A DNA stretch of 51,903 nucleotides, counting the filler, from Stramenopiles sp. TOSAG23-2 (lineage: Eukaryota): NCBI GenBank assembly GCA_900128395.1. It is 3 parts of 3 records of this genome, joined end to end, with 100 filler letters (N's around TTAATTAATTAA, not from the genome) between each part and the next. Parts side by side here need not be neighbours in the genome. Positions count along the whole stretch, not along the records: positions 17,366 to 34,604 come from LT649654.1; 2 more parts are not named here. One strand, written 5' to 3'. The notes under the pieces were generated by a model. The model was not told the origin of the DNA and made no database searches. It saw only the letters and a list, made by a program, of their open reading frames with translations. Every line of letters begins with the position of its first letter. Within the stretch, counting starts at the first letter, position 1. Positions 1 through 51,903 of this stretch are shown here, one piece after another. Position numbers and translations under genes: made by a program.

Positions 1-104
1 TCTCTTTATAAGTATATTTATTTGAGCAATACCAATTCAACTATAAGAAGGAAGAAGAACAAACATTATGGAAAATATATACAATATATTATATACACAG
101 CATA

Positions 105-3077
105 ATGATACAATTTAAACATACGAATGTAATCATATTTGCATTTATTATTAATTTAACATGCTTTAATATAAATTTTCATTTTTTGAATTGTAGAAGA
201 AATGAAGCTCAAGATTTTTATTATGAAGGTGAATATTACAATACTAATAACAATAATGATGATAATAATAATAATAATAATAATAAAGCAATGAATAGTT
301 ATTGCTCAAATAAATATACTTATAAAGAGAATGGATTACTTGTACAAGCGTTTGGGGATCATGGTGGAGATGATTTAACATTTTTGGAAGATGATGATGA
401 TTATAGTAGTTTTGTTATGCCAGAGAAATTTGATTTTGATGTAACATTTCCATATAATTCTGGACAACTTGGCTTAAAAATATCAGATGTATCACATATC
501 GTCACTTCAATAAAAGACAACTATGCTGCAGATTTAACTGGTATGATAAAAGTTGGCGATCAACTAATTGCAATTAATGATATACAATTGCCACCACTAA
601 ATAATGGCAAGGATAGTAGTGATAGTAATAAGAACAACAAAAATAGGAATAATATTAATATCAATGAAAAATTAAAGTTTTTGGAGAAAAATAATCATAA
701 ACAATGGTTTTATTTACGTTTTCGTCCTGCAATATTTGAAAAAAGAACTAGGGCTGATTTGTATGATGTAAATGTAACAATAAAGCAAGGAGAGACATTG
801 GGTTTATTACTATCATCGAATCTTAAAATTCTTAAAGTGGAGCAACAGATAGGATGGAAAAAAACATTATCAGTTGAGAATGGCAATAGCAGCAATAATA
901 GTAGTAAGACAAATAATAATAATATTGCATCAAGCCATGCAAGTACCTTAACAACAACTAGTGGCAATGCTGCTAATTTAGTACCTGGGGATAAATTAAT
1001 CATGATTAACGATAGAAGCGTGGTGACAAAAAAATTAAATGATGTTTTGCCAATATTAAAAGGATTATCAACAACAACTATGAACAATGATCAGAATAAT
1101 CGCAAAAAAACGTTAAAACTACGTTTTCGTCCACCATTAGAGGTACGAGAACAACGAAAATTATTAAAAAAGTTAACTGATGAAAATGTAAATTATAATA
1201 ATCAAAACACATTTACAGTAACATTTGTAGATAAAGGTCCTGTTGGTATAAATTTCGATGAAAAATTAATTGTACAAAATTTTGGTTTACCAGATGGATA
1301 TGAAGTAGAAGATGATGCTACGGAGGAAGGAACGAAAATAGATTCAATTTTGTATTTTCCAGCAGAACGTAATGGGCATATCATAATAGGAGATCGTTTA
1401 ATTTCTGTTAATGGTGAGAAAATTACAACATTAAAAAAAGCCAATGAATTATTAAATGTACCAGTAAAATCAAAACGTTTACATTGCCGTGGGGGCGTGC
1501 ATTGTGGCATTGAAATTGTGCGCAATACACCAGATGTGCGAACAGTTACATTTGCTATTGGTAGGCGAGATAGACAAAATGTAAATGCAAATAATAATGA
1601 CAACATGGGCAAAATGTATAACAATGTTGATGATGGTACTTCTATGAACTTAATGCAACAACAAAATGATAATGAGAAAAGTATGTATAAGATGAATAAT
1701 AATAATAATAACAATGCAATGTTATTAGCGAAAACGGCAATCAATGCTAATGGCATGTCGGAGTCGGTCTTTTATGCAAAACGTGGTATTATTGATATAG
1801 TAGATTCGAAAAAAGTAGATATCGGTTCTTTTGATTTTACTGCTGCTTTATTTGGTGGTCCGTTATGGTGTAAACATCATGAGATTTATATACCAGATCC
1901 AGAAGATGCATGTGAGGAACTTGCTAATGAGAAATATTTAAGAAATAAATATGTCTTAGTAAAACGAGGACGTTGCTATTTTTCGACAAAAGCAATTCAT
2001 GCTCAGTATGCTGGTGCTGCAGGTTTAATTGTTGTCGACAGCGAGGAAAATAAAGGCAAATTACCAAAACGAATGCCAGGTGCAGAAAATGATCGTCACT
2101 TAATTAAGATTCCATCTATTATGATCTCTTACTTAGATGGACAAAAAATTATCAAAGCATTAAAAAAATTGAATCAACAAAGTGATAGTAACTATCGTAA
2201 AATCACTGATTTAACATTACACGGTACCTTACGAACAGAGGAACATGATCCAAAGAGTACGTGTAAATATACAAGTGATGACAGAGATGATGGCAATAAT
2301 GCTTATGGAAATCTTGCTTCTTCGTACGATCATACAAAGATGCCATCAGCATCAAATGCGTTGCATGAGAAAGGTGGTCATATTGAGATTTTAAATTCAA
2401 ATGGACAAGTTGTGAATAAGTATGAATATTTAACAGCAAAATTTGGCCAGAATTTGCTTTTAAAAGCTATGACAACAACAATAAAGGTTGCAAACCCTAA
2501 CAAGGCATGTAGTGATATCACAAATGATATTGATGGAAGTGTTGTTATCATACAACGTGGAACGTGCAGCTTAGTAGAAAAAATTGAAAGAGCAGAAAAA
2601 GCAGGTGCAGTAGCCGCTTTAATTATTAATAATAAAAATGGGTTGGAAAGAATTGAAACGTGGGATCAAAAATTTCGCCCGTATTATGTGAAATCAAAAC
2701 ATAATGTAACTATTTTAGCTGGAATGGTAACAAAACAAGCTGGTGTAGAACTGCTTGAAATGTTACATGACGTTTCCGCGAAGAAAAATATAATTGCACG
2801 GTTAATTTCAAATGGTGGACATGTGGAACAATGGAATCAATTGACAACGTTGTTTGATATTGGTAATTGGCCTAAAGATCCAAATGGACGGGCACAATTG
2901 TATTTAGAGTTTGCAAAAAAAAATAACCCAAATATTGAATATGGTAGTAATGAAAGGTTTCAATGTTTGCAATTGGCTCGTAAAATTGTTGAAACACATT
3001 ATGCTGGAATTAAATTGAGAGAAAAATTAATCAAAGAACGAGAGCAACGAGAGGCTGCAGCGAAGAATATGGAATAG
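105..3077 (+). CDS. Multi-PDZ + two PA (protease-associated) domain protein with C-terminal J-domain-like segment
   Basis: 990-aa ORF. Hydrophobic N-terminus. Three PDZ-like units (GQLGLKI..IKVGDQLIAIND; TLGLLL..PGDKLIMIND; GPVGINF..IGDRLISVNG). Two PA motifs (LVKRGRCYFSTKAIHAQYAGAAGLIVVD; IIQRGTCSLVEKIERAEKAGAVAALIIN). Confidence 0.8.
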   Translation: MIQFKHTNVIIFAFIINLTCFNINFHFLNCRRNEAQDFYYEGEYYNTNNNNDDNNNNNNNKAMNSYCSNKYTYKENGLLVQAFGDHGGDDLTFLEDDDDYSSFVMPEKFDFDVTFPYNSGQLGLKISDVSHIVTSIKDNYAADLTGMIKVGDQLIAINDIQLPPLNNGKDSSDSNKNNKNRNNININEKLKFLEKNNHKQWFYLRFRPAIFEKRTRADLYDVNVTIKQGETLGLLLSSNLKILKVEQQIGWKKTLSVENGNSSNNSSKTNNNNIASSHASTLTTTSGNAANLVPGDKLIMINDRSVVTKKLNDVLPILKGLSTTTMNNDQNNRKKTLKLRFRPPLEVREQRKLLKKLTDENVNYNNQNTFTVTFVDKGPVGINFDEKLIVQNFGLPDGYEVEDDATEEGTKIDSILYFPAERNGHIIIGDRLISVNGEKITTLKKANELLNVPVKSKRLHCRGGVHCGIEIVRNTPDVRTVTFAIGRRDRQNVNANNNDNMGKMYNNVDDGTSMNLMQQQNDNEKSMYKMNNNNNNNAMLLAKTAINANGMSESVFYAKRGIIDIVDSKKVDIGSFDFTAALFGGPLWCKHHEIYIPDPEDACEELANEKYLRNKYVLVKRGRCYFSTKAIHAQYAGAAGLIVVDSEENKGKLPKRMPGAENDRHLIKIPSIMISYLDGQKIIKALKKLNQQSDSNYRKITDLTLHGTLRTEEHDPKSTCKYTSDDRDDGNNAYGNLASSYDHTKMPSASNALHEKGGHIEILNSNGQVVNKYEYLTAKFGQNLLLKAMTTTIKVANPNKACSDITNDIDGSVVIIQRGTCSLVEKIERAEKAGAVAALIINNKNGLERIETWDQKFRPYYVKSKHNVTILAGMVTKQAGVELLEMLHDVSAKKNIIARLISNGGHVEQWNQLTTLFDIGNWPKDPNGRAQLYLEFAKKNNPNIEYGSNERFQCLQLARKIVETHYAGIKLREKLIKEREQREAAAKNME

Positions 3078-3189
3078 TGTGTGTGTGTGTATAAATACGC
3101 ATATATACGCGCGTATGATATTAATTTTGAGATACGAACGTATGATCTCCCCATATAATTAAAAATATAAATGATTTATATATATATAA

Positions 3190-4149
3190 TTATATACGTG
3201 TATCTTTTTCTTCCTCTCCTTCTCCTTCTTTTGGTATGATCCCACCATCAAAATACGGAGGACATTCATCTTCTGCCTCACCTTTTCCATTTTCAAATAA
3301 TTCTTTTGGTAAAATAGTTAAATCCATATGCTTTTCTAAAACCTCCAAATAATCATCATATCCACAAAATTGCATCTTTGCTACTACACCTGGATCAAAG
3401 AAATAAGAAACCATCCCCCATATCATCCGAAAAATCCACGGAGCTCTTATTATAATTAGTTTTTTTGCAGTTTCGCAGTAATTGTCTTGATCCAAGCGCA
3501 TAATTTTATTATAGGCACCCAAAGTTCCACCCCATAACATTCGTCGAGATAGTCCATCCAAATCTTCAATAATTGTAATTCTCCTAACTGGTCTTTTCAT
3601 AGCCTTTTCGTATTTATGTATCCACTTTCCTTTGCTGATGAGTTCTCTAGTCCAGATTGCATGCTTTATCATTTCCTCTTCCCCTAACCTTGCTAATAAA
3701 CCAGGCGCATCGGTTACGCCTAGACGTTCTAAATACACCGGATCTCCTTCTTTATCATATCCTTTCAACATAGCACCAGGATAATATCGCCAAAGTAATT
3801 TATCTGGGGTATAATCTTTTAAAATAGTCTCTACATTATTTTCTTTTCTCCATTCAATCATATTTTTAAACATTTCAACTTGTGCCTTTAAATCTTTTGG
3901 TCGTGCTCGCATAAATCTTACGACTTCATTTGGTTGGTTTTTCCAATGCAGAATATCTTTAATAGCTTCTTTCAGCTCTTTTAAATTATTTATTTCTTCA
4001 TCAGATAAATCCCACAGCTCAATTGTTTTTTTAAACTTTTCTTCTGCCCAATAATTTACAATATCATTTTCAGTGACATTCGTTTTAAATCGTCGGTCTT
4101 TTTCAACAACATTATGGTTGTTGTTGCTCTTATCTTCCACTATATTCAT
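3190..4149 (-). CDS. SEC14/CRAL-TRIO lipid-binding protein
   Basis: RFMRAR..EWRKEN N-domain, GYDKEGDPVYLERLG, IEDLDGL, NYCET..LIIIRAPWIF, LPKEL motifs. Confidence 0.9.
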   Translation of the reverse strand: MNIVEDKSNNNHNVVEKDRRFKTNVTENDIVNYWAEEKFKKTIELWDLSDEEINNLKELKEAIKDILHWKNQPNEVVRFMRARPKDLKAQVEMFKNMIEWRKENNVETILKDYTPDKLLWRYYPGAMLKGYDKEGDPVYLERLGVTDAPGLLARLGEEEMIKHAIWTRELISKGKWIHKYEKAMKRPVRRITIIEDLDGLSRRMLWGGTLGAYNKIMRLDQDNYCETAKKLIIIRAPWIFRMIWGMVSYFFDPGVVAKMQFCGYDDYLEVLEKHMDLTILPKELFENGKGEAEDECPPYFDGGIIPKEGEGEEEKDTRI

Positions 4150-4447
4150 CTTTGTTTTTATCGTAGATGTTTTGAAATTATAGTCTGTGTGTGTATATAT
4201 ATGGATATATAACGACTATTTTATATTAAATATTTTTATATAAAAGAAGAAGTCTTTATTATTTTGTTGATATTGGCAAGATTAATATTATTATAATATT
4301 GCCTGTGCGCCTACATTAACAATATACCGACCACAGGTAATAACATTTTAAAAGCATAATAATCTAGAGGAGGATAATAAAAATATTTATTATTTTTTAT
4401 AATATATACCATAGCTAATACATCCCTCTCTCTCCCCCCCCCCTCCT

Positions 4448-5569
4448 TTACCAAACTCCAGGCACCAGTTTATATCTTTGCAACATTTCGTATTCATTTC
4501 CAAACTTGTTTATGTACCATTGATGTGTCATTGCGGAGCGTGGCACTAGATTTACAAGAGACACTAGCAAAATAAATAATCCATTTGGGCCAAATGTCAT
4601 AAGCGCAAATCCACTCCATGCAAGCAGTTCCGATAAATATTGCGCATTCGTACAGTATTGAAATAAACCCTCTTTAGGAATACAATATCGTACATCATTT
4701 GGGCATGGCCGCAAATTTCTTAATATTGTATCATGCCAAATGATAAGGGTTAATCCAACAAGATAGATTAAAAAGCCTACAATAAATCGAATATCTTTTA
4801 ACCATTTATTAGAATATTTACCATATCTCGACATCCATTCACTATTTAAATATGCATGTGTTACCGTAACGAGCCACGAAAACAAAGCAGGTATTATAGA
4901 GAAATTTGTTGAGTTATTGTGTACACGTATCATCGATGGGAAAATCCACCCGCGATAAATGTAGTGGAACGTAAATATACTTGCTAATAACCTGGAGCAA
5001 AACTCTTTCTTATTTGGACCTCCAACAATCCAAAAGCGATATATAAAAAATGAACTGCAAGGAAGTTCCATCAACCACCAACCTAGCCGTGGATCTAACC
5101 CTATACTACTATTGTTTCCAAATCTTCCATAAGCAGTTGACTCCGTCGTTTCTGCAATTAAACATACTAAGACTAATAAACCAGCTATTGAGCATATAAA
5201 ATTATAATGCTTTGAGTTTGAAAATACAGTAATGAATGTTAACTTTTCTTGATAATCAACAACCGTAGATGTTATATTACTACTTTCCAAACTTTTCTTT
5301 GCTTTATTAGGTAATGTAGTAATATTATCATACTGTGGCAAATATTTTGATAATTTTTTAGAAGAGATATTGTCAGAATATTGATCTTCAAAATCCAAAT
5401 ACTCGATATCATAATGATTTTTTTCTCTGACTTTTGTTATTTTTGCTTTATACAATTTCCCGCTGCTTTTAACTGCAACTATTTCATCTTTAGAAAATGT
5501 AGTTTCATCTTTGTTTCCTCTTCTACTTAATGCTCTTCTTGTTGGTGTTGCTTTGTTTTTTCTTGCCAT
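4448..5569 (-). CDS. 3-oxo-5-alpha-steroid 4-dehydrogenase (steroid 5-alpha-reductase family) with N-terminal Tudor-like domain
   Basis: TAYGRF, GWWLMELP, FHYIYRGWIFP, HDTILRNLR, YCIPKEGLFQY, YLSELLAWSG, NLVPRSAMTHQWY and LVPGVW motifs. N-terminal FSKDEIVAVK..LYKAKITKV..YDIEYLD. Confidence 0.88.
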   Translation of the reverse strand: MARKNKATPTRRALSRRGNKDETTFSKDEIVAVKSSGKLYKAKITKVREKNHYDIEYLDFEDQYSDNISSKKLSKYLPQYDNITTLPNKAKKSLESSNITSTVVDYQEKLTFITVFSNSKHYNFICSIAGLLVLVCLIAETTESTAYGRFGNNSSIGLDPRLGWWLMELPCSSFFIYRFWIVGGPNKKEFCSRLLASIFTFHYIYRGWIFPSMIRVHNNSTNFSIIPALFSWLVTVTHAYLNSEWMSRYGKYSNKWLKDIRFIVGFLIYLVGLTLIIWHDTILRNLRPCPNDVRYCIPKEGLFQYCTNAQYLSELLAWSGFALMTFGPNGLFILLVSLVNLVPRSAMTHQWYINKFGNEYEMLQRYKLVPGVW

Positions 5570-5868
5570 GTTTTGTTGTTATATAATTAAGAAATTTAAA
5601 AGTTAAAAAAAAATCCAAAAAGATTACTATTATATATTTGTGCTATTTATCTTACATGTTTTTATCTATTCGATTTGTATAATTTCAATAATTAGAATTA
5701 GAATTTTAAATATAATACATTACATATACAGTAAAATTCAAAATTTAAAACAACCACCAACATAAACAACTACTTTTCTTCTTCTTGTATCCTATATGGT
5801 TGCATTGAGCTGAGCACAACGGGATAAATAATAATATGGAAATAGCATTATACCTTGTATTAAGCTCA

Positions 5869-5903
5869 AAAAAAGCACATTGAGCTGCTCAATGTGCTTT
5901 TTT
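5869..5903. repeat. Perfect 17-bp inverted repeat with 1-nt spacer
   Basis: aaaaaagcacattgagc-t-gctcaatgtgctttttt. Confidence 0.9.
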
Positions 5904-6173
5904 GGATAATAATAAGGTATATAGCCGCCCCCCTCGCCATTATATTTACATGCTATAATATGATGCGAATACCATATATTATAATAAGAAGAAAAACGTT
6001 AGATTCTCTCTGGATTTATTCTAATACACCCCATGATGAAAATATATATACAACTGTACTGTATCGATAGATATATAATAATTAAGATTATAAAAGTTAT
6101 CAATCAACAAGGTGCATAAAGATATATACCAACCATTGTTATGAGAAAATAATTAAGAATACAAATAGTATTG

Positions 6174-9100
6174 ATGTGGAAAAAACTGGGTTTTGGGAAG
6201 GGGAAATCCTCAAAAAATAATAACAACGTGGCAAATGTTACAGAAGACGTGGTACAACGGCGAGAAAAAGTGGATGTTAAAAAACAGGTGCCAGAAGAAG
6301 ATGACGTGCAACAAGGTAGGGTGAAAGAAGAAAATATGAATAAAAAGAAGAAAAAACGTGGGACTGAAATAGAATTTGGTGGGAGACTTGGTGACTTTGT
6401 GCCTCCAGAAGATGAAGAAGAAGAAGAAGAAGAAACTGTGCAAAATTTTAATATTGACGAAAGGGAAGAGGAGGATACGAACGACCCAGATGTACAGGCT
6501 GCAATTTTAGAACATAGTGAAGTTTTGGGAATCGATATAAACAAATATCCCGAGTTTATATCTATAGTAAAAGAGTCTCTATTAGCACCTGTACCAGAAG
6601 GATGGGTAGAGCACCAGGATGAGGACGGAATGCCTTTCTACGTCGATCAGGAAACGAGTGAATCTCAATGGGAACATCCGTTAGATGATTTTTATATTAA
6701 AAAATACAAAAGATTGCTGAAGGAAAAAAAGAAAAAAGAAAAAGCGGAAAGGAAAAAGGCGGTGTCTTCTGAAAACAATGCAAATAGCAAAGGGAATAAT
6801 AATAATAATAATAAAAAGAAGCAGGGTCCAACAACAGATCAAAGAGAACCAAAAAGACTTAATATCTCGCAGAGTGTTGACAATGATAATAATAGGAAAA
6901 ATAATGATAATAAAAATATATCGAATGATATGCCTTCAAAAAAGGAGCAACCAAAAAAACAAGAAAATGAAGAGGAAGATTTTTTAAAAACAGCTATTTT
7001 AGAACAATGTAAAGTATTAGGAATAGATCCTGTTAAATATCCTGAATATGTATACATTGCCAAAGAATCATTGTTAGCGCCAGTACCAGAGGGTTGGGAG
7101 GAACAAGAGGACAATGGGGATCCTTTCTATTTACAAATAGCAACTGGTAAGACACAATGGGAGCACCCAGAAGATGAAAAATATCGTTTAAAGTTTAAAA
7201 AGGAACTTGAAAAAGCAAATGTAAAATCAGATAATGATAAAACAACAATTGAACCATCAACTACTAAAAAGAAAAGTGCAGTGGATCAAGATTGGGATGA
7301 TTGGGATGATATTGATGATCAAGATTCGACGAAAGGCGGAAAAAATACAACAACAAATAATAGTAATATCAATGGTAAAAATAATTCAACAAACAAAGGG
7401 GAAACAAATAAAAAATTAACTTCCACTACCGCTGCAGTCTCCGGTACTATTAGTAAAGAAGGCAACGATGAAAATGAAGACTATGATGATTGGGATAGTG
7501 ATGAAGATGATGACTTAGTCGATAAAAAAGATGTTGCTACAGCTGATAAAGTAGTAGATCCGCAAAAAGCAATAATTGAAACCACACAGAATAAATCTAC
7601 GGAAGATATTTCAAATTCACAACCATCGATCGTAGAAAGTTCAGCGTTTCCTTTGGAATCTAGTGTTGCTATTAATGCTAACGGAAGCAGTCCAAAGAGT
7701 CTTAGTAATGTTAGCGCTACATCACCAGTTGGGACATCATCAAACGGTAATGATCTTCAAATTGATGCAGCAGATGCGAAACAGATTTTTCAAATGGAAA
7801 GCTCAATGCGATTAGTAAAAAGTGAAAATGAAAATTTATGGAAACGAAATGCCAAATTAAAAAATGATAAGCTAAGTATGTCAAACACACATAAAAAACT
7901 AACGGATGAGATGCAAGATAAAATCGATTTAATACGTGAGGAATCTGATAAATTAAAAATTGAGAAACTGGAAACAGAGAACAAACTAAAAATTAGTACC
8001 GATCGATTATTTGCAATGAAAGCGGAAAATAATGTTTTAAAACAGAAAGCTGAAGTTTTGGAAAATAGCAAAACCGATTTAGAGTTATCATTGACACGTT
8101 CAAATAAAGACCAAGATGAAGAATTAGGGATGGTGAAAAATAAAATTAAAGTTTTAACGAAAGAGAAGAATGATTTAAAATTAGAACTCCATGAGACGAA
8201 AGTGTCGTATGAAAAGTTATCATCAACAACGACTCGTCGTGTGCAAACAGCAATGCAAACTGCACGTAGTGCACAAACGGCTAGGAAACAGGCTGAAGAT
8301 CGTATAAAAGAATTGGAAAAACAAATTAAACAAATGAAATCGGAGAAAAATTCCATGACACGCGCGTTGGAAAGCGAAGTTAAAAATGCAATGAAAAGAG
8401 CCCGAGATGCGGAAAGTGAAAAAGCGACTGCTGTAAGTGGTGCAAAAAAGAAATATGAATTCGATACTAACAAGTTGAAAGATTTGGAGAAAAAATTAGA
8501 AGATGCAAGTAATAATTTAATTTCAAAAGGGAACCGTATTAAAGAGTTGCAAAAGGATGTAAAACGATTCGAAAATGAAAATAAAGAACTGTTACAAAAT
8601 AACGCAACATCTGCAGAAGCAACTAAAGAGGAAGAAATGAAAATAAGTAATGAAGCGACTGGAAACAAAGCAACTCCACCACCAGAATCGACTGCTCCTA
8701 AAGTATCAACGCCACCGAAACCGCAACCACAAATCAATGTTGATTTATATACAAGTGAAATCATTCGCTTAAAGACGGAGTTGGCCGCCTCAGAGAGGCG
8801 TTTAAGAGATGCGGAAAGGCTAGCTAGTAAAGCAGAGGAAAGAGCTGATCGTGCGGAGTCATCGTATACAGAATCTGCAGTTGAAAATGAATTAGCAACC
8901 TCATTAGGTATCAAAGTCTATGAACTGGAACGCGAAAAAGAAAAGTTAGAATCACTTATCCGTGATTCTGGCGTAGACAAAGATTTATACAAAGCACAAG
9001 CAGAAGCTGCGTTACGAGAACGTAGTCAAGTGCTAGATCGCATCAAAGTGGAGCAAAAGCGGAACGACGAGTTAGTTTCCCAACGTCAAAGACAATCAGA

Positions 9101-10382
9101 GGAAAAAATTCGTTTAGTTGCACAATTGGAACAAGGAAAATTAAGCGAGGAGCGATTAAGCGAAATGATCAAAACGTTGAGGAAAGAGCAAGAAGAAAGT
9201 AGAAAAATTTTGAATAGTCAAACACAAAGTGTCAATGGAAACAAAGTTGAAATTTTAAACGCCGTACGAGAAGAACGAGAACGATTGAAAATCGAACATG
9301 ATAAAGTTCTAGCTACGTTGCGTAAAGAGCTATTAGAAGCCAAGCAGGGCAATACTTCTACCACAACGCCTGGTTCTGAATATGAAGGGAAATTTGTAGC
9401 ATTAAAAGAAGAAATACGGTTGTTGAAAGTTGAAAATAATGCTTTGAAATCATTTAGTACTACTTCGATGACATTAGACAATAATAACGCTGCTCCGGTT
9501 GTCGATAAAACAACTGGGATCCGTACAAGTGAAAAAGAAGCTGCACTTGCAGCACAACTGCAAGATGTCGTTCGCCAAAGTGCATCAACTATTTCAACGC
9601 ACATTCAAGAAATTAGTGCTTTGCGTTCACGAATATCAACATTGCAAGAAGAAAATAGTCGTTTAAAAATCGGTGCAAGTGAAGATTTAGAAACATGGAA
9701 GCGTCGTGCGGCGGAAGCCATGGCAGAATCAGAAGCTTTGCGTATAGAACGCAACGAGCGACGGGTAGATATGAAAGAGTTGAGGGAGGAATGGAAAGCA
9801 TTGCATAAGGAATTACGTGATGTTAAGGTACAAGAGATGGTTGCTAGAGAGTCTGCAATTCGTGCTGAGACAAAACTGGAAAAATTTGTGGGCGACACTG
9901 ATACAAATGCTGCATCTAGAATGTCTAGTTTTTTGCAAGATATGCGTGGTATCGTAGAACAAGTAGCATCGTTTCAAGCAAGTCCACATGAAGCATTGAT
10001 GGATGGTTCAACATCATATGCACTAGGTGATCAGTCATCTACTACAATGTCCCCATTACGAAAAAGTAACCAAATTTTTGGTAGTGACATATCTTCCACA
10101 CGATCGCCACATCAGCAACAGTACATGAATAACAAAATTCGTAACAATCATAATAATAATATGAATTATCCAAGAGCTCCTGAATCAATCCACCTTGGTG
10201 GTAATAATATGCCTCCACAGCCACCAGCAAACATACGATCTCAACAACAACAACAAACATTTTCACTTGAAAGCAATAAATATGATAATGCTAGGCAAGA
10301 AGTCCAAAATTTACGCGAGCAATTAGCAAAGCAGCAAGCACAACACAATAAAGTGTATCAACAGCAATTTGGTGGAATATAG
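6174..10382 (+). CDS. CEP164-like protein: two WW modules plus long coiled coil
   Basis: Two copies of LGIDxxKYPE..I.KESLLAPVPEGW..G.PFY....QWEHP, resembling the CEP164 N-terminal WW module. ~750 aa of heptad-rich coiled coil. First ATG at 6174. Confidence 0.72.
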   Translation: MWKKLGFGKGKSSKNNNNVANVTEDVVQRREKVDVKKQVPEEDDVQQGRVKEENMNKKKKKRGTEIEFGGRLGDFVPPEDEEEEEEETVQNFNIDEREEEDTNDPDVQAAILEHSEVLGIDINKYPEFISIVKESLLAPVPEGWVEHQDEDGMPFYVDQETSESQWEHPLDDFYIKKYKRLLKEKKKKEKAERKKAVSSENNANSKGNNNNNNKKKQGPTTDQREPKRLNISQSVDNDNNRKNNDNKNISNDMPSKKEQPKKQENEEEDFLKTAILEQCKVLGIDPVKYPEYVYIAKESLLAPVPEGWEEQEDNGDPFYLQIATGKTQWEHPEDEKYRLKFKKELEKANVKSDNDKTTIEPSTTKKKSAVDQDWDDWDDIDDQDSTKGGKNTTTNNSNINGKNNSTNKGETNKKLTSTTAAVSGTISKEGNDENEDYDDWDSDEDDDLVDKKDVATADKVVDPQKAIIETTQNKSTEDISNSQPSIVESSAFPLESSVAINANGSSPKSLSNVSATSPVGTSSNGNDLQIDAADAKQIFQMESSMRLVKSENENLWKRNAKLKNDKLSMSNTHKKLTDEMQDKIDLIREESDKLKIEKLETENKLKISTDRLFAMKAENNVLKQKAEVLENSKTDLELSLTRSNKDQDEELGMVKNKIKVLTKEKNDLKLELHETKVSYEKLSSTTTRRVQTAMQTARSAQTARKQAEDRIKELEKQIKQMKSEKNSMTRALESEVKNAMKRARDAESEKATAVSGAKKKYEFDTNKLKDLEKKLEDASNNLISKGNRIKELQKDVKRFENENKELLQNNATSAEATKEEEMKISNEATGNKATPPPESTAPKVSTPPKPQPQINVDLYTSEIIRLKTELAASERRLRDAERLASKAEERADRAESSYTESAVENELATSLGIKVYELEREKEKLESLIRDSGVDKDLYKAQAEAALRERSQVLDRIKVEQKRNDELVSQRQRQSEEKIRLVAQLEQGKLSEERLSEMIKTLRKEQEESRKILNSQTQSVNGNKVEILNAVREERERLKIEHDKVLATLRKELLEAKQGNTSTTTPGSEYEGKFVALKEEIRLLKVENNALKSFSTTSMTLDNNNAAPVVDKTTGIRTSEKEAALAAQLQDVVRQSASTISTHIQEISALRSRISTLQEENSRLKIGASEDLETWKRRAAEAMAESEALRIERNERRVDMKELREEWKALHKELRDVKVQEMVARESAIRAETKLEKFVGDTDTNAASRMSSFLQDMRGIVEQVASFQASPHEALMDGSTSYALGDQSSTTMSPLRKSNQIFGSDISSTRSPHQQQYMNNKIRNNHNNNMNYPRAPESIHLGGNNMPPQPPANIRSQQQQQTFSLESNKYDNARQEVQNLREQLAKQQAQHNKVYQQQFGGI

Positions 10383-10794
10383 ATATTGCACATTTATCAT
10401 GTATCATATCATTATAGGTATTTCGTTACGCGGGGAGACAAAGAAATATAGCGCAGGCAAGGCAGAGAGGTAGAGAGAAAAAAAATGGTGTGTGTGGTAT
10501 AGTGTTTTTTAAAAAAAATTTAAATTTTCACACTCATTAAAATATGATTTTGAGACATATTCCGTATTATGTATTTTATACGAACTTCGTGCGTATAAGA
10601 TTATACGCTGAAGGATATTTTTTACGAGAATAATCACATATTTTCTTATACGGAGTATATTTTTTCTTTTTAAAAATATAAACTAAATAATTGCTCAAAT
10701 ATCATTACTGGCACACATATAATAAGAGAATTATTTTTATAAAAATATTATTTTAAATATATATCACATATCCCACAACACCTTACTCTACACT

Positions 10795-12258
10795 CTACAA
10801 TTTTTGATATTCGTAAGTTCCACTATTACTATCTACCCCTGCACGCTCAGCTATCCGATTCAACGTTGAATTTAATATCAAGTCACTATCAACATTAGAT
10901 ACTAAACGTTCATTTCTACCAAAAACTTTGTTTTTCATATGCTTTAAGCAAGATGGGCAAGATTTATTTTTATATAAATATAAATATGCTAAAGATATAC
11001 TCAAAGCAGCTGACAGGAAGATAATTAACAACAATATAACGACCCCAGCTGTAGTGTACCAAAATATTGTATCCTCACAGAGCATTTTTTCCGAATTTTC
11101 ATTTACTGTGCATTTATTATTTTGCGGACGTACACATTTTTTTGGAATACCAGTATTTTTACTATCGATATAATAAATATTACGCTTTCCTAAACATTGA
11201 ATCGGACGGGTATTTCCGTATTTGCTGATTAATGTCTTCCTTTTGACGTCATCAGTATATATGTTGTTCTTCAAAAAATCCAATTGAGCTGATGAAATTG
11301 ACATATTTGTTTTAGAAATTAACCATGTGACAATCGGCATTGTTGGCTTATGATTACATGGTGGTGTAGTTAACGAGCCTTTATACGTAAAGTAATGATT
11401 TAAATCATCGTCTTTAGTGACCGTTTGTGTTGTTGTTGTGGTTGCTGTTGTTTTAGGTGGTAAAAAATTTGTAATATCTAATGCAACCACTTTTCCATCA
11501 TTGTTTGTAGGTACCTCCTTAAATGATTGTAAAAAAGTCTCCAATGTCGGATTAAATGATTTTACATCATCATTTATATTAAATAGGACCCCAATAACAA
11601 GTAAATTCCCAGTACCATCGCTATTAATTGCTTCTTCCAACGATTTAAATTTGGAATTGTAATGAACTATGTGCATTTCTACAGGTGAAAATTTTCCATT
11701 GATCGAATGCTCAGATCCACCTTTACCAAGCATATCCTTATTATTATCGTCATTCTTTTTCTCCCAATGCAAATGGAATTGTGCAACGTTATATGTTACT
11801 GTTGAATTATGCATCAAAGTTGGTAAAGAAGTTGGAGACGATGCTGCATCCTCTAGCACCATAGGGAGATTGGTTGTTGTTGTTAAAAAGTTAGTAGTAT
11901 CTTCATATTTAGCTTGAATAGTATGACCATTATTGAACATTTTAAATTTTCGCGTAATATTAGACCAACCGATTGTTCCCTTGACATCTATTAAAGTTGT
12001 AGCACAATCTATGTTAATTGGCGACTGGTTACCATTCTCTGATGGGTTACAATACGGATACCTAGTTTTTGAGCCCGTCTTAATAGAAGCCCACTGACGT
12101 GGACCGGCATAATCACAGTCAGAATGATAAGACCATTTAATATAATCACCACATACTCTACCACATTCTTCTTTTTCATGTTTTTTCACATTTTTTTTAT
12201 TCTCTATTGCACTTGTTACTGTTACTATTATCAATAATAATATTATCAGACTATACAT
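10795..12258 (-). CDS. Alpha carbonic anhydrase, type I membrane protein
   Basis: Signal peptide. WSY..GPRQW, QSPINI, NNGHT, QFHLHW, GSEHS, EMHIVH (three Zn His), YKGSLTTPPC and NTRPIQ motifs. C-terminal TM helix. Confidence 0.95.
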   Translation of the reverse strand: MYSLIILLLIIVTVTSAIENKKNVKKHEKEECGRVCGDYIKWSYHSDCDYAGPRQWASIKTGSKTRYPYCNPSENGNQSPINIDCATTLIDVKGTIGWSNITRKFKMFNNGHTIQAKYEDTTNFLTTTTNLPMVLEDAASSPTSLPTLMHNSTVTYNVAQFHLHWEKKNDDNNKDMLGKGGSEHSINGKFSPVEMHIVHYNSKFKSLEEAINSDGTGNLLVIGVLFNINDDVKSFNPTLETFLQSFKEVPTNNDGKVVALDITNFLPPKTTATTTTTQTVTKDDDLNHYFTYKGSLTTPPCNHKPTMPIVTWLISKTNMSISSAQLDFLKNNIYTDDVKRKTLISKYGNTRPIQCLGKRNIYYIDSKNTGIPKKCVRPQNNKCTVNENSEKMLCEDTIFWYTTAGVVILLLIIFLSAALSISLAYLYLYKNKSCPSCLKHMKNKVFGRNERLVSNVDSDLILNSTLNRIAERAGVDSNSGTYEYQKL

Positions 12259-12340
12259 CTTTATCTTATATTTTCATAAATGTGCATAAGGATGTAATCT
12301 ATCATTGATATACAATTTCCAAATATGTTGATGTAATATA

Positions 12341-13522
12341 CGACATAGGAAAGATGGATTAATAGAATTTTTTCGAAAAATGTTGAATCATAGTTTTGTA
12401 TTAAATTTAGTGGAAGAGACTGCGCCGCAAACATGGAAACATTTTGAAGAGTTGGTTGAAGAGCATATAAAAGATCCCATAAATAGCCGTTTGAAACATT
12501 TGGTATCAACTGTTGGTACATTTTTCACATCATTACCATTATGTGAAGCATATTTAGAATATGATGCACATTATCATATATCCAGACGAAAATATGTTTC
12601 TATTTCTTTTGATGATGTAAGACACATATTGAATTTAGCACAAGTGAAAGCATCTTGTAAACAAATTGGTTTATTATCGTTCGATGGAGACCAAACATTA
12701 TATAGTGACGGTAAAAATTTTAACGATGAAGATTTAGCCATGTATATCATAGCATTTTTACAAAATGGTACGTATATAACATTAACCACAGCAGCGGGTT
12801 ATGGCTTGGACGCGGCAAAATATGAAGTTCGTGTGCAATATTTATTAGACGCATTTAAAAAAGCATCTTTGCCAGAAGACGTAGTTTCTAAATTTTACGT
12901 ATTGGGTGGAGAATGTAATTATTTATTGCAATGCAATAAAAATTATAAATTGTCACCAGTGACAGATTGGAGTCCAAAAGAAACTGGAACGATTGATCAA
13001 ACAATAGTGAAACGCTTGATTGATACTGCAGAAAAATCTTTAAGAACTACCATTAACGAGTTGTGTTTAAATGCAAGGATTTTAAGAAAGGAACGAGCAG
13101 TTGGTTTAATTCATGGTGGCATATTAGAAAATAGCGAATCTGGGATGCAAGGCTCGTTGTCGTTGCGACGTGAAGTACTGGATGAATCATGTTTGCGTGT
13201 AATGGAAGATTTAAGGAAACAAAACTTCAAAATACCATATTGTGCATTTAATGGTGGAAGCGATGTATGGGTAGATGTTGGTAACAAACGTGTAGGAGTT
13301 AGTACGTTACAAGATTTATTAAATGTTCCCCCAGAAGCTTGTATTCATGTTGGTGATCAAATGTACGAAACTGGAAATGATATTGCTGCCCGTAGTTGTT
13401 GTCCTACTATTTGGATCAGTAATCCAACGGAAACAAAATATATTTTAAAAGCAATGCTAAGTTATATTGGATTGCGAGAAAGTCCAATACCAAAGACAAC
13501 CAAAGGTTTTAACAATGAATAA
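12341..13522 (+). CDS. ISN1: IMP-specific 5'-nucleotidase (HAD fold); true start uncertain
   Basis: VGTFFTSLPL, SFDDVRHILN, FDGDQTLY, TAAGY, GGECNYL, FNGGSDVWVDVGNK and HVGDQ..GND motifs. Family-like HRKDGLIEF continues in frame upstream of the ATG at 12380. Confidence 0.9.
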   Translation, partial: RHRKDGLIEFFRKMLNHSFVLNLVEETAPQTWKHFEELVEEHIKDPINSRLKHLVSTVGTFFTSLPLCEAYLEYDAHYHISRRKYVSISFDDVRHILNLAQVKASCKQIGLLSFDGDQTLYSDGKNFNDEDLAMYIIAFLQNGTYITLTTAAGYGLDAAKYEVRVQYLLDAFKKASLPEDVVSKFYVLGGECNYLLQCNKNYKLSPVTDWSPKETGTIDQTIVKRLIDTAEKSLRTTINELCLNARILRKERAVGLIHGGILENSESGMQGSLSLRREVLDESCLRVMEDLRKQNFKIPYCAFNGGSDVWVDVGNKRVGVSTLQDLLNVPPEACIHVGDQMYETGNDIAARSCCPTIWISNPTETKYILKAMLSYIGLRESPIPKTTKGFNNE

Positions 13523-13749
13523 AATTTCAACATGTGATGTGTATTTTATGATATGAAAGAGTATCATTTGAGAATATCATGATGATATGGTTAAAATCTA
13601 TTTTTATCGAATTTTACGAACCTTCTCGTATAAAATAAAAAGGTGGAAAAAAACCTCTTTTCGAATATCATAATATCGTGTGCATGATGTGAGGGGTTTC
13701 TACTGTACACGCACGTACGTGTGTATATATTACGAAAGTTAGTTACCGA

Positions 13750-16688
13750 TTACTTTGATTGTTGTAATCTTTTCAACAATTCAAGCTGCTCTCGCAATAA
13801 TTTATTTTCTTCCTCTTTTATCCTAGCTTCTTCTTGTTGTTTTGCTTGTTCTTCTAATAATTTTTTAATTCGCTCATTTTCTTCCCTCAATGATTCCAAA
13901 CGTGATTTGTTACCGGCACTTCCAGTAGTTGCCCCACTAATATTCATGCTATTTTGTTGTTGTTGTTGTTGTTGTTGCTGCTGCTGCTGCTGTTGTAATG
14001 TGTATTGTTCCATTTTTTTTTTATAATCTTCTGCACTTAAACTAATTCCAAATGTATTACTAATATTGTTGCTAAAAGCATTTTGATTATTACTGGTAGC
14101 TGCACTAGTAGTTGTTGTTGTTGATGATGTCGTTGCCATCATATTATTACCTTGTTGTTGTTGTTGTTCATTCAATAATAAAGTCTTTTCATTTTGCAAA
14201 CGCTCCTGTTCTATTCTTTTTTGAAGCAATTGATCAATCAATGCCTTTTTCTGACTTAATTCTTGAGCTTGTTGCACTAAATCCTTTACCGATCGTTGAC
14301 GTTTAACGGACCTATTACTATCATCTGTTTTGGACGGCATCTTTTTCGAAGAAGATCCGCCATCAGTACTGGCAAAACCACTGCTACTGCTGTTGCTACT
14401 ACTACTATTATTGTTACTATAACTAGAATTGCGTTTCAATTGACTACTACTAGAATTTGAAGAAGAAGATTTTGGTGGTGGAGTAATTTCTCTTGATCGT
14501 TTACGCGTGGATTTAATCTTTGCTGCATCACATGCCCCGTAAAAGAAATCACCACGTTGTATATCGCCTTCAGCGCTAACAAATATACCACCTGATCCAT
14601 GGGGTACACCATCTAAATGTGGTCCTTCATACGTAGATCCATCTGTCCATACAATCTTTCCATGTCCTGATGGTGTTTGTCTGCTAGCAGTAGATGGTTT
14701 CGAACGATCTTTTTGATCTCGTAACCGAGTTGGATTCCATTGCCCTTCAACAAATCTACCATCTGTGTAAGTCATGGTACCTTGTCCTTTCATCGTTAAC
14801 AAATGGCCTTCAGACATATTACCGCAAAATTTTCTCCCATCTTTAAAATAATATGTTCCAACACCAGAACGTTTTCCTTCTTTGTATTTTCCAACATACG
14901 CACAACCATCTTTCCAGTGAAATTGTCCATAACCATGCAACTTATCTTCTTTCCATCCACCAGAGTACCATGAACCTTCGCTCCAAACAAATGTACCTTC
15001 ACCATGCCCGACATCATCTTCCCATCGACCATGATAATAAGATCCATTTTTATATTTCATTTTCCCTTCCCCACTTTTCTCCCCTTGGTGCCATTGTCCT
15101 TGATAAACATCTCCAGTACAGTTTCGATATTCACCATAACCTTCAGCTTTATCATCTTCCACTTGACCTCGATAATATGACCCGTCTTCTCCATGATATT
15201 CAACCCAACGTAAACCATCGCGTTGTAATCGATTTTCAGAAATTTCAAGTTTTTTTGGTGGTTCACGAAGCAATACATCTTCATCATCAACTACTGCTTT
15301 CGTATTGGATTTAGCGGCAGTAGCGGTAGTAGTTGTTGTTGATGATGATGATGAAGCATCTACTTCCATTGCTTCAGGTGGTGGTGGTGGTGGTGGCGGC
15401 GGTGGTGGTGGAGCTAAATCATCTTTTTTAGGCGACGGGGGAGTTTTTTTCATTGTAGATAAATCGACTGCAAGTTTATGATTGTGTTGATGTTCGTTAT
15501 CTTTTTCACTTTTTAACATTCCATTTTCAAACACACCTTCTTTTGTGACGTTTAACGATGCATCATATAATTTTCCAGTACCGTGTGGCACGCCATCAAT
15601 AAATTCACCATCATATGTTGATCCATTTTGCCATATAATTGTGCCAGAACCAGCTGGTTTTACATCAATGCTAACACTCGGTTTACTTTTATCTGGTTTC
15701 ATTCGTAATTTGGTACGATCCCACATTCCTTTCGCGATACGATTGTCTTTTGGATATTTCATAGTCCCTTGACCACTCATGCAAATTAAATCTGCCCTTG
15801 GCAATCCACCTTCAAATGTTCTACCATCTGGAAATGTATATACTCCATGTGCCATACGCTGTCCATTATTGTACATTCCTGTAAATGTAGCCCCATCTGG
15901 CCAGACATATGTGCCTGTGTGTTTACATATATATATATACATATACCCAAGGAAAAAAAGTAGGATAAATAGAGTTTGTTATATTATTATATGTTAGTCG
16001 CGCGTTAGTTGGTTTTGATCATGATTGTATATGTTAGGTAATACATACCTTCACCTTGTGCTTTGCCATTTTCATACAACCCAGTATGATAATGACCATC
16101 TTCCCAATGATATTCACCTTTACCATGCCCTTTTCCATCTTTCCAATTCCCTTTGAAACGAATCCTTCCTGTATTAGAGTATAATACACCAAAACCATTT
16201 CGTTCATCTAACGCATGCATACCTTTATAACATGAACCACTAGGCCAATGAAATTCACCTTCACCATGTCGCATATCACTTTTCCAGCTTCCTTTATACC
16301 ACGATCCATCTTCCATATGTAAGGTCCCTGTGCCATGTTTTAAATTGTCTTTGTATTGTCCTTTGTACGTTTCGCCATTTCCACTGTGATATTCACCACT
16401 TCCGTCACGTTTACCAAAGTTCCAGTTACCACGATACCAACTATCGTTAGCCCAATGATATTCACCTTCACCATGTCGTTTATTTTCATGCCAATTTCCT
16501 TTATACCATGCTAAGTTATCATCCCTTCGCCAAACTCCATATCCATGCTTCTTTTCCCCAAGCCAATTCCCTTCATAGGTTGAACCAGTATGATTATTAT
16601 CGCTATCAACACCAGAAAATGTTTTTTTACCGTGCCATTCTTTTTCTTTCGTATCCCCACCAACAATCCAACTTAAAAATGATGACAT
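13750..16688 (-). CDS. MORN-repeat protein, two exons (16688-16049 and 15914-13750), with low-complexity/poly-Q coiled C-terminus
   Basis: Many YxGxWxxGxxHGxG repeats. A GTATGT...CACAG intron at 16048-15915 joins the two ORFs in frame (QGE-G-TYVW). The first 60 nt are duplicated, giving an alternative ATG at 16748. Confidence 0.85.
15915..16048 (-). other. Spliceosomal GT-AG intron (134 nt)
   Basis: Minus strand gaag|gtatgt ... acacag|gcac. Removal restores the MORN repeat register. Confidence 0.85.
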
Positions 16689-17265
16689 TTTTTGCCATTC
16701 TTTTTCTTTTGTATCCCCACCAACAATCCAACTTAAAAATGATGACATTTTTATATGTCTATACTTTTCTTATTTTTGTTCTTCAACTTCCACAATAACT
16801 TTCACAATAATAATAAAAAAGAATGAATAATCACAACAACAAAACAAGACAGAAATTATATACCTATTGTTTGTAAAATCAGCATGTTTGTTTATTTCAT
16901 TTATTGTTTGTTTGATTGAATGAAATCAATAATATAACTAACTATTATTGTTATTATTTAATTACTCGAATAATAACTAAGAATCTCATCAACAAATTTT
17001 CACAACGTTTTTTCAAAAATCAACAATGTGGTCATGCTATAATGGTGTGTCAGTGCTATAAAGAGAACCCTATTTCGTAACCTGACCGGCGGCTGGCGCG
17101 AATCTCGGCGAAATATGCCTGGTTTTTATTTTATGATTATTATTCACGTCAGGTGTTAACCGGCCGATTTGCTCTGTCGAAAAAAAAGCAATTTATAAGC
17201 AAAGCTGTGTCCATGTTAGAATTCCCTGATAGCATAATTAGATTAATAAAAGTACGAGTTATTCA

Positions 17266-17364
17266 NNNNNNNNNNNNNNNNNNNNNNNNNNNNNNNNNNN
17301 NNNNNNNNNTTAATTAATTAANNNNNNNNNNNNNNNNNNNNNNNNNNNNNNNNNNNNNNNNNNN
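17266..17364. other. Artificial contig spacer
   Basis: N-run, TTAATTAATTAA (stops in all six frames), N-run. Confidence 0.97.
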
Positions 17365-17507
17365 NTATATACAGTAGTACATGATGGTGCAGTATATTTT
17401 ATAATTTTTTTACAATGATTGTATGAGGACAATGCAATGAATCTGTTCATCATAATGTGTAATTAATATCTGTGATAGGTACATGTGTGTGTGTGTGTGT
17501 GAATAGT

Positions 17508-18097
17508 AATAATATAACTGAAAGTGTGTGTTTCTGTTCTATTTGAATATTGTTTTAATCCCTGGTCGGTTTGATTTTTGATGAGAGAGGAAAATCCCAC
17601 GATAGACTTGATGATGATGGTGTGGGTGAATGAAGCATTGAGATGCAATCTGGCAATCCTGTGTCCTGTGGCAATGTAAATGTCATCAGATGAAAAATGA
17701 TGATTTAATTGTTTGCAAAGTCTAGCTTTATATGTACTCTTACTAGTATAGCAATATATATAGTCAGTAAATACTATGGCCGTAGCACACAACAATAATA
17801 TAACTGAAAGTGTGTGTTTCTGTTCTATTTGAATATTGTTTTAATCCCTCCTGGTCGGTTTGATGTTGTTTGAGATGATGACTTTAACTTGTTGCGATGA
17901 CAAGAGAGGGTGAGATGCAATCCAGCAATCTGGCAATCTGGCAATCTAAATCTGGCAATCCAGCAATCTGGCCAGCTGGCAATCCTGTGGCAATCCTGTG
18001 GCAATGTAAATGTCAGATGAAGATAGAATGATGATTTAATGTTTGCAAAGTCTAGGTTATATGTATACTTACATCATATCGTTATATATATCAGTCA
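17508..18097. repeat. Diverged ~290-bp tandem duplication with internal CTGGCAATC repeats
   Basis: aatataactgaaagtgtgtgtttctgttctatttg occurs at ~17510 and ~17796, and the following sequence is similar but has indels. (C)TGGCAATC units are amplified at 17917-18005. Confidence 0.8.
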
Positions 18098-18460
18098 TTT
18101 ATGATACCGGCATCGTGACAACCATCGATATTATTCGATTACGATACAAATGTAATATCCATCCACATACATCATATTTATTCGGTAAGAAAAGTACGCG
18201 ACTCATCATAGATATATAATTATACACAAATAGAAATAGAACATCACTACAAACATAGAGAGAGAGAGAGAGACAGAAAAAACAAATAACAAAACAGACA
18301 AGCATTATCAATAATACACGAGATAACATATACAGACATAAAACAACAACAAAATACAAGAATATAATATAATATATATACCATTTGTACACAAAGATTA
18401 TTATTATTTTTTTTTTTTAATCAGAAGAAACAGAACAAATATATTGAACCAATAACTAAG

Positions 18461-19006
18461 ATGTCAACCAAACGTAAACGTCGCCAAGGAACTTTAGATG
18501 CGTTTAAACGTACAAAAGCATTTGTTACTCCAGAGCAAGAACCAATTAAAAATAAAATAGTTAAAAAGCAAAAATCGTCGCCATCATCATCTGTGAAGAA
18601 GAAACTTGTTTTAGCACATCAAGAAAATTTACCTTTGTCAATTTATAAAAATTGTAAATATGATATGCGTGGTGTCTCAAAAACTATTGCAAAAGAATAT
18701 GTTGATGCTTCATCACAAATTGAACAAATATGTACTATCCCTTTTGATTTTGGTCGTTCTATTCAATATGGCGCGTTATCTGGTATATGTTATGAAGAAC
18801 GTTTAGTTGATAGTTTTTTATCTGGTAAGATTTTATTGAACAAAAATAAACAAAAAATGTTTTCAAAAGTTGTATCAAATCAAACAATGAAAAATAAAAT
18901 GGAAGAATTATCAAATGAATACGATTGTAATGAAACATGTATTCAACGTGCATTGTATTTAATGAATGGTGATGTTGATAAAGTGAAAGTTTTATTGGAT
19001 GAATAA
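18461..19006 (+). CDS. Small nuclear protein: PIP-box-like N-terminus, DNA polymerase delta p12-like core, UBA-like C-terminus
   Basis: KRKRRQGTLDAFKRTK. FDFGRSIQYGALSGICYEERL resembles the POLD4 FDL..YGP..GI.R.ER motif. C-terminal IQRALYLMNGDVDKVKVLL. Confidence 0.5.
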   Translation: MSTKRKRRQGTLDAFKRTKAFVTPEQEPIKNKIVKKQKSSPSSSVKKKLVLAHQENLPLSIYKNCKYDMRGVSKTIAKEYVDASSQIEQICTIPFDFGRSIQYGALSGICYEERLVDSFLSGKILLNKNKQKMFSKVVSNQTMKNKMEELSNEYDCNETCIQRALYLMNGDVDKVKVLLDE

Positions 19007-19181
19007 TTAAGCACAATGTGAATATCAATAAAACAATGTATATATGATGTAACTTTGTTGGTGTGCATATCATAATATGTAAAAACGATAACACGAGATA
19101 TATATATTATGTGTAAGAGAAAATTTTTATATATATGGTGTGCCAGCCCGTTCAACCAACGAGTGCAAGAAGGATAGAAAC

Positions 19182-19317
19182 CTACTCGTGCTTGTGGAGT
19201 ATTAGTTTGCAGACGTGCATTAGAGCTTCACTATATAGTAAGATAGACTGAATATATTTATTCTCGAAATTGAGTATCGAGCATATTATTTACCACATGA
19301 GAAGTAAAATTATTATA
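19182..19317 (+). ncRNA. Candidate structured RNA / dispersed element, copy A
   Basis: Homologous to the reverse complement of 32612-32747. Two hairpins with compensatory or wobble-preserving changes. Confidence 0.5.
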
Positions 19318-19327
19318 ACTTTTAGAT

Positions 19328-20060
19328 TTTTAACCATCATTTATATGGTGTGTATACTTGAAAGGGAGTATGATATTTACATATGATACGTATTAAAATT
19401 AATAAAGAATAAGTATTCATATCTTTTTCAATTAATATATAACTACTATATCATACTATCTATACTATATATATATATTCAATTTCTCTCTCCCTCCTCT
19501 CCCCTTTCTTTAACTCTCTCCTTGTCATAAAATATATATAATATATATAAATGTTTTAACTTAACTTTTGACGTTTCTTTTTTTGTGGCAATATACCATT
19601 TAACCATCATTTATATGGTGTGTATACTTGAAAGGGAGTATGATATTTACATACGTATTAAAATTAATAAAGAATAAGTATGATATTCATATCTTTTTCA
19701 ATTAATATATAACTACTATACTACTATCTATACTATATATATATATATTCAATTTCTTTCTCCCTCCTCTCCCCTTTCTTTAACTCTCTCCTTGTCATAA
19801 AATATATATATTAATATATAAATGTTTTAACTTAACTTTTGACGTTTCTTTTTTTGTGGCAATATACCTTCTAAAAATGTCCAATCTTTACCACTTTCAT
19901 TTGCAGTTTCATATGCATTACGAACATCTTCATATATATATAAATGTTTTAACTTAACTTTTGACGTTTCTTTTTTTGTGGCAATATACCTTCTAAAAAT
20001 GTCCAATCTTTACCACTTTCATTTGCAGTTTCATATGCATTACGAACATCTTCATATTGT
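19328..20060. repeat. Nested tandem duplications of the histone-fold gene 3' end and UTR
   Basis: ttaaccatcatttatatggtgtg occurs twice and aatgttttaacttaacttttgacgtttc three times, with small indels. Confidence 0.85.
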
Positions 20061-20728
20061 ATAACTTTACGTGTACTATTTTTTTTAGCTTCTTCAGCTG
20101 TTAAATATGCTAATTCAGTAACAAAACATTCAGCTGCTTTGGCGATTAAATATACAGCATCTGTTGTCGATTGTTTCACACTTTTATCAATTTTAACAAC
20201 ACGTTTAATGGAACCTTTTGGTATGGATAATTCTGCTGTAATTTTACTTAAAAATTCTGGAACAACAATTGGTACTTCTTCCTCAACTTCTTCCGGTTTT
20301 TCTTCTTTTTCTTCATCATCTTCACTATCGTCAAGAACTGCATTTATTGCTGCTTCGTCAGCATCTACAGTATTTTCCCCATTTTGCTCTTCAGGTTTCA
20401 CTTCTGTCGCATTGCCATCGGTTGTAGCAGCAGCAGTAGTGGTAGTAGTAGTAGTAGTTGTTGCTTCTGTATCTGCAGGAGCAGCATCTGTGGTATTATT
20501 ATCTTCTTTTGTAGTAGCCGCTATTGTTGTTGTATCTTCTGTTTTAATTTGTTCTGTTGTTGTTGTTTCCTCAGTAATAGGTTTATCTTCCTTCTTGGTA
20601 TTTTCAGTTTCTTCATTAGCGATAGTAGTAGTAGTAGTTGTTGTTGTTTCCTTGTTATCATCATCAACATCCATTGGTGTTGGAGCTGTAGTTGTATCAA
20701 CAGTTTCGTTTTCTGTAATTGCACTCAT
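19949..20728 (-). CDS. Histone-fold protein (CBFD/NF-Y family; POLE4/Dpb3/CHRAC-like) with acidic Thr-rich N-terminus
   Basis: IPKGSIKRVVKIDKSV...DAVYLIAKAAECFVTELA...RKVIQYEDV...FLEGILP. Confidence 0.85.
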   Translation of the reverse strand: MSAITENETVDTTTAPTPMDVDDDNKETTTTTTTTIANEETENTKKEDKPITEETTTTEQIKTEDTTTIAATTKEDNNTTDAAPADTEATTTTTTTTTAAATTDGNATEVKPEEQNGENTVDADEAAINAVLDDSEDDEEKEEKPEEVEEEVPIVVPEFLSKITAELSIPKGSIKRVVKIDKSVKQSTTDAVYLIAKAAECFVTELAYLTAEEAKKNSTRKVIQYEDVRNAYETANESGKDWTFLEGILPQKKKRQKLS

Positions 20729-21479
20729 GTTTAATAATGTAATTAAATTGTGTTATCTGTTTTGTATGTCTTATTACCTTTCTATTCAATTTATTATTAA
20801 TTCATTTCACACATACAATAATTATGGATTTGTGTGATGTGTAAATTTTATTAATATTAATAAATATGTGTATTTTATTACCTGGTGTGTTTTGTATGTC
20901 TTATTACCTTTCTATTCAATTTATTATTAATTCATTTCACACACATACAATAATTATGGATTTGTGTGATGTGTAAATTTTATTAATTTGAAAAAAAAAT
21001 ACATGATGATATGTGTATACCTGGTATTTTATTACCTGGTGTTGTGCTGGTATTAATAGCTCTAGGTGGTATATCTACTTGGTAAAAGAAGAAGCTGTGT
21101 GGTGGTGTTATTCTAGTCCAATGATGTGTTGGTGCTATTATTATAATTTAGTGATTATCACAAAGCTGGCCAGCTGGCCTGGTAATTTTATAAGCACAAC
21201 AATACACACCACCATGCAACCATGTGTATAAAATGTATTATAATAAATAATAGATAGGTGTCGACATATATATATAGTAGATGGAAACAGAGGCAAACGT
21301 ACATAGACAACAACAAACAAAACAGAACAAATCAAATACACAATGTCAGATGATGAAGATGAAGAATACATACCACAAAATGATGCAGATTTCACGAAAT
21401 TAATATATATATAGTAGATGGAAACAGAGGCAAACGTACATAGACAACAACAAACAAAACAGAACAAATCAAATACACA

Positions 21480-22421
21480 ATGTCAGATGATGAAGATGAA
21501 GAATACATACCACAAAATGATGCAGATTTCACGAAATTAACTACTGAAGATGCACAAGATGGTGATTTTTATATTTTAGGAACAAAACAATCCAATAAAC
21601 GGAAACTAAATAATAATACTATTGGTAATTCTGTGCTTGATGAAATTAAACAACGTAAACGTGCTAGAAAAGAAAAAGAACAAAACGACAGTGTTGATAG
21701 TTTATGGGCTGGTATGAATGAAACTAGTGGTAGCAGTAAATTAGATCCTTTAGCTGCACTCAATGCTGCAAATAAAAAGAAAAAGAAGAAGAAAAAGAAA
21801 GATAAGAAAAATAATGATAAAAAGAAAAAAAAAATTAAATTATCAAATTTATTACGTGGAATGTCCTCCAACAACAATAATACTAGTGCATTAGTATCTT
21901 CTTCTATATTATCAAGTAGTAATTCTTCTTCATCTACAACGACGACGACGACAACAAAGAAGAAGAATCATCAAGCAATATCACAAGCAGCATTAGCTGC
22001 TGCTAAAGCTGCAAAAAGTATGGAAAAAGTAACTGTTAAAGAAGTTGTCAAATTTGCAAATCAAGTCACAGAAATAACACGTACAGTGGAAGCTGGTACA
22101 GAAGCTGCTAATTCTAGAAATAATAATGATAAAATAAATAACAAAAACAACAAAGTAAATGCATTGGATATGATTATAGATGGTTTAAAAGGACCAAATA
22201 CAGTTAGTACAGTTGAAAAAACTAGTTTTGATTGGGAAAATTATAAAAATGAACATGGTATTACAGAAGATGTGGAGAAATATACTAAGAATGGTTATTT
22301 AACAAAACAAGATTTTTTAAACCGTGTTGATTTACGTCAATTTGAAATGGAGAAAAAAGAAAGAGAAAGACAACGTACTAAACGTGATGCTGAATTAGCA
22401 AGAAGTAAAAAAAGGAGATGA
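21480..22421 (+). CDS. CFDP1: Craniofacial development protein 1 / Swc5 (BCNT-C domain)
   Basis: MSDDEDEEYIP start. STVEKTSFDWENYK..GITEDVEKYTKNGYLTKQDFLNRVDLRQFEMEK. The start region is duplicated 137 nt upstream. Confidence 0.88.
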   Translation: MSDDEDEEYIPQNDADFTKLTTEDAQDGDFYILGTKQSNKRKLNNNTIGNSVLDEIKQRKRARKEKEQNDSVDSLWAGMNETSGSSKLDPLAALNAANKKKKKKKKKDKKNNDKKKKKIKLSNLLRGMSSNNNNTSALVSSSILSSSNSSSSTTTTTTTKKKNHQAISQAALAAAKAAKSMEKVTVKEVVKFANQVTEITRTVEAGTEAANSRNNNDKINNKNNKVNALDMIIDGLKGPNTVSTVEKTSFDWENYKNEHGITEDVEKYTKNGYLTKQDFLNRVDLRQFEMEKKERERQRTKRDAELARSKKRR

Positions 22422-22759
22422 TAAAATAGTTTATATAAAAAGAAATGAATACATATATTATGTACGTGTGTACATATTAATTTCAAATACGACCCGGTCG
22501 TAGTGTATTTTTATATATATCATACAGCACAGCAGAAATAATCATTTTGTACGCTCTCTCCCGTGATCCGTTTTCCCAAATATATCTATAGACAACAGCA
22601 TAAAATATATTTCTCATTATTTAAATAAAAAAATGTGAAAAAAACTTTTTAAATTTAAAAATAATATTATTAACTCTAAAGAACACGAAAATATTATGAG
22701 AGACACCATATTATACAAAATACATGATGTATATATATGTGGATATTTCTTTCCCTTCT

Positions 22760-24160
22760 TTATAATTTACCAACCATATTCTCCGGTACAACTGCTTTAT
22801 CAAATTCTTCACCTGTCATATAACCTAATGCAATAATTGCTTCTCGTAAAGTACTATTTTCATTATATGCTTTTTTTGCGACTTTACTTGCTTTATCATA
22901 ACCAATATATGGATTTAATGCAGTAACAAGCATCAATGAATTACGTAAATTTGTATCTAATTGTTCACGCCTTGGTAAAATACCTACAGCACAATTACGA
23001 TTAAATGCATTCATGGAATCTGCTAATAAACGACATGATTGCAATGCATTGAAAATCATAACTGGTTTGTAAACATTTAATTGAAAGTTACCTTGCGTAC
23101 CAGCTACTGATATAGTTGCATCATTACCTATAACTTGTGTACATACCATTGTCAATGCTTCACATTGTGTTGGATTTACTTTTCCTGGCATAATTGAACT
23201 ACCAGGTTCATTGCTTGGAATTTCTAATTCTTGCAAGCCACTACGTGGACCACTTGCTGACCAACGTATGTCATTCGCAATTTTCATTAAACTGATCGCA
23301 ACACGTTTCAATGCACTACTCATTTCTACCACGGCATCATGGGACGATAATGCTTCAAATTTATTTGGTGCAGTAACAAATGGTAATTTAGTAAATTTAG
23401 CAATTTCATTTGCAACCGTTGTTGCCCAATCTGGATGTGTATTTAATCCTGTACCAACTGCGGTACCACCTAATGCAACTTCATATAACATTGGCAATGC
23501 GTTGTTTATAGAACGTAATCCATTATCCAATTGTTGCACGTAACCAGAAAATTCTTGACCAACAGTTACAGGTGTTGCATCCATTAAATGTGTACGCCCA
23601 ATTTTAACAATATTCATAAATTCATTTGCTTTCTCATGAAAAGTTCCACGTAATGTTTTAATAGCTGGTATAACATGTTTGATCACACTAGTTGCTAATG
23701 ATATATGCATTGCTGTTGGAAAACTATCATTCGATGATTGTGACATATTGACATGATCGTTTGGATGTATAGGTGCTTTGCTACCACGTGGCGTTCCAGC
23801 AAAATCGCTACAACGATTGGAAATAACTTCATTTACATTCATATTTGTTTGCGTGCCAGAACCAGTTTGCCATACAACAAGGGGAAAATGTGTATCTAAT
23901 AATCCACCAATTACTTCATCAGCTGCTTTGGTAATTAAATCACACTTTTCTTTGTCTAATTTGCCAATTTTAAAATTTGCAAGTGCAGCACAACGTTTTA
24001 CAATGGCTTGTGCATGCACTACTTCCAACGGCATTTGTGTCGAACCACGTCCTATATCAAAATTTTCATACGATCGTTGTGTCTGTGCACCCCATAACTT
24101 GGAAGATTCCACTTTAATTTCTCCCATGGAATCATTTTCTGTACGATATGATGTTGCCAT
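22760..24160 (-). CDS. fumC: Fumarate hydratase, class II
   Basis: [48 protein letters not shown] and [11 protein letters not shown] signature. Confidence 0.97.
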
Positions 24161-24503
24161 TGTTTATTTTTTATTAATGTATTCTTTTGTTGTGAATTGT
24201 TTGTATTTTTTTAGTGTTTCTATTGGATTGTTGATAGATTTGTTAGTTAAAAAAAAACGGTGGGTTTTTGGTTGTACATTAACATAATATACTCACATAT
24301 ATATATACAAGTGTGTTCTATATACAGATATATTTTATGTTGGTATAATGACATATCTATGCATATCTTCTAATTATTTTCTGTGAAGAACAAATTTTTT
24401 TTATTTTTCTATAGAAAAAAATTTAATTTTCGTTTTAACACATAGTAAAATTATATTTACGTATATTACGCATAATATAAGGTTATAATTAATCAAAAAA
24501 TAT

Positions 24504-24659
24504 ATTAATAAAAAATAAACAATGGCAACATCATATCGTACAGAAAATGATTCCATGGGAGAAATTAAAGTGGAATCTTCCAAGTTATGGGGTGCACAGA
24601 CACAACGATCGTATGAAAATTTTGATATAGGACGTGGTTCGACACAAATGCCGTTGGAA
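24504..24659 (+). repeat. Inverted 156-bp copy of the fumarase 5' end (24023-24178)
   Basis: Reverse complement encoding [13 protein letters not shown]...QMPLE, then diverges. Confidence 0.92.
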
Positions 24660-24831
24660 CAGTATTAGAATTTACTACTACAGACTGGCAGACATCACGT
24701 ATATGTATACAAAAATCTTTAACAACACTAAAAACAATACCAATATTATAACCATATAACAACAACAACAACATAAACTCCCCTTTCCACACACACACAC
24801 ACACAAAACACAGTAAAAATAGCAACATAAA

Positions 24832-25893
24832 ATGAGTAGTGTAGTATTAAAGCAAGGTATATCCAAAGCAAATAAATTTAGTGTTGTTTTAGGTACAATG
24901 ACATTTGGTTGGAATAAAGCATCAAATGTATGTGATGATGAAGTATCGAAACAAATGATGGAAACATTTGCTACGTCCAATGCGGAACACGTAGAAGTAG
25001 ATACGGCATATTTGTATTCAGATGGCGAGACTGAAAATATAATCGGGCGTGTATTACCATCATTAACAGGAAATTCATCGTCTAAGTTAGAAATTGCTAC
25101 TAAAGTAGCACCTTGGTCTAATTTAATTTCTGGCAAAGGTGGTGTCCATGGTGCAAGTGGTGGTGCAGGTGGATTAAGACCTGATATGATACGTTTACAA
25201 CTTGAAACGTCATTGAAGCGAATGCAAGTGGACAAAGTTCAATTACTATATTTACACGCACCTGATGTTGAAACACCATTAATTGAAACATTAACGGCAA
25301 TTGATCAATTGCACAAAGAAGGTAAATTTATAGAATTAGGTTTATCAAATTTCAGTGCATGGGAAACGGTGGAAGTATGGCATATATGTGATAAAAATGG
25401 ATTTGTGAAACCAACAGTATATCAAGGAATGTATAATGCAATTGCAAGGCAAGTTGAACGCGAACTATTCCCTGCATTGAAACGCCATGGGATTCGATTT
25501 TTATGTTACAATCCATTAGCAGCTGGTTTATTAACTGGTAAACATGATTTTTCAAAAGAACCATCAGATGGAAGATTTAAAAACAATAGCATGTATATGG
25601 ATCGATATTGGAAAAAAGAATATTTTGATGCATTATTAAAAGTCCAACAAGCATGTGATGCAGCAGGGGAAACTTCCCTTGCCAATGTCAGTTTAAGATG
25701 GTTAAAACACCATTCCATGCTTGATCATAAAGTTGGCGATGGTGTTATTATTGGTGCTAGTTCCATGACACATTTAAATGCAAATTTAAAAGCATGTGAT
25801 GATGGAAAACCATTAGCGGATGGTATTGTAAAAGCGTTTGATGATGCATGGGAAATATGTAGAGATGTATGTCCAAAATATTTTAGGCCGTAG
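24832..25893 (+). CDS. Aldo-keto reductase, aflatoxin aldehyde reductase (AKR7)-like
   Basis: LGTMTFG, DTAYLY, IATK, LYLHAPD, LGLSNF, PTVYQGMYN, YNPLAAGLLTGK and IIGASS motifs. Confidence 0.93.
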   Translation: MSSVVLKQGISKANKFSVVLGTMTFGWNKASNVCDDEVSKQMMETFATSNAEHVEVDTAYLYSDGETENIIGRVLPSLTGNSSSKLEIATKVAPWSNLISGKGGVHGASGGAGGLRPDMIRLQLETSLKRMQVDKVQLLYLHAPDVETPLIETLTAIDQLHKEGKFIELGLSNFSAWETVEVWHICDKNGFVKPTVYQGMYNAIARQVERELFPALKRHGIRFLCYNPLAAGLLTGKHDFSKEPSDGRFKNNSMYMDRYWKKEYFDALLKVQQACDAAGETSLANVSLRWLKHHSMLDHKVGDGVIIGASSMTHLNANLKACDDGKPLADGIVKAFDDAWEICRDVCPKYFRP

Positions 25894-25907
25894 AATATCC
25901 ATCATCA

Positions 25908-28235
25908 TCATCGTCTCCTTGGTTGCGTCCAAATAAAACCACCATATGATTGTCTTCCACCTCCTCCCATCATCATCATATTATCATTATCGGTATTAGT
26001 AGTAGTATTATTACTTGAATTATCATCATCATCATCATGATGATGTGATGTGACATTTGCAGCAACTCTACTAAATTCATCCTCATCTTCCGTAGCTTCT
26101 TCTTCATCCTCTGTTACTTCATCATTATCATTTTTATCTATGACTACTGCTACTTTTTTTTTCACTTTCTTTTTTTTCTTTTTTTTCTTTTTCTTCTTTT
26201 TCTTTTTGTCGTCATTATCATTATTGCTGCTTGTACTACTGCCATTATTACGTGCATCATTAGTATGATGCCATGAAACTTTTGCATTGAAACTTCTTTC
26301 TTCTTCGCGACGATTTAATTCTTCTGCTTTTTGATGTTTTCTTAATTGTCTTTCTTTCAAAGTTGCTATTCTACGGTCTAATTTAAGCACTTTATCTTGA
26401 TCTCTTTTACGACTTGCTGCTTCTCGATATCGTTCACGTTCCCGTTGTTGTTCTAATTTCATTTGCTCACGTTGTAATGCTAATTGTCTTTTCCTTTCCT
26501 CGCGTTCTTTTCGTTCTGCTTCTTCGCGTTTTAAAATTTGCTTACGACGAATTTCATCTTGTTCTGCTTTTTTCATTTTATCGTATTTATTACGAATAGC
26601 ACGTGAACTAATTCGACGACCTTCTTTCTCATGTTTTGCAATTTCTTCTTGTTCGAATTTCATAAATTCAGCATCTTCCTCTTCTGTACTATTATTCTTT
26701 TTTTTTCCAAGTCTTTTATCGATAATTTGTCGTCGCAATAAATATACTTCATCTTTTCGTGCTTTGTATCTTTTCCATGCTTCATATTTAAATTCTGTAT
26801 TGACTGATGGATTTAACGGCTGTGTTGGAAATGGTTTATCTAACTCTTCCTTTAAATTCAACGTTTTCTTTTGCCACCATGCAACGTAATGGGGGATACA
26901 TAAACTTTTTTTACCCCACGGTCCTCTTTGCCATCCAGATGTTGAACGTGCACCACAATATCTACACCATGGCAAACCATTTTCTGTTAATTCTACGTAA
27001 ATGCTTGGATCTAAAATTTTTATACAAATACCACTTTCCCAACTTTTTTTATCTGGATACTCTGGAAGTGGCTTTTCCTCTTCCTCTTCTGTTTCTTGTT
27101 GTTCTACTTCAGCAACCGTAGTAGTTGTCGTCGTCGTTGTAGTAGTAGTAGTTGTTGTGGTCGCTGTACTATTATTGTTATTATTGTTGTTGTTATTGCC
27201 ATCTGTCTTTTTCTTCTTTTCTTCTTTTTTTCTTTCTAATTCTCTTCTTCTATCTTCCATTGCTTGTTTCTTTGCTGCAATTTTAATATTATTTTCATAT
27301 TCTACTTGCCTCTCCTTTGCCGCAGCTTCATCGTCTATGATTTTTTTCTCTAATATCTTCTTTTCCTCTACTAATGCTTCAATTTCTTCATTATACACAT
27401 CCTGTAATGCTTTTTCATAATCCTCCTTCTTCTTCTCCACTACTACTTCATCTTCATTATTATTATTGTTATCATCTTCATCATCGTCATTGTTGTTATT
27501 ATTAATATCATCATCATTAGAATCAAAATACTTTTCCATTTCGTATTCAAAAAAATATTTTTCATATGCACTTCTTAATTGATACCCTGCACTACTGACA
27601 AATCGATAACCTAATCGTTCTCGAACTTTTTGCCAATCACGATTATCCACCACTTCATCATATCCACCAAAATAATCCACAGCTTCTTTTAATTCTTTTG
27701 GTTCAATAATTTCACCACTACAACGCATTTTTTTAATAGTTGAATTAGGAAATAAATACATACTTTCATTTCTTGGTGATGATGATTTTTTCCGTTTATT
27801 ACTACCACCATTATTGTCCCTTGCATCTGAATTATTTTCATTTTTTCTTTTCTTACTACTACTACTACTACTATTATTATTATTATTATATTGTTGAGTA
27901 GTAGGTGAAGAAGAAGTTTTTAAGCTTCCATCGTCATCGATTAAAACTTTTTCAACTTTTAAATTGATCCATGATGTTTTCCCATCTGAGTATACGACTT
28001 TATGGTAGACATTTCCTTGTGCTTGTTCACAATCGACAATTGCAGCTGCATGCCATTTTCTATCAAGTGCTTGATAAACTCTAATTTCTTTTCCTACGTT
28101 TTCATTTGCAAGAAGATTTCTACTATAACTATCTGTATCATCAATGGATAAATATGTTTTATTATCATTTCGTAAACGTATTGCACGTACTTTTATTGCC
28201 TTTTTATTATTGTCGTCATGATCATAATAACTCAT
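25908..28235 (-). CDS. Chromatin/transcription factor with Tudor, ARID and atypical GATA-type zinc finger
   Basis: VGKEIRVY..DRKWHAAAIV..HKVVYSDG..WINL (Tudor). GGYDEV..RDWQKV..LG..AGYQLRSAYEKY (ARID). CRYCG..SGWQRGPWG..SLCIPH (GATA-like). Confidence 0.8.
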   Translation of the reverse strand: MSYYDHDDNNKKAIKVRAIRLRNDNKTYLSIDDTDSYSRNLLANENVGKEIRVYQALDRKWHAAAIVDCEQAQGNVYHKVVYSDGKTSWINLKVEKVLIDDDGSLKTSSSPTTQQYNNNNNSSSSSSKKRKNENNSDARDNNGGSNKRKKSSSPRNESMYLFPNSTIKKMRCSGEIIEPKELKEAVDYFGGYDEVVDNRDWQKVRERLGYRFVSSAGYQLRSAYEKYFFEYEMEKYFDSNDDDINNNNNDDDEDDNNNNNEDEVVVEKKKEDYEKALQDVYNEEIEALVEEKKILEKKIIDDEAAAKERQVEYENNIKIAAKKQAMEDRRRELERKKEEKKKKTDGNNNNNNNNNSTATTTTTTTTTTTTTTTVAEVEQQETEEEEEKPLPEYPDKKSWESGICIKILDPSIYVELTENGLPWCRYCGARSTSGWQRGPWGKKSLCIPHYVAWWQKKTLNLKEELDKPFPTQPLNPSVNTEFKYEAWKRYKARKDEVYLLRRQIIDKRLGKKKNNSTEEEDAEFMKFEQEEIAKHEKEGRRISSRAIRNKYDKMKKAEQDEIRRKQILKREEAERKEREERKRQLALQREQMKLEQQRERERYREAASRKRDQDKVLKLDRRIATLKERQLRKHQKAEELNRREEERSFNAKVSWHHTNDARNNGSSTSSNNDNDDKKKKKKKKKKKKKKVKKKVAVVIDKNDNDEVTEDEEEATEDEDEFSRVAANVTSHHHDDDDDNSSNNTTTNTDNDNMMMMGGGGRQSYGGFIWTQPRRR

Positions 28236-28569
28236 TGTTGTTATGTAATAAAATGATATGTTTGTATTATGTAATGTGATGTTGTTGTTATTTAAAGGTG
28301 TATATATCTATCTGTATATCTATATCAACTACTAGTATATATTCATTTCTCAATGTGTTGTGTGTGGCAATGCGTGAATGTCATTGTTGATGCTGTGGTG
28401 TGGTGGTGGAGATGATGAGCGTGTGGGAGTCGCGAATGAAGGATGATAGGGTATTATCAATAGTTGTACTTAGTACTATACTATATTAGAATATATACAT
28501 GGACAGGATAAGAAACACTTTATATACCCACATTCTATATATGGGACAAGATCTTATATGGTACTGGTA

Positions 28570-29604
28570 TTACTTTGAACAAGGACCTGCATTTAATCCA
28601 TAATATCCTGTATGATCACTAGGTTTTAATTGAGTTATCTTTAATGAATCCGAGCAAGATGGATCTTCCCCACTTCCATTGCATACATATGTTGTACCAT
28701 TTGGTGCAATCCAGACTTCATTGCTTATATGATGATAATGAGCACCAAGTGTATTGCCATCAGGAGGTAAATGGGGTACGATATCTGCTTTATTAACAAT
28801 ACGATATGGTTTACTACCAAAAATATCAAAAAGTTGATTAGTAAATGATTGACTAAAATTATGATTACCTGTTCTTGGTTGCCCCATCGTATACATATAT
28901 AATTTTCTTTTCCCCCCATTACTTGTTGTTGTAAATAAACCAGGTGTTTGCGTTTGATTACTCATAAAATCTGCCATCATCAATGTACTTACAGATGCAC
29001 CCATTGAATGTCCACTAATAGCAACTTCATAATCTTTTGTATTTGGATATTTATTAAATACATTATTAATAGCATTTTTTACATCGTTTTTTAAATAATT
29101 CCATGCATCTAAAAAACCATGATGTACATATGCACTTGAACCGTACATTGGATATTGCTTTTGCCAAAATTCGAAATCTAATAACCAATCCTCAAATGAA
29201 CTATCAAGTGTACCACGTATAATAATATATATCGTTTTATGAATATCTGAAATTCCAATTAATGCTAATAAATTTTTATGATCTTTTATTATTAATTGTA
29301 TATTATCTGTTGGTGACGTAAAGAACATATTTTTAACACATCGACTGCAATTCCATGCTGCTAAATGTGATGTCGGACAAAGTACAGCTGCATTTAAATA
29401 CATGAGTGATTTCCCAACACTTGCAGAATAGTTATTGTTGTTGTTTGTATCATCATCAACAACAATATTAAGAATAATTTTCTTTGTCGTTTTATTACTA
29501 TTTACAGGATAAATATATAATAATAATAATGATAATAATATTGTAACTATGTATGTAATCGTTACAGTATATCTTCTTTTTAGAAAGTGGTATTTGTATT
29601 GCAT
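28570..29604 (-). CDS. Secreted class 3 lipase
   Basis: Hydrophobic N-terminus. IRGT, VHHGF, GHSMGA nucleophile elbow, GQPRTGN, DIVPHLP and catalytic DH. Confidence 0.93.
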   Translation of the reverse strand: MQYKYHFLKRRYTVTITYIVTILLSLLLLYIYPVNSNKTTKKIILNIVVDDDTNNNNNYSASVGKSLMYLNAAVLCPTSHLAAWNCSRCVKNMFFTSPTDNIQLIIKDHKNLLALIGISDIHKTIYIIIRGTLDSSFEDWLLDFEFWQKQYPMYGSSAYVHHGFLDAWNYLKNDVKNAINNVFNKYPNTKDYEVAISGHSMGASVSTLMMADFMSNQTQTPGLFTTTSNGGKRKLYMYTMGQPRTGNHNFSQSFTNQLFDIFGSKPYRIVNKADIVPHLPPDGNTLGAHYHHISNEVWIAPNGTTYVCNGSGEDPSCSDSLKITQLKPSDHTGYYGLNAGPCSK

Positions 29605-30321
29605 CCTTTTTTTATTTGAGGTGTATCTAAGTTGTTTATTACGTATACAAGTAGATATGTATTTTAATTGTTTGTATGGGGTAGTGTATGTCTGTACAGT
29701 ATGATATATATATTCTTATGATTTATATGTATATTATTTATTATTATTGTAATGATATATATATTTTGCCCTTATGTATTTTAATTGTTTGTATGGGGTA
29801 GTGTATGTCTGTACAGTATGATATATATTCTTATGATTTATATGTATATTATTTATTATTATTGTAATGATGTATATATATTTTGCCCTTATTACATATA
29901 TACACAGTACCTGGTAAGTACCTGGTAGACTATAATAAAGGCTTCTTCTTGGTATGATGTAATGGTATTAGCATGATAATATGAGTAATGTGGATCCCAG
30001 AGATGGTGCGATGCGCGGATGTCAAAGAGAACGTGCATAGTCGTCTACCAGGCATTTAATACTGGCATACTATACTGCTTTGATATTTTCAAACACATTT
30101 ATATATATTTCATATTTCAAATAATAATATAATATAATATATTAGCAGTTGCTATACTGCCAGACTGTGGTATATATACAATATACATATGTATAAATTA
30201 AAATCAATACAAGAGAGACATATATATATACAACAAATAAACAAACATACTGTACCATACCATACCATACAATACAAAATAACTGACATCATAATACACG
30301 ATATAATAAAACAACAAGATT

Positions 30322-32239
30322 ATGTATAAAAATAAACACCAAGCGGCAATACAAATTCAAAAAATATGGCGTGGTTATTACATAAGAGAAACATATATCA
30401 AAAAAATTAGACGCTTATATGAAAAAATTATATTGCAAATGGAAAATGTTTGTTGCTTACCAGAAGCACTTGTTGAAATTGGATGGAAGCATCGAAATAA
30501 ATTATGTCGTCCTAATTTATCAGCACCGTCATCACCTCCTAAGAAAAGTACTAAAAGTAATACGAACAATAATAATATAGAATCACAAACAACAACAACA
30601 ACAACAACAAAAAGTACTATATCGTCTGAACCAACAAAAAGTTTTGTTGTTAATAATACACAAACCGATGATATGGATAACATAACTGAAAAAAAAGAAG
30701 ACTCCGGACGTAATAATAATGAACAACTAGTAGAAGATAGTTATGAAATTGATAGTTTAAATAATGATGTTGAAAATTTAGAGGATGAACCTTCTGATAA
30801 TAGTTTTTTAATAATTGAAGATGGTGATGATTCAATAGATAATATATTTGAAAATAATCAAACTACAAATTGTGAAAACGAAAATAATAATAAGAAGAAT
30901 GAGAAGAAATATATAAATGAAGATGAGAAAAATTCAGTTGTAATTGTAGCAGAAGAAGTAATTACAACAGATGATGTGATACAAAAAGTGTCAACAAAAG
31001 ATGATAAAGAATGAGAAGAAATATATAAATGAAGATGAGAAAAATTCAGTTGTAATTGTAGCAGAAGAAGTAATTACAACAGATGATGTGATACAAAAAG
31101 TGTCAACAAAAGATGATAAAAAAGAGATTCATGATGATGATGATGATGATAATAGAAATAATAATACATCAATAAATGATGATGAAATTTCATTTGATAA
31201 TGTTGAAATTGAAGTTTCTATAATTAATAGTACATTTGATAATGAAGGAGAAACTACGTTGAGTGTAGACAATACTATACTTGATGAACTACAAGAAGAA
31301 GAAGAAGAAGCAAGTATTGTAGATGACAAGACGACAAATCATAACGAAGAGGAAGAAAAAAATCAACAAGAACAAGACGAAAACGGTGATGATGATGATG
31401 AAGAAATAGAAAATTCAATAAATTATGATGATAGTGAAATTGTACTATATATTGATGAAGATAGTTTAAGTAATAGCGACAATGATGAAAGTAATATAAT
31501 AGAAGATAGTAATCTCGATTTTAATATCAATGATAAGAATTTAGGTAATAATCGTGAAAGAAAGGAAATCAACGATAATAAAAGAACTATGGTTCATGAT
31601 GAAACTGTTGATACAGCATTATATGAACAATCTTTCATCGCTTTTTTAAAAGATATAAACGAACGTGTATCTCCTCAACCAAACGATGATAATAATAATA
31701 ATGATGATGATGATGATGATAATTCAAAAGGATTGAACGACAACAACAACAATGTCAACTCAAAAGGAATACTACTGACAGAAACTACCAATAGCAATGT
31801 GACAAATAATAATACAAAGAAAATTAAAGTAGCATCTATGCCGTGGAATAATGATTCGAGCAAACATATAAATAGTGATTCCAATAAAAAGATTGCTGCA
31901 CAGGATATATCAAAACCTAAAAGTAGTAATAATGATAATGAATTATCAAAAAAACAAATGACTGATGATGATCATGATGATGCTGCCGAGGAAGTAGTAA
32001 TGAAAAAAACAAAAGCTTTTGTCGAAAGTCCATCTAAATCGACGGCAACGACTACTTATTTACAACACGAGACTTCTACAAGTAAGCCTGCCAATAATGG
32101 TACAACTAGCAGCAAAAAATCACCAACTAGAACATCACCCCATCGGCCAACGAATATACATAGAAATGTAAAAATGTTTTCTGGTTCAAGATTTTTAAAA
32201 TTATTAAGCTCTCCAAAGATTATAGATGATGATGAATAA
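30322..32239 (+). CDS. IQ-motif protein (IQCC-like N-terminus) with long acidic low-complexity region; frameshifted by a 112-nt duplication
   Basis: AAIQIQKIWRGYYIR..YEKII..W....CRP. ORFs 30322-31014 and 31001-32239 join when the repeat at 30895/31007 is collapsed. Confidence 0.65.
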
Positions 32240-32611
32240 AATTGCATGTGTGTGTAAGAGAGAGAGAGGGGGCCCCGGCAGCGAATAAGATCTATTTTTA
32301 AAATTATTAAGCTCTCCAAAGATTATAGATGATGATGAATAAAATTGCGTGTGTGTGTAAGAGAGAGAGAGAGAGGGCCGGCAGCGAATAAGATCAACAA
32401 AAACAACACACGGTTTTTATTTTAAAAAGAATCTCAGATATTAAAAAATATGTGTATCATAAATATATAGCACTTCGTAGACAACACTTTTAATATATTA
32501 TACAAACTTCGTACGTCGTAAGAAGTATATATTGGTTTGTAACCAATATATATACATATATTTGGTTTAATTATCTTTTAAGTTATCATATCATATCATA
32601 TGCATATATGA

Positions 32612-32747
32612 TATAATAATTTTACACTTCCCGTGCTAAGTAATATGCTCAATACTCAATCGCAAGAATAATATTATATCCTAAGTATATATATAGTAAA
32701 GCTCTAATGCACCTCTCTGCAAACTAATACTCTACAAGCATGAGTAG
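32612..32747 (-). ncRNA. Candidate structured RNA / dispersed element, copy B
   Basis: Homologous to 19182-19317. Begins ~25 nt after the CWC25 stop codon. Confidence 0.5.
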
Positions 32748-32771
32748 TGTACGAACACACACTTCTCTTTT

Positions 32772-33990
32772 TCACTGATACGAACTTTTACGACGAATAA
32801 ACTCGTTCCCTTTACCATCTTGATTATCCTCCATGTAACGTTTCCGTTTTCCAATAATATATGAAGTTGGACCTAATGATGCATCATTATCATTATTGTT
32901 GTCATATTTATTACTGATATTATTATTATTATCTGTTACCGATGATGTATTGCTTAGATATTGCAATCCAAAAGTTTTACCATTATTATTAGGAACGTTG
33001 CTACCGCGTTGATTTACATTGTTATTTGTATTTGCATTATTATTATTATTATTTACTAGTTGTATCATTGAATCATCATCATTTCCACTACTATCATCAC
33101 TATCACTACTTGATGAATCAAGTCTTTTATTTTTTTTATTTTGTTTCTTCAACTTTTTCTTTTCCTTTTTCCGTCTCTTCTTTTCTTTCTTTTTTTGAAT
33201 CATCATCATTTCCACTACTATCATCACTATCACTACTTGATGAATCAAGTCTTTTATTTTTTTTATTTTGTTTCTTCAACTTTTTCTTTTCCTTTTTCCG
33301 TCTCTTCTTTTCTTTCTTTTTTTCTTTCTTCTTTTTCTTTTCCTCTTTTCGTTTTTTCTTCATCTCCTTCTTTAATAGTTTCGCTTTTCTTTCTTCCATT
33401 TCTTTCTTCGCACGTTCACGTCTTAATTTTTCCATAATAACCGGGTTTGACAAGATCTCGCGACGTTTTGATTCTTTATTTGACATAATTGCAAATAATG
33501 GATCCTCATGTTTACGCCTAAAAGATTCGTTTTTTTCATTAATCGGTTTGTCTTGTATGAAGCGAGCGCCAGGCACAGCTTTTGTTGATGATCCAGCAGT
33601 AGAAGAGCCACGGCCATCCATGGTAGGAACCATGTCTTTTAACGTTTTTTGTTGTACTATTTCACTTATTGATTTTTTACCTAATAAAAATTGTTCTATT
33701 TCTTCTTTGTCATTTGGACCATTATTATTATTATTATCATCGTCATCATCTCGTTTATTTGCAGCATCATTATACATCCATTCCAATCGCCTCGATTGCA
33801 CTTTACCACCATTTGCCTCTTGCATTTTCCTATATTCCATTGCCTGCCGTTCCTCTTCTATTTGTTTTTTTAATTCTAACATTTTTTTCTCCTCATCTCG
33901 TTTTTCTTTTTCCACTCTAGCAACTTTTTGTACATTTTTTAAATTCTTCGGGTGCCAACTTTTCTTGGCTAAAAAGGACAATCCAGACAT
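32772..33990 (-). CDS. CWC25: Pre-mRNA splicing factor CWC25; frameshifted by a 127-nt duplication
   Basis: LSFLAKKSWHPKNLKN (CIR N-term), RLEWMY, EQFLLGK, HEDPLFAI and ILSNPV. Collapsing the repeat at 33069/33196 joins it to ORF 32772-33248. Confidence 0.88.
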
Positions 33991-34519
33991 GATGATTGAT
34001 ACGAAATTGTCTATAAAGTGGATGGGTATAGTTGTATATATATATATATATATGCTAAATTGCCGTCTTGTTGATATTAATATATTATTGTATTGATGTT
34101 GTATTCTGATCTCTCTATGTATTATATTATCTCTTATAAATATATATATACATTATGATATATATTAGTGCATTCCATCCAGGCATTATTATTAGAATTA
34201 TAGTATAGGCGATCGAGAAGAAGAAGATTAGTAGAGGCAGAGAGATGATGATGATTTTATTTTTTAGTGATTATTTTAGGAGCGGCACATCATGGATGTA
34301 TTATTAATTATGTGCTTATGTATATTTATTATACAATAGCTGGATAGCTATTGAATACACTCCTAGAGTACAATGTATTCCTATTAGCCAGGTTAGCATT
34401 ATTACACCAGGTAATAATGCCGTAGCATGAAATGAGAATCATCTCCTTAATTTCAATATAAATATATATATTATTCACTTTCAAAACATCTTATAATCTA
34501 CATCGTACCTGAAGAGATA

Positions 34520-34604
34520 GAAGAAAAAACGAAAAGAGGAAAAGAAAAAGAAGAAAGAAAAAAAGAAGGAAAAGAAGAGACGGAAAAAGGAAAAGAAAAA
34601 GTTG
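34520..34604 (+). repeat. Inverted copy of an internal CWC25 segment (33277-33361) at the contig end
   Basis: Reverse-complement match with one mismatch. Confidence 0.85.
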
Positions 34605-34704
34605 NNNNNNNNNNNNNNNNNNNNNNNNNNNNNNNNNNNNNNNNNNNNTTAATTAATTAANNNNNNNNNNNNNNNNNNNNNNNNNNNNNNNNNNNNNNNN
34701 NNNN
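34605..34704. other. Artificial contig spacer
   Basis: N-run, TTAATTAATTAA, N-run. Confidence 0.97.
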
Positions 34705-34705
34705 T

Positions 34706-34789
34706 GCACTTTTACGTTCAAAAGGTGGAAAAGCAAATTGTCATGATGAAAATGGTAGATATGTAGGAGAAGGTAATGGTGATATTTAA
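34706..34789 (+). CDS. 3' end of a gene truncated by the contig edge (possibly an ankyrin-repeat terminus)
   Basis: Open frame ALLRSKGGKANCHDENGRYVGEGNGDI*. LLRxxG resembles an ankyrin repeat end. Confidence 0.35.
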   Translation, partial: ALLRSKGGKANCHDENGRYVGEGNGDI

Positions 34790-34929
34790 ATTAAATATTT
34801 TTTATTTTAAAAATAAAACAACACAAAAATATACGCTTCGTACGAGTACCGCTTATGATATAATTTCATAAAACCCTATACACACCCTACCAGGTATGTG
34901 ATCATATATGTGATCAAAAAAAGAATTTT

Positions 34930-37266
34930 TTACTGTGACGACGACTCAAAAACATGAATTGATCTACTACCATCAATATCCATCCAAATTCTTTCCCCAT
35001 AAATATAATTTTCTTCTTTGACAGGAATAATTATAACTTTTTCTTCACTGCTATCACCATCCAAATCAACTGTTCTTCTTCTTATTATATGATGCTTAAT
35101 TTCTGTTTGTCCAAAAAATTGAAGTCCAATTCTACCTATAACATCTTTTTCGATACAACTTGTTGTATCAATTGAAATTGTAATGTTGTTTTTGTTGCTA
35201 TTATTTTGTTCATTTTTCCATGCAACGTTTACAATACCAACATTCTCTAATGCCAAACTTCCATTTACAAACGTTATTCCAGTATGTAATATTTGTGGTG
35301 CGACGTGGTAATGGTATTGTTTATTATTATTATTGATGCTGACATCATCAAGAGGTGAAGATGGTTGAATACCAAGTAAGTGAAAGCTTAATGCACTTGC
35401 TGGGCCAGTCGCCCAACCATGTGCATGGGACATGTAAATGCCATCGAAAGCAAATTGCCCACTAGCTTGAAAACCTTCCCAAAAAGTAGATCTAGTAGAA
35501 TTCGGGGAGTGCAACATATATCCCCATGTCCGTTTAATTAAATCAATACCATCTTTTGCCGTGCTGCTATTATTATCATGAATCACTTGATCTGTTGCTA
35601 AACGTGCAAGTACTTCCATTGAAGATGGAAAAGTACCAATAGCACGAGTTTTTCCTTGATATCTCCATTCCGGACTTACACTTCCAATTTCATTCCAATT
35701 GGATTTTAAATTATTCAAAATTCGTATTTTGTCGGTATTTTCATTAGTTACGTTAAACCATACAGCCATCGAATTTCCATCTTGTGGATAAATGGTAGAT
35801 GTTGGATTATCTTTATATGCACCTAATGTTTCATTCCATAAATATGTATTTATTGCATTTTTTAATTTAATACTATGTTCTTCAAATTCATTTGCAGCTT
35901 TCATATCAGCCATATTGTGTGCATATTTAATACCATCACACAATACATGATACAATAAAGCATTTGCAGCTACATTTCTTCCACCTTGACCTTCCCTCTG
36001 CCAATCAGCAGTTTTATCTACATTAAATAAATATGTTGTCGCATCAATTTTTGATATTGAATGTAACAATGCAAATTTATATTGTTTATAAAGCTTTGCA
36101 AAGATGTTAGATTGTACCGATGCTGCTGAGGAAGAATAAAATTTGTATGCATCATATGTCCCTTTTAATGTCCATAAATGGTACATATCCGAATTCCATG
36201 CACCTTTCCCAGGATCACATGTTTGATTATATGGTTTTAAACAAAATACCATTGGTCCGACATATGGCAATTGACCAGTTTCTTCATTTTGGTATAAATA
36301 TAATGTACCCAATGAATTGATACTCGTTTCTCCATTTGCATCTCCAAGTGTAGCATATAATGTAGAAATACTAATGCCCATATCGCCAGGCCAAATCGTA
36401 CGATCACGTTTTGCTCCATCTACTAAAATACTTTTTCCCATTCCAATTAAATTATTATTATTCCATCCACCATGTTGAGGTGGTGGCCATGCTCTTCCAT
36501 GATTTGGATCAATTAAACACATTTGTATGGTATAAGCACTTGCATACCAGATTTGATTTAGTAAATCATCACTTGAATAAAAATGATTCAAATAATTATT
36601 TGGTGTAGATCCCATACTTGGTGCAGCTGTGAAGAATAAGTCAACATCAATAATTTCAACTTCTTCCTTATCGTCATTAATGTTTTCAAGAAACACATTT
36701 AAATATCTAAATCCACCTCTTAAATGAGTATCCTTCATTGTAAATTTAGTATTTGTTTCTATTATGCCAGTAGAAATGTAACCATCTGGGGAATTACTTG
36801 GATTACTACCATTGGAATCATCACCAGAATATGCTTGAGCGTTTTCACTATTATTATTATTATTATTACTTTTTTCTTCAACTTTACAATGTGTATTAAT
36901 TGCTTGTGACGGACATGTTGCATAATTACTGGATTCAGAAAATGTTAAACCTAAGCTTATTCCATTTAATGAAGAAGATGAAACTTGTCCAAATGATAAA
37001 GTAATTATTCCTCCAACTTCTTTTCCAAAATCAAATAGAAAATATGTCATATTATTTTTAGTTGAAAGCGTTATTTTATTATTATTAGTAGTATTATCTC
37101 CTCCTCCATTAATAGGTTTCACGTTGCGAGAATGGGGTGCAAAATTATATTTATCCCATGGTTTTGAAGTGGTTGAAACGACAACAGTAATGCTTAATAA
37201 TAATACATATAATAATACAATTATCATATTGTATTTCATGATGATGGTATTATTATACGATTTCAT
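34930..37266 (-). CDS. Secreted alpha-L-rhamnosidase (GH78)
   Basis: Signal peptide. DFGKEVGG, LRGGFRY, LLNQIWYASAYT, LVDGAKRDRTIWPGD, YPQDGNS, TFWEG and SHAHGWATGP motifs. Confidence 0.9.
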   Translation of the reverse strand: MKSYNNTIIMKYNMIIVLLYVLLLSITVVVSTTSKPWDKYNFAPHSRNVKPINGGGDNTTNNNKITLSTKNNMTYFLFDFGKEVGGIITLSFGQVSSSSLNGISLGLTFSESSNYATCPSQAINTHCKVEEKSNNNNNNSENAQAYSGDDSNGSNPSNSPDGYISTGIIETNTKFTMKDTHLRGGFRYLNVFLENINDDKEEVEIIDVDLFFTAAPSMGSTPNNYLNHFYSSDDLLNQIWYASAYTIQMCLIDPNHGRAWPPPQHGGWNNNNLIGMGKSILVDGAKRDRTIWPGDMGISISTLYATLGDANGETSINSLGTLYLYQNEETGQLPYVGPMVFCLKPYNQTCDPGKGAWNSDMYHLWTLKGTYDAYKFYSSSAASVQSNIFAKLYKQYKFALLHSISKIDATTYLFNVDKTADWQREGQGGRNVAANALLYHVLCDGIKYAHNMADMKAANEFEEHSIKLKNAINTYLWNETLGAYKDNPTSTIYPQDGNSMAVWFNVTNENTDKIRILNNLKSNWNEIGSVSPEWRYQGKTRAIGTFPSSMEVLARLATDQVIHDNNSSTAKDGIDLIKRTWGYMLHSPNSTRSTFWEGFQASGQFAFDGIYMSHAHGWATGPASALSFHLLGIQPSSPLDDVSINNNNKQYHYHVAPQILHTGITFVNGSLALENVGIVNVAWKNEQNNSNKNNITISIDTTSCIEKDVIGRIGLQFFGQTEIKHHIIRRRTVDLDGDSSEEKVIIIPVKEENYIYGERIWMDIDGSRSIHVFESSSQ

Positions 37267-37820
37267 TCTTTATATAAAGTATGAATGATTTCAGATTTTT
37301 TGTTTTACGGTTGATTTCATTCGTTCTTTATACATATGAGATGAATGATTTCAAACAACAAACAAAATTTGTCCGAGACAGATGATTGAATTTTACGATC
37401 GTCGACGAAATATGTTTTTTTAATTATAAAAAAAAGATACCGCTTTTTCCAAACTTCTTTGCACTTCTTTGCACTCCATTATACCAGATATTGTGCACTC
37501 GCTATATATGGAGCTATAAGCTATTATAGCAATTTATAGATACGAGGAGCTAAAATGCCCATATTTATTCGATTTTTTCAATAGTCGGTTGATATATAGG
37601 GTGATTCGGTCTTAAGTACAGATATTTCCTATTCTATAAGGGAATCTATGATTATTCGAAGTCTTTTTTTTTGACAAACACTTTTATATATATTTATATA
37701 TACCAAGGAAAGAACGTAGAAAGGGAAAGTGGCACGACGAATACCGTAAAGAATAGAGAGAGATATACATTACCAAACTTCCAATAGAACGATATATTCG
37801 AAACCAAGTACTTACACAAC

Positions 37821-39260
37821 ATGACATCCTCCCATTCAGCGTTTTTAAGAGACCAATTGTTAAATATCAATGTAGAAGCATTTTCAGAAGGTGGATTTGT
37901 TAATGATATTAGTGAATACGTAGCAGGGATGGAATATGATGCTGGTTTGGAATATTTAATGGCAGTATCAGGAGAAGAATCCCCTACTAAATTTATTTCT
38001 GTGTTGAAACAATTAGAAAGACGCAAGAATGGTGGATCGAATACAAATAATAACAAGAAACCTCCTGCTCCACAAGCAAAGACTGTATTTTGGGGTCCAA
38101 CACAACCAATTAATAATAATAATGACAACAACAATAATAAAAAGAAAAAGAAAAAAAATTCTCGTGGTAAATCTATTCTTTCAACGAGTATGAAAAAAAA
38201 TTATAATAATAATAAGAATGTAGATAATAATACATCATCATCGACAACAAGAAATACATCATCATCCTCCAATAAATCGAATTCTTCTGGAAGGGTAAAA
38301 GGTGATTATAGCGATTATTTTAAAGGTAAAACAATGAACATGAAAAAAACAAACAACAAAAATGACAATGATGATGAAAAACAACAAACTCGTGGATCAA
38401 ATTATACAAATTGTGCTTTATGTGGCTCAATTATTTGGTATAATTTACCCGAGCAAAGAATTTGTAATTCAAAGTTACACCCAGAATGTGAGAATCGTCC
38501 GATTGACTCCGTAGATCCACGTACAGGTTTAATTGATTTTGATTATGGTGGAAAACGTCTATCAAATAAAAACAAAAAGAAAAAAGAACAAGCATTAGAA
38601 AACGATCCAGAAACTAAAAAATATTTAGATGGATATGCAACAGCATTTGAACAAAAGGAACGATTGGTTCATTTCGATAAAGAAGTAGCAGCAAGATCTA
38701 GAGTATTTGATGATCAAAATGATTATTTCCAAGATTCTAATGATAGATGGCTTTCACAAGCAGAAAGAGATTTAGCACGTAGAAAAGCAGAAGCAATTCG
38801 AGAAAAGAAAACCATGAAACGTATAAATGTACAGATCAGTTTCGATATTGCAGGTAGGCGAGTAATGTCATATAATGAGGACGACAATGATAATGATACT
38901 AATAATATGCAAAAAAACAATAATAATAATATGCATAGCAAAAATATGACGACATTATTATCATCTAATATGAATCCAACAAAGAAATCCTCAGATGGTA
39001 GTAGAAAAAACAAGTTTGGTATAGAAAAAGATGTTTTAGAACAAAACGAAGGGACAGGGTTACATCAAAATGTTTTATTTGGACGTGCTGGTGAAATTTA
39101 TAAACGAATACAGACATCACTTTTATATGATGATGATGGTACAGAAGCGGAGGAGGACGATAAAACTAGAAGTAAGAAGAAAAAAGCGTTGAATTTGCCT
39201 CGGAAAAACCGCCGTGTTATCATCAATCCAGAAGAAGATTTTGATGATGATGAACCATAA
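37821..39260 (+). CDS. TRIP4: Activating signal cointegrator 1 / Rqt4-like protein
   Basis: NCALCGSII. KERLVHFDKEVAARSRVFDDQNDYF..WLSQAER. ISFDIAGRRV. No C-terminal ASCH domain. Confidence 0.8.
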   Translation: MTSSHSAFLRDQLLNINVEAFSEGGFVNDISEYVAGMEYDAGLEYLMAVSGEESPTKFISVLKQLERRKNGGSNTNNNKKPPAPQAKTVFWGPTQPINNNNDNNNNKKKKKKNSRGKSILSTSMKKNYNNNKNVDNNTSSSTTRNTSSSSNKSNSSGRVKGDYSDYFKGKTMNMKKTNNKNDNDDEKQQTRGSNYTNCALCGSIIWYNLPEQRICNSKLHPECENRPIDSVDPRTGLIDFDYGGKRLSNKNKKKKEQALENDPETKKYLDGYATAFEQKERLVHFDKEVAARSRVFDDQNDYFQDSNDRWLSQAERDLARRKAEAIREKKTMKRINVQISFDIAGRRVMSYNEDDNDNDTNNMQKNNNNNMHSKNMTTLLSSNMNPTKKSSDGSRKNKFGIEKDVLEQNEGTGLHQNVLFGRAGEIYKRIQTSLLYDDDGTEAEEDDKTRSKKKKALNLPRKNRRVIINPEEDFDDDEP

Positions 39261-39547
39261 GAAATCATATATTTGTAGATGTGCGTGGAATATGCGTGTA
39301 TATATTTTTTTAAATATTATAATATTAATACGAGAATGTGTACACACACACATTTTTAAAAGAATTTTACACAACGCTAACCATGTAAACGTATAAGTAC
39401 TCTCTATTCCTATACTCAAAAGGTAAGCTAAAATGTATTGCTCACATTATAATAATATTTGTGGTATTTACACATGTATATACCTATAACTATACTACTA
39501 TATTAATAAATATACATATACATATATATATACTTATGTATTCTCGA

Positions 39548-39754
39548 TTAGTGATGTCCGCCATCCGCATTTGCCTTTGCGTCTTGTTGCAATTGAATAT
39601 TTTTATCCCTCCAAGCTTGTAAGTCATCCCATCTGTCTCTTCCAATTTTTTTCGTTTCCCCATGATATAAATAATGAACACCATATTGTCCAGCACCAAT
39701 AGCAGCGATAGCGCCAACCATGATGATGAATGGAGGTAATGATTGCCAAGGCAT
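39548..39754 (-). CDS. NDUFA1: Complex I subunit MWFE
   Basis: 68 aa. MPWQSLPPFIIM + TM helix + KKIGRDRWD..WRD. Confidence 0.8.
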   Translation of the reverse strand: MPWQSLPPFIIMVGAIAAIGAGQYGVHYLYHGETKKIGRDRWDDLQAWRDKNIQLQQDAKANADGGHH

Positions 39755-40860
39755 AATGTAATAAAAACTATGTATATATATAAATACACAAACTATCCGT
39801 AAACTATATATATGGTATATATATATATGTACTATTTCTCTCTACCAACGATGTAACTAAATATATATATATTTATATTTGTAATGATGGATCTTCGTTA
39901 TTCATTTTTTATTATTATTTTTTTTTTGGATTTTGAAGAAACAACAACAGAAATCGTCCTTCTAATAGATCTAAACTGAAGTATAAAGTTCTGTAGTCTT
40001 ATATCCTTTGATGTGTGCATATACCGATTTTTCATCTGATGGGAGATCTCGGACTGTTCCCACTTTCTTATACTTGTTAGTATAATAACAGCACTACTAA
40101 CAAATATAAAATTTGGTGTTGTTGTGCCTTGAAAAAGAGAAAAATTTAGAAAAATTTAGAAAATTTCTTGTAAATTCCCTATTTCTTTTTTGGATTTATT
40201 GGATAACTTGGATACCTAGACTCCACCTGCCATGTAAATAGTAATAATATTGTAGCTTAAATACATATATTATAATTTTATATTCGGAAATTATTAGAAT
40301 TATGGCCAAACTGGATAAATAAATTGACACAATTGGCTAAGGCGGCTCTACTCTGTCTTTAAATATAAGTTAAGGTGCAAAAGCTACATCATGCTATCAA
40401 TGGCAAAAGCAGTTTAAAATATAATGCTGTGCCCATGTAATCCAGAAATTAATGGCCCATATTGCATATTAGCTTCTTTCCAGATTTCTAGAAAGCTGGA
40501 GAAAGCTCTGGAATAGATAGCATACAATACTGTAGACTACAAGTAATACAGTACAACAGAATGAACAAGAGCTGGGCAAGCGTAACACATCACCACAATC
40601 ATCACGGCAGAGTGATTTTTTGTTGGTAAAAAATATTATTATTTTTATGACCAATTTAAATTAATGGTATGTCCATGCTAATACCATACGACACAGATTG
40701 TGTTGCCTACATGTAAATCAAGTATATATGATGTATCAAGTAGTAGATGGATGTATATTGAAAGAGAGAGACACACACGGTAAGTGGATAATGTGAAAAA
40801 AGAATATCTCTACTGTTGTAGGCTAGAGCAAGACAATAATATAAATAAGATAAATACACA

Positions 40861-42315
40861 ATGAATATATTAGAAGCAAAACCAATGTCATTCATTACAG
40901 GATTAGGGCATTATCAAGGTATGGACGATAATGATGGTAATACTAATAGTGGTGGTGGTTCATCCCATAAAATTGTCGGTGGAGTTACGGAACACGTGTT
41001 ATGGGTTGTATTAACCATATTATATAGTTTGTTGTGTCTATTAGTTGTCGTGCAATTGTTAAGAATTATTGTCTATCGGCATAATGTCGTATCGTTCCAA
41101 GGTGGCTTCTTGTCATTAAGTTTGATATGGTCAGCGCTTCGCTTGCTCTTTTGGTTCAGTAATACGTTAGATTGGCCAGAATGGGTACAATTATTATGTT
41201 ATTGGTTGCCTGATTTATTACAGTTTGCTACGTTTGCTGATTTAGTTGTTTATTATTTAAAAATTGTTTACATACGACAATGGGACCGTATTCAATGCAA
41301 GGTATGGACTATATATATAACGGCGAATTTAACCGTCTCCGTCGCCTTGTCGGTGTGGCTTTATTTGTTTCAAATCGTATACAAAGGCCAAAGAGAGCGT
41401 GAAAATGACGTTGCATTTTATTATAGTATATTTTCTGGTATTACGTTTGGTGTATTAATGGTGTTTATTTCATATTATGGTTACAGGGTCTTTAAAATTA
41501 GATTGACCAGAAGAATGCGACTTCACCATCCATTTGCATCAACAACAGTTATGGTTGGTCTTACGTTTCTAGTTTTCATTGTATTTTTAACTCGTTGTAT
41601 TTATGGTTTTTTACAAGCATGTGGTGGCCATGCTATGTCAGATCCAGTTGGATCAAGACGCGAGCAATGGAAAACATTGCCACAAGCTGTTGATGTTGCA
41701 ACCTTTGTTCTATTAATACTATGGGAATTGTTGCCAACATTTGCGTTAGTTATGCTATTTCGACGTATACCAAAGACAAGTAATAATTTATGTACCATAT
41801 GGTGTGATAAAATAAGCGGTAGAAACAAAAGTTTAAATAATAGTTTTGATGAGACGTTTAATAATGCACGCACTGGCTTGTTAGAAAATGGAAATAATGG
41901 AAATTCGAAAAATAATTCATATGGTGCAAATGGTAGCCATAGCCATAGTGGTGATGATAAGACACATTTAAGAAATATGTCAACCATACCTTCCTCTGGC
42001 AATAGCAATGGATTTACATATAATGGCGGAGAATCGCCAAGAAATAAAAAATCAAATGCATCTTCGTTACTTGGTAGTGGCAACGATATATTTGATAATG
42101 AAAATCGTTACGATAGTGATGGTGAATCATCACCATATTCATTAAATACATATTCATTGACTCCGGGTACACCTTTGTTCTTGAATAATACATTAGGAGC
42201 TATGGGTGGACAATCTTTTAATGATAATGATAAACAAAATGAAACAATGCAACAAAATTTACAATCGCACACGTCTCCATATGATTTATTGCATGGAAAT
42301 TCTAGTCTTAGCTGA
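40861..42315 (+). CDS. 7-TM protein, GPR137/TOM1 (DUF1084)-like, copy 1
   Basis: Seven hydrophobic helices. SFQGGFL.L.LIWSALR, YWLPDLLQFATF, WELLPT..V..FR and FDNENRYDSD motifs. Confidence 0.85.
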   Translation: MNILEAKPMSFITGLGHYQGMDDNDGNTNSGGGSSHKIVGGVTEHVLWVVLTILYSLLCLLVVVQLLRIIVYRHNVVSFQGGFLSLSLIWSALRLLFWFSNTLDWPEWVQLLCYWLPDLLQFATFADLVVYYLKIVYIRQWDRIQCKVWTIYITANLTVSVALSVWLYLFQIVYKGQRERENDVAFYYSIFSGITFGVLMVFISYYGYRVFKIRLTRRMRLHHPFASTTVMVGLTFLVFIVFLTRCIYGFLQACGGHAMSDPVGSRREQWKTLPQAVDVATFVLLILWELLPTFALVMLFRRIPKTSNNLCTIWCDKISGRNKSLNNSFDETFNNARTGLLENGNNGNSKNNSYGANGSHSHSGDDKTHLRNMSTIPSSGNSNGFTYNGGESPRNKKSNASSLLGSGNDIFDNENRYDSDGESSPYSLNTYSLTPGTPLFLNNTLGAMGGQSFNDNDKQNETMQQNLQSHTSPYDLLHGNSSLS

Positions 42316-42780
42316 AGAATATGCGTGGGATATATGGAGCGAAAGAGTATTTATATTAATTTAAAATATTATTTTTTTTTCAAGTACATATCATATTAAT
42401 ATGTTTTATAAAATTAATGACGGGTGTTTAAAATAATTTAATTTACGCATAATGTGTTTAAAATATACGACCCGTCGTACGAATTCGTACGTACATAAAT
42501 ATTGAAATACGAACCGCAGGGGTCGTACATATATGTGCCATAATATATAATAATTGAATAAATACTCTCGTACGTCTCGTCGAACGAATTCAGTATTAAA
42601 AAAAGAGACATCTCTCTACCCCAGTAAACTTTCTATATTATACTTCGTATAGTACACGCGTGTATAATATTTTTATATTTTTTTAGAATATATTTTTTTT
42701 ATGCTTTATATAAAATAAAATATGCATAAAAGTTTGAAAAACACACACGCGCACACACACACACACACACACCACTTAAT

Positions 42781-44353
42781 CTATGCACCTGTAAATGCTG
42801 CATTACTACTACTCTCACTATTTTCATCCTTGGTCATTTGTCTTTCCATTTCCTTTGAAACTACATCTGTAAATCGTAAGAAATCACCAATTCTTATTCC
42901 TTCAGAATTGTCATCCGATGGATCGAAACGTTCTGTCGCACGCTTTATAATCTCTTCACTACTACCTAATCGTGTTGCAAAATCTGCTCCTTTTGGCAAT
43001 GCATTTTCTTTACCCCATGTTAAACGAATATCTTCTCTCCATGTCTCCCACTGATCATGCCATTTAGATGTGCCTTCATCAAAATGATTCAACATACCCG
43101 ATTGGATTTTAATACGCTTAACTTCCATTTCATTATCATGTTTTGCAACTGGTTGCTTTAGTTTATTTAGTTCTTCTTCCCCTTCTTTTGGTAAATCATA
43201 ATCCCTTTCAGTCGCTTGCATTGCATATGCATTTTTCATTCCTTGCATTGATTCTAATATTGCCGCATGTAATATTCGTTTGATTTCAATACGCATCATC
43301 AACGCTTGCTTTTGCTTTGATGTCAATTTGATGGGATTAGGGGAATTTTCATATGCTTCTGAAAAATAATACAAATCCTCTTCCAAAGATGTAGGGTATT
43401 TTCGCAATAATGATTCTGCTCCATGTAACAAGGAGGAGAATAAGTTAAATTCATTTTCCCCATTAATCGGTTCAGCTGGGTTAATTTCTTTGAAAGCTTT
43501 TGTTATTTTTCCTGCTTCCTCTTTTCGTTTCTTATCACTTTCAAGTTTTGCCTTTAACTCTTCCGGCGATAATGTAGGCTGTTGATTTTCTTCTCCCGCA
43601 CCAGCAAGTTTGCCTAAAGCGGATTTTTTTAAAATATCTTGCAATAATTTATTCATATCATTTTTTGGTTCTCCAGCACTGTTTTAAAATATCTTGCAAT
43701 AATTTATTCATATCATTTTTTGGTTCTCCAGCACTGTCATCAGAATTACCTTGTCCAGTAAGAGCATCCATACCTGGTATTGCTTTTCCTAATGCTTGTT
43801 TTATAGCATCTGCAATTATTGCATTCATATCGCCTGCTGGTGGTGGTGGTGAATTTGGTGCCCCATTACCAGCAGCAGCAGTATGTGCACTTCCTGCGAC
43901 ATTTGGAGGCAGTGGTGGTGGCATTTGCATACCTGGTGGTGGTGTAACACCAGCTGGAAATTGCATACCGGGTGGTGGTGGAGGAAATTGACTGGGTGGA
44001 ACATTATCAGGCGTACCACATGATCCTGAATCTGGCAAAACATCTTTTCTTGTTAATTCACGTATTCTCATCCCCTCAATAAATCGTGGTGATGGTTGCC
44101 CATCCAATGCAACATGTGTTTGCATATCAGCTTCTAGTTGCTGCCGTTTTAATAATGCCATTTTATCGTTTAACAACGCATCTTCCTGCTCCGTAGCTTG
44201 ATCAAGACCTAGTCCAAATCCAACTGTTTCATATGCATTATTTGGTAAAACGAAACCATATGTGACTAATAAATCAGGATTTGTCATAATCCCATAACTT
44301 ATAAATATTTCTTCTCCAGCTTTATAATCATTATCTGCATATATTTTTAAGAA
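42781..44353 (-). pseudogene. 5'-truncated duplicate of the SET-domain gene
   Basis: Begins mid-SET domain at the duplication junction. An internal 55-nt duplication frameshifts it. Probably an assembly product. Confidence 0.7.
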
Positions 44354-44572
44354 GACCAATTTAAATTAATGGTATGTCCATACTAATTATTAAACATACG
44401 ACACACACATTGCCTACATGTAAATCAACAAGAAGTATTTATATATGTATCAAGTAGTAGATGGATGTATGTTGAAAGAGAGACACACACGGTAAAGTGG
44501 AATGTGAAAAAAGAGAATCTCTACTGTCTGTAGGCTAGAGCAAGACAATAATATAAATAAGATAAATACACA

Positions 44573-46027
44573 ATGAATATATTAGAAGCAAAACCAATGT
44601 CATTCATTACAGGATTAGGGCATTATCAAGGTATGGACGATAATGATGGTAATACTAATAGTGGTGGTGGTTCATCCCATAAAATTGTCGGTGGAGTTAC
44701 GGAACACGTGTTATGGGTTGTATTAACCATATTATATAGTTTGTTGTGTCTATTAGTTGTCGTGCAATTGTTAAGAATTATTGTCTATCGGCATAATGTC
44801 GTATCGTTCCAAGGTGGCTTCTTGTCATTAAGTTTGATATGGTCAGCGCTTCGCTTGCTCTTTTGGTTCAGTAATACGTTAGATTGGCCAGAATGGGTAC
44901 AATTATTATGTTATTGGTTGCCTGATTTATTACAGTTTGCTACGTTTGCTGATTTAGTTGTTTATTATTTAAAAATTGTTTACATACGACAATGGGACCG
45001 TATTCAATGCAAGGTATGGACTATATATATAACGGCGAATTTAACCGTCTCCGTCGCCTTGTCGGTGTGGCTTTATTTGTTTCAAATCGTATACAAAGGC
45101 CAAAGAGAGCGTGAAAATGACGTTGCATTTTATTATAGTATATTTTCTGGTATTACGTTTGGTGTATTAATGGTGTTTATTTCATATTATGGTTACAGGG
45201 TCTTTAAAATTAGATTGACCAGAAGAATGCGACTTCACCATCCATTTGCATCAACAACAGTTATGGTTGGTCTTACGTTTCTAGTTTTCATTGTATTTTT
45301 AACTCGTTGTATTTATGGTTTTTTACAAGCATGTGGTGGCCATGCTATGTCAGATCCAGTTGGATCAAGACGCGAGCAATGGAAAACATTGCCACAAGCT
45401 GTTGATGTTGCAACCTTTGTTCTATTAATACTATGGGAATTGTTGCCAACATTTGCGTTAGTTATGCTATTTCGACGTATACCAAAGACAAGTAATAATT
45501 TATGTACCATATGGTGTGATAAAATAAGCGGTAGAAACAAAAGTTTAAATAATAGTTTTGATGAGACGTTTAATAATGCACGCACTGGCTTGTTAGAAAA
45601 TGGAAATAATGGAAATTCGAAAAATAATTCATATGGTGCAAATGGTAGCCATAGCCATAGTGGTGATGATAAGACACATTTAAGAAATATGTCAACCATA
45701 CCTTCCTCTGGCAATAGCAATGGATTTACATATAATGGCGGAGAATCGCCAAGAAATAAAAAATCAAATGCATCTTCGTTACTTGGTAGTGGCAACGATA
45801 TATTTGATAATGAAAATCGTTACGATAGTGATGGTGAATCATCACCATATTCATTAAATACATATTCATTGACTCCGGGTACACCTTTGTTCTTGAATAA
45901 TACATTAGGAGCTATGGGTGGACAATCTTTTAATGATAATGATAAACAAAATGAAACAATGCAACAAAATTTACAATCGCACACGTCTCCATATGATTTA
46001 TTGCATGGAAATTCTAGTCTTAGCTGA
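44573..46027 (+). CDS. 7-TM protein, GPR137/TOM1-like, copy 2
   Basis: Translation identical to 40861-42315. Confidence 0.8.
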   Translation: MNILEAKPMSFITGLGHYQGMDDNDGNTNSGGGSSHKIVGGVTEHVLWVVLTILYSLLCLLVVVQLLRIIVYRHNVVSFQGGFLSLSLIWSALRLLFWFSNTLDWPEWVQLLCYWLPDLLQFATFADLVVYYLKIVYIRQWDRIQCKVWTIYITANLTVSVALSVWLYLFQIVYKGQRERENDVAFYYSIFSGITFGVLMVFISYYGYRVFKIRLTRRMRLHHPFASTTVMVGLTFLVFIVFLTRCIYGFLQACGGHAMSDPVGSRREQWKTLPQAVDVATFVLLILWELLPTFALVMLFRRIPKTSNNLCTIWCDKISGRNKSLNNSFDETFNNARTGLLENGNNGNSKNNSYGANGSHSHSGDDKTHLRNMSTIPSSGNSNGFTYNGGESPRNKKSNASSLLGSGNDIFDNENRYDSDGESSPYSLNTYSLTPGTPLFLNNTLGAMGGQSFNDNDKQNETMQQNLQSHTSPYDLLHGNSSLS

Positions 46028-46492
46028 AGAATATGCGTGGGATATATGGAGCGAAAGAGTATTTATATTAATTTAAAATATTATTTTTTTTTCAAGTACA
46101 TATCATATTAATATGTTTTATAAAATTAATGACGGGTGTTTAAAATAATTTAATTTACGCATAATGTGTTTAAAATATACGACCCGTCGTACGAATTCGT
46201 ACGTACATAAATATTGAAATACGAACCGCAGGGGTCGTACATATATGTGCCATAATATATAATAATTGAATAAATACTCTCGTACGTCTCGTCGAACGAA
46301 TTCAGTATTAAAAAAAGAGACATCTCTCTACCCCAGTAAACTTTCTATATTATACTTCGTATAGTACACGCGTGTATAATATTTTTATATTTTTTTAGAA
46401 TATATTTTTTTTATGCTTTATATAAAATAAAATATGCATAAAAGTTTGAAAAACACACACGCGCACACACACACACACACACACCACTTAAT

Positions 46493-49229
46493 CTATGCAC
46501 CTGTAAATGCTGCATTACTACTACTCTCACTATTTTCATCCTTGGTCATTTGTCTTTCCATTTCCTTTGAAACTACATCTGTAAATCGTAAGAAATCACC
46601 AATTCTTATTCCTTCAGAATTGTCATCCGATGGATCGAAACGTTCTGTCGCACGCTTTATAATCTCTTCACTACTACCTAATCGTGTTGCAAAATCTGCT
46701 CCTTTTGGCAATGCATTTTCTTTACCCCATGTTAAACGAATATCTTCTCTCCATGTCTCCCACTGATCATGCCATTTAGATGTGCCTTCATCAAAATGAT
46801 TCAACATACCCGATTGGATTTTAATACGCTTAACTTCCATTTCATTATCATGTTTTGCAACTGGTTGCTTTAGTTTATTTAGTTCTTCTTCCCCTTCTTT
46901 TGGTAAATCATAATCCCTTTCAGTCGCTTGCATTGCATATGCATTTTTCATTCCTTGCATTGATTCTAATATTGCCGCATGTAATATTCGTTTGATTTCA
47001 ATACGCATCATCAACGCTTGCTTTTGCTTTGATGTCAATTTGATGGGATTAGGGGAATTTTCATATGCTTCTGAAAAATAATACAAATCCTCTTCCAAAG
47101 ATGTAGGGTATTTTCGCAATAATGATTCTGCTCCATGTAACAAGGAGGAGAATAAGTTAAATTCATTTTCCCCATTAATCGGTTCAGCTGGGTTAATTTC
47201 TTTGAAAGCTTTTGTTATTTTTCCTGCTTCCTCTTTTCGTTTCTTATCACTTTCAAGTTTTGCCTTTAACTCTTCCGGCGATAATGTAGGCTGTTGATTT
47301 TCTTCTCCCGCACCAGCAAGTTTGCCTAAAGCGGATTTTTTTAAAATATCTTGCAATAATTTATTCATATCATTTTTTGGTTCTCCAGCACTATAATCAG
47401 AATTACCTTGTCCAGTAAGAGCAAAAATATCTTGCAATAATTTATTCATATCATTTTTTGGTTCTCCAGCACTGTCATCAGAATTACCTTGTCCAGTAAG
47501 AGCATCCATACCTGGTATTGCTTTTCCTAATGCTTGTTTTATAGCATCTGCAATTATTGCATTCATATCGCCTGCTGGTGGTGGTGGTGAATTTGGTGCC
47601 CCATTACCAACAGCAGCAGTATGTGCACTTCCTGCGACATTTGGAGGCAGTGGTGGTGGCATTTGCATACCTGGTGGTGGTGTAACACCAGGTGGAAATT
47701 GCATACCGGGTGGTGGTGGAGGAAATTGACTGGGTGGAACATTATCAGGCGTACCACATGATCCTGAATCTGGCAAAACATCTTTTCTTCTTAATTCACG
47801 TATTCTCATCCCCTCAATAAATCGTGGTGATGGTTGCCCATCCAATGCAACATGTGTTTGCATATCAGCTTCTAGTTGCTGCTGTTTTAATAATGTCATT
47901 TTATCGTTTAACAACGCATCTTCCTGCTCCGTAGCTTGATCAAGACCTAGTCCAAATCCAACTGTTTCATATGCATTATTTGGTAAAACGAAACCATATG
48001 TGACTAATAAATCAGGATTTGTCATAATCCCATAACTTATAAATATTTCTTCTCCAGCTTTATAATCATTATCTGCATATATTTTTAAGAACTTTGTCTT
48101 GTCGTCGTAATCATATGCAAATTGTAATGCCGGATAGGAGTTGTGTTATAAATATTTCTTCTCCAGCTTTATAATCATTATCTGCATATATTTTTAAGAA
48201 CTTTGTCTTGTCGTCGTAATCATATGCAAATTGTAATGCCGGATAGGAGTTGTGATGATTTAGAAAATCACAAAAGGGTACCATCAATGACAATATACCA
48301 AAATCCTTTGCTTTTTCTTTTTCAGTTGTAACAATTGAATGTCCATATCTTTCCGTAATATTCAACGCAAATGATCGTGATAATGATATGGCATATGCCC
48401 ATGCAAAATTTTCATATGTGAATTGGTTTGCTTCAAAAAATTCATGCATCACAGGTTGCAATTCCGTGTTTTCAGTTGTAACAATTGAATGTCCATATCT
48501 TTCCGTAATATTCAACGCAAATGATCGTGATAATGATATGGCATATGCCCATGCAAAATTTTCATATGTGAATTGGTTTGCTTCAAAAAATTCATGCATC
48601 ACAGGTTGCAATTCCGTATATAATTTTCCTACTTTTTTTCTTTGCTTACGCACTCTTGCTATTATTGGACATTGCCATTCCTCTGGACACTGCAGTAATG
48701 CAATATCTTGCTCGCTCCAAAATAACATATGATCTAATTCATTCATCTTTGGCATGATATCTAAATACTCTCTCCATTCTGAATTAGGTTGGTATTTTTC
48801 ATACAACGTATGCAATGCTAAAACAACTTTCTCCCCAACTACATCTGAGAGCATATCTAACACTTTTCCTATTTTTGAACGAGAAGCTGATAGTTTAGAC
48901 ATAAATAAGGAACTAGGAATTTGCAATAATAAATCGCCTCGTTTTTTATCTACTTTAGAGGTTAAGCCACGATGTAATACCTTTGTACCTATTGTCGGAA
49001 AGTATTTAATCTCTAAATCGTGCTTTGGTATATCCTTCGAATCCAACCATTTTAAAAATTTAACTTCCGATTCTGACAAATCACTAGTAGTAGTTTGTTT
49101 GTTTTCCTTCTTTAAAGAATGTGCAAAATTACAAATATTATGAATATTAATAATAGTAAAAACAAAAAATGTTAGAAAATATGTTAGGATGAAAGTGACC
49201 ATTCCATAATTTCTTCGCTTATTGATCAT
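46493..49229 (-). CDS. SET-domain lysine methyltransferase (Rubisco LSMT/SETD3/SETD6 class) with hydrophobic N-terminus
   Basis: HRGL, SEWREYL..MP, FAWAYAISLSRSF, MVPFCDFLNH, GEEIFISYG..N.DLLVTYGF and YPTSLEED. The frame is restored by collapsing a 109-nt duplication (48037/48146). In-frame 81-nt and 150-nt duplications are also present. Confidence 0.85.
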
Positions 49230-49826
49230 GATAAGAAGATAAATTTTCTTTTCTTTTTTTTTTCTTCCAAATCCGTTGTTGTTGTTAATAAGTGACCATT
49301 CCATAATTTCTTCGCTTATTGATCATGATAAGAAGATAAATTTTCTTTTCTTTTTTTTTTCTTCCAAATCCGTTGTTGTTGTTAATGTTGTTCGATCAAT
49401 CAATCTAGGTGTACAAACTGAACCTTTGATTTCTTTGTGATTGTTTTCCAGGATTTATTAATAGTTATATTACTCTTCCGTATTGTTTATACATCGCTAT
49501 GTCTAAAAAAAATATATATATATATATATATATTCTTTGCTATTAATAACCAGCTAAACAACACCGGCGGCGGGGATGGAAAACGAGAAGAGGCGAGAGG
49601 GCTTCGTGTTAGGTGTTAGGTTTCAATTATTTCATAGGTAAATATACTTCTTAGTTATATATATAAAACGTACAATGCTATTTGATGCTATCGGCGAATG
49701 TTGTATAATATATATTTTTAAGTGATAGAACCCACCCCATCATTCATTATTAGAAAAGAAACATCTCTCACAGATAGTATACTATATGTAGAAACAACAA
49801 ACAAGAAGATATATTCATCATCAACT

Positions 49827-50872
49827 ATGAATAGTAATGAAGAGATCGAGACATATTCATATGTCGATTTCATACATAACGATAAATCGAAAGAATTAAT
49901 TGCTTGTGATGTTGGTAAAAAAATGTTAAATGTAATGAAGAGATCGAGACATATTCATATGTCGATTTCATACATAACGATAAATCGAAAGAATTAATTG
50001 CTTGTGATGTTGGTAAAAAAATGTTAAATGCAAATATACAATTTATAAAATGTAGAACAAATTGTTCTGGTCCAAAGGAACAAGAAGCGATTGATTATTT
50101 TTCAAATGGCGTCGTTGATTTTGGTAGAATGTGATCTCCAGCGTACCTAAAAGCTAAAGAATTTCTAATTCCTTTAGTCGCGCCTGTTGTTAGTTGGGCT
50201 TCTGGCGCACAATCAAAAGGTACAACTTATACGTCAGATTTAATTGTAAAAAATGACTCTAAATATAGTAACTGGGAAGATTTAAAAGGTTCCGTATTTG
50301 CATACAACGATGATGTTAGTTTGAGTGGTTATGTATGTTTAAAGATTTGGATGCACGAATATAAGCGTAGGGATACTACGAAGCCATACTTTTCTAACGC
50401 ATATGCTACAGGTAGTCATTCTAAATCCATTCAAGCTGTTATTGATGGGAAAGCTGCTTGCGCTGTAATAGATAGAATAACACGTGAAGCGATAGAAAAA
50501 GAAAATCCAACTATAAGATCAAAATATAGAATTTTAAAGGATGTTATAATAGGCGAAATGCCTGCACAACCTATATGTATACGGAAAGATATTGATATAA
50601 AAAGTCGAGATAAAATTTTAAATGCATTTTTGAAAATAAACAATAGTAATAGTATCGAAATGAAAAAATTAAATTTTGTAAAATATGAAAAAGTAAATTC
50701 TAAATTTTATGAAGGGTTACAAACGAAAATAAATAATAGTGAATATATAGAATTTTCCCCTTCATCATCAACAACAAAAACAAGTAGTTGTAATAAACGT
50801 AAACGGAAATGTATGAATAATAACAATGTAAAAAAGACATGTATATCAACAGAGAGTAATGGTGATAATTAA
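49827..50872 (+). CDS. PhnD/phosphonate-binding-family protein with in-frame UGA (50132-50134); candidate selenoprotein, ~315 aa
   Basis: After collapsing a 98-nt duplication (49834/49932), a single frame reads MNSNEE...CSGP..DYFSNGVVDFGRM*SPAY...APV...YTSDLIV..DS..WEDLKG..FAYNDDVSLSGY...TGSHSKSIQAVIDGKAACAVID. These are periplasmic-binding-protein motifs on both sides of the TGA. Confidence 0.82.
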
Positions 50873-50933
50873 TTTTTGTATAAAATAGTATCATTTATAT
50901 GGTGCGATACAGACAGGGCAAGAATGTATATGT

Positions 50934-51034
50934 ATAACAGAAGATAATATAAATGAAGTTGGCAAGACTAAAATTATTTAAAAAAAAAAGAAAAGAAAAA
51001 GTTTTGAATATTAACCAACTGATATATTTGTTGT
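50934..51034 (+). promoter_or_regulatory. Candidate eukaryotic SECIS element
   Basis: AUGA 50953-56 / UGAU 51020-23 core. Helix II AGUUGG-CAAGACU pairs with AGUUUUG-(8-nt bulge)-CCAACU. Unpaired AAAA at 50970-73. Helix I AUAACAGA/UUUGUUGU. Confidence 0.75.
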
Positions 51035-51654
51035 GTGGATGTATGTTTCTTGTGCTTTTGTGTTTTATGTAAGAAGCCGTGATGTATACGTAATATAACC
51101 TGTCATGTTTGTAATTTTTGTTCTAATTTTTGTAAAATATAGTGTGTGCCATCTCAACCATTCTCACCTCACCTCACACACAGCTTTTGTAGTAATAAGT
51201 AGTTTCTGTCGTCATCAATTTCTGAAAATTGGAAATAACACTACATAGCATTATAATTAGTTTTGAGATCTACTCTTCGTTTCTGTCCGTCAAAGTATAT
51301 GACAGTCCGTCATATGCTTTTTTTAGGTGGTTGCCCGGCATGCCTGGCTTGCCAGCTTGCCTTTTATTAATAGCTTGGTACGTACAAACGTGACCATTAT
51401 AACATTACAATTATACAATTATAACTATTACAACAAACACATTGCTTATATAATACAAAACAATCTAAGTATATATACCACATATGATATGATAAATGTT
51501 TGAAAGGTTGAACAAAACCAAAACAACATTATTAAAAATATTAAGAACTCTGACAACAATCTTGTTAGACAACGGTGACCAAAGCTTTAAATCACAAACT
51601 TGTTGGAAGTCCTATATCCGACTATATACACACACACACACACACACACAAAAG

Positions 51655-51732
51655 ATGGCGTCAAGAATTACAAAACAACGGAAAGAGGTGAAGGTAAAGG
51701 AGGACGACGATGAAATTAAAAACATATACGAT
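51655..51732 (+). CDS. Probable first exon of a gene running off the window
   Basis: aaagATGG start after a (CA)n tract. Reads MASRITKQRKEVKVKEDDDEIKNIYD, followed by the GTATGT donor also seen in the MORN intron. Confidence 0.4.
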
Positions 51733-51903
51733 GTATGTAGTGATTTTATTTACTCATAAATATATATAATATGTAAACACTAAAAACGATGAATACTTAT
51801 AATAATATGTCAAAAGTAATTTCATAAAATGGAAAAGATATAACCGTATCCTCATGCAATTCCTTATATTGATTTCCGTATTTAAAAAATCCCGTTATGC
51901 TTA

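Follow-up and report, generated by a model that had tools for sequence, protein, structure and literature searches.

The window analysed here, a stretch of 51,903 nucleotides (filler included) from the assembly of Stramenopiles sp. TOSAG23-2, comes from the gene-dense genome, of about 30% GC, of a marine single-celled eukaryote. A run of N at 17266-17366 joins two contigs, and the two stretches considered below, copy A and copy B, both lie on the second. Each is located between convergent gene ends, at 19009 and 19949 for copy A and at 32239 and 32772 for copy B. A first reading, made from the sequence only, had described a dispersed element with two copies, at 19182-19317 and, on the opposite strand, at 32612-32747, folding into two hairpins with compensatory changes and placed in sense orientation downstream of the stop codon of a POLD4-like gene and of CWC25. 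With regard to these neighbours, CWC25 is supported by a Pfam match (E 2e-16), whereas the POLD4-like gene has no Pfam match at E 0.01. The sense position downstream of a stop is real for both copies, but both gaps are convergent and either orientation would give the same picture. Two dispersed look-alike stretches are indeed present at these positions, sharing 78% identity over 142 alignment columns (E 7e-26), and the described stems and substitutions are found in both; their boundaries, however, were misplaced, and the element does not consist of two copies.

Copy A occupies 19143-19341 on the plus strand, opening inside a coding remnant and closing about 25 nt past the end first proposed; its 5′ junction was set by alignment with longer copies. 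It is flanked on the left by a target-site duplication of 10-11 bp (19132-19142), found both by direct reading and in the junction scan described below (locus L001), the last one or two bases of which could be junction microhomology, and on the right by its counterpart at 19342-19352, read directly. The remnant at 19143-19177 is the 5′-truncated end of a retrotransposon ORF, about 11 codons followed by a TAG stop (19175-19177), and aligns with the ORF ends of loci L007 and L059. The stretch from 19178 to 19341, which contains the whole of 19182-19317, is a complete LINE 3′ UTR of what is called below the G-C subfamily. This assignment rests on the position of the UTR 3′ of the ORF stop in TOSAG23-2 copies and in 22 of 26 related loci, and on the common 3′ end. 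Within it, hairpin 1 (19181-19242, plus strand) comprises a basal helix, partly decayed in this copy, a 7-bp stem carrying the G-C/A-U pair (19196 with 19229) and an inner 4-bp stem, and hairpin 2 (19261-19303, plus strand) has a 2-nt insertion in its 3′ arm.

Copy B runs on the minus strand from 32747 to about 32564. It belongs to the A-U subfamily, consists of 3′ UTR only, and is interrupted by AT-rich insertions, both in the hinge and close to its 3′ end, which is degenerate. No target-site duplication is visible around it. In L040, a second version of the same locus, the sequence extends 58 bases further towards the 5′ end, and the start of copy B therefore looks like a later deletion. A possible remnant of the last 14 bases of the element lies at 13588-13601 on the minus strand, a weak candidate since an equally good match arises in 25 of 100 shuffles.

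The assembly (9,146 contigs) holds far more than these two stretches. A 23-letter pattern with at most two mismatches gave 251 matches in the TOSAG23-2 genome, 128 on one strand and 123 on the other, against none for the reversed control, so that the supposed pair belongs to a family of at least 251 members. DNA searches with the UTR returned 455 and 587 first-look candidates, 40 of each being scored. Going upstream, the number of candidate copies falls steeply: the UTR has hundreds, the adjoining 421 nt have 46, the 901 nt preceding these have 4 and the RT has 3. The ends were compared in 104 distinct fetched copies, a set biased towards well-preserved ones. Among them, 72 extend to a common 3′ motif located about 20-25 nt beyond the end first proposed, past which follows unrelated AT-rich sequence without poly(A). 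The 5′ ends, by comparison, scatter between -599 and +118 relative to the stop codon in the 97 copies with flank, the -599 end being that of the reference copy itself; 68 of these copies begin upstream of the stop, inside the ORF, and 29 begin within the UTR. Copies that agree at the 3′ end and not at the 5′ end are what target-primed reverse transcription (TPRT) is known to leave behind.

Target-site duplications had been singled out as a check, and they are found at copy A and in a minority of the family. A position-blind search was weak and was superseded by a scan anchored at the junctions, for which 72 copies with both flanks were available and 67 were retained after five tandem copies had been dropped. 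Repeats of at least 9 bp (9-14 bp) occur in 10 of these 67 copies, versus 2.1% of shuffled pairs, and repeats of at least 11 bp in 6 of the 67, versus 0.8%; two of the ten duplications are (TA)n, and the other 57 copies have no duplication of at least 9 bp at their junctions. Copies occur as close pairs in opposite orientation (L002:363-870 and L034:732-1250) or in tandem (L014, L054, L185 and L048). Copy junctions and small insertions abound in short AT-rich palindromic filler in which words containing CG recur, for example in L002, L038, L047 and L172 and at 32581-32612 of the window. This filler suggests templated or snap-back repair synthesis in the TOSAG23-2 genome.

The scattered 5′ ends bear on two other identities. 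The minimum-energy fold of copy B had prompted a reading as a MITE, CACTA or other terminal-inverted-repeat element, which was rejected: the ends are not fixed, on either side the sequence extends beyond the apparent inverted repeat, and of 79 aligned UTRs 31 have A-C at one pair of the long-range 5′-3′ helix and 58 are mismatched at another. The UTR alone might instead form a separate non-autonomous, SINE-like unit mobilised by the LINE, as the 29 copies beginning within it, several of them near the stop, could suggest. No single common 5′ end exists, however, and the cluster of ends near -9 falls where the subfamilies and the reference copy differ in sequence. A SINE proper was discarded because it would have a tRNA, 7SL or 5S head: what lies upstream is the LINE's own ORF, no foreign head was seen, and neither a tRNA scan, which found no tRNA-like gene in the window, nor Rfam gave a match. 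We therefore hold an independent SINE-like unit to be very improbable.

Longer copies run upstream into an ORF whose stop lies 4 nt before 19182, and related proteins of 361-437 aa are present in public protein sets. One of these relatives led to 40 metagenome loci, of which 26 with the ORF end were inspected: the UTR lies directly 3′ of the ORF stop in 22, and the other four end at a contig edge. One related contig, L126, carries in order and on one strand an RT, a thumb-like region, a Cys-rich knuckle and a C-terminal RLE-like domain; it is broken by stops and frameshifts and has no UTR in sense. The link to the UTR is provided by L190, an internally deleted copy from the TOSAG23-2 genome, in which an RT sharing 88-90% DNA identity with the one in L126 is joined directly to a UTR of 97% identity. 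This RT (P0098) has no Pfam match and its motifs are atypical. In the ESM Atlas, however, the clusters closest to it are RVT_1 (0.95). It also shares 35% identity with P0099, at 1,438 aa the longest sister-family protein, for which Pfam gives an RVT_1 match at E 1e-6, slightly short of the curated cut-off. Another RT fragment of the genome, L096, was discarded as a candidate, being only 26% identical to the family RT and not linked to the UTR.

The endonuclease assignment relies on motif order. After the Cys knuckle, conserved residues follow as H, D, D, K..Y and a G turn, and this order is kept in the 31%-identical sister ORF; by eye it agrees with the R2 RLE motifs RH, PD-(D/E), K..KY and RG.W, as given in PMC4838377. 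The RLE and C-terminal region has no Pfam match and no PDB sequence match, and PDB sequence searches in general gave no meaningful match, including to the solved R2 proteins. An AlphaFold model of the region reached a pLDDT of 47 and its fold search returned nothing, the model being too poor to count; ESM Atlas placed the C-terminal part among 30 unnamed clusters at 0.96, the nearest named one, zf-RVT at 0.88, serving as a lead only. No intact full-length copy was found in the 9,146 contigs of the assembly, and a search for longer relatives of P0003 found none, which is weak evidence. From these pieces, a complete element would consist of a single long ORF with RT, thumb, Cys knuckle and RLE. 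RNA contigs from four of four runs cover parts of the L126 RT and RLE regions with no piece spanning the element; they are silent on strand, ends and autonomy, DNA carry-over or read-through may account for them, and they are given no weight as evidence of activity.

In other respects, the genome houses several further RT-bearing sequences. A 5′-truncated sister RLE-LINE with an open frame of 898 codons (L191:2151-4847, plus strand), 31% identical over the C-terminal 419 residues, faces a copy of the first family in head-to-head orientation, and another sister-family fragment (L172:2116-2676, plus strand) adjoins a copy. The RT-like frames of L092-L096 and L099 are, judging by motif labels that we take as provisional, DIRS-like, LTR-like, another CRE-like fragment and telomerase-like. 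A distinct dispersed repeat of about 75 bp, with some 30 matches, often as inverted pairs 200-400 bp apart, was noticed at L096:327-402 (query 798-873, minus strand) and may represent the ends of a MITE.

Overall, we consider, with a probability of about 0.92, that this sequence represents the folded 3′ UTR of a non-LTR retrotransposon of the RLE type, the copies of which are mostly 5′-truncated. This reading is carried by the common 3′ end, the scattered 5′ ends, the ORF directly upstream, the link to an RT and the target-site duplications of a minority of copies. Of the three identities initially offered, the mobile element was right in kind, although it is not a small self-contained one, and the non-coding RNA gene was wrong; the third, a shared 3′ UTR element, is taken up below with the position of the copies. 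The element is of a known class, and the idea of a new RNA gene is dropped.

The fold needs to be weighed separately. Taken alone, copies A and B fold no better than shuffles on the element strand (z -0.48 and -0.79), and z-scores in the family reach -1.0 to -1.7 for the whole UTR and -2.17 for hairpin 2 alone (L059). We aligned 79 UTRs, 59 from the TOSAG23-2 genome and 20 from related contigs, after leaving out by eye two of 80 listed sequences as poorly bounded and adding two others. In this alignment, the two hairpins as first drawn pair in 97.1% of cells; with a basal helix formed by the first UTR bases and the hinge, the structure has 36 pairs and 96.7% of cells paired. Single-sequence folds give the helix in the same register in four of five copies and shifted in the fifth. 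The hinge, said earlier to diverge freely, is thus paired with the first UTR bases in most copies (94-98% of cells), the helix having decayed in the two copies of the window. The inner 4-bp stem, in the register first proposed, is broken in the most divergent subfamily, where a slipped register forms, and RNAalifold, run on the gappy alignment, recovered hairpin 2 and not hairpin 1.

Pairing-preserving changes between copies A and B are present as reported, but just one is two-sided, the rest being changes from G-C or A-U to G-U wobble. That one, the exchange of G-C for A-U in the 7-bp stem, is found as A-U in 56 rows of the alignment, G-C in 19, G-U in 4 and A-C in none. Because the G-C rows form a single supported branch, in a tree built with those columns included, the exchange is best taken as one subfamily event; copy A belongs to the G-C group and copy B to the A-U group. 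Cells changed on both sides number 27, more than in any of 500 shuffles, an excess that kinship alone can give. Counted by pairs, those altered on both sides (4 of 36) are no more numerous than in shuffles (266 of 500). A comparison of shared with private variants is more telling: those seen in at least five rows keep pairing in nine of nine cases and rarer ones in 15 of 55, the other 40 breaking stems. The difference holds in a stricter set from which two duplicate rows and, for hairpin 2, eleven misaligned rows were dropped (7 of 7 versus 14 of 45, Fisher p 0.0009), and at a threshold of three rows (12 of 18 versus 12 of 46, p 0.004), bearing in mind that the structure was derived from the same sequences and that a transition bias towards G-U was left in. 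The conserved fold first claimed thus finds some support in the shared variants of the sense strand; support is moderate, and we regard a selected two-hairpin fold, restricted to the sense strand of the element, as fairly probable.

The same data decide against an independent non-coding RNA family, such as an H/ACA RNA read from the opposite strand, for which the two-hairpin layout has about the right size. That reading requires the opposite strand to fold, and this strand gives z-scores of -0.44 and -0.11 for copies A and B and +0.60 in the family, no better than shuffles, while six of the nine common variants break its pairs. A scan of Rfam for a known family, one of the checks initially proposed, found no match at copy A or B, the two matches elsewhere in the window being chance hits to miRNAs (E 0.38 and 0.53), and the family runs to hundreds of copies, ragged at the 5′ end, that lead into an RT-RLE ORF. 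We give this alternative next to no weight.

With regard to genomic position, 21 further loci were classified out of 30 listed pattern matches, the other nine, mostly near contig ends, being left out. Fifteen lie in convergent gaps, two in tandem gaps, two upstream of a start or in an unclear position, and two are unresolved, gap orientation having been read by eye from lists of long ORFs. The background, counted from non-nested long ORFs with introns inflating the tandem class, is about 5 convergent gaps of 15 in the window and 5 of 25 in six other 10-kb stretches, and is put at about 25-33%; at a one-in-three background, the chance of 15 or more among 21 is near 4e-4, as computed by hand. 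Survival where no promoter or coding sequence was hit is the most likely cause of this position, possibly helped by an insertion preference, and selection against promoter insertions is the simplest explanation of the excess.

An element of the same origin might also actively target the transcription-termination zones between convergent genes, the cue being chromatin or RNA polymerase II and not a DNA sequence. The excess itself (15 of 21 versus 5 of 15 and 5 of 25) speaks for such targeting, as would a weak N-terminal PHD-like match in the sister-family protein (E 0.36-1.5); that match is not significant, however, purifying selection would yield the same pattern in a gene-dense genome where convergent gaps hold no promoter, and the genes compared are long ORFs taken by eye, with a tandem class inflated by introns. 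Active targeting is accordingly an unlikely alternative to passive survival of the retrotransposon copies. The Cys-rich N-terminal stretch of P0099 (residues 163-231) gives weak matches to PHD/IBR-type Pfam families (E 0.05-1.5), and a chromatin-reading finger there, if real, would bear on target choice. A bolder picture, in which marine protists harbour a divergent RLE-LINE lineage that dropped sequence-specific targets, homes to the gaps between convergent gene ends and selects its RNA by a compact two-hairpin tail, appears to us equally doubtful. If it held, convergent gaps would be a safe harbour set by transcription termination, and dead tails could enter host 3′ UTRs. Either way, the excess offers a testable case of selection versus targeting in a compact genome. 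Most RLE clades are sequence-specific, according to PMC4640811. Comparable data from fission yeasts differ between species: in PMC10085805, retrotransposons of S. pombe avoid convergent gaps and those of S. osmophilus are mildly enriched there (24% versus 15%).

The dead tails might also have been co-opted as a shared 3′ UTR signal of the host, acting on mRNA stability or termination. The copies are indeed concentrated around gene 3′ ends, no more than a few hundred bases away, and the stretch is present in 13 marine RNA runs, several of them polyA-selected. A precedent is found in the SIDERs, extinct retroposons derived from ingi, with a tested role in mRNA decay. Leishmania SIDER2 (PMC2943621, PMC5509151) likewise consists of short degenerate retroposon pieces in or near 3′ UTRs. 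The TOSAG23-2 copies, by contrast, are young, ragged in length and decay in a neutral-looking way: rare copy-specific variants mostly break stems (40 of 55), coding remnants of variable length are kept, and whichever way it points, a copy in a convergent gap is antisense to one of the flanking genes; the RNA contigs, moreover, cannot show strand or ends. A host signal is not needed to explain the sequence, and we find it improbable.

Returning to the retrotransposon, its RT and thumb motifs look CRE-like to us, and the element is probably CRE-like, the clade being judged from motif likeness. Its copies have unrelated AT-rich flanks and no poly(A) tail; in the absence of a fixed target and of poly(A), it is filed as CRE-like only. 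According to PMC12278014, members of the CRE clade (CRE1/2, SLACS and CZAR) resemble it in having a single ORF with RT and C-terminal RLE, a zinc-finger-like motif and target-site duplications of variable size, while trypanosomatid CRE occupies one site in spliced-leader genes and generally ends in poly(A). R2 (R2Bm) shares the order RT, thumb, linker, Cys-rich finger and RLE as well as a structured 3′ UTR, a small folded core of which is required for TPRT, as reported in PMC10499050. R2 is, however, specific for 28S rDNA, the TOSAG23-2 element has no detectable sequence match to solved R2 proteins, and its UTR of about 165 nt with two hairpins compares with 248 nt and at least 11 stems in R2Bm. 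PMC4640811 describes the HERO clade as comprising many non-specific elements, the four other RLE clades being mostly target-specific. By this description, HERO would resemble our element as a group of RLE elements with no fixed target. For the working of the UTR, an apt comparison is ZfL2, unrelated in sequence and belonging to the L2 elements, which are of the APE type. According to PMC4176376, this stringent zebrafish LINE has a protein that recognises the stem-loop of its 3′ tail, and in L2 elements the endonuclease precedes the RT.

By analogy with R2 and stringent LINEs, the RNA of the element would end in a folded tail by which its protein recognises its own RNA. The protein would nick AT-rich DNA with its RLE, and reverse transcription would start from the 3′ end by TPRT and usually halt after 50-500 nt, such early halts producing hundreds of dead tails; binding, nicking and present activity are what we infer from these analogues. 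The fold would be kept by selection on a few active source elements, inserted copies decaying afterwards. Since selection would act on few sources, differences between subfamilies would preserve pairing, and copies A and B would look compensated because they come from two subfamilies. The family thereby explains why pairs of copies mimic new structured RNAs in window-by-window scans. It also provides, for a very divergent RLE protein, a natural RNA tag of about 165 nt with subfamily variation, useful for comparing R2-like template recognition. Existing knowledge is little changed, folded 3′ UTRs and truncated tails being standard for LINEs; no description of the family was found within the limited library consulted.

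Finally, the window contains repeats of other kinds. A degenerate tandem repeat of about 260-300 bp, 71% identical, occupies 17508-18097, in the long upstream gap of the gene at 18368. Numerous sequences are duplicated head to tail, over 55-280 bp and in one case over 3.7 kb (16633-16752, 19329-19874, 19814-20064, 21266-21540, 30864-31127, 33068-33323 and 40640-48091, among others); they are 92-100% identical, several fall inside genes, and the L190 RT also carries one. They are possibly assembly joins. An inverted duplication of 165 bp (99%), at 24023-24187 and 24495-24659, repeats the start of a gene that is presumably fumarase-like.

What the first reader, a model, noticed from the sequence alone, without database searches (positions are those of the whole stretch)
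49827..51034. Candidate new eukaryotic selenoprotein: PhnD-like binding protein with in-frame UGA and a 3' UTR SECIS
Seen: the ORF track shows only the last 183 aa (50321-50872), but the frame extends upstream through one TGA (50132-50134) in the context VDFGRM*SPAY, with family-like sequence on both sides. Collapsing a 98-nt duplication links it to ATG 49827, giving ~315 aa with the UGA at codon 70. About 80 nt after the TAA stop is a SECIS-shaped hairpin. Other genes here (CFDP1, GPR137-like, CWC25) end in TGA, so this is not a general code change. Recalled knowledge: bacterial PhnD/SsuA-type proteins with the YN..S.SGY and TGSH motifs usually have Cys at this spot (D.aF.CglPY), and a Cys/UGA pair plus a SECIS is the standard selenoprotein signature. 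Inference: Sec sits at a helix N-terminus facing the ligand cleft of a Venus-flytrap fold. I do not know this fold among the standard eukaryotic selenoprotein families, which are mostly thioredoxin-fold oxidoreductases. It may bind or react with an oxyanion or a metal(loid).
Basis: partly seen in the sequence, partly recalled or inferred. Interest (0 to 1): 0.93.

Follow-up and report, generated by a model that had tools for sequence, protein, structure and literature searches.

The report
Selenocysteine gene for arsenic-sensor-like binding protein
A small marine-type eukaryote carries a gene for a two-lobed binding protein, related to bacterial arsenic sensors, in which the key ligand-holding cysteine appears to be replaced by the rare amino acid selenocysteine, which would make it a new kind of eukaryotic selenoprotein.

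Summary
Window 49827-50872 (+) encodes a 315-aa PF12974 (PhnD-superfamily) protein once a 98-nt tandem copy (49933-50030) is removed. That copy is an assembly artefact, absent from an independent 98%-identical contig, L001. The frame crosses one TGA (50132-50134, codon 70).

Evidence for selenocysteine:
- The TGA is kept in L001 and in a eukaryotic ortholog of 41% identity (L002).
- Gene calls from at least two further relatives stop exactly before it.
- 107 of 116 homologs with a residue at that column have Cys.
- TGA is an ordinary stop elsewhere in the window.

Solved structures place the family next to the arsenic-oxyanion sensors ArrX and AioX. The TGA aligns with AioX Cys106, the residue that bonds arsenite, and five other pocket residues are conserved.

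A hairpin with AUGA...AA...GA lies 80 nt after the stop. L002 has one of the same unusual layout, and it occurs nowhere else in 169 kb. However, no Rfam SECIS model detects either, and my descriptor is post hoc.

Sec machinery, expression and selenium content could not be tested. No paper searched describes this family as a selenoprotein.

Verdict: very likely a new eukaryotic selenoprotein family. The ligand is unknown, probably a metalloid or oxyanion.

The parts
49827..49932 (+). CDS, 5' part: ATG 49827-49829 and codons 1-35 plus one base. It joins 50031 once the extra tandem copy is removed.
   Evidence: L001 has this sequence followed directly by the stretch that matches window 50031 onward.
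49933..50030 (+). Extra 98-nt tandem copy that breaks the frame. It is an assembly artefact, or a variant private to this assembly.
   Evidence: family D4; D16. It is absent from L001. The window holds at least 9 more tandem duplications of 60-149 nt, most of them perfect.
50031..50872 (+). CDS, remainder: codons 36-315 and stop TAA 50870-50872. PF12974 domain. Pocket residues of the 315-aa protein: Y102, S132, S134, H165, D183.
50132..50134 (+). In-frame TGA, codon 70, read here as selenocysteine. It aligns with Cys of homologs and with AioX Cys106.
50946..51028 (+). Candidate SECIS hairpin. Helix I is 50946-50951 paired with 51023-51028. The 5' bulge AAU is 50952-54. The GA/AG tandem is G50955 A50956 with G51021 A51022. 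Helix IIa is 50957-62 with 51015-20. An 8-nt 3' internal loop is 51007-14. Helix IIb is 50963-69 with 51000-06. The 30-nt apical loop starting AAAA is 50970-99.
   Evidence: Not detected by Rfam.

Best explanation
The gene encodes a soluble 315-aa protein with no signal peptide. It has the two-lobe periplasmic-binding-protein fold and belongs to a Cys-bearing subfamily of the PhnD superfamily. The nearest solved relatives of that subfamily are the arsenic-oxyanion sensors ArrX and AioX. Codon 70 (UGA) is decoded as selenocysteine, directed by a SECIS-type kink-turn hairpin in the 3' UTR. The selenol sits at the N-terminal end of helix 71-76 in the cleft between the lobes. That is the position where AioX uses Cys106 to bond arsenite. 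It is surrounded by the conserved Tyr102, Ser132, Ser134, His165 and Asp183.

Shown here: the conserved UGA, the Cys/UGA pairing, the fold, and the pocket conservation.

Inferred: Sec insertion itself; the hairpin being the SECIS; and the ligand. I take the ligand to be a small soft metalloid or oxyanion (arsenite-like or selenite-like) that is captured by, or reacts with, the selenol. The protein would then act as a cytosolic sensor, chaperone or enzyme rather than as a transporter subunit.
For: The UGA is conserved in DNA. It is present in the window, in L001 (98% identity) and in L002. L002 is 41% identical, has about 47% GC, and its neighbours read, by my eye without a family search, as a mitochondrial ATP synthase OSCP subunit and ribosomal protein L28e.

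The flanks are conserved on both sides: GRMUSPAYLKAK against GRLUSPAYLRAK.

Gene calls end exactly before the codon:
- P0015, P0164 and P0160 (same species group).
- P0025 (67% identity, cluster of 14 members) and P0050 (68%).
- C-terminal calls start just after the codon (P0004, P0007, P0008, P0010, P0012, P0017).
- P0162 equals the L001 translation except for W at the TGA, so the W forms are table-4 readings.

Cys stands at the aligned column in 107 of 116 other homologs that have a residue there, out of 155 aligned. These include the 36-40% identical forms with GRMCSP(A/S)Y.

In a tree of 52 rows, an 8-row clade (SH-aLRT 98) holds the window, L002 and 6 calls that start after the site. It holds no Cys row. 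On the other side of the midpoint root, 27 of 31 rows have Cys.

TGA is a normal stop in the window (10 of 28 long ORFs).

Fold:
- The model has pLDDT 89.4 and pTM 0.84.
- Foldseek's top hits are AioX 8ed5 (E 1.2e-19, TM 0.81 by target) and ArrX 7l22.
- The family profile against PDB gives ArrX 1.1e-49, AioX 2.3e-44, PtxB 2.8e-28 and PhnD 2e-20.

Pocket: the AioX residues Cys106, Tyr131, Ser161, Ser163, His192 and Asp210 align with U70, Y102, S132, S134, H165 and D183 (alignment; residue list and the As-S link from passages of PMC5908839; conservation).

SECIS:
- The hairpin has AUGA, then 13 paired positions, then AAAA, and a 3' UGAU that fits the UGAN/KGAW core (passages of PMC3753652).
- L002 has a hairpin of the same layout 57 nt after its stop.
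- A descriptor of that layout hits only these 3 UTR sites in 168,918 nt of real sequence. Its relaxed form hits 11, 12 and 3 times in three 2-Mb random sequences.
- The window-versus-L001 differences in the hairpin are confined to the apical loop.
Against: No Rfam SECIS model matches the window or L002 UTRs, even when searching only 161-234 nt at E up to 10.

The hairpin is atypical. It has an 8-nt one-sided internal loop in helix II, the kind of bending that SECISearch3 filters against, and a 30-nt apical loop. Its folding energy is only z = -1.7.

A looser energy-ranked scan did not place it among the top 40 of 219 sites. The L002 hairpin has CGAC rather than KGAW at the 3' core and a C.C pair above the tandem. 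My layout descriptor was written after seeing both hairpins.

No Sec machinery could be looked for: no genome is held and no tRNA lies in the window.

For relatives other than L001 and L002, only the position of a stop is known, not that it is TGA.

The function is inferred by homology only. AioX Tyr88 is not conserved. The protein has no export signal and no two-component partner.
Confidence: 0.8

Rival explanations
1. The UGA is read through or reassigned without selenium. Examples would be near-cognate Trp or Cys insertion, or a lineage in which UGA is a sense codon. The protein would then be full length but not a selenoprotein.
For: Public gene calls translate it as W under table 4 (P0003 and P0162). 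No Rfam SECIS match was found. The three other ORFs on L002 end in TAA or TAG, so TGA-as-stop is not shown for that lineage.
Against: In the window TGA ends 10 of 28 long ORFs, with the next in-frame stop 0-30 codons later. Only one genuine frame bridges a TGA. Homologs have Cys at the site, not Trp: 107 of 116, and the single W is the table-4 call. A single conserved UGA at a conserved Cys site in two distant eukaryotes is the selenoprotein pattern. Both UTRs carry an AUGA...AA...GA hairpin.
Confidence: 0.07
2. The gene is broken or naturally split. Translation would stop at codon 69, and the downstream part would be dead or made separately.
For: Table-11 gene calls give separate N-terminal (57-91 aa) and C-terminal (170-228 aa) pieces.
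Against: The stop is kept at one codon across orthologs of 41-98% identity, with amino-acid conservation on both sides and no other frame damage. The 69-residue piece supplies strands and helices of lobe 1 in a single confident fold. The first Met of the downstream calls lies inside a strand.
Confidence: 0.05
3. The TGA lies in a very short intron (GTAGAATGTGATCTCCAG, 18 nt, in frame) that is spliced out.
For: The window sequence has GT...AG borders around the TGA, and the length is a multiple of three.
Against: L002 has CCGG where the window has CCAG, so the acceptor is not conserved. The six codons inside encode GRMUSP, which aligns residue for residue with GRMCSP of the Cys homologs and with the conserved family motif. 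Removing them would delete the conserved Cys position.
Confidence: 0.03
4. The TGA is a sequencing or assembly error for TGT, TGC or TGG.
For: This assembly is error-prone. It has many artefactual tandem duplications, one of them inside this gene.
Against: The same TGA stands in independent contigs L001 and L002. It is also implied by many independent gene calls that end at ..GRM.
Confidence: 0.01

Closest known systems
AioX (Rhizobium/Pseudorhizobium sp. NT-26) and ArrX (Chrysiogenes arsenatis), periplasmic arsenite and arsenate sensor binding proteins
   Same: They are the best solved relatives by sequence, by family profile and by fold. Both have Cys at the position of the UGA; in AioX this Cys106 bonds arsenite. 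Tyr131, Ser161, Ser163, His192 and Asp210 are also conserved.
   Different: This protein is eukaryotic, has no signal peptide, and has no partner histidine kinase or regulator gene. It has Sec in place of Cys. AioX Tyr88 is replaced by a C-S-G-P-K loop. Identity to these structures is about 18-20%. The ligand has not been tested.
PhnD, PtxB and HtxB: phosphonate, phosphite and hypophosphite binding proteins of ABC transporters (PF12974, TIGR01098, TIGR03431)
   Same: Same Pfam family (E 5.8e-27, above the cut-off) and the same fold.
   Different: Scores are below the NCBIfam cut-offs: 97.9 against 112.05 for TIGR01098 and 78 against 261.1 for TIGR03431. PhnD has Gly65 where AioX has Cys106 (PMC5908839 passages). 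No transporter genes lie nearby.
SaoB, a bacterial ABC-transporter substrate-binding selenoprotein (bioRxiv 10.1101/2022.07.06.499078, passages read)
   Same: It is a binding-protein fold with Sec placed in the predicted ligand pocket and proposed to ligate a metal or organometallic substrate.
   Different: SaoB is bacterial, exported and part of an ABC transporter locus. It has a CU dipeptide motif and is related to different solved binding proteins (3VVE and 4ZV2 are named in the paper). It is not PF12974.
Established eukaryotic selenoprotein families, for example the 42 algal families of PMC7539508
   Same: An in-frame UGA with Cys homologs, and a 3' UTR stem-loop with AUGA, AA and GA.
   Different: The passages I saw name three novel families (PDI_e, AhpC_b, SymSEP), and the text has no occurrence of 'phosphonate' or 'ABC'. 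By recall, known families are mostly thioredoxin-fold oxidoreductases. This one is a binding-protein fold.

Membership tests
Eukaryotic selenoprotein gene | In-frame UGA conserved among orthologs, with coding conservation on both sides | tested here: met
   The window, L001 and L002 all have TGA at the same codon. Calls from two more relatives end at ..GRM.
Eukaryotic selenoprotein gene | Homologs carry Cys at the aligned position | tested here: met
   107 of 116 homologs with a residue at the column have Cys. The rest are G 4, S 3, P 1 and W 1 (the table-4 call). 39 of the 155 have no residue there.
Eukaryotic selenoprotein gene | UGA is otherwise a stop codon in the organism | tested here: met
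   10 of 28 ORFs of 200 aa or more end in TGA, with the next in-frame stop 0-30 codons later.
Eukaryotic selenoprotein gene | SECIS element in the 3' UTR (kink-turn core UGAN/KGAW, helix II, unpaired A's in the apical loop) | tested here: inconclusive
   For: the hairpin at 50946-51028 has the core, the distance and the A's, and a like-shaped hairpin stands in L002. Against: no Rfam SECIS hit, an 8-nt one-sided loop, a post hoc descriptor, and a CGAC core in L002. SECISearch3 was not available.
Eukaryotic selenoprotein gene | Sec machinery in the genome (tRNA-Sec, eEFSec, SBP2, PSTK, SepSecS, SPS2) | not testable with these tools
   No genome is held for the window. No tRNA lies in the window.
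Eukaryotic selenoprotein gene | Selenium incorporated into the protein | not testable with these tools
   This needs 75Se labelling or mass spectrometry.
PF12974 Phosphonate-bd / PhnD superfamily | Profile match above the curated cut-off | tested here: met
   95.1 bits against a cut-off of 27, E 5.8e-27.
PhnD equivalog TIGR03431 / TIGR01098 transporter binding proteins | Score above the NCBIfam cut-off | tested here: not met
   78 against 261.1, and 97.9 against 112.05. The same holds for 7 relatives.
AioX/ArrX/ArxX arsenic-oxyanion sensor subfamily | Pocket residues Cys106, Tyr131, Ser161, Ser163, His192, Asp210 | tested here: met
   They align with U70, Y102, S132, S134, H165 and D183. Sec stands for Cys.
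AioX/ArrX/ArxX arsenic-oxyanion sensor subfamily | Gating Tyr88 | tested here: not met
   In the profile alignment Tyr88 falls on the residue after the SGP loop, which is Lys51 here.
AioX/ArrX/ArxX arsenic-oxyanion sensor subfamily | Periplasmic export signal and an adjacent sensor kinase and regulator | tested here: not met
   The N-terminus MNSNEEIETYSY runs straight into strand 9-14 of the model. No signal-peptide predictor was run. The neighbouring genes are eukaryotic (SET/LSMT-like and others).
AioX/ArrX/ArxX arsenic-oxyanion sensor subfamily | Binds arsenite or arsenate | not testable with these tools
   This needs a binding assay.
SaoB substrate-binding selenoproteins | CU motif, exported ABC-transporter subunit | tested here: not met
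   The context here is M-U-S, and there is neither a transporter locus nor a signal peptide.

The most novel reading that the evidence does not exclude
This would be the first eukaryotic selenoprotein with a periplasmic-binding-protein fold, and the first in which Sec serves as the ligand-capturing atom of an AioX-type metalloid pocket. It would act as a cytosolic arsenite-, antimonite- or selenite-capturing sensor, chaperone or enzyme of marine-type small eukaryotes. It would have been acquired from bacteria as a Cys form and then converted to Sec. It would be served by a lineage-specific compact kink-turn SECIS: a 3-nt AAU bulge, helix I abutting the GA tandem, and an 8-nt 3' loop in helix II. 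Standard SECIS models miss that form. A clade-specific Cys47 in the C-S-G-P loop may pair with Sec70 as a second ligand or as a resolving residue.
Probability: 0.3. Interest if true: 0.85.

Novelty: new variant of a known kind. Interest (0 to 1): 0.72.

Why it matters
New eukaryotic selenoprotein families are rare, and nearly all known ones are redox enzymes. A Sec residue in the ligand pocket of a binding-protein fold, at the very position where a bacterial sensor bonds arsenite, would do three things:
- It would widen what selenocysteine is used for.
- It would tie selenium use to metalloid handling in ocean-type microbial eukaryotes.
- It would give a concrete protein for testing selenium-arsenic antagonism at atomic level.

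It also exposes two practical gaps. Public catalogues hold this gene only as fragments or as a table-4 product with Trp at the site. The candidate SECIS form escapes the Rfam models, so similar genes may be missed systematically.

Tried and rejected
Hypotheses rejected:
- 18-nt intron around the TGA. The acceptor is not conserved in L002, and the enclosed codons match the Cys homologs.
- General code change.
- Sequencing error.

SECIS tests that did not help:
- Rfam searches on 2.9 kb, on L001 plus L002, and on the UTRs alone gave no SECIS hit in the UTRs. The one SECIS_4 hit (E = 1) lies elsewhere on the minus strand of L002.
- An energy-ranked loose AUGA/GA scan was not discriminating: 219 sites, and the candidate was not in the top 40.
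- A second possible core, GUGA at about 51080, has no partner GA and is lost in L001 (GTAATG).

Searches for more DNA or context:
- A scan of viral contigs found no relative.
- A scan of genome contigs found only 5 cyanobacterial Cys homologs of 27-33% identity.
- Their gene neighbourhoods, and those of L003-L005, gave no functional lead: Na/H exchanger-Usp, TPR, pentapeptide, DUF29 and peroxiredoxin.
- The 'shorter' protein search added little (4 hits).

Tools that gave nothing:
- No whole genome is held.
- Supplementary files of the selenoproteome papers were not opened. Full family lists there could bear on the novelty claim.

Full report
**The observation**

Table 11 gives a 183-aa ORF at 50321-50872. 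The same frame stays open upstream through a single TGA at 50132-50134, in the context VVDFGRM-TGA-SPAYLKAK.

A 98-nt tandem duplication precedes it. By my reading the two copies are 49835-49932 and 49933-50030. An independent metagenome contig, L001 (98% identical at protein level), has only one copy. It gives an unbroken 315-codon frame from the ATG that matches window 49827, with TGA as codon 70 and TAA as the stop.

The duplication is therefore an artefact or a private variant of this assembly. The window holds at least nine further tandem duplications of 60-149 nt, most of them perfect. One of them, 49193-49386, is also single-copy in L001.

**Is the TGA meaningful?**

- TGA is an ordinary stop here. 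It ends 10 of 28 ATG-started ORFs of 200 aa or more, and the next in-frame stop follows within 0-30 codons.
- Only two frames in the window bridge a TGA with 45 or more codons on each side. One is this gene. The other is an antisense frame inside a MORN-repeat ORF.
- The Pfam match to PF12974 (E 5.8e-27) runs across the TGA.
- A second eukaryotic contig, L002, encodes an ortholog of 41% identity with TGA at the same codon: CGRL-TGA-SPAYLRAK. L002 has about 47% GC. Its neighbours read, by my eye without a family search, as a mitochondrial ATP synthase OSCP subunit and ribosomal protein L28e.

Public protein catalogues hold the gene in three forms:
- N-terminal fragments that end exactly at ..GRM: P0015, P0164 and P0160; P0025 at 67% identity, with 14 cluster members; and P0050 at 68%.
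- C-terminal fragments that start a few codons after the site.
- 315-319-aa products with W at codon 70.

P0162 equals the L001 translation except for that W, and L001 has TGA there. The W forms are therefore table-4 readings.

**Cys homologs**

I aligned 155 other proteins from the two protein searches. Of these, 116 have a residue at the column of the TGA: Cys in 107, Gly 4, Ser 3, Pro 1 and Trp 1 (the table-4 call). The remaining 39 have no residue there: 23 start after the site, 3 end just before it, and 13 are partial or gapped. Forms of 36-40% identity read GRMCSP(A/S)Y (P0011 and P0014).

I built a quick maximum-likelihood tree of 52 rows: the window and L002, cut to the part after the site, plus 50 of the 155 hits. 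Left out were P0003, P0007, P0009, the N-terminal fragments P0015, P0025 and P0050, P0041, P0051, and everything from P0061 onward.

- The window, L002 and six calls that start after the site form a clade with SH-aLRT 98 and no Cys row.
- On the other side of the midpoint root, 27 of 31 rows have Cys.

This is the classical Sec/Cys pattern.

**Fold and pocket**

A model built on a 75-row alignment is confident: mean pLDDT 89.4 and pTM 0.84. Only the basic C-terminal tail, about residues 288-315, is disordered. Residue 70 lies between strand 66-68 and helix 71-76.

Foldseek ranks AioX (8ed5, E 1.2e-19, TM 0.81 by target) and ArrX (7l22) first, then PtxB, PhnD and HtxB. A single-sequence search of PDB sequences gives ArrX 3.5e-10 and AioX 3.7e-8. 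The family profile gives ArrX 1.1e-49, AioX 2.3e-44, PtxB 2.8e-28 and PhnD 2e-20.

From passages of PMC5908839: arsenite is linked to the sulphur of AioX Cys106. The pocket is Tyr88, Cys106, Tyr131, Ser161, Ser163, His192 and Asp210. PhnD has Gly65 at the Cys106 position.

In the alignment, a constant offset of 38 between chain 6esk_A and the paper's numbering places these residues as follows:

| AioX residue | This protein |
|---|---|
| Cys106 | TGA codon (U70) |
| Tyr131 | Y102 |
| Ser161 / Ser163 | S132 / S134 |
| His192 | H165 |
| Asp210 | D183 |

These positions are nearly invariant in the family: Y 134 of 144, S 148 of 150, S 141 of 150, H 150 of 152 and D 144 of 152.

Tyr88 is not kept. 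It aligns with the residue after a conserved S-G-P loop. In the Sec clade that loop is preceded by a Cys (C47) that the Cys forms lack.

The protein has no hydrophobic N-terminus, since strand 1 starts at residue 9. No transporter or two-component genes lie nearby. It scores below the NCBIfam cut-offs for PhnD-type binding proteins.

**SECIS**

The hairpin at 50946-51028 is built as follows:
- a 6-bp helix I;
- a 5' AAU bulge;
- the G.A/A.G tandem (AUGA with UGAU, which fits the UGAN/KGAW core quoted in PMC3753652);
- 13 paired positions on the 5' strand, interrupted by an 8-nt loop on the 3' strand only;
- a 30-nt apical loop that starts AAAA.

In a SECISearch-like pattern scan that I wrote, 14 sites in 103,806 nt (both strands) pass with at most one mismatch. 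Two pass with none: this one, and a site inside a coding region.

L002 has, 57 nt after its stop, a hairpin of the same layout: helix I GAUG/CAUC, an AAU bulge, the GA tandem, a 6-position helix IIa, an 8-nt 3' loop, helix IIb, and a loop that starts AAA. A descriptor of that layout hits only the three UTR sites (window, L001, L002) in 168,918 nt of real sequence. A relaxed version also hits only those three, and hits 11, 12 and 3 times in three 2-Mb first-order random sequences. Between the window and L001 the hairpin differs only by a 5-nt indel in the apical loop.

Against this:
- No Rfam SECIS model matches either UTR, even in 161-234-nt searches at E up to 10.
- The energy z-score is only -1.7.
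- A loose energy-ranked scan did not single it out.
- The one-sided loop is the kind of bending that SECISearch3 filters against.
- The L002 3' core is CGAC.
- I wrote the descriptor after seeing both hairpins.

I rate the hairpin as the probable but unproven SECIS.

**What could not be tested**

- No genome is held, so tRNA-Sec and the Sec factors could not be sought.
- For orthologs other than L001 and L002 I know only that a stop stands at the codon, not which stop it is.

**Literature**

Full-text searches were run for:
- selenoprotein with PhnD;
- substrate-binding protein with SECIS;
- selenoproteome with phosphonate;
- periplasmic binding protein;
- Sec-containing with phosphonate;
- novel-selenoprotein surveys.

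They found no report of a PhnD- or AioX-like selenoprotein.

The nearest is SaoB, a bacterial ABC-transporter binding protein with a CU motif from a different family. Its authors state they knew of no earlier binding-protein selenoprotein (passages of bioRxiv 10.1101/2022.07.06.499078).

The algal selenoproteome survey (PMC7539508, passages only) reports 42 families and three novel ones. Its main text does not contain 'phosphonate' or 'ABC'. Supplementary lists were not opened.

**Verdict**

This is very likely (about 0.8) a genuine selenoprotein gene and a new eukaryotic selenoprotein family. Its Sec sits at the ligand-bonding position of an AioX/ArrX-type pocket.

The mechanism I commit to is capture of, or reaction with, a soft metalloid or oxyanion by the selenol in a cytosolic two-lobe protein. 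This is an inference from homology. A redox-enzyme role with Cys47 as partner is the main alternative within the same reading.

Noticed in passing
window 16633-16752, 19801-20044, 21266-21539, 30895-31118, 32191-32395, 33068-33321, 48037-48254, 48319-48617, 49193-49386, 49823-50018: There are ten tandem duplications of 60-149 nt, eight of them 98-100% identical and two about 95%. Two of them (49193-49386 and 49823-50018) are single-copy in the independent contig L001. They look like assembly artefacts and they corrupt ORFs. For example, the SET/LSMT-like ORF 48111-49304 (-) repeats a peptide of about 50 aa.
   Followed up: partly
window 40817-44528 and 44529-48240: A segment of about 3.7 kb is present twice (99-100% over the compared 300-nt blocks), with the same 484-aa ORF at 40861-42315 and 44573-46027. 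It may be a real segmental duplication or another assembly artefact. The window also holds 176 N.
   Followed up: no
window about 49520-49660 against L001 about 555-570: The window has a stretch of about 130 nt upstream of the gene (TA repeat plus GC-richer sequence) that L001 lacks. This was seen by eye when comparing.
   Followed up: no
window 27523-27565 (-): This site matches my SECIS-like pattern perfectly (14 paired positions, no bulge, many G-U pairs). It lies inside the coding region of the ARID-domain ORF 25908-28235 (-) and is probably chance.
   Followed up: no
Proteins P0003, P0162, P0163, P0165, P0169 (public catalogue): Public gene calls of this gene carry Trp at codon 70, because short AT-rich contigs were translated with table 4. 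Other calls split the gene into fragments of 57-91 aa and 170-228 aa.
   Followed up: yes
Codon 47 of the 315-aa protein (window 50063-50065), motif C-S-G-P: A Cys directly before the conserved SGP loop is present in every Sec-clade sequence that covers it (window, L001, L002, P0025, P0050). It is absent from the Cys forms, which have Q, R, T, S or V. It lies four residues before the position aligned with AioX Tyr88. It may be a second ligand or a resolving residue.
   Followed up: partly
L002 4843-4852 with 5012-5022: A long-range helix of about 10 bp (CGAUCUCCAG with CUGGAGGAUCG) encloses most of the L002 3' UTR, including the candidate hairpin, in the minimum-energy fold. Its significance is unknown, and the fold z-score is not better than shuffles.
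   Followed up: no
Window genes 105-3077, 6174-10382, 10795-12258, 22760-24160, 25908-28235, 37821-39260: The context is a gene-dense, intron-poor, 29-36% GC eukaryotic region. Its genes include PDZ/PA-domain, WW-domain, alpha-carbonic anhydrase, fumarase, ARID and TRIP4-like proteins.
   Followed up: no
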